A model generated the notes under the pieces. The model was not told the DNA's origin, made no database searches, and saw only the letters and a program-made list of their open reading frames with translations. From NCBI GenBank assembly GCA_036172245.1, contig JAYWIR010000065.1, positions 1 to 64,000 of the forward strand: a stretch of 64,000 nucleotides of DNA, read 5' to 3'. The DNA is from Raillietiella orientalis (taxonomy: Eukaryota). Of the stretch, positions 1-64,000 are shown piece after piece (positions within the stretch are counted from its first letter, which is position 1; the number at the start of each line of letters is the position of its first letter). The position numbers and the translations under genes are program-made.

Positions 1-909
1 TGGGTCCACGCGCGGGTCTACGTCATGTCCCAGTTCTCCAGTTCTGGGATCCATGCCTGGGAACACAAGCAGAAGGATGGAAACCCCACTGACTACGCGA
101 AGATGCTAAGGGTAAGAGCTCGGCGGCCTACTCTTGCGTGCAGCCGGGGAGCGAATGGGGGACAATATGGGGTGGAAAGGGGAGGGAAGCTGGACGCGTT
201 TCCATGGAGGTGTCGCTATGTCGTTACTACGGGCGGACAGCGGTGCAGTGATGGTCGGAGGGGCATTTGCAGGAGCACATCCGCGCTCCTTCCTACGACC
301 TTCTCCCCACCTTGCCAAATGGCGGTGTCGTGAGTAGCGAAAGATTCGCGAGGTTGCAAGAGATAATTCTTACCTTGCTCTGCTGCTGCTGCCGCCGCTG
401 CAGCCTTCGCTCGTGCCTTCCACACCAGTGCGAGAATCTTGCCGTGGGGATGGGGAGTCTTCGAGGATGAGGATGACCCCGCGAGGGAAAACCGGAGACT
501 CGGGGTGGATTCCTCAGATTCCTTGCTTACAAGTTGCAATGGAGGTTCGATGGCGAAACAGAGAAAGGTGATGCTCGAATGACGCACGGTTATTCAATGT
601 TCATGACCCTCTGAGAGCGAAGAGAGGTCATGGCCTTAGTGGTTGACGCACGCGAGAGCGATTGGTTGCCGCCTTCGGTTCATCGCCTCAAGCGTTGGGG
701 GTGGCTGTTCTGGGGTGCGTGGAACTAGCCGAGTTGAACGTATGGGAATTTTTTTTTTTTTTTCATCCTTTTTTTCAGGGAAGGAAGAGGGTTGACTTCA
801 GCTTCCACTAATGAGAATGCAGCGGCTATCTTTGCCGAGCGGAACTCGAAAGGAGGAGCATGTACCTCACAATTCTCGTCCTCCCTCTGTGGAAGCTAGC
901 CTCACACAT
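1..909 (-). CDS. Probable exons of an unidentified neighbouring gene that runs off the left edge
   Basis: Exon-like segment 374-525 (SKESEESTPSLRFSLAGSSSSSKTPHPHGKILALVWKARAKAAAAAAAAEQG) ends in a strong G|GTAAGA donor. This is phase-compatible with ttcccag|GC ATG GAT at 56, giving GMDPRTGELGHDVDPRVDP. A possible upstream exon 866-909 (MCEASFHRGRTRIV, AG|GTACAT) is also phase-compatible. No domain recognised. Confidence 0.4.
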
Positions 910-1499
910 CCCGAGAGCGTGGCAGAGACCACCCTTTTTCCACGAAGCAATGCTCGCACGGAAGCCAGAATGTGGTGAAGAAGTACGAGGAAGGCATTCG
1001 CAAACGTACTTGGTTTTTTCGCGCCTTTCCAGAACGTCGCCCAAACGGGAAAGTGAGGATATGGGGAGTCATTCGCTGCCGCCTCTCTACTCCCACTGCG
1101 ACTTGGGAGTGAAAGACGCTGGGTGAGCCCTTTCCTCGTTAGGCTTCGCCTGGATAAACTGGGAAACAGGGATTCTCCTTTGCGCTCCTCCCGTCCTGCT
1201 TCCGTTCTCCGTCATTTTGACGGTCTCCCTGCCCTCACTGATGTGACCGTTCCTTTCACGGGGAGCGCCGTCCCCTTTTCTCGTCCTCCGATCCCTTCGA
1301 GTGGTCCATGCTGCGTCACCACCCTCGTCATTAAAGCACTAAGGCGCCAACGCTCCTTCAGAACCTCTATCCCACCCCGTCCCCAGTTTGATTCTGAAGC
1401 AGGCTGCGATGGCGACGTCGTCGTTTCCCGAGACAACAGTGGCAGGTGGGACAACGCTTAAACGCAGGAAGCAATGCACGTAACGTAGGATGCTCCTCC

Positions 1500-2800
1500 A
1501 TCTCCCCTCAATCTGCCGCGGATTTCCTCCGCAATCTCTCCATCCACTCCGCCAGAGCACACGTGACTCGGGAATGCTCGCACCTTGTGCGTGCCGAATT
1601 CGGATGCGGCCGATGCAGTCAACCTTTCCGTGGCTTTCTCCCGCACCGTACCAGTTGAAAAGAGCGCGTATTTTTCCACGTTACCGTGGGAGCAGCACAC
1701 GTTGCCTTCCTTAAGCGCCATCAGATGCGCGGCGACGATTTCCCGCCTTCTCAGCGGCATGTTCTTCTTTTACCAGTTATACGACCTGAGGTCTAGCGGA
1801 AGGAAAGTCGCAAGGGAGAATGAAGATCGGGGGATACGCCAATCTCCTTCCTCTGCCGCCACCTTCTCGTGCGTTACGCCTCTCAGAGAACGGCGACCAC
1901 GAGCGACACCGCCGACGCGGACGCCGAGACGCGCGCTCCGGGCTCACGCGGCGGCGTTCCCGTTGCGCAAACACTCGCCCGTGCCTTTTTCCTTTTCTCG
2001 CCCTGCAGCACTCGCAGACTGAGTGCGGCGATGGCGGTGGATCCGAGCGTCGCCTGCCCTAACGAGGGAGGTTCTGCTGCCCCCACGCAGCAAGAAAGCG
2101 ACATCTCCTTTCTCTTCTTCCCTCTTGTTCTCAGGCCTTTGAATCCGAGAGACTTCCGCCGCTTTTTCTCGCGCGTCGCCGCCCGTGGAGACCCTTCTGC
2201 CGCCTCGTGTGCCTGCGGCGTCTTCGTCGCGACAACTTCCCTCTTCCGAAAAACGGTCCGTCCTCGCATCTGCGACTTCCGGCAACTCTCGGCACTCGCT
2301 TTCCGGGAGTGGGGATGCAGGAAAAAGGAGCGCAATTGGGATCGTGCGGGGTTTTCGTACCGGGAAGCGGCGAGAGCACGCTCGGAGCAGCGGAGACGAG
2401 AAGAACAGCAGCAACGCTACTCTGCGGACCAGGAGGGATGCGAATCGGCGCGAGGCTGGACGTTGGCCGCCTGCACCGCCGGAGGGACGGGCTCTCCCGC
2501 GCGCACGTGCCCCTGCGATGCTCCACGCGTCTTCCTTGCCGCGAGGCCTTCGCCGGCCTTCGGACTTCACCCCTTCATCCAATGAGGAAGCAGAGGTCTG
2601 CTCTCGATTTCGCCCGTGGGCTCCCTCGGTCTCGCCTGCCTGCCATTTCTCCCTGCCCCTACCTCCTGGAAACAACGAAGAGCGGAGTGGAGGGAGGAAA
2701 TAGAAAAAGCAACCCGTAGGCGCGGTCTCTGAGCGGATCCCTCTCGACCGTTGGCTACCGAGCTGTCCAATGAGCAACGGAAGCGGATGGGAACGCGCGC
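1500..2800. other. GC- and CpG-rich island, possibly the 5'/regulatory region of the left-edge gene
   Basis: Visibly higher GC and CpG density than its flanks. Long stop-poor ORFs occur in several overlapping frames with no recognisable protein. Confidence 0.4.
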
Positions 2801-5800
2801 GGATGGTGACCGATGGGAAAAATTGAACACAAGATCAGTAACATTTCCGCTTTTCGACACGGTCCACGGACTGTTTCTTAGGTATTATGCTTTGAAGGAA
2901 TGCGAGAATACGAAAGAGTCTGCAGATTTTGGTCTGCGTAGCAAACGAATTTCTGATGGCAGAGTTTCCTGGGGTCCATTTGTTTCCGAGACACGCCGAA
3001 CATGGAAACACATCTCCTGGAAAGGACAAATGCTTCTGAGAATTCAGTTCCCATTCACGTGTGATTTTCGTACCTTTCTTACACATAGCAACACTCAGAC
3101 GACTCGGCAGCTGTGAATAAGCTGAGTATGCAGAGTCATCTGAGTGTTGCTATGTGTGTGCTTGCGTAATGGTGTTGCGATGGGAAAATCAGATGCCTTT
3201 TTGTCTGTCGCGGAGTCCGATGTTAGGTTGACAAGCAGTGGTCAAATCAAGCCAGGACCGGTTATTGATGATTGCTTCTGAACGTTTTGACTGCGTTGGA
3301 ATTTTGAACGTGATTTGGGAAACGACGCGATGCGGAGTGTCATTTTTTTTCTTTTTTTTTCTCTGAACCTCCATCGTCCGTGTTGAGAAGACTGCCGTGC
3401 GGCACCGAGTCCGAAAGGGAAGGCGTGTTCTCTGTGAAGAAGCATGTCTTAGCCGCTCCGGCCATTCGGAGATTCCCCTCATCCGGCTGCTGCAGATGCA
3501 GTCCACTTTGCTTTTCAATAGGAGTGGAGCCGTTATGAAGGAACTCTACGGTTGCTAGCCAGCCCCAGCCGACCCAGCGTGTTGTCGGTGCAAAGGGAAC
3601 TTCGCCGGATGATAAGCTACTCGATGAGAATGCTTCATGCCAGAAAGGGTCCGTGTAGCGGCTGCAGAAAGGAAGTCAGTCATCCGCAATGATTCTTTGG
3701 ATCGCAGTCCGATCACTTGATGCATACGGATGCTACCGTGATGCAGCATCCATCCGTTTTGACTCTTTCAATTTAAGGCGGGCCACAACGTTGGCAGTGA
3801 GTGGTATCGCTACTCTCTCGGTGTCGAAACCCTCAAAGTTTTCCACCAGGGAATCCCACTGTGTCAAAGACTGAGATTTGCCATTGGGCAAGAGTTGAAT
3901 CCTAACGGTGGAAGGGCAGTCGACAGAACGAAAAGAGGCAATTCACAGTTGCCGAGAATGTCCTGACTCCTGCAAGAGTTCGATTCAGGAGAAAACATAG
4001 CTTTGCCTCTGCTCCGAAAGTGCACAAGTCTTCTGCATCTGATCAGTAAACTTGGAAGTAGCATTCTCCCAGAGATTCTCTCAAGAACCATTCAATCGAA
4101 ATAGGGAGTTTTGAAAGCCACAAACATGCATCATCCATTCTAAAGAACAAGAAACCAAGCGGTCCGACAAAACAAAACAGGGTCAAAAACGATGAGCAAT
4201 ATTCCCAGCAAACCTCCAAAAGTCCTTCCAACTTCCAGGACGGACAGGAAAGCATGCGCGACTGGACGTGCACTGATGCCACGCGATTGCGATAGACATC
4301 CGTGCTTCCTTCCCCTCTATCCAAAATTCAGAATTCCAAAAACGAGAAGCGGCTGTGAACGGGCGCTTCAGCTCAGCAAGCCACGAGAGAACATTTGCCA
4401 AGATCTTCAGTGCGGTTGCGACTCCTCTGCTTGAAAGGAACCCACGGGTGAGTGCGTGGTCCAGGGAATCCACGCAACGTCAAACGGATAAACGAATTCA
4501 TGGGCGTGTGGAGCTTTCACTTCCCATTCCGAGAGGGAGGAAGGGCAACTCAGTTGACATTGCCCGTTTCTGCAATTCCTGTCGTAGACCTTCGCAAGTA
4601 ACGGGCGTAACCACATTACGGAGGCCACAGCTGCAATGCACGCTTCACCAACATCTTCAACGACTATGCAAACTCGACTTTAGTAAATAACGGTTTCATG
4701 AATACATCCTCTCCAGTCAAAGAACATTGGGAGTCACAAGAAAAGAATCTTTTGTTGCTCGGAAATATAGTACTCCTGACAGCTCCTTAATGCGGCAAAT
4801 TCGAAGGTACTCCTGGAACTCTTAGAGTGCACTGAAGGGTGGTATTCTGAAAACGCTCTCCATCTCACATAAACACGAGGTTGCAAGGGAAATTAGAAGT
4901 AATGATCACAACCTTCCAAGCATTCTGCGAACAACATGATGCAAAAATGGAGGAATTTCCAAGGTAGTCTCCTGCAGTGGTCTCTCGATAGCTGCTGCAT
5001 CTGACTCTCACGAATCGAAAGACACATTCTCATGCAATTTCAATAAAAACCACGGTGGGTGATCCAAACCATGAAAAATCTTGCGCTGCGGTGATCCCTT
5101 GAGCGACTTGCATCTCTTCTTTTCACGTCGTCGCCTCCTCGATGCTGCTTAGGTTGTTCGAGGCTGCCATGCTCACGTAGAAAACGGTGTGCCATCCGAG
5201 TGTCTGCCAGCCGTCTCCTATCACTTCAGTCGGAATCTGCTGGAAGAGTGTTGCTGCAATTCATGTTCGCATCCGAGAGACTTCATTTCGAGATCACCAT
5301 GTTAGAAGAACATTTTACATAGTTTTCGTTTCTTAATTACATGTCACTTCCTCTGCACCTCATATTCGGTCCATTGGAAAGAGCCTGCACATGTAGAGAG
5401 AGGAGATTGAAATTCAAATGAGCTGCAGTGCACATAGTGAGGCAAAGAATGGATGCAAGGCAAATTTCTTCATGTACGGATAATTAGCCAAGTGAAAGGT
5501 TCAGAAGAGTTGTGAAGACATCGGGATTTGAAGCTTTCAAATCCAAGGTTTGCCAGGTGCATTGCTGTGTTGCCTTCCTACCGCAAAAAATGTGACACCA
5601 TTAAAGCGATAAGTAATGGTCAGTTGGTCAGTGAAGCAGTCGGGACGACGTGGCGCGTCACTCAGGTGAATGGAATTGCAAAAGAGGATTTCCTGGTAGA
5701 AGTGGTAATCTTAGGAAAAGGTGAATATCTCGAGATAATCACAAATGCGTTCAGCCTTCCTACGAAACCTCTCTCTGAAGTGCTAAAACTGATACCCCAT

Positions 5801-7033
5801 CAACAACCATCTCCGTTCCTGAGGATCGCCAATTTTCAACTTGACTTTCGATCTTCAAATGAGCTGTGAGGATGTAGCTGCTGCATCTTCGGTGTCGCGG
5901 CATTCGCATTCAGACAGCCGGAGAACTATTCCCGCAATCCAGGCCGCTGGTCGTCGATTTCGCTCGCCGTCTGTGGCTTGGATGAGGAGATGGTCATGTC
6001 GTAAGAAGCGGCAGTGGTGAACAGAAAGTGAGTAGGCAGTCGCTTGAATCTGTTGACATCGCATACTAAAGAGTGTTTTCAAGGAAATTGTTTTCTTTGG
6101 GAGTGGTGAATGCGCTTTTGGTTTCTGTTTTCGCTTCCTGAAATCACCAACACTCTTTCTTGAGAGAAACGTAAAGCTGCATACTTTTATTTCCCGTCAG
6201 ATGGAATTTCGTTCCCGGAAACGGTCTGCCGACTTGAACTGTCAAAGTACCCTGGTCGCTGGTTAAGAGGCTGCAAGAAATGCTGCTAACGTTCATGATG
6301 GAAGTTCATGAACGGAAACCACCATCTGCCTTTCACGCCAGAGGCAAAAATCATACATGCCAATCGCAGCATCAGATGGAATGTGGTGGAACAGAGTAAG
6401 AACCGCACGAAATGTGGTTGCCCACGAATGCCATTTGCAGCAGAAGACAGTGGTGGAACCCTTTCAAAAAGCATGGAGCTATGACTGAACGGGTCCAACA
6501 GCGAGCAAATCAAAACCTGATGATGACCATTTTCCAATTTCAGAGACCTTCTCAATAGCTCTTAGTGAGCAGAGAAGTGGAAGAAATGCTCTGTGAAGAA
6601 ATGCACCGTTCGTAACTGTGTCTGCCAATTCTTCTTACCACATATTGCAAAGTGAGGAATAGAAAGTGAAAAATTCTCCTTCATCTTGGCGAATTTTGAT
6701 CCTACCACTCCAAATTGCTTTCGCTTCTGTTTCGACGGGGAGAAAAAGTGAAAAGAGTTTCAAGCGCTAACAAGTGCAAGTTGTGCTGTTGTTGGAAATC
6801 AGCAAACCACTTGGGAAATTGGTTGCTATCTCTTATCAATCAATCATCCTTTTGCTTGCTCTACCACACCTTGAGCGATCTGATTCATGGACTTTTCCGA
6901 AGCTCACCATTCCAACAGCTGCGAAGCAGATAACCACTGCCATCAGAGAAGAAAACAAAAACACTTGCATTCCCATTCTTCCTTTTGGTCCCGCATTGCA
7001 GCTCTGCTTGCCATGTTGTCCTTGTCGCTTGGC

Positions 7034-7659
7034 ATTTCGGACGAGAGCTCCTTTCAGTGATTCAATTAAATCGAATACGTCCAGAATTCCTGTTCTTTGC
7101 AAGAGCATGTAGGGCGAATCGCTGAAGAGATGCGTGGTATCTGCGAGTACCGAATAGGTTCGGAAGTGTTTGCCGTTTCGTGCTCTTTAAAGGATGTCAT
7201 GGGTTTCCTTTTCCGCGGTTCCAAATAACGCTTTTGCGTATTTGTGAAAAGTGCTGCATGTTCCTTGCAAGTAAAGGGACACATCGAAGCTTCGAGAATT
7301 GTAAGACCCACTTCTGCACATACCCGAATTGGGTATGTCTTCGTAAAAGTCTTTCGTTACAGGGCCCTGCAATGTAATTCCTTCAATTGGGAGCGTAAGA
7401 GTGATTCGTTCCCGATAAGGATTCGTCACCACACTGTGTGAACTGCATACGATTCAGTTTCCCGTTGCCAGTTATATTGGAATCGCAGCAGAACTCGTAG
7501 ATGTTGCACTCTAGGAGCGAACCGTTGACATGTGCAGCACTTGCAAGAAAGAAGAATAAATGGGACGCTGGATCTAGACCATAAAAATCTCGCAGAGGGA
7601 TTTCGGACGAGGGCTGTTTCGAGCTATTCAGTTCAATCGGATACGTCCAGAATTCCTGT
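7034..7659. repeat. Two copies of a 60-nt direct repeat (7034-7093 and 7600-7659), 50/60 identical, ungapped
   Basis: atttcggacgagagctcctttcagtgattcaattaaatcgaatacgtccagaattcctgt versus atttcggacgagggctgtttcgagctattcagttcaatcggatacgtccagaattcctgt. Confidence 0.85.
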
Positions 7660-7710
7660 CCTAATTTGCATTGCAAATAAGAAGAAAATAACGCGAATAT
7701 GGACGAATGA

Positions 7711-7716
7711 TTTATT
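7711..7716 (-). terminator. Candidate polyadenylation signal AATAAA of cubilin
   Basis: TTTATT on the plus strand is AATAAA on the minus strand, about 200 nt downstream of the stop codon. Confidence 0.6.
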
Positions 7717-7912
7717 GCTTCAGTGGATCATCACACTTGTTCGGTCGCTCTTGGAAGAGTCTGCACGATTAGGGGACCTTGAAGCATTTTTCGGGAGAGG
7801 TCGCAGTACTCGTCGATTGCTGGCATTCGAGACATGCTAATTAAGAGTCGATGGGCGTGCCTGCCTGTGGGATAAGTGTGGAACATCTTCCTCGTTTCCA
7901 ATGGGAACGGTT

Positions 7913-10900
7913 CTATTTGGTGGTGCCTCTTAAGCGCACTGCTTGGAAGGACACTCTCCATCCTCGCCTGCGGTTTGAAGCGGAACGCGAGTAGGTCAAT
8001 AGAATCGAATGGTGACCCAGATATCCTGCAGGAACCACCTGAAATGCAAATTTTTCCAAGGTGGGACCAGAAGTGAGGTCCGAGTCTTACGTCTCCGCAC
8101 CATCTTCGTAGAAGATCTTCTTCGCCGACCTTCCGCAGCTCAACGTAGTTTTCAGAGCAGTCTCCTTCGATGGAGAAATCTGAAATGAAGACGGGTTGGC
8201 TGGAGCAGCGATTGCTTTCGATGCGTATTTTGTTGGAAAGCGATTTCGTTCCTCACCGGTCCCTAAAGTGGCCTAAAGTGTCCTGTTGGGTAATTCCGTA
8301 GGCGTCTTTGCATCGCGGAGCCTTACATGTATGCAACCGTCCTCCAATGCAATCCCTGCACAGATCTGCACCCGCAAATACCGGAATTCTTCTTCGGCCC
8401 GGAATTCACGCACGCAAAGTGCCTCTCTTTGTCTTTATGGAGTCAACCAAATGCTCTGACAGTGTGCACAGCAAAGCGACGTTCCGTTGCGCAACGCGTC
8501 CGAATTCACGTGGGCGAAGTGTTTCCTTGAGGATTCCCAGACGCTGGGCATTTCCTGCGATGCGAGTTGCGGAGTTTTGTGTGGGTCAAAGCCACTTCCC
8601 ATTTTGGGGCACAGCAATCGAGGCGTAGGGCAGCAATAGGAAAGCGGTCGAGGATTCCGCATGCAACAACGCTGGCAGCGCTTAAGATTGCAGCAGTGCA
8701 AACGCCCCCACCTGGGCCAAAGTTGCTCATGCAAGGTAACTTTTTTGTTTTATGTGATATCCGAAAAGAAGATGTTGAAGATTGAGGGAAAGCCGATGAG
8801 CGGCGTAAGGAAAGAAAGAAAGAACGAGAACTTGACGTGGTTGCGGGGAGGGTGATGGCATGGAAAAATCGGGAGGTTTCGGGGTCGCAAATGGATGCGT
8901 TTGCATGGAATCGCCATCGCCAAGGTGCTGTTCGTCTTCGAGAAGCAATCGATATGGCGCAGCCGCGTCCTTCATCTGCGTCACGAAGAAATGAAAATCT
9001 TACCGGTGAAATTGAGCTTGAGATACACAGAAGAAGACGTGTAAACTTCCCAGGAACAGCTGATTGATGTGTTCTGCACGTCCGGGTATCCTGGACTCGT
9101 GAAGCTTCCTCTCGTTTGGTAGAACTGTCCCCCGCAACCCCTTCCTCGATCGGTGGATGTATAAGAGATATCGTATCCTTTCGACCTTCTTCTGGTGGCT
9201 TTGAAAAATAAAAACACGTGATTGCCATTGGAATACAGCGAGCGAGGTAAGAGCGGTCCACAGAGATTTCCCAGCAGGGGAAACGAAGAGTTCGCTCCGT
9301 CGTAGATCTAAGGTACAAGCCTGATCGTCTGAGTGCGCTCATCTTTCCTTACTTTCAGGGAATCCGCTGTGCATCCGACGCTAGGCATGATGTTGAAGTT
9401 GTTAAAGTACAGAGAAATCGTGCTTCCTGGAGCTACGGAGATTAATGTTTGGCATGTGGTAGGCAAACGGAACATCATCGGATAATTGGGAGAGGACACC
9501 AGGCCATGCGGCTCCTCGAAAGTGCGGTTGCACGCTTCGATAGGAAATGCAGTTTCAGACAATTCGCTATGCATCCCGACAGGAAATCAGACGGTCCTTC
9601 GATCGCGGAATTCGAAGCACACCGAGCAAAATGCGAAGCTTTTCGATGCGCGCACGAACGCGTTGGTGATGCTAATAAATAAACGGTGCGACACGACCTT
9701 TCGCATCGGCGCTCAACAGGTTGGAAGCAGAACGCTTCACCTCGCAATGCTGCGGATGCTGCCATCTTGCAACGATGCTATTCGAAAGGGAGGATCTGTT
9801 CGCACAAGAGAGGACGAAGAACCTTCCCGCGAGTTTGCACTCCGAGGCAAAGCATTCGCGTTAACGAACGTTTTTGCTGAAATTGGCAAATGCACAGACC
9901 GACAGTTGGAAATTGAGTTTGACATAAGGCGCTTTTCAGTTCAGAGCTTTCGTTGCTTGCAAGCTCTTCGTTGTTCTTGTCCTGCAGGAAAACGGTTCGT
10001 TCTCGTGTGCGTTGTAAGAGGATGCGGTCTGAGCCGAGATTGCCGCTAGCGATGCTTCGCTGCGGTAACCGAGCCGAAAGGGAGCGGACGCCCGATGCAG
10101 CTGCAGGCATGCGTGGAGCAACAGCTTAAAATGGCGAAAGTCGGAATGCGCGGAGGAGAGGGTGATGCGCCAGCGATTGCTGTCAACCGGCGACTGCTGC
10201 TGTGACTGACTCCCATAGCCAAGCAGAAAAGCAGTCGGACCGCAATGGAAAAGTGCAAAATGCCGAGGAGAAATCTGAAAAGGCAGCTGCCTCTGCGAGT
10301 TCGCGAATGGAAAATGCAAACAGAGTGTTCGCGTAATCTTCTGAGCTTCGAATTTGAGCTGCCTTGCTTTTTCCAGGCCTCTCCGTTTGCAACGCGGAAG
10401 TTGTGGTCAAGTGCTAGTCTCAGGAGTTCGCGTCTACGCGTGGGTCACTAGAAGAGACCTCATTTTGCCAGCAGTAGCATTCAGCGACGGAGGAAGAACT
10501 GGTATACTTGCGATGCTGTATAGCAGTCGGAATCCCTTGGCTTGCACATCGTTGTCACTCACGAACACGATCATGACGAGTCTGGTGAAAGAGTAATGGT
10601 CATGAGGCTTCATCGCGCCACAGTGCTCAATGTATCTTGTGCGTTTGTCCTTCGAAACAGAAGCAGAGAGAGAGGCGATCCAGGGCGGGAACGAACGTCC
10701 CCCCACTTACCACGCTTCTGATTTCCGGGTTGTAGAGAGAAGACAAACTGAAGTATTCCTAGGGAGGAGGTGTGGAATGCGTGCAGAAAAAGACATGGCG
10801 CTCACCTCGCTTATGTCTCTCAGTTCCACCTTATCTTTCGAACACGACGTGCTGTTCTCCAGGTCAAAGTCCTCGAATTTCAGGTGGATCGTTTGTCCAT

Positions 10901-13121
10901 CTGGCGCTTCGAGTATCCACATACATCTCGTGTTTGGGAAGTAGTTTCCAGGATGTGAAGGTGAGTCGAGAATCTGAGGTTGAGTTGTGACCAGCAAGTG
11001 TTCAAAGGAACCGCAGATTGCTGGAACCACAGGTTGGTCAACACCGCATCATGTGGCGAAGAAAAGCAGAGGAAGAGCAAGACCGGGAAGGTGAAAGCGT
11101 GTCGCGCTGCATGGGGAAGCGTGAGGCACTCGTTCAGTCTGCAAGCGGTCGTTTGAATTCGAAACAAACAGACACCCATATCGGGAGGAGTGGCAGTGTA
11201 CTTGCAAAGTTGACTAGCAGTGAGGCAGGAGAAGTGCACGGAAGGAAACGGAAAGGCTCGCTGTGCTGCCAAAACGAACGACAAGGAAGGGGGGGAGCTT
11301 TGGTGCGTCGAGTGGAGTTTCTCGCGGAAGCGCAAGACATGAAGCAAACGTCAACATGCTCAAGTGAGGCCACTGCGTGAGCTTTGCAAGGGATCGGTTT
11401 GCACGTTGGGCCGTATGTGGTCCGAATGTCCGTCAGCATCCAGGTTTTCTTCGATCGAGTGGGCAGATGCTGAGGAATCTTAGTTGAAATGCTTATTCAA
11501 ATCGAGCAACAGTCGGTACGGACTCGCCATGAGGTGAAGACGCTCACCGAGGACATGAAGGGCAAGTCCGCCTTTCTCCATCGTGATTCGGATCCTGCAG
11601 CGGAAAGTAGGACATCCGCGTGCCTTGATCGCGCAACCTCTTTCTTTTCAGAGGAATTGCAAGGGGGCGTTTTTGAATTGCGTGGTGTACTTTACACCAA
11701 CGGTCGGAAACGAAAAAATGGGAAACCGTCTGTAAGGATAGAGGAGAAATAGTGAGCGAGACGCGTGTTGGTGCCGGCCCAATGCGAATTCGGAGTCTTC
11801 AAGGGAGGTCGCGAAGGAAGAGAATAAGGTCACGAAAGTTACCTTTACGGATGAAACTTACGTGCTACGGGCTTGATGGTAGCTTCGAAGCCTAACCCTT
11901 CGTTGTCATAGTCACTTCTGAATCTCGCTGTTAGTATAAACGAAGACGTGCTGACAATTCCGGGAGCTTTGTCGCCACAGAAGCGAGCGATTGGGGTGAT
12001 TTGTCTATCCAGTCCATCCCATATCTTGAGCGCATTCGGGAACGTTGCATTTGCAGTTTGATTCCTTACCTCCAGGGCATCGTACGAGCAGCTGTTATGC
12101 CGGTCATCTACTTCTATATCCATTTTGCGGATGTTCATTTCCAGCGCTTTCCTCTCGGGGCTATGGAAAACCCAAACGCAGTCCAGGTCAGGCTCGTATT
12201 TCCCATCGTTGTTTACATCCAGAGATTGAAAAGTCATGACCTGAGTGACGTTGAAGATTCCACCGCAACCGTGCTGCGGCCCTGAGCACTTTCCGGTACG
12301 CTCACTTGTTCTTTCCTTTTCCTTACCGTAGGTAAAATGAAAATGAGCAATGAATCCCTTTTTGCTGACCGTCGCATCGGTTACGAACGTGATGGTCATT
12401 TTGTTGCCTGAAGACTTGAGACTGGGAAGAGGAGGGTTAAGGGTTCCGCAGAACGTCCCCATCAGCGTTTCCGGATTCACGTGATCACCATCGTACAGCG
12501 AAACGAAATCGAAACGGCAGTGATTGGCCTCGAGGTCCAGCTCTTGAAATTCCAGCCGCACCGTGCGATTCTCAGGAGCCGCTAAAACCCACGTGCAGTT
12601 GAAGTTGTGCAGATACACGTCAGGATGCGTGGGGCTGTGCAGCATTCCTGGTTTCGTGAGCATCCCGCCGCATTCTTGAAAACCATGAAATCGGAAATAG
12701 CTCAGACAGTCCACAGACTCCTTATGTAGTAGTGCGCCGAGAATCCCTTCCCCGATAGCGATTGATCCGTGTGGAAGTCGAGCACCATGCGGCTCCTCGC
12801 AGACAGAGGGGATGGAGCCGTTTTGTCGCACCAGGTTCCCAGATAGGTTTCGCTTTTATTCCCGCTGCTCACTGTCAGACGATCGTAGTGATTGCACATG
12901 CCGAAACCTAAAACCCGAAACGCTTCTGCTTTCCGTCCTCTCCTTCGCCCACCTGCTAAATCGAACACTTCGGAGAATTCCACCACGATGAAGTCACTGT
13001 GCGGAGCCACGATGACGTACTGGCAATCTAAATTGTTTGGATAACTTGTCGGGAATCCAGGGGAGGAAAAGCTTCCCGACTCTTCGACAAAGGTTCTCCC
13101 GCACTTCCAGGACCACAAAAG
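7913..13121 (-). CDS. CUBN: Cubilin CUB22-27 and stop codon (12 exons)
   Basis: Domain starts [48 protein letters not shown]. The protein ends ...[18 protein letters not shown] with no transmembrane segment, as expected for a peripheral cubilin. Confidence 0.93.
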
Positions 13122-16100
13122 CTGACCAGCAAAATGCACAGATGAAGAACGGAAAGTGCACTCTCACTTTGAAGCCCCGTCCGCTGACGACGGAATTACT
13201 GCGAAATACGATTCGGATGTGATTCGAGGAAGTGTGCATGGGCGCTGGGATCTGACGCCCGCATCCTCTCAGAAGGGTCGTCCACATGTCGTTTTGCCAT
13301 TCCTTGATCTGCGATTCGAATGAGAGGAGCGAGATTATTTGAGAATGGATGCAGATCTCTCAGCTTAAGGCTCAGTTGCGGAAGGCGAAGAGCGTTGCAC
13401 CGATCGAGAGACAGAGAGAAAGAGTGGCCGTCAGCACTTGCGATTCGGCACTCGACAGAACGGCCAACTGCTCGCAAAAGCTCCTTTTGTGCAGTTGGCT
13501 CTCGTCGCCTTGCCGCTTCCATGCAAAGGACGACTGCATGCCAATTCCCTATACGAATGATGAGTTTTCTCTCAGGTTGAATGGGAGCGACGGAATCTGC
13601 TGGATATTGGGACAGGAAAGGACACCTCGAAATGTGCGTCCCGAAAAAGTTTTGCCAGGATGCAGCCAACGAACCGGTCAGCTAAAGGTGGTGGAAGCGA
13701 TAAAAGAACCAATAGCACTCGGCACTTCAGCACAACCTTGGGTGTCCTCCAGCATTCCTTAATGCTGATGGAGAAATTGCTACTCAAAGGATAAGTTTTC
13801 TTTTCGCCCACGAGAAATGAGCAATTTTCTCGGTTTTCCTCTGTGCAACGAAACCCAAAGTCCGGCTTGCGGGGCAAACCGAATGCGAAGGATACATTGC
13901 TGTAAGCACAGTAAATGTCGGCGTCGCCAACCGTGCCAAGAAGTTAAGATTGCAGTCAGATTCCCAACTTCGCGACAACGTGCTCTGACAACGAACTGCA
14001 AAACCAGGCAGATGAAACATTGCCAAGGATGATTCTTCCCCTCCTGCAAAGCAAAACATGCGGAACTTCGAGCGAACCTAACGTTTAACGCGGGAACTCT
14101 CCCCCGCAAACCATTGCAAGCTATTCTGAAGAGGAAGACAACCAGTGTCAAGCTTTGGCCGCAAGAGTCACCTGCAACCGAGTCGGCGCTCGCGTGGGTC
14201 TCACCTATTTCCCTCCAGGTGCTGTCAACCGCAGCAGAAGAAATGCACCCATGGACGCACGGAGGAGCAACGCCGGTTGCGAAAAAGAAATCGGAAGCAA
14301 CGGCATGATAAAGTGAGTTGGGCGTGAAAAGTGAATTGCATGTCTAGCGGGAGGGACGCGAATGTTCGCTCCCCGACGAAGAATCGGCCCGCGAGTGTTA
14401 TCTTTCCAAGAAGAATCTGGGAGCACTGTCCCAGGTCCGGCGAGAATAGCTTATCCGTAGGATGGAAAGATGCGCTTTGAAAAGAGGAAGGAGGCCGCGA
14501 GCTCGCATGAGGTCTGCAGCCAGCAGCGTTATACCATGACGAAGTCGTTTTGGCAATCGGCACTCGTCTCGACGTCGAAGCGTTCCGTGAAGTTGAGAAA
14601 GATGTGAACTCCTGGCTCGCCCACGATCTGCCACTCGCACTCCACGTTGCTTGCGTATTCCGAAGGAAATCCTGGAGACCACGCGGCGCCGCTGCGACTG
14701 TGGAACAGTCCACCGCATCCTGATATGGAAGAGTCTCGTGAATAGCGCTCTCTCTCGAACAGCAAAGGGCGGCTGCATGCCTTTCGATCTTTGCGTCAGC
14801 CTGACCCGGAAGCCGGAGTGTTCGGTTGCGGCATCGGAATGAAACTGCAAGTACGCGAAATGGCTCTCCGTGTGGAAGCTGGAAGGCAACGTTTGACCGC
14901 AGTATTTGCCGATCAAAGGCGATTCCGAGGAGATCCCATTCCTGATCAGTAGATAATCCTTTTCGCATTTTTCCGAATGTTCCAAATCCATGGTTAAGAA
15001 GCTGATCTGGGTTGCACTGTGTCTTGAAAGGAGTGGTTCCTTCGGTACGTACGGTTATTTGAGATGCCTCATCGGTTCGCACCGCCCATATGCAATCGTA
15101 ATTGGAGAAATAATTCTGTGGGTGGTTGGGAGAAGCGATTTCCTTTTCTCCGGCGAGCTGCATCTGCGAGCCGCAGCGGTTCAGCGAATACGAAATGTTG
15201 AAACCTGCGAAGCTGTCTTCGTCGTTCGTCTGCAGTTGGAGGAGGAAGAACGCAAGCCAAGCGCCAAGGTACGTACCTTGAAAACCAGCATCAGCTCGTG
15301 CTCTGCTTTCAGCAAGGTGGTTCCCGATGGCATGCTGCCGCACAATTTTTCTGACGGATTTCCGTTGGCATCTAGAACCAGGAGCTTCTTATATCACGGG
15401 AATAACTCAGGATACAGGTATACTGTCTTCAGTTGACCAGTGGTCTCGCGTGTGGACAGTATCTCAGGAGGACAAAACCATCTCGTTCACCACAGTCGGC
15501 TGCGCAATTCGTAATGCTCGCGTTCCATCGAATCGGATTCGTGAGAGATTTGCGAAGTGAGGAAGGGGGATATTTGAAGGGTGTGCGATCCCCAGCAAAA
15601 TGGACCCGCTTCCCTTCGCATCCGAATCAACAGTTTTGCAAACGAAGGAGCAGAAAGAAGGCGGTCCACGTTTCGAGAGCATTCCATCGGCGTCGAGCTC
15701 ACCATCCTCTTTGCCTCGTGATAGCTCTTCGTAATCACACGTTTCCAGATATCCCGGAAGAAAAGCAGCAAGGGATTTCAAAGGAGGGAGGTGGAGGGAA
15801 ACGGTTCAGCAGCTTCCTGACAGGAGCTCCATCACCAAGATATTCCTCATGTGCGTTCCCTCCAAAGAGATATAGAGGACCTCGGGTCATTCCAGGAAAG
15901 GAAAGTCGAAGAACCGAATCCTAGTTTCGAAGATTTCGAGAGGATCAAGACACATTTTACTTAGCGTTCGTGGAGACCGATGCTGTCGTCCCGCGATCCC
16001 ATTCCTGCTCTCGCAAGCTGCTGCGAGAAGAAGAAACGAATGGATAGAATAGTGGGAAGATAATGTGGCAAGCGTTTTTCCGGAGACTTTTCCGATGGAG

Positions 16101-19100
16101 CCAAATCTCGAAGCTTTTTCCTATACGTGTTGAACGCCTTCCTCAAATTCTGGGAGTGGCTGCAGGTGATCCAATGTTCCCCGAATCGCGCACCGTGATG
16201 GAGTTCATCTTCAGATCCGGCTTTCGAATCGAACGCAGCCGAAGCTTCTCTGCTTCCCTTTCCACCATCCACTTGGGGGAAGAGTGCTCCGCTGAAGGAA
16301 GCGAACGGAGAGCCGTTCTGCCGCGTCTTTACTCATGTCTATTCGCTCGCAACGAAGTGCTCTCGAAGAAGTGCTCCATTTTGCGCAGTTCCCCAGCGGC
16401 AGGAACGCCTGGTCCATGCAGACTCTCTCGGACGCATTTCGCGCGATGGAAAAAATCCCGGTCACCTTTCGCTAAAGCCAAGTAGTCGTATATGCATTCG
16501 GACGCATGAGGCGGCTCAAGCTGGAAGAAGTTCATCGTGATTTTGATGGTTCCCTCGATCGTGCCGCCCTTGTGCAGCATCCACGCACACTGAGTGTTGT
16601 TTGGATACGAAGTGTTTCCGAAGAACGGAGTGGTGACGTGACCGGCGACGTTGGCATCCAATCTACCTCCGCAGACTTCACAGGAAGGATGCTGAGGTTT
16701 GCGTTTCGTTCTTACGTGATTGCTGCAGCGTGTCGAAGGCCAGCTTGAACCCTCGACCGCTTTTACCGCCAGAAGTGCTGAACGCGATTCCCATGCTGTT
16801 CGAGGTGGACACGATCTCGGGAGGCAGCTCGTTCCCACAGTGGATGGAAAGAGGCGGGGAGTCCCGAAAAACACCGTTGTAGACCTGGAAAATGGAAAGG
16901 AGCTGAAGAATGGTGCCTTCTGCCACCGGTCCGAATCCGAAGACGGAAGGCGGAATCGAAATTCGTCCTGCCGAACATTCGCGGAAATCAGGACTGACGG
17001 AAGAAATTCGGTAATTCGCGTGAAATGCTCACATGAGCATCACGAAGGTCGAGTTTGCCGGTCAAGGACCAAGGCATGCTCTCGATATGCTGAGCGTGGG
17101 CTTCCACCACAGAAAGGCTGCCAACTCATTGATCCGGTTTTTAAGACGCAAAAGCTTTCGCGGATCGCATCATCCCGTTTCCACACTGCTCGCCTTTTCC
17201 CGTCTTGGATGCAGAGCGTAGCGGTCGCAACATGACGATTGCAGGATGAAGGTGACTTTTCGGCACAAAAGTGGCGAGTTCGAAGAAATGGGTGCAGGAG
17301 GAAGAGTCACGCAGGTCATCGTTCCTGGAGGAATCCCAGCGACTTTCCCGCAGCCAGCATGCATTTCAATGGTCAGCCAGTGATCAGCCGTCTTTTTGAG
17401 TAGTGGGAAGAAAGAGAGGAAGAAGGGTCAGCAAGAGGCCTTAAGATGAATGCTACCGGATGGAAACAGATTACGCTGGCGTAGCAACGTCATGCGGAGG
17501 ACGGACGCCCTTCGGATCTCCGGAAGAACCCGTCAAGTGAACGCGAACCAAGAGCGCGTTCCCATCATACCTGAATAAAATCCTTGCACCCTCCGTATCT
17601 GTTCTTGACGGGGTCGAGGTCGAAATCCAGGAAGGTCATTCTGACCGCCTTTCCCAATCGGGCAAGTATCTTCCAGTAGCATCTGCGAAAACGGGGGTAT
17701 CCATACGGGTATCCCGGCGATGTTATGATCCCCGAATCCATGTAGAGATCTTCTCCACAAACTTCCGTGCTAGCGTTGAAAAAGATCCGGAACTTGGACG
17801 AAGACAACTTGCTGTTGTAGTACTGTACACTGACAACGTTGGAGCTGCCGACGATGGGAGGAGAACTGGATTCGCAAATCGTGGCCAGAATGGGTCCTTC
17901 GAGGAGCTGTGTGGAGGAACCACAAACCATCCCAATGCACCTGTCCGATTAAAATCCCTGATTTCGATGCGGTCGTCCGTGCAATTTAGTCCCGAATGCA
18001 TGTCCAGGTTCCTGAAGGTCAGTGTCACGAAATGGCCGGACGGCACAGTGATGGTCCATTCGCAGTTCAACTCGTGGACAGCGTAATCCGGATAATGAGG
18101 TGACACAACGGTGCCTTGCATTCCATATACTTGTCCTCCACAGGAACCTGAAAAATTGCTCACATGGAAGGGCAGTGGAAGAAAGGAGTCACGTGAAGAG
18201 GCGGCGGATTTCCCAATTCGAAGCATTCCTTGCATTTAGGCTCGGATTGTCTCCTTGAGCCCAGGAATTGAAGGACGCAAGCGTTCCCTTAGTCTGCATT
18301 TCCAGTGATTATGCTTCGACACGACACTTGGGAGCGAAGAAAGAGAAGCGCTCTAGGCGTGAAGAACCGTGGTTTCGCAAGAAAAAGCCTCATCCAAGGT
18401 ATTGCGCTCACTGACTCGACGTTTATCTGCAAAATCGCAATCTCTTTTTTCGAGTTTTCTTTCCTACAGCGACGGGTGCTCGGTGAGCTGGCCTTACTGT
18501 CGTCTTCGAGGGAAAAGCATGCACGGTGACTCCTCCCCTGAGCGAATTCACCGGACTTACTGGTCGTTGGTTCGACGCTCTTCATTTCTCGAGTTTCGGC
18601 AGAAGCAAAGTGCGACACGGTGCTCAGCTTGCGGACAGAGAGGTCTGATGAAGTGGAAAGCGAGACAAAGATCGCCCGATCCGTCCGTGGTCATCGGCAA
18701 GCAACAGAACAGGGTGACCTTATACGTAAAGTTCTCATACGTAAGCCACGAACGCTTTCTTTCCCACTCAGCTGGACGCGTGCCTTAAGCAAAGTTGACA
18801 TTTGAAAATTTTCTGACGCTCATTCGTAGCGTTGTTTCCCCTTTGATCGTCCATCGGAAACGTTTAAACGGACGCTTAGGAGCGAATTCTTGTCGGAACG
18901 ATCCAACGCAGCGATTTGAAGAGCCGAGCCTTTTGCTAAAAGTGTTCCATATGAAGGGTCGCGTAGTGATGTTCGAGAACGACAATCTCCGGTGAAGATT
19001 TGCAGAACGCAAGTCGAATCGCTGTCCACAAATGAACACGCAGAAAAGCAGATTGGAACCGTACATGGCAGTACACTGAGACCAGAATAATGCGTTAGCG

Positions 19101-22100
19101 AAAAAGAAAGCTGATGGTTCCCTGTTGAAACCGCTTGGAAGAAAGCTGACTCACTGCAATGTCAACATTGCGCTACGGAAGGTCGAAATTAAGGGCGACA
19201 ACTTTCGAGTAAATAAAAGGTGCACTCCGGGCAGCTATGCAGCAGCAACGGTTCGAACATGGAATTTTTCTGATGTGATCTTTGGACCACGCGCGTCCTT
19301 CGACCAGATGATTTAAAGTCAGGCAATGATTGCGTGCAAGGATACAGCAAGAAGTTTTTCTCATTTTCCTTGGTTTGGACAGTCCGACACCGTCATTCTG
19401 TACGCACAAAGCGCGACTTCATCAAAAAGAGAGTAGCAAAAGAAACGGTTTACTCATGGAAACGTTGACTTTGAAGCCAGGCCTCGTGGATTCCACGTTG
19501 GTCCAGTACTTGATCCAAATGGAGTTTTGCAAAGTGGTAATTGTGTAAGGTTTATCATCGCCGCAGTATCTTCCGATCAATGGAGAGAGGTTGGTGAATC
19601 CATCTCGAAGCTCCACGTACGCATCCGAACAACTGGAGAATAGAGGGAAAATGAAAAGCAATGCGACTGCTTTGTACACGTTTGCATGTCCATACGAAAA
19701 GGAAAGAACAGCATGAGCAAATGCGAGTTCCTCGGTTGAAACTGAATGAATGGACTAACCAACAGGAAATCCTATTCCACCGCAATGGTCTTACGCTTTC
19801 CGATTTTTAACGGCACCTTTCTCATCAAAGGGAGGAGAGGAAAAGAAAAATGTCCAAAGAAGAGATGCGAACAATAGCAAACAACACGAACGCAGTCGTG
19901 CACGGTATGACCGAATGCGGATGTGAAATTGTACACGATGTTCTGCGGCATCGTCTTCGCATCGAGCTGCATTTACGCAGAATTTCTCACCGACGGGAAA
20001 GAGAAAAGCAGAAAAAAATGTTCCTTCAGCGCCACACGGGATTCCTTGAGACTTTTTCCTGCAGGGAAAGTGCGACCTGGTCGGCAGCGAAGCACTCCTT
20101 CGCTCTTGTGCTTGGCACCTGAACAGAACGTGAACTTTGGAAAACCTCAGCCACATGAGGCTCAAAACGACAGTTGGCTTTCACTTTCGGAGGGATGAAA
20201 CAACAAGCGCTGCTTGCGAGCGAGTCTCTTGATGCCCTGCGGGGATATCGTTTCATGTTGAAGCTGTTGTCAAATGCCCCTTATGAACGGATGCACGATG
20301 CTGCAGCAGCAGGAATGAAATCCGGGACATTGCGCGGAATGCTTTCCTCTGAGTTCCCTCTCATGCACGGAGTTGATGGTCGAAATATCTCAATGCAAGC
20401 ACGAAATTCGTGCACGGAAGAAATGGGACGAAATCAAATTGTAGCCCCACACACACGCAGGAAAGCTTCCCAATCCACCAGATGACAAGGCACCAATGAA
20501 AGAATAATCAAAGACGAACTCTCTTACGGGAAGTTCTTCCGGATTACTCAAAGTCCATGTTTTTCGCTCATCCTTTCCAAGAAAAATGTCAAATGTGTGG
20601 GACGGATGTCATGCTATCTGTCGGAAGACAGTTGCTGACAAACCGAGAGGGGGGTTCCTTTCATGTTGGTTTCAATTAGCCACCCTCTTTTGGAGGTCCG
20701 TCCTCCTTTGATCCCAATGATGCTTTCTACTCTTCTTTTCTGTGTTCATGTCAGCCAGCTCCAAAAAAAAAAGACTCCTCTCTGGAGCGTATGCACCAAG
20801 AACTCAAGTAGAGGGTTTTCTTTTTTTCCATTCTATCTTTGCAGCAATTGCTAGTTTTCGAACACATAACGGATACCACGCAAGATGCATGCACTTCGAG
20901 CATGAGAACATTGCTGTAGAAGCTCATCTGAATCCCCTGCACTGCTTTGTGTGTCAATACATCGCCCAGGGACACGTTGGATTTCTTAGGTATTAGAGAA
21001 CTGTGCATTAGCAATCAATCTGATCAGAGCACTGCTTTCAAGGATGTTCCTGCGGAGAAGCTGCAGTCGTTGAACACGATTCCTAGAATTCCCCATAAAT
21101 GGAGAAATAGAAGAAGGAAAGCAACCTCCTTGCTGCTGACGGCTCGTTTCCTTTGGTGAGCAGCTCGAAAATGCTTCCGGTTCTTCCATTGCGGCAGTCG
21201 AATTGCAGTGATTTACGCATCGACATTGCCCAAACGTAGAAATGGCATGCAGAAACCTCGACATGCATTTCATGAGCAGTCGAGAAGCGACGATAAAGCA
21301 CGGTTTCTCGCAGCTGCTGAATTTCATGGATTTCTTCTCGCACTATAGTTGGAGGAAACAAGAAGAATTGGGTTGTCACCGAACGGTTGTTACGGAAGCT
21401 GCGAAATGCCCCCCACCATTTCGACCGCCGTCGCAAAAGACATGTGCACCAGTTGACCATAAAATGGCTTCCGGCGTACACATGCGCATTGCGGCATAAA
21501 ACGACCGAAAGTTTTCTTTTCAGAGGCACTCGGGATTGTGGTCACTGAGCTGCCGAAAAACGCGCCTTGCGAAGACAGCGGAAGCGATTTGCCTCTACAT
21601 CTCGCAAAAGCTGGACAAAAGAAGCATCAAGTCGTCATCGACGTTGTCAGGCACACCTCGCTTCTCATGATCTATACTCACTTTAGGGATGGGGATATGT
21701 CGAATACGTCCTCGAAATTGATGATCAAAGTTGGTCCAGGGGAGGAAATCTGCCAAAAGCACTCCGAGTGTATGGGTGCGATGTTTGGATAATTGGGCGA
21801 CGAGACGACGACAGATTTCTCGCCGTGGCCGAGACTGTATTCACCTCCGCATGCCAAGGAGACTTCGCGATACATCATCCTAAATCTCTGAAAATCAAAG
21901 CATCGATGCACATTCTAGCAGTGGACGTCCATTGATGCCTTTCTAATACGGAATGTCATTGGGCGCAGCTTCCCGAGAACACGGCAACTACGCAATCCAC
22001 ATCGTCCGATTTGAAGATTTGCGAGAAGATTTCGGTCCACAAGCAAGAACTTTTGTGGATGTGTCTTAGCGACCTGCCAAGAAGTGGGACAGCGCTAATG

Positions 22101-25100
22101 TCAATTGCAAACAGAGACAGAAGTGGAGGAGCGAATTTTGCAGGTCAAACGAATGGTGAAAGACATCACAGGAGAAATTTGCTGCTTCCGCTGGGAACAG
22201 TTATCGATCCATTCGTTTTTTCAAATGCACGGGAGGGTAAAGTCCTAGCGTCCATGTGGCCCTCTGTCAGTGATCCCAGGAAACTTCAGAGCAGGAATCA
22301 GATGAGAGCTGGATTTCCAAGCTGCAGCTTCATTTTCCCTCCTTCAAGGCACTTTCGCAGTTCCGCACAAAACGCTGACCGTTTCTTCCAAGAATAACAG
22401 ATACCTTATGGTCTCTGAACGATTTCTTTTGTATTTGGTTGGCTCTCCTGCAACTGATGAATATTGTGTTTGTATTCTCTTGGGCCATCTCCGGAGAAGG
22501 CTCACACGAATAGCAACGATTAGCGAGTTCCAATTCGTGCGCCCTCATCGGCAAAGGGAGGACTTTTCTGTTTGCACAATGTTCTCCCTGTATGCTTCAT
22601 CCCGAAGGTTTTCGAATGCATCCTTTGTTCTGCAATCGATGATGGAAAGTGAGTCGATTTGAATTCTCTTCTTCCCACGCTTCTTTCAATGGTTGGCTCG
22701 CCGCTTGGAACTACCGAAGAGATAGAGCGCCTCGGAAGTTTCCAAATTGAGACTGGCAAACGATTAAAGATAAAGTCGAATCCCTAAAGAGGTGGTCCAA
22801 GTCTTTTTTCGTTTTCTCCATTCTGAGAAAGAAGGAAGAAGCACTGAAACGGGACCAGTGGGTGAATTCCAGGAAACCTCAGCGTCTGACAAAAGTCTTC
22901 GATTTCGTCGAGTGTGTGAATATCATGGAAGTGCTTCCCCTTGTGCTATTGCACTTTTCGATGACGAGCTCTCTCGAATGTTTTTTGAACGGATTCCTTA
23001 GGAATCCCAAGAACTTCTCGAAAAGCACGATTCCAGAGATCCCACAGGCCCCGATGGGTGAAAGATGGGAAGAAAGTGCGTTGCAGAAAGGAAAAAAATA
23101 CAAGCAGGCTTAGTGCCATCTGGAATGTGCTTCAGAGGATGCGCACTTGTGACTCGGTTGATGTCTTCTGTGTGCACACTGAAGAAGCGTTTGAATTTCT
23201 GGATGATTGCCCGTGCCCATTGAAAATCGCGCATTTGTTCCTACGCCTACAGGAAGCTGTGGAGCAGAACGATTCGATGTTGGTACGAAGGAAGACCTCG
23301 GAAGCGTTCTCTTTCCCGATGGACTTTTCAGGTCCATCTAGCATCCACCGTATCCTGAGAGAACAAGTAAGAAAACCGAGCGCTCAGTATCTGCTGGGAG
23401 GCTGCTGCTGCGGAGGAGACCTCTTCACAAATGGAATGGAATGCGAAAGCGAAATTCAACTCTCTTTCCAGGACTTACATCTTGACTTGGGTCTCCTTTG
23501 AAAACAACAAACGCATAGTTGCTGGCCGTTTCTGGAAGAAGAGGAATGGAGCTCCCGCAATGTAAAGTTTGGTTTCCTAAAACTGGAGAGGTGCCGTACC
23601 CTCCATTCAAGATCTACACATGAAAAGCAAAAGGAAAAATGCGTGGCACTTTGGGAAATACTTTGATGTAGTTGTCGTCGCAAGAACTCGAGTTGTCTCT
23701 TCCGACAGAAAACTGCTCAAAGCTCATTTGAATGGTTCTGCCGTGCTTCATGACGAATTTCCACTGGCATGCCGACTCCTCCGCATCAGCAGAGTCAGGA
23801 TAGGTGATGACACCGTGTGGCTCCGTAATTGTGCTTCCACATACTAACGGCGGAACAATCATCCCAAGCACTCTTTTCATCCTACCTTCTCGGAAGTGGG
23901 CGAAGAAGCCTCTTCTGCTTTCCGTCAAATCCGTTACAAATCTGACCTTCATAGTCCTGGAATGACTCCTGATCATTTTCTTCCTTCCGTGACCACAGAA
24001 CCTCCCGATGATTTCCCAGTCTTCAGTTGATGCAAGGCCGTGGGACTCTATTCAAAGAGAGAGCAAACGTGTTTGAGATATGCGCGAAGGCAGCGACTGC
24101 CGTGTCTTCTTGGCTGGCAGCAGTGCCGCGTACAGTGAACCCAACGTATTGGAGTTGCTGAAAGGACCGTACAGTGCCCAAATGATGCGGCGAATTCGGC
24201 ATGGAAGCAATGCGGCTTTCCACTCGCTGATCGCAAGGGGAAATAGGGGTTTCCGTTGATGATTTGTAAGAAAAAAATATCGGAAGACATTGCTGCAAGA
24301 GAGTTCCTTCGCTGCTGGCGTTTTGCGTGAGTCCAAGAAGTTAGCATCTTTCGCTCGTTGAGTATGTACGCCCATAACCAAACACACGTGGCTCTTTTTG
24401 AGCATCCTGTTGTTTCTCGAACAGAATGGTCTTTTTTAGAAATCCGCTTTTTTTTCTATCTTTTCCTCTACGCGGATGTCTTCTTGATATCACCGCTCAA
24501 AAGCAAGAAGAGAATTCTTTAAAGATTTCGTTCTTTTTTCTACGCGCACATCTGTTGAGGATGCTGTAGAACGGAAGAGCGCTCTACGGCCTGAAATTGC
24601 AATAGTGCTTTCTTGTTCCGTGGGCAGTTTTTGCACCTGAAAGAGTAATCAAGAAGAGTCGCTGAGCAAGCATCTGGAAAGAAGGCAAAGAGGGAAAGCG
24701 AAGCAGCGTTTCAGCTAAGCATTGGGTCAATCGTTTGACTTTTCCTCTGTCCAGCTTCTTATGAATTCTCTGCGGTAGTCAGGGTTCCTCTTCAGGAATT
24801 TTGCTCTATGGATTTCCTAGAAACCTACTTGAAACTCGCCGAAAACATCGACAAACAACTTCTCGACCGGAAACTAGCTGAAGTGAATTTTGGTATGATC
24901 ATCACCAAGAATGGGCGCTTTTCCAGCAATGAAAATGTGGACTTTGGTCAACCATTCTGAACAAAAATGCAATCGCTTTCATGTCCTAAAGGAATCTGAC
25001 ACTCTATTTCCTTCTTAATTTGCATCTCCGTTGCAGCTTTACTTCCAGATGTTGAAATCAAGTGTTCACATTCCACAGTTTCTTTTCAATCCTCGGTTTC

Positions 25101-28100
25101 GTTGTTTTTCGTTTCCATCGAATTTCCGGAGACGCTGCCGTGAATGAGGCTGCGATCTTTCCTTTTGAGCATGGCACAAATACCCTTCAGCATTGGCCGC
25201 TCATCGGACTCTCTCCATCTTTCATAATGGCAATCGTATGCATAAGGAAATCCGAAGATGGAAACTGCGAAACCAAATGAGGCGGCAGTTTCTCACCCCG
25301 GCATCGGTTGCCCACGGGTTTTTCGTATATAATTGTGTTTACAGATTTGGGGATTCCAAGGAGGAGAAAATTCTGTGGGCATCAAAACTGCACTGTCATC
25401 GCGGGTGTGAGACTAGCCGGAAATTGCTTTTCTCGTGTCTACTTCAAGAATCTAAATAGTATCACAGAAATAGATCAAGTTGTTTTCAGCACTACGTAAG
25501 CTGGCAAATAAAATCAGCTGCATGGTCCGAAGAAAAAGGCTCCTTGGACACGATAAGCTTAGGTGATGCGATCGAAAAGGAACAAAAAGCAGAACCATGA
25601 AATTTACCTTCAAAAATCTCAATGTGGTCGTAAATGCAGTTAAAGCTGCTTTCTATTTCGTAGTCCTCGATGGACAGCTCCACAGAGTGATGAGGCTGTG
25701 CTCTTATCGACCACTCGCAGGTCACCCCGTGTTCGTATGCTTCAGGGTATCCAGGAGACTGTATCACCGAGGTATTCGTATAATCGTGCGTGAGAGCGTC
25801 CACGTAGAAGGTACAAGTACCGTTATCTAGTTTTCGCAGAATTCTGAGGTAAGTGCCAGGAGGAGACCGCAGCCTTTTACCTCTCGTCGCATTTTCTGCT
25901 TGCGCATCAGGAACGGCTGACCATTCGAATTCAAAAGATCCAACTCTATGTTCCAAATCCAAACGAGCAACGTTTGATTCTATGTAGATGGGAGACGGGC
26001 AAATGGATCCGCAAATACGGGCGACCACGGGTGCTGTCGCTTCCATGCCAGCATACACCTGGAGGCTAAATGTGCTTATCATGATCTCGAAAGCGTCCAT
26101 TTACCAGCATTGAGTCTATGCATTCATATTCATCATAATAGTCGAATATTCCACCTATGTTCATATGAATACAGCGTAAATATATGTACTCATTAGGAGG
26201 TACTACAATCGTCCATGTTATAATGTCATTTTCAGCATATCGAAGATTGGGCATCGAAACTCTTCCCCAACGTCCTGTCTGGAGGCCTCCAAAACCTGCA
26301 TTTCAATAAATACACGTTGTCGTTATAGCAAAAACAATAAAAGCATGGAAAATCCATTTGCTTCCAACATATGAGAGTATTTCAAATCATGGATGGCTAT
26401 GAAACCGCACCAGCATGGAAGACGAACAGACTTCCCGTCAGAAGAGATTGAAAAGCTGATTTTGAGGAAGCATTCGGAATGCTTCGTCACAACAAGCAGA
26501 GTGTGTTATTGCCGATGGGTACAAATGGGTGCGAAGAAACAAAGAGCTCGTCGTGCCACAGAGAACATTCCACGAAGTTTTGATAAAACCTTTGAGAAGA
26601 GAGAAACAGTCAGTAGATGCGGCAGCTGGAAAGTTCTTGTCTTTTCCCGTGTTTGACTTGAATTACCGCTACTGGCACATGGCAGCAGGCGGCATTATGA
26701 TTCACAAAGGCATTAGCATCAGTCCAGAACTGTACAGGCGAGCAACGCTTCACGGACGTTCCGTTTCTGTCACGGCAACGCTTGGCAATGACATTGTATA
26801 CGCTTAGGTATAAACAAAAAACTTGTACATCATTGCAGCAGCGGCTGTTCTCACAGATACTCATGGCATTCAAAGTGCTACAAGCTGGAATGTCATCATG
26901 ATGCACTCGCCTTGACGGCTGATTGGATATTAGGTGTACAAAAGGAGTAGGAAACATTCATACGAAGCAATGAAAGAAGCTTCAGGGTGAAAAGGGTGAA
27001 ATTGAATTTTGCAGGGACAACCCGGCAGTTCGGTGCAAGAATTTCTCGGCCTTCTCTTTCTAAAGCATACTGCTGGTTCGCTGATACCGAATGGTGATTT
27101 GCGTTGAAAGTGCAAATTCTGCTTCCGGTTTCGTAGTCCCCATCAGCTAACTCATGTGTAAGGCAAGCGGACGTTCCTTCCGTGACTCACAAAGGTACTT
27201 CTTCCACACTGCAGAAAAAAACCACTTTTCTTCTTAGGAAGCAAAGGTCTCTATGGAAAGTGGGTATAGGAGATGTAGCTTCCAATGGCTCTCTGCTGAC
27301 TCCTAAGACGATCAAAATGATGAATTTCTGAATCGAGCTTCCTGGATGGCAAAGTGCTGAGAAGTGTTCGTCTCAGAAAGCGTATTTCGGATAACAAGCA
27401 AACAAGAAACCGGTTCTTGATTTCCGTAACATGGGATGCGGTGGAAATTGCTGACAGCACTCATCTTTCTAGGTGAATAGAAGAATTATTGCGCAATCAT
27501 CTTTGGTTTTGCATCATTTACGGAAATCTCGTGCTTGGAGGTTTGCACGTCACCACTAGAGAATAGAGGGGTAGTACGAGAGCTGATTGCACCCAGTCTC
27601 GAAAGTGGGGTTCTACTTTAAAGCCATTCAAGAACAGAATTTCAGTCTTTCTTAAATCATGACTGCCATTTTCCAGCGAGAGAAAATGTGCGAGAGAAAG
27701 AGGATGAAGAAATACGAACCTAAAAAGCATGCCTGCATTTCCTTGAACACGATTTCAAGATTGCAATTTCTATCGATGCCAGTTTATCTTCTTCAATGAT
27801 TCTGTTCGCAAATCGATAACCTAGTCCTGGATCACCCATTCGCATTTCTTTTGTTCAAAATGAAATGAATTCCTTATGTCCCACCTGGAAAGGGGACAGT
27901 ACGCCTCCTTTCCATTCCCTTATCCATTAGGGAGCGAGAGAGCCTTTTACTACCTATCAGCTGGTGTTTCCGTTTATCTTCGCTACCGAACGCGTGCTCT
28001 CCCTATAATGCATATGCTCTTTTCCAAATGCACATACCCTGCTTTCTGGAGCCATACTGCGGATTGCGACGACACAAGGAAGATACAGGACAAGAAATGT

Positions 28101-31100
28101 TATCAAGGAAGCTTTCGAACACCCTTCTGGATGTCGTATCTCAAGCACTTGGGAGAAAACCTTAAAACAGGCACCACACTGTTCACAGAATCAAAAAAAA
28201 ACCTAAAAAAGTGAATATGACCTCTTTCTCCTCTTTTTGGAACACATGTGACAGTGAGAACTGGCATCTACAAACTGGCTCTTATCCTAGATCGGCAGCC
28301 CCTTAAAAGAAGCCGTCCATTCGGACATCAATATCTGGACCACTGTGCTCTCCTCACTAGTATGTCAAAAGAAGGAAAAAATAAAATAATACGCCTTTGT
28401 AAGTGGCACCGCCTGCTGCGATTTCCTTCATCGAATTTCTCTTTTAAAGTTGACCACAAGAGGAGAAGAAAATTTGTACCGGCATGGACTGAGTACCCGG
28501 CTCCACAATCAATCAATTCAGCTTGTGAAGAAATCTCATCGAGAGAGAAGCTGGCTGCAGCTTACATGCGAAATTAACAGTTCCAACGCCCAAGCTGCAA
28601 TGCTGCGTTCGTGGGTGCATCGCCCCGTGGAAGACTCTTTCATTGGGCGCACTCTTCCATAGAGCGTCTACGATCCTCCAGCGGAGGTGCGAGCTGGAGC
28701 TAGCAACAGGTCCAAGATCACCCAGTACTTTGATGCAGATGTTGCTGAGGTGCGTCATTCACGCTAGTAAGGGATCAAAGTGCGTAGCAGCTCCGGACCA
28801 ATGACAACAAAAGTAAATATGGCATTTTCGCCTTCCGATAACGGAACTATGGTAACCTGGGCCTTTGACGTGAGGATGAGACAGTGCGAATTGCAAGGAA
28901 ATTCAGACAGAGGTAGCTTTCCAAAGGAAGAGGATGACAGAGGAATGTTGTAGGTGTATCTATGCGAAACATCTGCATTCACTACTGCATAGGTATTTTT
29001 CGCAATAGGTGCTCACCTGTTCGCAAAACACTCAGGCATCATCAGAAAGGAAATTTCGAAAAAGGGGCCAAAAAGTATGACCCTCGTCGTTTCAGCGTAG
29101 TGAGGAAAAATGAGCGACAATCTACTGCATCGTCCTATGCCACAATAAGGCGCTCATTCCTGTGGATCAAAAGCTTGCACACAGCTCCACATCAATGCGA
29201 AACGTTCAGCATCGGCTCATTGGTGCTGCTGTGTTCTTTGGGTAACATTGCAGCTGAACTGCGGGATCGAATGCTCGACAGAGGACCGAGTTAGAAGGTC
29301 ATCTGACTTGGCAGCGGAAATGAATCGGCAAATCTGAATTGCAGATGGATTCGTTTGGGAGAAGTTTCAAGGAGGAATATAAAGGAAAAATGCAATCTTC
29401 ACGATTGGTGTGATTCTGGCGTTCCCGAGAAACAAAACTTCCCGACGGGAAAAAACTGTTGCGCGGAACTCGAGCAGCATCTTTTTCGATGTGCGGAAGC
29501 GGAGGTCACGTGCTTCTCCAGGATACTCACGCATCACGTAAGTGGCCTTGAATCCAGAAGAGCTTCCCGTATCGTCGCTCCTGAATTTAATCCAGAGAGA
29601 GGAGTTGGCGTTTATGTTCTCGGGTATTTGGTCGCCGCATCCATTCAACAGCAAGGCGCCGCTCGGATCGTCGGCGTGTATTTCGATGTAGTCCAGGTTG
29701 CAGTGCTCCGAGTGCTCGATATCGAACGCAGAGAAGCTGAGCTGAATCCTGTTCCCTTAGATCGACAGTCTCATGTACTTTTCGGATGCGCAAACTGGCA
29801 TGAAACCTGGAGGAAGGGTAATCGTCCATATGCATTCTATCTGTAGAGGGTAGGCCGCTGGAAACCCAGGGGAAGCAAACTCTCCGCTCAAGGAGGTAAA
29901 GTTGGCTCCACAAGCTGAAGAAGAAACGCAAGTAAGAAAGACAATCCCGGAAAGGGTATGATAGGGATGCCTCTTACCTGAGCTGAACGGGTTGTACAGG
30001 ATCCGAAATTTATCGTCATTCCAAAAGCCTCTGTAGGCAACGGTGAGGAAGGGACCCGACGAAACTACAGGTAGCGGTGTATGGTGCCCGCAGTACTTTC
30101 CCAGTAGCAAGGAGTCCAGGCCATCTCCGTCGTACACCTGTTGGAAACGCATCTCGTAGAAGGGCTGAAGGGACACGAACCTCCACAGGATTGATGCATT
30201 CCTCCACTTGGTATGCGTACGTGTCCATGTAGATGAATGTCAGCGTGATGCGGCTGCCTACAGAATAGAGCTTTGAGTCGGTTGAAAACAAAACTGAGCA
30301 CTCAACCTGGAGTGTCAGATGATATCATCCATATGCAGAGATCATCGTGGTGCAAATTTCCTTCGTTAGAGATTTCTCCTGGTGCTATAGCAACGATCTT
30401 GGTTCCGCATACCTGTAAGTTCGCAAGTGAAACGAATCGTTTTGTTTAAGCAAGGAGACCACGGTACCATGGTGAAGTTCGCCAGAAACCCTTTCGAAGT
30501 CATGCTGTCGTCCGATTTGAAGCGGACCAGCATGAAACTACCGCTGGATCGCACGTGCGGCGGCTGTGGCAGAGTGTTCCCGCAGTGAAGTAGCAACAGG
30601 GGGTCCTCTTCGCTATCTCCATCGAAAACCTGCAAAACAACCATCGAGATGCCTACTGATCACTCTTCAAAAGAAAGGAATTCGAAAATCGTCACGTGAA
30701 ACCAATAAATAAGTGCACAACATGCGACTGTGATTTTGAAGACACGGAGCGGAAAGAGTTTTTTTTCAATGAAAAAAGAAAAGGGGCGAGAAGGAGTTCA
30801 ACACAGGAATCCCAATCCAAAGGGGAAGATCCGCGTCAAAGAACACGAATGATTGCAATGAGGGTCGTGAAACCAATGTCCCGCGAAATGAATAGGTGGG
30901 TGAGGGCGTACGCAACATCCTTTCGTCGGGAAACAGACTCGACGGTCTCAAAAAAAAATCCAAGTACTCTGAGGAGAATGTCTTCCTTCTTTATTAGATG
31001 TCGTTTTTTTTTGTCTACCCAACTGGAAGAGTGTTTCAGAAGCTGTGCTTTTCGAGATCTTCACAAACACGATTCACTTCTGAACACCGGAAGCAACTGT

Positions 31101-34100
31101 TTTGCATGGTCCTCGAGCTTCTCACCCGCATGTCTGGGAGGAATAGATCGTGAAGTCAAACTAGAAACCCATTTGCCAGGCTGAAACACGACATCCTGAT
31201 GTGGCAAAGATGGTGTATCTTCGTATTCCCTCAGACTGTCGCGATCATCTCAGAGGTCGTTCCACTTTAGCCTTCATCTCTTCTCAGAATGTGTTTCTTC
31301 AAGTATTTTCCCTGCACCAACAGGAAGAAATATCGTCTGCCATATACTTTCGTTCCACCACTGCTTTGTCGCCAATCTGTTAAAACAAACCAAACTTGTT
31401 CAGGCTCGCAGAGGTGGTTGCTTTTAATTCCTCTGAAAAATGCTTTCGAATTCGAATGGTCTCATTAGTTGCTGCTTCCGTGCATTCGCCTTTGATAGTC
31501 TGTTTCCAGGGATTCGTGCCATTCAAGAGGGCATCAAAGGATGCCTACAAGACTGAAGCCATGAATTGCCGTTGCAAAGAGTGCCACCCGTCTGGCGATT
31601 GAATTAAACTTTCAAGTGAATTGCAGATTGGCTCAAAACAGCGATCCTACCACTTTGCGTGTGCTGCAGTGCATAATTGGTATACGGAATCACATCAGAG
31701 TCATCTGAAGTATGCATCACTGACGCATTCTCGTTCTCATGCTTCATGTTCTATTTCGTGCTAAGATGAAAAGGATTCCAAGTTTTACCTTGATGAAATC
31801 GAAGCTGCAGTTGCTGTGAGGCTCCACGTCGAAATCTATGAATGTAAGATTCACAGAATACCCATTCTCAACTTCAATTAACCAGGAGCAGTCATCATCA
31901 TAGTCATAATTAAGAGGATAGTTCGGAGACGAAATTGAGCCTGTGGAACTCTTCATGAGCCCTCCGCACCCTTGTACAAAACATAATTGTACCATTCGTC
32001 TTCCTCAAATCTTACCTCCGGGCAGTTCTTCGAAGGATGCGTTGAATTTGTTTAAACTACTGTACAAATGACTGTAGGCTACGAAGATGTGATTCCCTCG
32101 TGATGTGACGCGGGCATCCTTTCCCGTTTGAGAGCAGATTTTTGTGAGCAGTGGAGAATGTGAATCTGGACCTCCGTGGATCTGAAATGAAGAAACACAA
32201 AGAAGAAGAAGGATCCAGGAGACGACAATTATGATGTAAGGACTATGGACGAGAACTGGATGATGAAAAGCATCGTTTTTTTCTTGCATGTACTCCGTCA
32301 AGGAAAACAGCTAGCTGAATTCCATTTATGAATCGATGCTTTGGAAACGGATTCCATCACTTGCTTTTCCTTGACTTAAAAACCCACATTCTGGCTATTT
32401 AGTAGAGTTTCGTCGTAATTTCTTCGCCTTGAATCCCTACAGAATTCAACTTTGAATCATCAAATGAGAGAAAATTTTCTTTCCGTAAGAAGCAATAGGC
32501 TCGGCAGTGTACCTCTCCATTTCAGGAGAGGTATTCTGTCACCACAGCCCTTAAAATGCAGCAGCTGCGATCAGCAGTCTGCGCGAAATTGAACACACGC
32601 GAATTCCTTTTCCAGAAGGTGCCTTTTTCGTGGCAAGTGGAACCTCACCAACTAATCCCATTCCAATCACGGCAGGTGAAACACCATTTCCGATCCTTTC
32701 TCACAATGCTTTCCCTATAATCTTTTTGTTCATACAAAGATCAATTCCAGTTCGCCTAGCAAATATGGCACCTGTCCTTGCAGTGAAGGTGTAGAAAAAG
32801 TAATGCTTTGCTATGACTTGCTGATTGCAGCATCTGCTGTGATTTTCCAAGTGCTCATCTCTAATCAGTAAATATGCATCTTTATCTTCCAAGAAGGGCA
32901 TGCATGTGCGTTTATAGCAAAGAAAACTCCCACTCAGTATTGTCCCGGTTTTTCATTTCTTCCCGCTGTTTGTCTGCCGGAACTCTTATGGAGGCCGTCT
33001 TCTCAACGTTCCCATCTCTTCCCCCTTCCACGCCGTGGCCAACGCACAAGTGCAGCTGCAAGGCTGCAGGTGCGAGCGAAGCAGAAGGTGTTTCGGATGG
33101 AACATTCCCACTTGCCTCATCCTGGCCTCGATTGACCTCCAAGGTGTCATCCTGATTTTCTTCCGCGTTCTCTACGAAAATTGTGCCTGAGCAGTGCTTT
33201 TCTTAGCTCCTCGCAAGAATTTGCATCTTTCAGTATTCACTCATCTCTATCAGCCTCCGTTCTCTGCAGAGGACCCACTTCTTTGACGCTTTCCTTTTGA
33301 TCATGGAAAGAGTTGCTGCTTTCTGTCTCAATCAGATCGTGTCATGGACGGCATCTTCTATTCAGAACCAGCTTCTTCACGAACACTAATGCAAAATGCC
33401 AAAGGGCATGCTGCATCCCAAGGAATCTTCTGAAGCCGTGTGGTTTGCCCAATATCTCATGGATGCGTATTTCATGTAAATAAAACACAAAGGCATCGCT
33501 GGTTGATAATGATTCGTGAATAAACAGCGTTACAGCTTAAACTGCGTCAAAGTTGTTTCCCCGCAGGAATTTCACTTCCGCCTCTCGCGTTCCCAGAGTC
33601 GTTTCCGGAATGATACTCCGATTCCTGTTTAAACAGCGAATGAATGAATCAAATAATGAATCCGTCTCACAAATCAATTGCAAATGAGTCCCCCTAGGCA
33701 CAGTCAAAGCAGCAGCTCGGTGTGCTGTCATGGTCAAGGACATCGCTGCGACGAGTGCTTGAAATCGTCAAGGAATCACTTTGCCTCCCGTGGGAGCGCT
33801 GCACCTTTTTTCCGATACAATTTCTCGCCACGCCGCAGCATTTTGAACGTTACCACTGCCAGAAAATCAGATCATGGATATGACGAGGTTTTTGAGTCCT
33901 TTCAAATTACATCATCACATCATCAATCAGAGGAGGTTTGCTCTTCTCAGCCTGCAGTGTTCAGAACCCTTGTTTCTGGATGCGAGATCCAAAAGTCCAG
34001 TTGAAGAGTCATTGGTCTATGCATTTCTTGCTTGCTCTCTAGGCAACAAGTGCTCCCAGGTGAAGCTCCATTTGGTTCTTTTGAAACGGAAGAAAAGCGT

Positions 34101-37100
34101 GTCTTTGTGTGCAGCGTATGCATCCCAATGCGCGGTTGCACACATGTGTATGCATACATGCATATACGTGTGATCGGACAACGACACTCCTCATGATGTG
34201 TTCTCCATCCATGCAAGAAGATCCAGGAGAGATCACTCCGCGTCTTCTGTGACAATTCGAGTGCGCTCCACTGACCACCTCGTGCTCCTCGCTAAACCCA
34301 TCTTGGAGGGTGAACATCTGTCGTGCACTTCAATTCAGGAAACATTTTCAAGTCCACTGATAGTGAGTCAAGAAATCCTTGGCAAATTCTTGAAATTCCC
34401 CAGCAATGCAACTGAGCTGCTGTGAAGCATCTGCAAACAGAACCACGATCAAATAGATTGTAGAAAGGGGACTTGAGTTCGACAATGCTCATTCGCTTTA
34501 CATTATCCACAAATTCCACTCGAAGGACTTATGACAGTTTTACTGTACAAAACGGAAAAACGGATATGTTTCATTCTTAAGATATCCTCCAGCCGATTCT
34601 TTTAGGAAATCCAAGGATGCTTTTTTAAGGAAGGAAATAAGTCCTCCGTTTGGAGCAAACCGCTACTCCTCTTCTTGAAGAAGGTTCACAATGTTAACTG
34701 ACGACAGGTTCTGTGTGAAAGAACTACCGTATGCAGTTTCTTGACTGACATGTCCGTGAACGCCTTCAGTTGAGCTACTGCTCACTGATGAGGTGCGATC
34801 GGGAAAATCGTGAGCCATCATTTCCCTTCGAAAAATGCGTTCCTGATTTCAAAGTGCGCCGATGTCCCCACGGAAACCCAGCTTTCCGATCCTGCCTGTT
34901 GCTAAATTAGCATGACGTCAGTAGTGCGAACCTCAGCTTTTGTCTCCGAGTCAATGTCGCAGTATTTCTAGAGAACATGTGATCATAGCTTCCTTACCTG
35001 AAGAAATTCGTATTCGCAATCCGTGAATCCTTGAATCTCGAAATTTTCAACGGTCAGTTGGATCCTGTTTCCGTATGGAACAGTAATACGCCACTCACAT
35101 CCCTTGCTTTCCTTAGGTGTCCTCGGGTAGCTGGGCGAGGCGAAAACCCCGTGGGCTTTGTAGTAAAATACATCCCCGCATCCTGTAAACAAGATAACAT
35201 GTAATGACTCCATCTGTATTCGAGCACAACGAGATCAAGCCAATTTAAAAAGCACAGATTCTTGTGCAGTCTTGAACTTGACAAACTCTATTCTCCTTAT
35301 TTCTCAATTTCATGAAATGCGTGTACACAACATGAAACAGCTTCTCACCGTCAACAACCCATTCGAGCCGGAATCTGTTCGAGAAGGCGTAGGACGTCCC
35401 AGCAGACAGCACTATCGCTACTTCATGACTTTTGCTCCTCAAAGGCAATGGAGAATTCGTTCCACACACTTTTCTATTGCTTTCTCCATCGATCACCTTG
35501 AACGAGAAAGAATCATATCGAGCACAAGTGATAAATGCACCAAATGATAAAAAGTCGCCATGTTTGCAAGGAGAAGAAAGCTGATTTCCTTCAGTGGGAA
35601 GGTCAGATGTAGTCAACGCGGGATTCCGAGCGCGCCGCAGTATCTTTCTCTTGTGATGCTGCAGACGGCTTCGCATTGTCCGTGCGCATGTAAGATGGAA
35701 TGCTTTGCTGGAATTTCGAGATGCGGCGACCCAACTTTTATCACTCAAAGATTCATGAACTCTTTGGTGTTGCTAGTTGATTTCCGAATTCGAGAACGTG
35801 TACCATGCCTCCAATTATTCGCGAGATTCAAAGAATATCTGCTCTTGATTTGAAGCATCTTTTCAGAAGAGATAACCGATTGATTGGTTCGCACTTGGAT
35901 TGTTATTTCGGTGAAAAGTGCCCATCTGGATTCATCCGATTTTGAGCAGCTGTTGCATCTTTCGCCAACCAATCAACCCTTTATCGCCCACAACTTTCCA
36001 GTATTTTTACTGTCTATACCGACTTGATCCCTCCAGTTGCCAACGAAAGAGAAGAAATACGGAATCTTTTAATTTGAAGGAATAGATCCGAACAATCTTT
36101 GAGCACCAGTTCTTGCTGGCGAGAAAGCAAAGTTCGATCACCATCAGTGACCACCACTACATAATCATCATGAACTGCTTCTCGAGCATCCCTGTCAATT
36201 TCCCTGCGGTGTTTTTTTAACCGGTTCATCCTGTGCATGGAAACGAGAGTGTAGAAATTCGTCAAAGTTGCGATTGACCGCTTGCTTAGAAATGTGTCTC
36301 AAGTATCAAACTGACGCGCCGCAACTGTCGGGGCTCCTGCTCCTATTACGATGCCAAGGGGACAGATGTGACCAGCCGAGAAGTAGATGAGAGGATGAGG
36401 AAAGGCGGAATAGATCGAAAGGAGTTGTATGGAAAGAGCTGAGCATTCATAAGCTCTCAGTTTCCAGTGCACCGAAAAGATCTAGTGGGTTCTTGGAGCC
36501 CTGTGCTCTTCTTGGAAAGAAACAGGTCACGAGAACGTGAGAGAATAGAAAACAAGAGTCTGTGGGATAAACTTTCGCAGAATGAGAAGCAATGCTGATC
36601 TTCTTCGAGTGCTTTTTCAGCTCACCTCTAAGTAGTTTTCGCTGCAATCTGGATGGTCCGATGGTATGAAGAAGGTCGAGAAAGTGATGTTTATCTTGTT
36701 ATTCATAGGAACGGTGATCAGCCACCGGCAGTTCTGTTTGCCGGGATGAGGATCGGGGAAGTTTGGACTTTCGATCACTCCCCGGGAACCGTAAAGAGTG
36801 ACATTGCAATCTGGAAAGGAGCAGCAAGTTTGAAAAGTGGGAACAGGAAGTGCTGGAGTACCAGTAAAATACTGCAGCGAAAAGCCTCTTCCCGTATTCA
36901 TGGAGTCCGTGTGGAACTTGACGGTAGCCCAGTTGCTAGTCATGGGGCGTACAATTGGTAAGGAGTCTCCGCAGAAAGTCCCCACAGAAGGGGAAGCAGT
37001 ACTCCTCCCATCGTAAATCTGGGAGCAGGTGGAATCAATGAGGGTCCACAGGAATGCGGCAGGCAGCTCACTTGCACGTAATCATAGTGACAATCATCCG

Positions 37101-40100
37101 TCTGCTCCACGTCCAGATCGTTAAAAACAAGGAACAGACGGCTCCCTTCATTTCCGTGTATTTTCCACACGCATTCAGCGTAGTCGTCATAGTTGTGGGG
37201 ATAATTTGGGGAGATGATTCTTCCTTGGTAAGAGGTGAGCAGACCACCACAACCTGACGTACGCAAAAGTATCCTTTTTTTATTTTTTGTTTCTTTCGCC
37301 AAGAGAAAATCACCTGTAAGAGTTCCGTCCCAAACTATATAAAAGCCCGGTGCCGATAGGAAATAGTCGCTGTGGAATCGTAGGTACAACGCGTTGCTGT
37401 GGGAAGGAATTATGTGCGGAATCGTTTCTCCGCAGAAGCGCCCAATCAGCGGTGAGTTATCGTAACCTCCATTCCTGCAATGCAATGATTGCAGTCGGAA
37501 AAGAGGCCCACGGCAGCAGCTTTCCTGATTTCCAAGTAATCTGTTCTGCAGGTGGTGTGATTTTCCAAGGAAAAGTGCGTGATGTTGAGAAGTATCTGTT
37601 GGCGGGTCGGGGCAACGATTTTCCACACACAATCCATGTTGTGTGGATATGCCGCCGGATATCCGGGACTCATGATGATTCCATTCGATCTGTAGTAACT
37701 TCCTCCACAGGCTACCTGGGAATGAGCTTCTGAATCGGCTGTGGTCTTTACCTGATGACACATTCAGGAAGTGGTAAGTTAAACTGAACCCAGCGTGTGA
37801 AATGAGGTGGTCGGTACGGAAGTGAATGGTCACCATATTTCCAAATGAAGTCATCACCGGTGGCACATTGAGTCCGCAAAATCTGTCGAACAAAAGATCG
37901 TTGGTTTGTTTCCGGAGGAGCATTTCCGATTTCGAGGGACCAAAATTGATCTCCAGCATGCGAGTGTTCGGATGGGTTTCCTTAACGACGCAGCGTTTTC
38001 GGGGACTGCGTTCGTTAGTGCGATTGGAAGAGCAGAAGGACTGGAAGAGCGGCCTCAATCGGTCTGTTGCAGGATGAGGAAACTGTGGTTTGACTGATTC
38101 TCTGGCCTTTTTGAGATGCGCGTTCAACGATACATTTCTGCGCATTTTCAGAAACGTCGCATTCTGAGCAGAGCGCAAACGCCTGATAAATATGCGCGCG
38201 CACAAGAGGTCACGGTTTTTGAACTCGTCTCTGGGTTATTCTCTTTGCTGTGAACTGCTCCCTAGAAGCCTTGAATACGTGTGAGGCGATCGTTTGAATA
38301 TTCCATGCTACCGTGTGAGCTAAATCGCAGCAAAGAGAATAACACAGAGACCACGTGGAAACTTCTCGAAGGCTGCAACTTTTTGCTTTACAAAGTTTTC
38401 AATTTGGAAACTTTCTGTACAGTACAAAAGGAATCGGCATCCACATCGCACAAACTTTTGCGTCATCACGATGATTCGTGCTGACGGAATCATCGACGTT
38501 GTTGGCTGAATTTGGATTGGCAAAGGTGCACATACGTGGATAGCGAACATGCTAGAAGAATCCACAAGCAATCAAAATTGTGGCTGCCCTCTGTGATGAG
38601 CTAAGTTGACTCCAAGTCGATTGCTCTCATCTTGAAGCAAGTAGATCGCTCACTTGAAATAAACTGCGAGACAGTTTTCGCATTTTCGAATTCGTAATTG
38701 GAAATTCTGGCCCTTCTACGCGACTGAAAAGCATTCATTGGAAACGACACGCAACTGATAGAAACCACATTCTGTGGGTTCGGTGGCTGGAAGTCAGCAA
38801 TCAAGCGCGAGTGCAACTCGGACGTTCACTTGTCTATAAATCATCCTCAGAAAACTCCACAGTGACACCAGAGAGAAGTTTCTAGGAAAAAGTGGCAGTC
38901 TCTGTATGCTTTTCTGAAGAATGCTTTGCGTCGTACGAAACCGCGATAACAGGGAATGCTGACATGAAGGAGAAAACTGTGCGGGGATCTCAAGCACTTT
39001 GGGCACCTCCTATAGGAACAGCTTACCTTCTCATCAGGCCTGCAGTTCCAGGGATGGTTGAGTTGTCGTAAATTTCGATGTAGTCGTAGGTGCATTCACT
39101 GTCATCCTCCAATTCGAAAGTCAAGAAGGTGATCTGGATCGCGAATCCCGGAGGCGCGATGATAATCCACGTGCAGGTCAGGTTGTCAGGGTATGTTTCC
39201 GGATGAGATGGGGAGCTGATGGTTGCTATTTCTTCTCTGTAAACACCTCCACAATCTGGAAGAAAGATGAAGAGTCTGAAGCTGGCTTTCTAGTCTGAGT
39301 GTTTGCACTTTCGTAGGTAGTCCCTTCCTTCTGAGAGACACTTGGAGATCAAGCTTAGCAGCGTCCAGTGTGTAGTGGCGGTGAAATTCGATAATCTAAA
39401 TGTGAAACGGGAATGGATCATTCGACAGAACCAAGTTGCCAGACGATCTCTTAGAAATCCATATCAAGAGTCTGGACGGAAGGTATGATGGATTTTACAA
39501 AGAGCGCACTCCGCTATATGCTGTAGAATTGTTTCGAGTCCGTTTTCTCCTTTTGCTGTTCCGAAAAGGTGGGATGCTTTTTTTCTGCTCGCGCCACCGT
39601 TGAAAAATAAACATTCCTCCAAAACATCCCAGTCATGATCGTTATCCAGAAACTGCATCCCTATCACGAGCACCGAAATGCCGATTCTCTAATTTGGAAT
39701 GCGATGTGCTTTCAGGTGGCGGAAGCCACTGACTCACAGCACTCCGCTTTGCGAATGCTTCATCCTGTCGATATGAAAACTGTACAATGTGTCAATCTGA
39801 ACAAACAACGAAAAGGTAGGAAGTGAGGCCAAGGGGCTGCGAGTAGGCTTTCCTAGAAACAAACTCTCCATGCCATCCAATAGCGCTTTTCAATACGCAA
39901 GGGCTACAGCGTGATGGCAACGCGGACACGAGTGAAGCAGGTCGGACAAATTCCAAATCCCTAAAGCATGGATGATGGGTGGTGTTCCGAGACGACTTCC
40001 ACGCTTCATGGAACTACGATTGGGGAATCGTTCCCCATCGCGGTTCTCGGTGCTTGGTCTATAGTGCAACAACATCAAAATGAGGGCCAAAGGAACTCTC

Positions 40101-43100
40101 AAAGAATGCACTTCGAACCAAACAAGGTTAGGGAATCGATCTTCAAAATCAGATATCACTGGTACTTGGGCGAGGGGGAAGAGAAGGCTCACCCTGTCAA
40201 ATTTCATTGATTCCCAAGAGTTTGAGTTGTACCACGTTCGTAGGATTCAGCGTACCAACAAAAGAGAGCCTTCGTCAGCCTCAACAACGTGGGAAACCAA
40301 GAAACTACCTTGATCGTGGAAGGAGTACTTTCCGTATTTTATAGTGACTTTTTTTCTTCCTGCAAGTGATATAATTGCAGTGAATGTCACGAATTTTGGA
40401 CGTCTGTTATGCTAGAAAACAGCTGATCTTTTCAGAGGGAACCTGGAACCTTCTATTTCCCCGTAATTTCAGACAATCCCTTGGTAACGATAAGATGGAA
40501 TGAGATGAGGGTTGCAATGTACTTGAGGCATCACTTTAAATGAACCAGCGGAGGAACTTTCAAACGATTGCAAACCTTCGAGAATCATGTGTACTCTTTT
40601 CTCCACATTCACGGGTCACGAGACACTGTTTCCAGTAAAAGTTCCAGTTTCCAGCAAGCAACCTCCCTAAGGCGCGCTATCGAGTCCTGTGAATCGCAGC
40701 ATGGCAGGCGCACTTTCGTTTAGCACGGTAATCGAAAGGGCGGGGGCCACACTCGATACGCGCATCCCGAAACGTGCCGTCGCGGTTTTGAATAGGGCAG
40801 TCGCCACGTTGGCGCATCATCACCTCTGATGGCGCAAATGCAAGCTTCTTCCAGCACGTGCAACTTGTTCTCCGTACTCTTTCCCAATCCTCGACGAGCT
40901 GACCTTCCGATTTCGATTCCTGTAGTTTTCTGAAGTCTCCATTGCTGCGTATGTCTCCGCGGGAAGGTTCGAGTTCACAAAAGAGGGAGCAGCACGAATT
41001 CGAAAATGCTGTGCAAAAACTAGCGAAAGCCAAATCTGAAGGGCGAGTTTATGGGAAAAGGTTCGAAAAGAGCGCTGCTAAGTTGCCGCCCACTCACCTT
41101 CCATGGACAGAGGCATGGCGAATCTCCCTGGGGATTCTCAACTCGGAGAATTAGACGAGCTCAAAGGACCAGCTCTCTAAACCGAATCGTTTCATGATTC
41201 AGGATTCCCCATATCACAGCACACAAATGATGTTTGCGAATCGCCTATGTACCCGGTCCACACCACTCCTGTTGATGTGGAGAAACCCTTCCGATCCACC
41301 CACTTGCGGCAACGTCTTTTTATGCACAAACTCCAAATGCATTGCGAAAAGCTCAACGAGGCAGCTTTGCTCCGATAGCTGGTCCTCGATTTCATCCACA
41401 AATTCAGTACACGATGGAAAGAACTGCATGATCTCAAAAGGGATGCGAAAGGCACGAAAAACGGTACAACGTCTACGCTACATCGTCCTGGACTGCACTG
41501 CAGTGCTGCACCATGGTTCAAAGTCATAGATCGGAATGGGAGTAAGCAGAGGAGGGAGCAATCTCTGATTTGCGTCTCCTTGCAGCTTGTAGGAATGGTG
41601 CTCTTTGAATGATCGCCGCACGCAAAAAGACACGGTAAAATGAGGCGGCTCTTGAAACGCTGAGGAGGAATGAGACTGCCAAGGACGCTTTCACAGCACG
41701 GCTAACCAGTCATACTAAATTTCGATCTGGTCGCACGTGGAACAAAGGGCGTGGTTCTGCAATTTCCTCCTCAGCTTTTCGGAAACGTCAAGAGCTCACC
41801 TGAGAGAGAAACACGCGTTCGGTACTCTCACACGCTTACCTGTGTCCAAAGAAGTCAGTTCCGCTAAGAAGCCGCGGTTCCAAATGGAATCGTCAGTCAC
41901 GAACCTCAGCCAGAGGTAATTCATAGATGAGATCACTGGATCCGGAGTGTACTCGGGGGAACCGCAGTATTTTCCCAACAAGGGGTAGCTATCATCTGGG
42001 CCGTCGTGGATCTGGAAAAACCTGTGTAGCGCTGGGATTCAGATAAGGGTTACTGAGATACCTCCAGGTAGTCATATAAGCAAGTGTCGTTGTCACCCTC
42101 GATGTCGAAGCTGACGAACGTCAGTTTTATAGCCTTGTGTGCATCCGCAGCCAAGATGTAGATGCATTCCCGATTGTTGGGATAGAAGTCCGGGAAGCCG
42201 GGAGAGTGCACTTTCCCACTTTCAACTCTTACGAGGCCACCGCAGCCTACGGAAGAGAGTGTTACCATGTTGACAACACGATCATCACTGGGACTAGCAA
42301 GCAGCCCTATTTCCGAAACGACGAAGAGCCAGCCCAAGGACCCTCATTCTTTCTTCCTCCGAGAACGAACTCCAGATTCGCCTATGCCGCCGGCAACTAT
42401 TCATTCCGTCTGCAATCTGCATTCAAGCGACTCGGGTGCCCTCTGCTTTGCTTTTTTCTTGCAGATACCCATCACTTCTTTTCCATCGGAAACTGCACTT
42501 TCTCGGGAGAATTTGCTGCTGCCAACGGTATGGGAGCACTGTCCTTCCGCCCGTCCACGATGGACTCCATCGAGACTCTTGGAGACGAGCTACGGTTTCG
42601 GAACTTTCCATGCGTCCAAAGCAGATTCTCTTCGGATCGGTCCGACTGCCCACAGGCTGTTGAAAACTTTCTTGATGACTGACACGAATTCACACTGATT
42701 CGCGACACGAATTGCATTTCGCGCAAGTACAGTCACCACTTGCAGAAATCCCTTGGCGAACAGCACCATTATCCATGAAAATCGAATGATTTAGAGAAAA
42801 GTCGAAAAGAACCCTCTTCCATTTCATGCAATCCCCCACAAACCACTTTCGTAACAACCGAAGGGTCAGTCAAAGCTTTACATCAGACTCTGTTCTACAC
42901 GTGCCAATGACCTCCGTACAACTTGGTCTCAAGGAGTGGCTGCAGATGGCATATGAGAAAGGCAAACCGAGAAATGCCGATTTCAACGCCAGCAAATAGA
43001 AAGAACTCTGTTCTTGAAGCTTCAAGATGCACTGACGCTCCGAGATCTATTGGCTTCCCGCCGAAGAATAAAACAGCTCTTTATGAATAGAAGAGTACAC

Positions 43101-46100
43101 CTTGCGAGCCGCTGCAAGCGACCTCATTGAAGAAATCGGTGTTCCTTGCTCTTGCGTTCTCACATTTCCACGAAAAGTGGGACTGACAAGCGCTCGGCTA
43201 CCACCAGGAAGATTCCTTTAGATCTGCAGCGTTAGGAGAACCGCTTGAATCTTACTGACGAAATCAGTTCTTTTGTTAGACGGGAAGTCTACGATCACGG
43301 CGGAAGACACTTTCCCTTAATGTTCATCTTCAAGCCGAAGAAGCCAAACGAAGCTCTGAGCTGCACTGCACGTGTGATTGCAGTAAGCTATTGATGCAAG
43401 ATATCTTCCATCAACAGCTTCATGATGCTTCACAAGTAACGTGAAAAGCTGCGTTTTTGAAAGGCTCTTCAGCACAGTTCCGCAGTGCACACGTGTGAGC
43501 GAAAACTCCTGTTTTGGGGGAAAAAAAGGAACAGCTCCACAGTGACTGAGCTTCCTACAGAAATGCGATCACATAGAAGACGGAATTTCACTTATCGCCT
43601 TTGTAGAAAGAAGGGACAAAGGGCACGCTATGTCTTGGGGCTTCATGTGAAGAAGAAAACACAGGGTTCTCAAAATTCGTCTGTACCATGCTACTGGTAG
43701 ACTGTACGATAGCTGCTGCGAAGAACCGATTAACCCTGCCCGAAAAAAGGGAAACAAAAGATCTGACGATCCCCGAAATGCGTGTTCTTGACATGTACAC
43801 CGCAAGAGCACACTGGTGGTAGCCAACGGAGAAACGGGAAAGCATCATGCAGAGAAGTGGACGATATCTTGTACATAAACTCGGCTTTACGTGGCACGCT
43901 ACCGAAGACACGGACTGTCCAATATGAGCGGAGTTCCGCGTTCGTCTGCTCTGAGAACACGGATGGAAAATAAACCGAGTGGGAAGGATTCGAACTTGGA
44001 GATGCACCGTCAATTCTAATTCGAGGAAGCAGTGGATCAAATAGGTTCGCTCCCTTTGGACTTATGTTGTGATTCGCTATGAAGCCGCTGATGAGCTGTG
44101 AAACAACCTCTGCTGTTGAGACGGAATGAGAACTCCAACGTTCCCTATCGTAAAGCTAAGCTTAAAACAACGAGCATGGATAAAACGACCTTTGCAAGGA
44201 GAGCAGCGCTGTTTATAGAAAGAGAAAACTAAAGTGGAAAATCATCAGCATCCCGATTCGTCATGTTTGGTTGCGAGATCGTCTTTTTCAGAGGAAAATG
44301 AAAGTTTTCAAATCCATGAATCGTCAACCCACATGTGAAGGAACATGTGATGCTGTCAAACTGAGATCATTTGATGGATACACACGAGGTTTTGGTACCT
44401 TTCATTCAAGCTGTAACAACGGATTGGGAAAATTTCGACATCTCTTTCTAATGCAAAGGTTTGTTGCTCTTACTTGTATTGAAATGTGCGGAGAATCCTC
44501 CCGCAGTGTAACTCTCATCTGAACGAAATCGTACGAACAACTTGTTTCCAAGAGACGTGTATCTAGGCGGAAGGCTGGAGCCGCAGTACTTGCCCACCAG
44601 CGGACTCGATACACTCTCACCTTCCCTTATCTGGATGAAAGAATGGCGATCAACATGCAGATTGAGAGAACAGTTCGCATAATTTTTCTACCTGGCATGC
44701 TGAATTGCGTTCACTGTGGTCAAGTCACGCGGATGGGGAAGCGCAAGCAAAGGAAAATCGCTTACCTCCACATAGTCGAAAGTGCAATTCTCGTCTTCCT
44801 CGAGATCGAAATCCGTGAAGTACAAGTCTATTCGATCATCTGGATGTGTTCGAATGACCCAGTCGCATTCCAATCTGTTCATGTACATTCCTTTATGGGA
44901 GGGCGACGCAATAGTCCCATCGCTTTGCGTTAGGATGCCTCCACATCCAGGAATAGCTAGGTGAAGCACACGCAGTCGGCTGTTGTTGCAATCAGAGACG
45001 CTTACTAGGAATGCCACTGAACAGGACGTAAAAACCCTGATCTGCATTCAGATGGTCGGAATGGAAGATTACGGAAGCGTAACTTCCAGAAGACGTTAGA
45101 ATCGGTGGAGATGTAGTGTTGCAAAACTTCCCGAGAAGTGGACTTTCTGGATGCAAGCCATCCCGTACCTTGGAGTTCGAATGCATGAAAATGATGAGCA
45201 GCTTTAATCAGAGAAAATTTGTTGCATGATCTCAAGGAGAAAGCAGGAAGAATAGCATCCGAGGTGTCCAGCAAAGCACTCGAAGGAGACTTGGTATGTG
45301 GAATAACGACAAATGGCCTGTTGCGCCCATGGCAACGAGCGTGAATGCCCTTGTTGAGTATCACGCGAAATGGAACAATTTCAAGAAGGATTTAATGAGT
45401 GTTGAAATGGGAAGACTCCATTCCAAGGGGTAGGACTTGCGATGTTTCGAAGCAGTCGCTCAGTGCTGTCCGAAACTTTGCAGAGATTTCACAACTGGAC
45501 ATTAAGGCACCCTTTGTTTGTGCAACGATTGCAAATTGGTTCCCAATGTAAATAAAGACAAAGACAGAATCAAAGATTACGACGTCATTCGTGGAACCTA
45601 GTGAAGAGCATCAGGGTACAAAGTATGCTACATGCAACTCTCTGCTGCACGAGCTGGACGGCTACAACAACCGCATCTACACAAGAGGGTTACGACTTCA
45701 AATGAGGGCACGAACAAGGCAAACACTGAATTAGAGGAATTTTGCATTCCAAGAGGAACGTAATTGCCACAATCCACCTGAAAGCTGAATACCTTAAAGG
45801 TGTCGATTGCGAAACTTCCTCAGGAATTCATTCTTGGATGGAAGAAAAGAATACACTCATCAACTCATCTCTGCTGGAATGCGGATAGTCTCGTTTAGAA
45901 CATTCGTGAAGAAGCCACCGATGATTTGCAAGAAACAAGTACGGAACGAGGTCTCCTGACTACAGGATCCATGTATACAGTCAGCAAAAAGAATGGCATT
46001 CCGTTCAAGAGGACACAATAATTGTTTCCAAGATGCATGTGAAGCACCAAAGACCACATTTATTTGGGAACCAGAGAGAAAGCCATGGTACCAACAGAAG

Positions 46101-49100
46101 AAAGAGTTAATCCTTAAAGGGCAAACGATCCAAACGCATTGTTCCTCCTGCTGATGGCTACGACGCTAAAAGGAAAATGAGCTTAGCCCGCGACCAAAGT
46201 TCCAATTCCTCACTGCTTTGACAAGCAGGTATTAAGCGCATGCTGACGGAAGCTGCCAGTCGTTTTTCGGTAAGTCGAAAATTGCAAGAAATCAAAATGT
46301 GAATAACCTCAAGGTAGTCAAACTTGCAATCCTCGTGTGCCTCTAGCTTCAGCGTGACGAACTGAAACTGGATTCTCTTGCCAGGAGGCATTGTAACTCT
46401 CCAGTGACAATCCCGGTTACCGGGGTAGTTTCCTGGATATCCTGGAGACGTGAAGAATCCTTGTTCCTCCACGAATTCTCCCCCGCAGACTTTGCTCAAA
46501 GAAATGAGTTTCTGTGGAGATTGGAGGACACCTCCTTACCTGGGCTTTCAGCTGTCCAAAGCACGGTGAATCCGAAATGCGAAACGCTGAGGTCGGAGTG
46601 AAACCAGATGAGAGCAGCATTCTGACTGGTCAGCATGCTCGGGGGCGCATGCTCGCCACAGTAGCGACCAATCAGATGCGAGTCGAATCGAGGACCGTCG
46701 TACACCTTACTCACTACCTCGAAAATTGAAAAGCTCAAGCAGCCATTACCTGTACCCAATCGAACTGGCAGTCATCTGATTCTTCCAGCTCGAAGGATGA
46801 AAACGAAAGGTTGAGGACTTTATCGTGGTCCACCGTTATGACCCATGAGCAACTCGATCCGGCAGGGTATGTCTCCCTCTCGTCTTGGGGAAAGCGGAAA
46901 GAGCCAGCAGACTGGCCGGAGAAAATTCCACCACACTCTGCATAAAACAAAACTGAACGTCACTTCCACTACTTTTCGCTTGTGCCTTCTTTCAACGAAA
47001 AGTCCCTTTTTTCTCAGCGGACAGAAGGAAAGCAAGCGGGAGACTTCCTCGGCCCTGCTCGCAGGCGTGCTGTCACCAAAATACTCGCTTGACCCCTGCT
47101 TTGTGCTTTGCACGAGTCACTCCGCGGTTCCGCAAAGGTGGCATCCCTTTCCCAATCGTGTGCTCTCAGGAACGCTCGTTTCAGTCATTTCAGTTGACGT
47201 CACTCTTCCGGTCGACCGCTAGCCAGGCCGATCCTCGTGGTGGTGTGCTCACTAGTGACGTGTTCACTTGATCTTTAATACTTGGTAGCCCCTCACCCTT
47301 TGAACTACGGCTTCTCAGGGTACTCATCAGTGACTTGGGTCACACTGACCGGAAAACCCGATTCGTGGACTATGCCGCATGATCAGCAACAGCAGTGAAC
47401 AGCGGTGAGAATATGAACGAAAGCCAATTTTCTCTCAAACAACACTTCGGCCATCAGAGAAGCTTGCAGATGGCAAGAAGAATATCTCCATGAAAGGCGA
47501 ACGTTGATGTGAGATTCGATGAAGGAATTCATCCGGCGTGAGTGGGGTTGGGTAAAATTGCTGCGTATCCCCAACCTTGCTGGATAACGAATACAATTGA
47601 CTGCCGGTGATTCCTGTTCTTGATCGGATTAGCAGTTGAGTCCATTTGGAAAACTGGTTCCTCGGGCAGCAGAAACGTGCGGCCTGCAGAAAAAGTCAAA
47701 GAAGCAAAACTTTTGCAGCAGCTGAAGCGTTAGAATTGCTTGCACGAGCACCCAAAAGCTTTCTAGCTGGCTCTTCGCCTCGAGCTCGCATTCCAACATT
47801 CATGAATGCCTTCACTCCATTTATCCAGAAGTTTTCTAGAAACAACTACTGCTCGGAGAATCCTTAGCTTGACCTTTTTAACTATTCAACTTTTAGAAGT
47901 GAGTTCTTTTCCGGTCGAAACTTTGCATGCATTCGTCAAAGCGCACTGTGGTGATTGCGGTTCTTTGAACGGAAGCAGCGGATGAAGAGATCAAGAAATC
48001 GCTATCTTCCCAAATCTTACCCTGCACTTCTGGAAGCAAGTAACAGAATGCACCTCACTTCTTCCCTTTAATATCTGAAGAGCTCATCGTCGAATCTATT
48101 CCCACCCAGCGCTTCGGAGTCCACAAAAACTGCTGGCAATGTCTCTCGGTTGAAGAGGTCTACCTGACCTCTTCAACCGAGAACCCTGCGAATGAAGCGG
48201 CTACACACCCTGATGCTTTCTACCCGAAACAGCTGATTGACAAAGCACTCTTGAGCTGGCAAATTCGAGCGTAGTCACCAAGGAACACTATGAAGAATGC
48301 CCATCATCCTTTCGCGAGGCAAAGGACGAGTGGTACAGGAATGAACGAGCAGTCGGCATATTTCAGCTGACACGTTGCGCATTCCCGGGAACACTGTGCT
48401 TGCAAGTGTGTTGTTCCCATTCACGTGCGAATGCCACTTTTCCTGTCAGGAGCACCCATGTAAACTTGCAGGCGTTCAAGGGGCAGGCGTGCTTCTTCAA
48501 AGTGCCAACAACAAAGGTAACACGGATGGAAGGATGGTGCGTAGTAACTTCAAAGTGCATGCGAACCGTTGTAGGAGTTTTTTCTGAACGGCGGGGACGT
48601 TCCGAAATCTACTGAGATTGCTGCATCGTACAGAAAGAAGCCCTTCTTGTCGTCCTTCACGGTTTTTTTGCTTACGTGTATCAAAAGAGCGTGTCTAGAC
48701 GAATCGGATTGTGAAACTCACCAATGCCAGTCCTTCAACAAAAGCGCACCTGCCGAGTGCTTGAGGGGAACGAAACGAGAGTTCCAAAACAGGAATCGCC
48801 AAATTCACTAATAAAATGATGATCTTTCCCAATGCAAGACAAAGACATTTCGACTCTGTAGATGCAAATATTCCAAAAGGCTTCCAATCAAAGCCACTCG
48901 TCTTTCGAAATGTCTCCTCAACAAGCGAATACGAATAGAACATTTGCACTGCAGTACCGATTTCCACGGCTCCATCATCATCCTTCTCAGAGTAGAGCAT
49001 TTTCGAAGATTCAGACATTGGATCGAACACAGTAGCCGTAAAGAGATTGAGGAGGAGAACGGACTCGATTCGCTCACCTTGCTCTTGCACCTCGCAATGC

Positions 49101-52100
49101 AATCCAGAAAATCCTTCCGGACAACGACAGGCGTAACCTTGCTGACCACTTACACATGTGCCTCCATTTTCGCATGGACTGCTTGTGCATTCGCTCAGTT
49201 CCACTTCGCAGTTCTTCCCTAAGAGCAAAAAGAAGGCATTGTCGATGCAGAAGTGTAAGAGATGGCATGCAAAGTGGATTTCAAGTTAGTGGATTTCGCT
49301 CCTGCCACGGACAGTTCGACCTCTAGATGCTCAGCACAAAGTTCATTACCTGTGAATCTCGGAATGCAGTTGCACACGTAAGACGCAGAACTGCTTCTGG
49401 AACAGCTCCCAAAAATGCAAGGGTTGCTGCTACACGGGTTTACAGCGATTGTCATATTGGTGGGTTCATCCGTGAATGTGCATCCAAGAGGACCCACTCC
49501 GTTCCCAGTCATACCCGCTGGACACAAACACTGAACATATGTTTCCGAAATTCCTGAAAGCATGTCTAGAGTAAACAGGAAAGCAGTAAGCCGGAAGGTC
49601 ACCTAAATTTCCGAGGCAAATTGCGGATGGATGGCAGCCACCATTGTGAAAATGACAAATTCCTGCATATATGCAGGATGTGCCATCCCCTATGTATGCC
49701 GCCGGGCATTCGCCACATTTCCGTGAACCCTAAAAGAAACACCGGCTCTCGACTTTCTTTTATTTATCGCGGTCAGGAAAAAAGAATATATCATCTCCCC
49801 CGCGTTTCAGAATCCTTCTTTCAGCTTTCCGAAAAGAGATTTTGAGATTAAAGTGACCATAAGGGCTTCTATCAACTGCTTGCCCAACTGGGAATTGTTT
49901 CTCGAGGATCCTTTTCCAATTTTATGATACCCCAATATAGGTTCGCAGTAAATGAAGCGATTCGAAGTTTGAATTCCATGAGGATAACTCGCAAAACTCT
50001 TTGCATCTCAAATTATGGAGAGACTCTAACCAAACGCAGTGAAATAATCCATTAGCGTTTTAATGGAATACCGTATAAAGGCAACTGAAACTCCACCCTT
50101 GGGGAAAAATATCGGAAACCAGCATCAGAGTATTTTTTTCTTCACGGCTTACATGAAATCCTTTCGATTTGTGTTTGGTGCAGTGAACCTCAGCATGAGA
50201 TGCTCAACGCTCTCTGTTCAGCATCTCATTGGATTTAAGTTTGCACGCCTCAGATTCCAAGAGGTTGCTTTTTCCCACATATCCACTTGCGATTTCTGCT
50301 TCCGTTCATCCAACGGTGTTTCTACCTTTTGACAACTCTCAAGTCCATTTATTCCGGTGGTCCCCAAAGTTCAAGAGGCTCTTGTCGAAGAGAAGCGGTA
50401 AATCGGATTTGATAAAAAAAAGAAAAAAATAAGGTAACGGTTGCGCATTCAACTGAACTGAAAATGCAGAGCATCTTTCTGGGAGAGAAGATCACAAGAT
50501 TTGAGAAATGGGAAAGCATAAATCCGACTAGGATTTGGAGGACTGGGCATGCTGATTCCTCAATGGTGCGATCCCAGCAGCCGAACCTCATTTGACCTAT
50601 TGTGGAGGGTTTCAAAAGAAAATAGGCGGTGGGAGAAGCGATATGCTCGGAAGAAAAATGAAATACTTGTTAGCGGTGTTTCGAAAACGGCAGGATTTTT
50701 CCTATCCCGAAGAGAAGCAATACTCGCAAAAATTAGTGGACCCTTTGGAACGGTTACTTTTTCCCTACTCAGAAAGGGGAATGCCAGGTCAAGGTTTCTT
50801 ACAGGAGTGTTGATGCAGGTAACGAGAGGATTGGTGCTGCAGCCGCCGTTGTCAACTTCGCATTCATTGAGATCTGTGCATACGAACCCGTTCCCAACGT
50901 ATCCTGAAAGTCCAATCCTAGTTCTCGGATTAAAGTATCGCAAGCTTCTTCACCTTGAGGACAGGAGCCACAAGTGAATGATCCGGGAACATTCATGCAG
51001 GACACCAAGGGATGACGTGAGCAGGGGAACGCATCGTTGCATTCGTCGACGTCAACTGTGCAGGAAGGATTTTCCAACGTGTTCTTCCATCCCTGCAAGT
51101 ACATTCACCTAAATACGATGAATCGGCAAAGTATACAAGGAACAGTGTGCAAGAAACGGTGTTTGATCATACAGCAATGCTTGCATTTTCTGTAGAAAGT
51201 AATCACCCAAGTCCACCTTGAACTCTAGACGAGTTCCACGATGAGGTGATTTCAATCCAGTAAGACGAGGGCGCCAGAGACGCAAACATCTCTTGAAGAT
51301 GGAACGCGAGAGCACGACCACTCATTTATACTCACGGGATCGCATAAACAAGTATAAGGGTGATGCGATCCTGGCCTTCGTTGGTTCAGGCAAATCCCAT
51401 GAGCGCACAGTTCGTGGGAGTCTCCCCGTTCGCAGGAATCGTTTCTCAGGCTGCAGTGCAAGCCATGAAATCCGCCTGCACAGATGCACCTGCAACCAAG
51501 AAGAGCAATTTACGTGGAAAATTTCTCAGTAGCCACTCGACGGTCGCTTCCTTATCCCAACAAGTGAAAAGAAAACCCCACCGACGCCACCTTCTTTCTC
51601 CCTGGCGAGCAGTCACTTCCGTACGCGCGAGAAATGCAGAGAGCGTCCTTACTCGAAACTTCCGGGTGTGTTGATGCAGCGCGCTCCGTTCTGACACGGC
51701 TCTGCGCTCCCTTCCAAGCATTCGTCCACGTCCGTTTCGCACAGCAAGCCCTATTCAGGGATCTCGAGTGCGAGACTGGACCCTGCTTCCTCCCGCTACC
51801 TTCCATCCTATCGGGCAGTGGCACATGAAATGGTTGAAAGCATCGACACACGTAGCCCCGTGGCGGCAAGGGTCGCTGCGGCATTCATTTTCGTTGAGGA
51901 GGTCTTCCAGAGAGCGCATCTTGGTCTCAAGAGCCCGGATCTGGAAAAAAAAGGTTGAATGGAGCAAATTTCCTCGAAGCAAGCAGGCGGGAATCGCAGT
52001 GTTCCCTTTGTGGTTTCTTCTTCGCGCTTCCATCATGCCGCGGAACTTCCAAGATGCCAAGATCGCTTTTCACTGAACGGTATTTTGAGCGTGATGGAAA

Positions 52101-55100
52101 ACAACCATAGAGATTCTCTGCTTCGGAAAAAGTAACTGTAGCACGCGAATGGTTTGTCTTTGCTTTCCTTATCCAATTGCATCAAGCAAACGCCTTCATT
52201 CAGATTTCCGCCGGGACTGTGACCTTTGTAGTCAGCACAGAGGACGCTCCCTTCGAAAGAATCTTTCTCGAACCCTGCGGCACTTTGAAGCGTGCGGTCA
52301 TCTGCACCGTGCACTTTGATCCCTTTAGGTTTCCTAACCAGTTTGCGGCTCCCACTTTGCAAGGGAATCTGTGTGCGATCTACTTGTCCTTGCATGGAAA
52401 ACTTGGGTTCGCCATTTGTGTAACAAAAGCGTGTGCTTTCCAAAGGCGATTAAGGTGTGAATTCACCTTAATCGCAGTTTCTGTTAGTTTCAGTGCTGCA
52501 CATCTCTGGAAAGTGCCGCCTTAGAAAAGAGGTGGCTCGGATGGGAGGCTTGGATCTGCTGAAAAATCGGCCATGTGCGTTTTCGAATTGCTTCGAGCTC
52601 TGACTCCAAGTTCCTAAACTCGTGCTTCAGAACTAAAAGTCTGTGGCTGTTTCCCGGTCGCTCAAGAACAGAGTGTTCTACGCTCAATGCAAATCATTTT
52701 GAAAGTAAAAGGCAGCATTGACGTGCATCCTGGAAGCTGAGATCCTGTTACAGCAGATGCAGAGGCTCAGCTTGCGTGAGCCAACCAGCTCGGAGTTTGT
52801 GAACAGCGAAATGTTACGTCATTGGAACGCACACGAAACGAAACGAAATGGTATTTGTGACCACCTAACGGGAATTGGTCCACGCGACCAATGATAACGT
52901 GAGTTGTGACTGGAAATGCAAGTTGGGTTATCATTTCCTACCCACGTGGTTTTTCATCGCGTTCTCCAATGAATCTCAAATTCTTACCTTCCTTGTCAGT
53001 GATCGGAGATTTCCCGACTGCATCTGAAAAGCGGAAAAGAAAATTGGATTGAATCGAAACACATGAACAAATGCTTGCATCAGACTGATGCGCGGATGTC
53101 TTTGTGCTATCATTCAGTGACGTCTTTTTGAACTCGAGGATCATCTCGTGATTTCCTCGGTTAATCTGTGATCATCTGAGGAGCATCGACATTTGTCTCG
53201 AATATCGTAGGACTGGTGTGTTTCCGAATCGACTCTTTGCCGCATTTTGCACACTCCTTAAGGCAAACCGAGGAAAAAGAAACGATTATTTGTACAGCGA
53301 ATCGACTTTTGAGACCAAGTGGGATGCAAGTCCACTTCTGGACACTTGGAGGACACCCTTCACTTGCTTTTGCTCTCTTTCGGTTGCATCTTTGACACCG
53401 AGCACAACACACACAAACAGATTTAAGATGCTCGATCCGACATGCAAGACGCAGCGTCTTCCAAACTTTCAGAAAAAGCGTCATTTTGAGCCCCAATCTT
53501 AGGCACCTCGCTGTAACCAGCCGTGTGTCAAAGCGAAATTTGGACTCTCGGTATTAAGGTTAGCGTTTTTGTCATACGCCCTCCCTGTGATACTTCAGAG
53601 TGCATGTTGCCTTCGTCTTTCAGATTCTTTTTCTGACATTGCGAACACGGATCGCAATCCCTGCTGTGACAGTGGAAAATCAGTTTTGTTGACGTTAGGA
53701 AGGACAAACCGACGATGGTTCCTCAGAAGAGCGACGACGATATCGCAAAGCAAGCAGGTAAGCCATTCCACGCAAAACAGGTAGGTGCAGCGTCGAAAGC
53801 CAATAAAATTTTCATGGAGGTGAAGTAACGGAATCACAGTACCATCGTTGTGAAATTCTGCATTCCGGATTCCACAGCATCCAGTCGGAAACCGAAGTCG
53901 TTGACGTTTCCCATCTTCGCAGACATGTGTTCCACCCGATGCTGCATGTCTTTCAGACCGTGCTCGCGGAAGTCATCGAAGGCATTTCTTGTTTTCTGAA
54001 ACTGAAAAATTTGTTAGAGTTGCCACAGAATCAAGCGAAACGATCTTTTGGATGATTTTCAGCTCGAGAGAGGAAGGCCACGTCTCAGGGCCATCCTCCC
54101 GAAAAAACCTGAAAAACGCAGATCCATCGCACGCTTGACAAACGAGCAGGCAAAATGAAAGATGATGAGCACACGATGAGTGTTTGCGCTTTTTGCAGCA
54201 CTCGAGTTCGTTTCAGTGCTGAGTGTGTAATTTTGCCTAGGAGCACTGGAAAGTGCTTTCTTTTTTTTTCCCCCCCCAAGGGTTCAAGGAACAGACGACG
54301 GAACGTCTTTTGTAAAGTGCTTCGCAAACACATTGCGAGCTGCTAAGACATGGTCATCTGCGCTACACGCATCTATCAAGGATGCAAGGATTGCGAATCC
54401 GCGTTGATCGGAGTTGCTGCTCTCCTAACACTTCCAGACATAGACATGACCTTTCTGAAACTTGTCTCAGGGGTTTCCTGTTATGCTATTCTCTATCTCA
54501 AGACAAAGACCGGGAGCCATTACGTCCACTTCGATGCGTGCAGCATTTGCGAAATCCAAGCTCTTCCAGCATAACGGGATTCAAGTCTTCCTAGTCCGGA
54601 AAGCGGCAGTCTTCCCTTCCAGAATGCTCCACAACATCCGTTTCACCGTCATCATCCTTGCCGTCACAAAAAGTCTGCAGTGGACCCAGGATACTCTCCT
54701 CATTTCAGCAACACCTGCTGCTCGAAACAAAAAAGATCACAAATTCATTGGACTCCTTCGATAGGCCTCGCACATCTCGCAAAATTCGGTTCATTGATTT
54801 TTCAAATATGATTTCATTTTGCACACCGAGCGTGGGGTGCTCCCTGCTAATTCGAAATGGGAGGTTTGATCGAGGAACGTTCACAAAGTTGTTGCAATAG
54901 CGCAGCCGGTGGGAAGCGTTCGTTTCCATTTGCATTCGTGGTGGGAATTCTCGAAGGCGCTTCCATTTCCGAGGAAGGGGCGTTCCGTTCCCTCCGAGGA
55001 TTCGTACGAAGTTTCCTCGTTCAAGCCGAGCTCACGTGTGCTGCAAGGTAACGTGAGAAGGCACAATCTTCTCATTTGCAGTTCGAGCGATGCAGAGAGA

Positions 55101-56645
55101 CAGCGATGATTGAAAGAGGAAAGCAAAGCAGCAAATTGGAAATTTCGTTTCTGCTGCATCCTCAAGACGAATGACGATTCCGGCTGCGTTTACATGGGCA
55201 CTGTCCGCGAACGCGGTATCGAGCAGCATCCCTGCCAGCATCATAGGGCGCCTAAATTGCCTCGGTCTCCTAGCAAGCGTTTCGGTATCTCCACAATTCA
55301 TTGGAGTGCTTTGATGAGTGCTTCCGAAAAGTCTTTGAGCAATGAAAAGTTCAAAAGAAAAGCACAAGTCGTACCTCGGACAGCATGAGTCCCAAGTCCT
55401 CATCGTTCACAGTAATGCTTCCACCGGAGCCGCAAAGCAATGAAAGGTTCCTGTTTGCCGCACCCTGAATGATGAGATTCCCCTTTTCCGTCCGTATTCT
55501 GGGTCTGAAATCAAGAAATGCCCGAATCTTTTGGAAATGCATTAAAAAAGCTCAGGCATCTTATCATCAGTTCTAGAGCGAAACGAAGCGAAGGAGTCAA
55601 TGAACAAGAATTTTCCCACAATGTATCGATAAGAAGATCCCATCCTTCATCTGGAGATTCCAGAACTCATTCAAGTTAACTTTATGTGCCATTTGCAACC
55701 TTTCAAACCGTCTTAGGCAAACTGATATCTCCTCCGGATTATTCAACCGCATCATCGCACAATTTCGCCGCCTGATCAGCTTGTCCGTTAAAAAGAGTAT
55801 TCTTCCACGCGTGTAATGGGAAAGAGCTTACTTAAATGGAAAGCAACTTGATCTCCAGGTTGAGGTATCTGGATTCAATTTTGGTTCTTTTTCGAACACG
55901 GTTCTTAGCGTTGGCTCTTAGACCTACAAACGGTCGATTGGGATTTCGAAATGACTGGGGAGTTCCTTCTCCATGTTTCGCTTGGAATGAGATAAATGCT
56001 CTGCAGCGGCAAATGAGCATCACTTTCCCTTCGAAGTACATGGAATTCATCTAAAAAAGTGTGGGTCAAAAACCTGGTCACTTCGCAACCTCAATACGAA
56101 AAGAAGAACACGAAATCGGTAAATAAAAGACACCACCGATGAAGTAATCTTCCTCTCCAGAGTTCGTCTATCATTTAGAGACCTCTAGGAAAGGAATTGA
56201 TTCTTTCGTCATGTGCCGGAACCTCTGGGGGTGCAGCAAATGATGCCCTTTCCTCACAGCCTCCGGAACGCTCATTCTACTGACCGAGAAATCATTCCTG
56301 CACAAATTCTATAGGAATCCCAGTCTGCAGGACACGCAGCAAGCAAGCGGATCATCTTGAAAACCGATGTCAGATAGCATCTCGTATTTGTGCAATCGTT
56401 TCTCCGCATTTCGGAAAAGGTCAAGTCGGGTCTCAGGAGAAAAGAAAAAAAGAAATGCGAGCCGAGAACCGCGAACAGTCAGTTTCAGGTGGTTCAGCAT
56501 GACAGAGATATTATTCCACGTTAGTTCTTCTGAATGATTGCGATAAAATAGTTTCGGGACGTTATGGGCAATGGAGATCGACTTACGTGTGAGCGCCAAT
56601 GAGTGCATCAACACATCTCATAAGGAATAGAAACGATATGTACAT
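7913..56645 (-). CDS. CUBN: Cubilin, spliced CDS, 66 exons, about 3,672 aa: signal peptide (tentative), cubilin N-terminal/coiled-coil region, 8 EGF, 27 CUB
   Basis: Exons in transcript order: 56587-56645 (tentative), 55375-55504, 53843-54001, 52988-53023, 51800-51940, 51653-51750, 51336-51489, 50954-51092, 50803-50903, 49603-49729, 49350-49553, 49078-49218, 46750-46937, 46540-46705, 46308-46489, 45006-45168, 44766-44956, 44474-44630, 42062-42246, 41840-42011, 39027-39255, 37752-37882, 37525-37711, 37314-37474, 37072-37253, 36862-37018, 36626-36810, 35349-35496, 34998-35182, 32016-32181, 31789-31970, 30468-30629, 30307-30412, 30181-30257, 29978-30137, 29807-29914, 29531-29755, 26105-26295, 25881-26058, 25608-25826, 23886-24047, 23662-23843, 23479-23613, 21682-21887, 19454-19632, 17941-18147, 17571-17896, 16716-16884, 16466-16675, 15277-15371, 15053-15229, 14781-15006, 14535-14719, 13168-13308, 12953-13121, 12719-12907, 12327-12674, 12070-12281, 11862-12024, 10806-11020, 10711-10758, 10508-10649, 9353-9534, 9004-9307, 8091-8179, 7913-8038 (TAG at 7913-7915). 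Phases chain without a frameshift and the lengths sum to 11,019 nt. The CUB motif (CGG..SP.YP..Y....C.W.I....F..FDLE....C..DY.E..DG....G..CG....F.SD....GF) recurs 27 times. The N-terminal + 8 EGF + 27 CUB layout is diagnostic of cubilin (established knowledge). Confidence 0.96.
13168..18147 (-). CDS. CUBN: Cubilin CUB17-21 (9 exons)
   Basis: Domain starts [40 protein letters not shown]. Includes the GC-AG intron at 14720-14780. Confidence 0.92.
19454..26295 (-). CDS. CUBN: Cubilin CUB13-16 (8 exons)
   Basis: Domain starts RFGGLQTG (no first Cys pair), [24 protein letters not shown]. Confidence 0.92.
29531..35182 (-). CDS. CUBN: Cubilin CUB9-12 (9 exons)
   Basis: Domain starts [32 protein letters not shown], joined by GT-AG introns. 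Confidence 0.93.
35349..39255 (-). CDS. CUBN: Cubilin CUB5-8 (positionally equivalent to the vertebrate intrinsic factor-B12 binding region; 8 exons)
   Basis: Domain starts [32 protein letters not shown]. Includes the putative GA-AG intron at 37475-37524. Confidence 0.93.
41840..46937 (-). CDS. CUBN: Cubilin CUB1-4 (8 exons)
   Basis: Domain starts [31 protein letters not shown]. Each is split by a phase-0 intron at the (Y/W)(L/V)(E/Q)|(I/V)x(D/E)G position. Confidence 0.95.
48144..48182. repeat. Perfect inverted repeat, 17-bp arms with a 5-nt loop (intronic hairpin)
   Basis: tctcggttgaagaggtc-tacct-gacctcttcaaccgaga, in the intron between EGF8 and CUB1. Confidence 0.9.
49078..51940 (-). CDS. 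CUBN: Cubilin end of coiled coil and EGF1-8 (8 exons)
   Basis: Eight Cys-spaced EGF units: [81 protein letters not shown]. Several carry the D/N-x-D/N-E Ca-binding EGF motif. Confidence 0.95.
52988..55504 (-). CDS. CUBN: Cubilin N-terminal beta-helix and coiled-coil exons (3 exons)
   Basis: [37 protein letters not shown] resembles the vertebrate cubilin N-terminus as recalled (PRMATERGNL..NIEF..GSLGKIKLNDEDL). It is followed by heptad-like [31 protein letters not shown]...[14 protein letters not shown] and a 36-nt exon [12 protein letters not shown]. All junctions are canonical. Confidence 0.88.
56587..56645 (-). CDS. CUBN: Candidate first coding exon of cubilin (signal-peptide-like [20 protein letters not shown])
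   Basis: ATG at 56645-56643 is followed by a short hydrophobic core and a consensus GTAAGT donor in phase 2, which matches the phase-2 start of exon 55375-55504. An upstream 'attcag' acceptor-like site (AG at 56704-56703) could be a cis or SL trans-splice site. The frame stays open back to that site, so a further upstream coding exon is possible. Confidence 0.55.
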
Positions 56646-59600
56646 GATCCCGAGCACATAACTTGAGTAACAGCAGCGTCCTCGTATACCGATTTCTCTT
56701 CTCTGAATGGTGAATCAAAGCTTGTGCCCATGAACCACACTGATTGAAAGCGGATATCCTGGAAACCGCCTCTTTTTTGGGGGAGTTGACTTCCAGAAAT
56801 CTCCAGTTGATTCCATCGTCATTCGACAGCCATGGAACATGATCGCAGGAACTCTCTTGTGGAATAAGAAACGAAAACATGCGTTTCCACAGTTCCGACT
56901 TTCGGCCACACACCATTTGAATTCCCAAGTTCGCTGCCATCCCCAAGCGATTCATTGACAAACTCCTTCCGCATTTGAAATCTCCTCCGTGTCGTTTTTC
57001 AAACCACCTGCTCGCCTTCCGTGTAGATAGGCAGTGCAAAAATCTCTCAGTATGCCCGGGAGCACCAATTTTAAACAGAGTCACTTTTGACATTTGCGAA
57101 TTCTCAGACACCCACAGAATATGGATTTTCAATTTGCCACATTTTTCTGACTCTGAGTTTTCAGCTTGCGGATGCAAAATGGATGCTTCCGTTAAGCTCC
57201 ACGTTTTCCTTGCTTTGTGGAGTATATTTTTGTAGCACAAGGATACGACTTTAGTCTCTTCTACGTGCAACTGTCCCAAAGAAATGTGTCTCTGAATTGG
57301 GCACTTTCCGTGGGCTTCATACCAGGGACATTCGCATGCGTCTGGATTCGCTCCATAGGAAGAGGATCGGTCTTCTAGAAACATCCCTTCTGAAAATTGA
57401 AGCCTTTTCTTGTGTTCCTGTGTCATCAGAAAAAAATAAAAAATCCCTCCATCCACCTCGGATGTCTGGATGCTTCGCGTTAGAAGTCGGTTGCCATCCT
57501 TTCATCATCATCGTATATGCACCGCCGAAGCAGAGTGTTGAAGGCGTCGTGTGTGCATGAAAGTACGCTCAGGAAGAGCAACTGCACGTTCTGGGTCCAG
57601 GATTCACCAAATACGTTTTCTCGAAGGTGATCCATGAGTGATCATGGATGGACACCAAGAAAGGGACGAAGCCACCCGAATACAAGCCTTTGCTAGTTGC
57701 TTAGCACTCCTAAGCCAGAATGAAATGCCAGAATGAAACTTTTGGAATATGGAAATATTTTTGGGAAAAACTTTTGGAAATTTTTCGAACTATTGCCACT
57801 CGTTCCATATTTTCTCAAAGTGATCCTATTTGGACGAATAGATTCCCAAACCCTTCTCTCCAGTTTGCTCACGCCACTTATTGTGCATTCCATTGAGTCC
57901 TATTTGTGTGGACTGAGCAGACCAACTCCGTTGCAAACACACCAAAAACAGATTCTCAGCTTCAGCCCATGTGCTTCGCGTTCCATCAAAGGAATGCAGA
58001 AAATATTATATTCTATTTTATTACTAAATGATATCTCTATTTTGAGCAGATTGTGGTGTCTGGTTTCGGAGACCCTCAGAAAACAAACGGAGGGCATTGT
58101 GGAGAGTGAAGGCCACTCATTCTAAAAATTCTTCTCAAAAACATTGCGAAATCAGCGGAGACCTTAGAAGCGCACTCCGCAACATTGACGGAATCGTAAC
58201 ACCAATTTGAGACACCAGCTTCCTGGGATTCCAGGTATGCTCATCCCCTATCCTGCTTTCCGTATTCGGAGAGCACTCATGTGCTTCCATAAAGAAGATA
58301 TAGCTGTTTCTTGCTCATCCTATTGCAATCATTCAGGATGATGTGGCTGCGAAGAATGCTGCATACGATGGATGCTACGAAAGTACATGTACGCTCTGGA
58401 ATGAACGCTCAGTGTAGCACCATCGCTGACACGAGGAACGATGCTGGAGGCTTTCAAGTTGTTGCAACTTTGGCATCATGACTGAGAATATCTGCGTGAG
58501 GACGTCTGGATTCCAAATCCAGAGAATGCAGACTACTAAGGGCTCTCCAGTCCGAGAGTTTTCAGGCTGTTTCCAAGATTCATAGAAGAAGTCAATTGCT
58601 CACATCGAGGGTTTACTTTACAAAATAAAGGAAGAAAGTATCGGATCGATTTCCTCCACATCGAAGAATGATGACTTCTGAGCAGAGAAGCCTTGGAAAT
58701 TCCTAGATTCTCGAATAGGAGGAAATCGACGCGATCTTCGTAAGGCATCAAACTCTGCAACAGAGGAAACTAAGCACATGCGCTCGGTGGAATACGCATC
58801 ATCGCTGTAGCAATGAGGATTTGGTCTTGCTCGTAAGAATGACCTTCCCATATTCCCGGAATCAATTTGACCACATGATCAGCAAACATCAGCCACATCC
58901 CTGGGATAATTTCAAAGAACGGATGCAAAATGATGAGCTTTCTCAGCGTGGAGTTCCCAGTACAATTTCCTTGGCCCTAAAGTGATCTCAAAAGGATTCA
59001 AAATAGATTCTGTTTATGTAAAATTTACTCGGTTGAAGAAGGTGTCTGGGAGGTCACCAAGGTCGATAGTTTGTCCATTCGTGTTCAAGCTCTCAAAATG
59101 TTCTCACGATGAAGGCCAGGCTTCCAAATTTCGTCCTGCATATGAGATGCTTTGCCTGAAGTAGATGCCCTGTTGGGAAACAGAACGGCGATGTAAGAGC
59201 ATGGGTAGCATCAAATGCCGAAAGAGTCCATGGTGGCGTCAGCAATGCAATGGAAAGGCGAAAAGAAGAACCTCACTCAAGGACGTCTGTCATAAGTGAT
59301 GTTTGCAGCAGTTGCTGAGCTTCCAGTTGGCTGTGCGCAGTCCATCCATCGCTATCGCATAATATATGGGTATGAATTCTCCACGGATCTCAGCAAAGCT
59401 AAAACTGAAAACTTGAAAATTTACTTTCATTTGGAGAATTTTCCACAAAGTGCAGAGAATAAAAGTGCAACACCTCGAGAACCATTTGTAAAGATTGCTG
59501 CACGCTACAATTTTCGTCCCGGCCTTTGAGTCTTCGAGATTAGTGGCGCCTCGCACAAAATGCACATCCCTCTCAGTTACGTCCTCCAGCACAGTATTCT

Positions 59601-61080
59601 CCTTTATCAATGTTCTTCCTGGTATGCATACCACGGGAATGAATGGTTCTCTAACTTCATGGAATTCTCTCCCCCACAAGTCTTTCCATCTGCAAGCACG
59701 AGGTAAGGTATCTTCCCGTAATCTTAGATAACGTTTGCCTTGAAGTGATTCGAAACGGCTTTGGAAGTTCATTTCAAGTGAGATGTGCATTCAAAGCTTT
59801 CGAATGTGTTCCCTTTCGTGTACCATGCCACGTTTTTCAGAATACGAATTCCATCGGTCGTTCCATCGCTTCAGACATTCCTAATAATCCCGACACTCAG
59901 GACCAATGTCGAGAAGGGCATTACATAGAAAAGGGATGATTCGGTTGGAACGTTTGCACAAGCTTGGTCCGGCTGTGCTCCAGCAAATGGACGAAAATGT
60001 CGAAGCCGCTGAAGGCAAACTTGGACAGTTCCGTTTGCTACCGAAACGTCGTAGTCATTCGGAAATCAGGGAAACCTGAAAACTAATGGGAATGGCAAAT
60101 GGGCAGGATCACGGGATTTCTTGATCATCATCGTAGCGAGTGCAAGTCCACATTGCTCCAGGATTGCGAAGAGGTACTTCCAGGTTTCCCAGCTGAAAGC
60201 CGAATGGAAACATCTTGGAGATTTCGTGCAGAAGAACGGTAATCAACACAACAACACGTGTGTGTTTCCAGGAAGGTCTGTGCTTCGTGAAGCCAAGCTC
60301 AGCAAACCATCCTCCACCACCTTTCGTCCACTGCTGGAAATTGCAGCACCTTCTGGTCGTGCGTTCTTTCACAGATCTTCAAATGTTGTAAAGGAACAAA
60401 AAAAAAAAAAACGAAAGACGGTCCTTGCTGCGCTGCGAAATTCCACAAGCATTTCCAACATGAAATACACCGGTAAGGCAAAAACAGAGATCATAAAATG
60501 GAAGGACGAGTTTGCTGGCTTGAATGCAAACCAGCACTCCGAATGCCTCTTGTGGTCACATGCCCTCGCCTGCACCACATGTTCAGCACTCGTTCACCGA
60601 GGGATTGGTGTTGTTGCTTTTCATTCAGATTCGTGACCCGAAGGCTTTGGAATTGACAGTGGTGCTTCAAACTACATGACCAAGTTCGGGCTGACTCTCC
60701 GAGAAAGAGAAATCCGTTTGATCTTTCAGTGCACGGTTGTGTCACGATGGTCACCTGAAGGCTCGTCTTCAGACATCCTTTGAGAAAAACTGCTTTTCTG
60801 CAGAAAAAGCCCACTTCAAAATCATCAGGTTGAAGGATAGTTGCAGTGACTTCGTGAGGGAACGATATTCGTGACATTTGCTGAAATGGGATCAGTGTCT
60901 TCCTACCGGATACTCACACAGTACGTGAGATCCAACACTCCCAAAAAAAGAAAAAAACAAAGCCATAGATCCGAACGTGAGGAGGTAAAAGGGACGCAGG
61001 CACTTTGCCCTTTTTTTTTGTCTTTGGCAAAAAGGAAGTTGCAGATGATGGTGAACCGAAAAGTCTCACAGGAAATAAGA

Positions 61081-62520
61081 ATGTAAGGTAAGGAGTATGT
61101 GTTAGTATGTATGTCAGCTTAAGGGTGAGTGAAAATGGTTTTGATATCTTTCTGAAACTTGGAATAAAAATGAATGAAAGTTCTGCCTTTTTACTTGACT
61201 GAGGGGACATCTTACTGTAAAAACCTTATGTACAAGGCATGCAACACATCATGATGAACTCATATTGAAGCAATTATTGGTGACTCAGTATCTTCACAAT
61301 TCACCAGTCAACATGCAAAGTCGGTTTGGAAGGAGCTTGCTGAGTGGGCATTCTCCTGAAAGGCTGTTGATTTGTACTTGGATGCACTGTGTGTGCATTT
61401 GAAGATAAATACACCAGCCACACACACCAAGCAGTGGCTATCCACCATAGAAGTCCTGCAAGTATGATATCAGGATATCTACAGGATAGAAATTTAGGCA
61501 AAAGGGCTTCAAGTTTAGTAGATGTGTGCAAGTGCACTCTTTGATCATGTGACCAATATTGTTGTGACGATGAACCTCAGTCTGCCGATTTGAATCTTCC
61601 TGCTCATGCTGCGGTCATTGTGGGCATTGCTGGTGAACCACGGATTCATAATGCATCAGATAAGAGTATGGTTCTGTTTTCATTTACTAACAGGTATTGC
61701 CAGTGCTGACGCACGTTTGACTGCCAACTGTTCTCCTTATGGATGGGAGCTTAGCAGTAGCAGAAACTCAGGCAGCGCTGAGCCATGCAGGCATAGTAAG
61801 GTCTGATAAAAGGCTGTTGTGCTCCTTGAACTTTGCCTGTAAAGTGATGATTCATGTTTCCAACTAGATTGTATTATTGTGAAAAGTTTGAATCGACTTG
61901 CTATTAGTGAGAATAGAGATTTTATCAAACCACCAAAATGGAAAGATTCATTGTATTTATGCTAAGCATGTAATTGCTTAGAATGTAACTGGAAGTCCTC
62001 TTGGAAGAATGTTAAACATCCGTATTATGTGCATTGATGAGGCATGCTTTTCCACTCTGTAATGATTTCCAGTGGACCTTATTAGCTGCTTTCAAGACTT
62101 CCACTTTTGTGAGCATTGTGCATGCATGAACATGGAAGCCTTTAAACCACAGTTTATAGTTTACATCTGTTTGAATAACAATTGAGTCCTGAATAACAGT
62201 TGAGGTGTATTCAGTTTTGATGAAGGTCTGCAGTGTTTCCTATTCCTAGGGCTTTTTGCGAGATCTTTATAGATGTTATCTAATGCTGTTTGGTGTGTGC
62301 AGTTCTAATTATGCACCAGAAGTTCAAACATTAGGAATTGGCATCTTGGTTTCTATTGGAAATCTCAGTGTACAGACTGCCTGGTGTTTATTCACTTTTT
62401 TAAGCAATGGAACAAAAGTTCACTTTTGGTTTCTGATAACAATTATTCCATTTTCACTCTCTCTGGGAGTTCTTTTGCAACTGTTGCCAATTTTGAGGAA
62501 TCTGAAGTCGAATTTGAAAG
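61081..62520. other. AT-richer, CpG-depleted segment (possible decayed methylated insertion)
   Basis: About 12 CpG counted by eye in 1.44 kb, with many 60-nt lines having none, versus several per line in the flanks. TG/CA dinucleotides are abundant. Confidence 0.6.
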
Positions 62521-64000
62521 AATTCGAGATTTCACAGCAGAAATTATCCATCAGAATTTAGTTATTTCGCTTTAAGAGCTTTCTTCACGCGTCGCCTAGC
62601 AAAGCATCTCACCGGAGCTCTTATTGCAAAGCAGAAGAGTTGGTTGGCGCTTTTCGCAGTTGGTATTCGTGTCCTTGCGGAAAACGCATGGAAACAAACC
62701 GAATTCCTTGTTCCAAGTGTTTGCCAAAGCGTACACTTGAGAATTTCGCCGTGTTCTTCGTTGTCTGCTTATGGTGTTGCTTTCCGGGCACTGCTGGTGT
62801 GTATTTTCCGATATGCAGAGTGAGGCAAAAGAGTGCGAGCTGAGCGATTGGAACATCCAGAATCCTGCTTATGAAAACACGAGAATGCATGTGTATCTTT
62901 GGTTCTTCCTGGTCAAGTAATCATCCGCAAACTGCTGCCTTTCTTTCCCCTTATGTAGGCGTTGCATTAAGAACCTCAAGCCCTATCATGAGCGATGAGA
63001 AGTGGAAGTCACTCCTCGCAGAATCGCAATGTAGAGTGAGTTTCCGAGCCTTTCATAGCTCCCCCCCATCTTACAGGAGATCGTGTATCATGTCCGTAAG
63101 CTCCATTTTAATAGCACGACCTTTCGTTTGTGAAGATGCCGGCCGTTTTGAAATAAAAGAAGGAATGCCCTACAGCATTTGATTCCTCGTCTTCATCTGT
63201 GACATTCAAAAATGGATTGTCTCGCCAACCTGAATCCGTCTAATTCGGTAGGAAAAGTGTCCATAAGAGACAAAGGACGTATCGAGAAAGAAAAACGTAT
63301 TCCAGCAAGGCGAGTTGGATCTCGTCCACGGCCTTCGTTTCGAGAAACCACGGGAACGTCAGCTATTCCTCAATCAGCATTATCGCCATTTAGATTCTGT
63401 CGTTGGCATGCATTCAGCATCAGCGAATCGCTCCAAAGTGAAAGCAACGGAGAAAAAGAATCTCCAACTCACAAACCGATTTTCCTATCACGAGCCACCT
63501 TCAATCGGTTGTTCATTCATGGGCGGTATAGGGATTTGCATAAGCACGGAACCAAGGGCTGCAAAAAGAGTACAAATTGCCTAGGAGCAGCCTTCAGAAT
63601 CTATGGGGCTACTTTTGGCTTCTGTGTTGTTCGGAAATTGCACGCATATTTCTCCGAGATGCGATTTGATGAGAAAGAGATATGTGTTCATAGCCACTGC
63701 TGTTCCCTACTTCGCCGAGGCTGCTTCTTGATGTTGCGAAAGTTGGTCTCAGTCCTTGGCAGCAATATGACAAAAAAAGCTTGCAGTATCTCCACAGCAC
63801 TGCATCTCACCATTTCGTTCTGCTGGTACGACGAATTCTCTCGGACAAATCACTGCGGAGGTGGCAGACTAAAGACCCCTTCAAATTCAGAAGCCTAAAT
63901 CGCATTTCGTGGAAAGCGTTCATGGCTGAGCTCAGATGAGTACATTTGAAGTCCTCCGAAACGATAAACAAAAATTGTCTCTTCCTGAAATGGAGGGCTC

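Follow-up and report, generated by a model that had tools for sequence, protein, structure and literature searches.

A candidate GA-AG intron in the sixth CUB domain of a cubilin-like gene

Results

A cubilin-like gene on the minus strand

The window, by which we mean the whole stretch of 64,000 nucleotides analyzed here, carries a cubilin-like gene consisting of an N-terminal part, EGF exons, and 27 CUB domains (Table 1). Pieces matching a CUB profile built from the proteins found in this work occur on the minus strand only, from position 46935 down to 8088, and the 27 domains follow one another in order on that one strand, the weakly matching pieces having been resolved separately as first halves or whole domains. 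The N-terminal and EGF exons (55503..49079) are colinear in tblastn with residues 48–534 of the cubilin-like protein XP_074652971.1 of Tubulanus polymorphus (P0006), the EGF exons themselves with residues 159–534. The best matches of a 431-residue open reading frame spanning the locus are cubilin and cubilin-like proteins of 3,300–3,800 residues from a nemertean, a scallop, sea urchins, a frog, a damselfly, a horseshoe crab, and a mite, all at similar identity. Like cubilin, which comprises 8 EGF and 27 CUB domains, the gene places its 27 CUB domains after the EGF exons, colinear with the T. polymorphus protein, with which it also has the CUB6 signature EIRNGGY..SPLIGR.CG in common. Judged from its sequence, the gene is a cubilin orthologue; it differs from the named cubilins in that identity to them is only 34–38%, and it is therefore placed in a lineage without a close annotated relative.

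Protein searches over longer, near, and shorter length ranges returned no same-species or close protein, the closest being a Logan fragment (P0173) at 45% identity, and the top identity in the representative protein search was 44%. Among metagenome contigs, the protein pattern of the first half of CUB6 matched 171 stretches, none of which was confirmed, and an exact 31-nt exon pattern gave 0 matches. An Rfam search of the window gave 0 matches, and the window is therefore taken to contain no U1 gene; Pfam assigned 0 families to 20 other long open reading frames of the window, which thus offers no second recognizable gene from which more introns or taxonomic evidence could be drawn. Positions 1–4000 of the window have a G+C content of 0.55–0.57, compared with 0.43–0.53 elsewhere, and hold long open reading frames on both strands with no Pfam match.

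Table 1. Positions of the cubilin-like gene and of the exons, introns, and splice signals discussed in the text. A slash marks an exon-intron boundary.
Feature	Positions	Strand	Details
Cubilin-like gene: N-terminal part, EGF exons, 27 CUB domains	8088..55503	minus	CUB profile, tblastn, best matches
Candidate GA-AG intron, 50 nt, phase 2	37475..37524	minus	Splits the Arg codon AG/G of E-I-R-N-G in CUB6
Exon with first CUB6 half (CGGSYY...TDYLEIR)	37525..37715	minus	CUB profile positions 1–64
Intron 5' of first CUB6 exon	37761..37716 (alternative 37751..37712)	minus	GT-AG
Exon with second CUB6 half (...WDGTLTG)	37314..37474	minus	CUB profile to position 111
Intron 3' of second CUB6 exon	37313..37254	minus	GT-AG, 60 nt
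Rival GC-AG intron, 41 nt, phase 1	37467..37507	minus	Frame-keeping, stop-free
GC-AG intron between CUB20 and CUB21, 61 nt, phase 1	14720..14780	minus	AAG/gcatgc...atatcag/GA
Donor CAG/GAAAGCT, consensus CAG/GTAAGC with A at +2 (37523)	37518..37527	minus	Flank score
Acceptor region ...atcattgcattgcag/GA	37475..37489	minus	Acceptor score 7.65, mid-range

Catalogue of introns

Introns were placed by profile matches, open reading frame limits, and frame constraints. For some GT-AG introns, in the linkers and the EGF region, the boundaries given are those that scored best and are not proven, and the catalogue is incomplete in that the exons for residues ~92–159 of the T. polymorphus protein were not located. 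It holds 57 introns, comprising 55 GT-AG, one GC-AG, and the one candidate GA-AG intron. The lengths of the GT-AG introns are bimodal, with 28 of the 55 at 40–63 nt and the others at 131–3434 nt. The sole other non-GT donor belongs to the GC-AG intron at the CUB20-CUB21 junction, for which there is no GT-AG solution; here the GC-AG product reads ...RSKGCGGLF, and the donor at 14780 has a flank score of 5.08, above 38 of the 55 real donors. Three CUB-to-CUB junctions were left intronless, of which CUB17-CUB18 and CUB26-CUB27 are plainly contiguous and CUB13-CUB14 is a single open frame with a long linker and no GT-AG solution within the limits used. CUB13 (25591–26290, minus strand) is weak on the CUB profile, at 17–20 bits per half, and is followed by the long in-frame linker; it may be a degenerate domain, and the boundaries of the model are least certain there. 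CUB22–24 (11875–13103, minus strand) consist of one exon each; most other CUB domains are split, usually in phase 0 after DY-x-E.

The other cubilin exons examined were free of frameshifts and in-frame stops. The gene is thus otherwise intact, with 27 CUB domains, colinear EGF exons, and canonical solutions at the other junctions examined, and its integrity argues against an old pseudogene.

The interruption of CUB6

Read directly on the minus strand, CUB6 contains GAT TAC TTG GAA ATC AG/gaaagctgctgccgtgggcctcttttccgactgcaatcattgcattgcag/G AAT GGA GGT TAC, in which the interruption between the slashes opens with GA (G at position 37524, A at 37523) and closes with AG. If the 50 nt are kept, the frame shifts and a stop is reached 25 codons on (open reading frame 37446..37763). 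The upstream half of the domain corresponds to positions 1–64 of the Pfam CUB profile (PF00431), and on the profile built in this analysis the two halves cover positions 1–64 and 57–111. A first-pass annotation of this DNA had proposed a GA..AG interruption at 37524..37475 on the minus strand of CUB6, of a size typical of the short introns of the gene, whose retention would break the frame. All of this is confirmed: the interruption is present in the sequence and the domain is the sixth CUB, the stop in the open reading frame bears out the effect of retention, and 50 nt falls in the short class of the catalogued introns.

The hexamer CAGGAA stands at both ends of the interruption, so that the cut can be placed in seven ways with one identical product, among which only the GA-AG placement has an AG acceptor. 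The intron lies 5 nt downstream of the position usual for intra-CUB introns in this gene, which is in phase 0 after DY-x-E. U12-type introns have a 5' end of the form RTATCCTT and a TCCTTAAC-like branch site near the 3' end; inspection by eye led to rejection of this class, the CUB6 interruption having the 5' end GAAAGCTG and no such branch motif. The 8-mer CCGACTGC occurs 21 and 19 nt before the 3' end in the introns at 44957–45005 and 37475–37524 (minus strand), respectively, and in these two short introns it may be a branch-site-like motif or a chance occurrence.

Exact removal of the 50 nucleotides

All donor and acceptor pairs near the junction that keep the frame and yield a stop-free product (1364 pairs giving 819 distinct peptides) were scored against the CUB profile. 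Removal of the 50 nt obtained the top score, 137.8 bits, and zero GT-AG pairs were present among the 1364. Other dinucleotide pairs that ranked high among the deletions, GT-AC included, were rejected because they lack an AG acceptor and score lower. Run as a control on the 22 intra-CUB junctions, the procedure found a GT-AG solution at 21, that is, at all except CUB6; this solution ranked first in 9 and among the top 4 in 17, with ranks of 9, 10, 48, and 125 for the remainder, the last of these in a weakly scoring domain. When CUB6 is aligned with the best-matching domain of each of 29 cubilin relatives, all 29 alignments run without a gap from DY-x-E to the CG of the same domain, and the GA-AG product shares the gap-free E-x-R-N-G...SPLIG spacing with all of them. 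The residues at the junction are R-N-G in 25 relatives, R-D/Q-G in two, and Y-N/D-G in two. Given the top deletion score and the gap-free spacing in the relatives, a working mRNA must lack exactly these 50 nt, and the earlier proposal that their exact removal restores the conserved motif is upheld.

The same annotation had called the intron apparently obligatory, finding no nearby GT or GC in the required phase 2. That observation is correct and no GT-AG alternative exists among the 1364 pairs, but a weak GC..AG pair in phase 1 (37507..37467), which also keeps the frame, had been overlooked. If this pair were the one spliced, the gene would encode an altered CUB6, and some features allow for it: the product is stop-free and retains a CUB profile score of 127.7 bits, and a GC-AG intron is present elsewhere in the gene (14780..14720). 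The splice signals and the product both speak against it. The donor flank, TGG/GCCTCT, scores −7.80, below all 55 real donors and in contrast to the 5.08 of the real GC donor of the gene, and none of the 41 real acceptors compared scores as low as its acceptor, at −0.37. Relative to all 29 aligned relatives the product carries 3 extra residues, and the R-N-G motif is gone from it; it falls ~10 bits short of the GA-AG product, and it is outscored by that product against 28 of the 29 relatives. We therefore give use of the GC-AG pair very little credence.

Strength of the donor and acceptor signals

The donor had been described as the consensus sequence except for T>A at +2, and this description holds. 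With positions +1 and +2 ignored, its flanks score 7.78, higher than those of 54 of the 55 real donors of the gene, and a score of at least 7.78 is found at only 5 of 63,990 minus-strand positions. Full AG/GTAAG is present in 7 of the 55 real donors and CAG/GTAAG in 4, and to these 4 the CUB6 site is identical at −3 to −1 and +3 to +5. The acceptor outscores 17 of the 41 real acceptors that had been catalogued at that stage. On account of the flank score, its rarity in the window, and the acceptor score, the CUB6 site is, as far as its letters can indicate, a donor with one deviant base at +2 and not a chance GA.

Coverage by an independent DNA run

Eight contigs of an independent low-depth DNA run (X1) align to the window with 0 mismatches; positions 37339–38005, which include the CUB6 donor, are outside their cover. 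In the same run, contigs of higher depth (~18–22x, compared with ~2x elsewhere) contain a joint that skips 936 nt and a 5-nt insertion, both located within long introns (31058–31995 and 32811). These may represent repeats or the DNA of another organism, given that the joint has only 21 letters on its shorter side.

Discussion

Explanations for the GA dinucleotide

The first-pass annotation had offered three readings of the GA, namely a donor tolerated when its flanks are strong, a base-call error, and a loss-of-function allele, and each of them keeps a share of the probability here. The probabilities expressed are our own judgement and were not computed. We consider it slightly better than an even chance that the 50 nt are a genuine short U2-type intron of the cubilin orthologue, spliced although its 5' end is GA and not GT. 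In the mechanism that we propose, CAG/G-AAGC would pair with U1 snRNA at −3 to +1 and at +3 to +5, the strength of this pairing would make up for the mismatch at +2, and the intron would leave via an ordinary acceptor, ...ttgcag/G, to give the conserved CUB6. A GA donor kept by selection should carry flanks of such strength, whereas a random T>A miscall or mutation would meet AG/G-AAG in about 1 case in 8 (13%), because 7 of the 55 donors carry AG/GTAAG. Against splicing at GA, a T>A change at +2 usually kills a donor in ordinary spliceosomes, as reported for human minigenes, in which one of six +2T>A variants gave full-length product (12%) and five gave none (PMC12805630); furthermore, a lone T>A in a perfect consensus donor is what is expected from a miscall or a fresh mutation. 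Its standing as one GA among 57 catalogued introns, the rarity of GA donors in human introns, and its position off the usual intra-CUB site weigh in the same direction.

That expectation is the core of the principal competing explanation, to which we assign a substantial probability that nevertheless stays below one half, namely that this is an ordinary GT-AG intron in which the A at 37523 is a substitution error of the assembly or a recent null or leaky T>A allele on the assembled haplotype. A change of one base restores the consensus CAG/GTAAGC, the other 56 introns are canonical (55 GT-AG and one GC-AG), the substitution is usually inactivating in the minigene variants just cited, and the gene is otherwise intact, as expected of an error or of a young allele. 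Nevertheless, a random strike would have found so strong a site with a chance of only ~13%; no frameshift or stop occurs in the other cubilin exons examined, and the assembly is therefore not visibly error-prone here; and the eight contigs of run X1 agree with the window at every letter they cover, albeit away from 37523. With this difference in flanks and a gene that is intact in other respects, a spliced GA-AG intron is somewhat likelier than an error or a null or leaky allele.

It is also conceivable, with a probability that we put as low as that of the GC-AG pair, that the 50 nt are a recent insertion in a once-uninterrupted exon, either as a newly gained intron or as a disabling insertion. 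The direct repeat of CAGGAA at both ends, the position away from the usual phase-0 intra-CUB site of the gene, and the existence of intronless CUB domains in the same gene (CUB22–24, which are single exons) all fit such an event. However, four of the six repeated bases (CAG/G) are simply what the splice consensus prescribes at either end. In the window the 50-mer occurs only once, its next-best match being 11 nt, and it forms no tandem repeat; in length and composition it resembles the other short introns of the gene.

Frequency of GA donors in the gene and elsewhere

GA-AG introns are a known, rare class, and the CUB6 site is a possible further case. GA donors number 14 of 222,263 human introns as quoted by Robertson (2017, PMC5714493), a source that describes most human GA sites as alternative. 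In the copepod Eurytemora affinis the same report gives GA donors in 31 of 297 and in 54 of 623 introns, with AG obligate at the exon end and A almost always at +3, and in Oikopleura dioica GA-AG introns are reported to be common and likewise to have AG at the exon end and A at +3 (Frey and Pucker 2020, PMC7072748). The first-pass annotation had named these two lineages as precedents, and what the two articles report supports it: the AG/GAA context of the described GA donors matches the CUB6 site, which has both the AG exon end and the A at +3.

That this genome tolerates GA donors, one of the options it had offered, finds no sign in the window, where the other 56 introns are 55 GT-AG and one GC-AG. 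At a GA rate of 10%, at most one GA donor in 57 introns would be seen ~3% of the time by our calculation. The single GA in 57 argues against a rate of ~10%, at the level of Eurytemora, and is compatible with one of ~3% or of ~0.01%. We regard as unlikely the broader proposal that this is a further animal lineage, beyond Eurytemora and the appendicularians, in which the spliceosome takes GA after an exon-final AG provided that +3 to +5 are AAG, and in which constitutive GA-AG introns are many.

Should the GA donor prove real and spliced, a poorly sampled animal lineage would have a constitutive GA-AG intron in a receptor gene that looks essential, and gene predictors that allow only GT and GC donors would break the cubilin model at CUB6. 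Many such introns in the genome, if they exist, would constitute a further independent case of relaxed recognition at +2 and would bear on the reading of the 5' splice site by U1 and U6. If the A is a miscall or belongs to a null allele, the site is relevant only for polishing the assembly or as a loss-of-function variant that segregates.

Comparison with known GA-AG and GC-AG introns

The introns described for Eurytemora affinis and Oikopleura dioica resemble that of CUB6 in the GA at the 5' end, the AG at the 3' end, the AG of the exon, and the A at +3, and in the setting of a long multi-exon gene whose modelling is blocked unless GA-AG is allowed. E. affinis, for which GG donors are described as well (Robertson 2017, PMC5714493), differs from the present case in the frequencies given above, compared with 1 of 57 introns here, in one gene; moreover, the best protein matches of the present gene are from neither a copepod nor a tunicate. 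Isolated GA donors are known in vertebrates from FGFR1-3 (Brackenridge et al. 2003, as cited in PMC5714493 and PMC7072748). Both the FGFR1-3 sites and the leaky +2T>A variants of PMC12805630, as these sources present them, are similar to CUB6 in being a single GA donor in consensus context within an otherwise GT genome. The FGFR site, however, reportedly needs a canonical site that lies six nucleotides upstream of it (PMC7072748), whereas CUB6 has no GT in the 36 nt upstream of 37524, and whereas human GA sites are described as mostly alternative, the GA donor of CUB6 would need to be used constitutively. GC-AG introns, the major non-canonical class of U2-type introns, share with CUB6 a deviation at +2 that strong flanks would offset, although, unlike A, a C at +2 is widely tolerated, and the GC-AG pair within CUB6 itself has poor signals.
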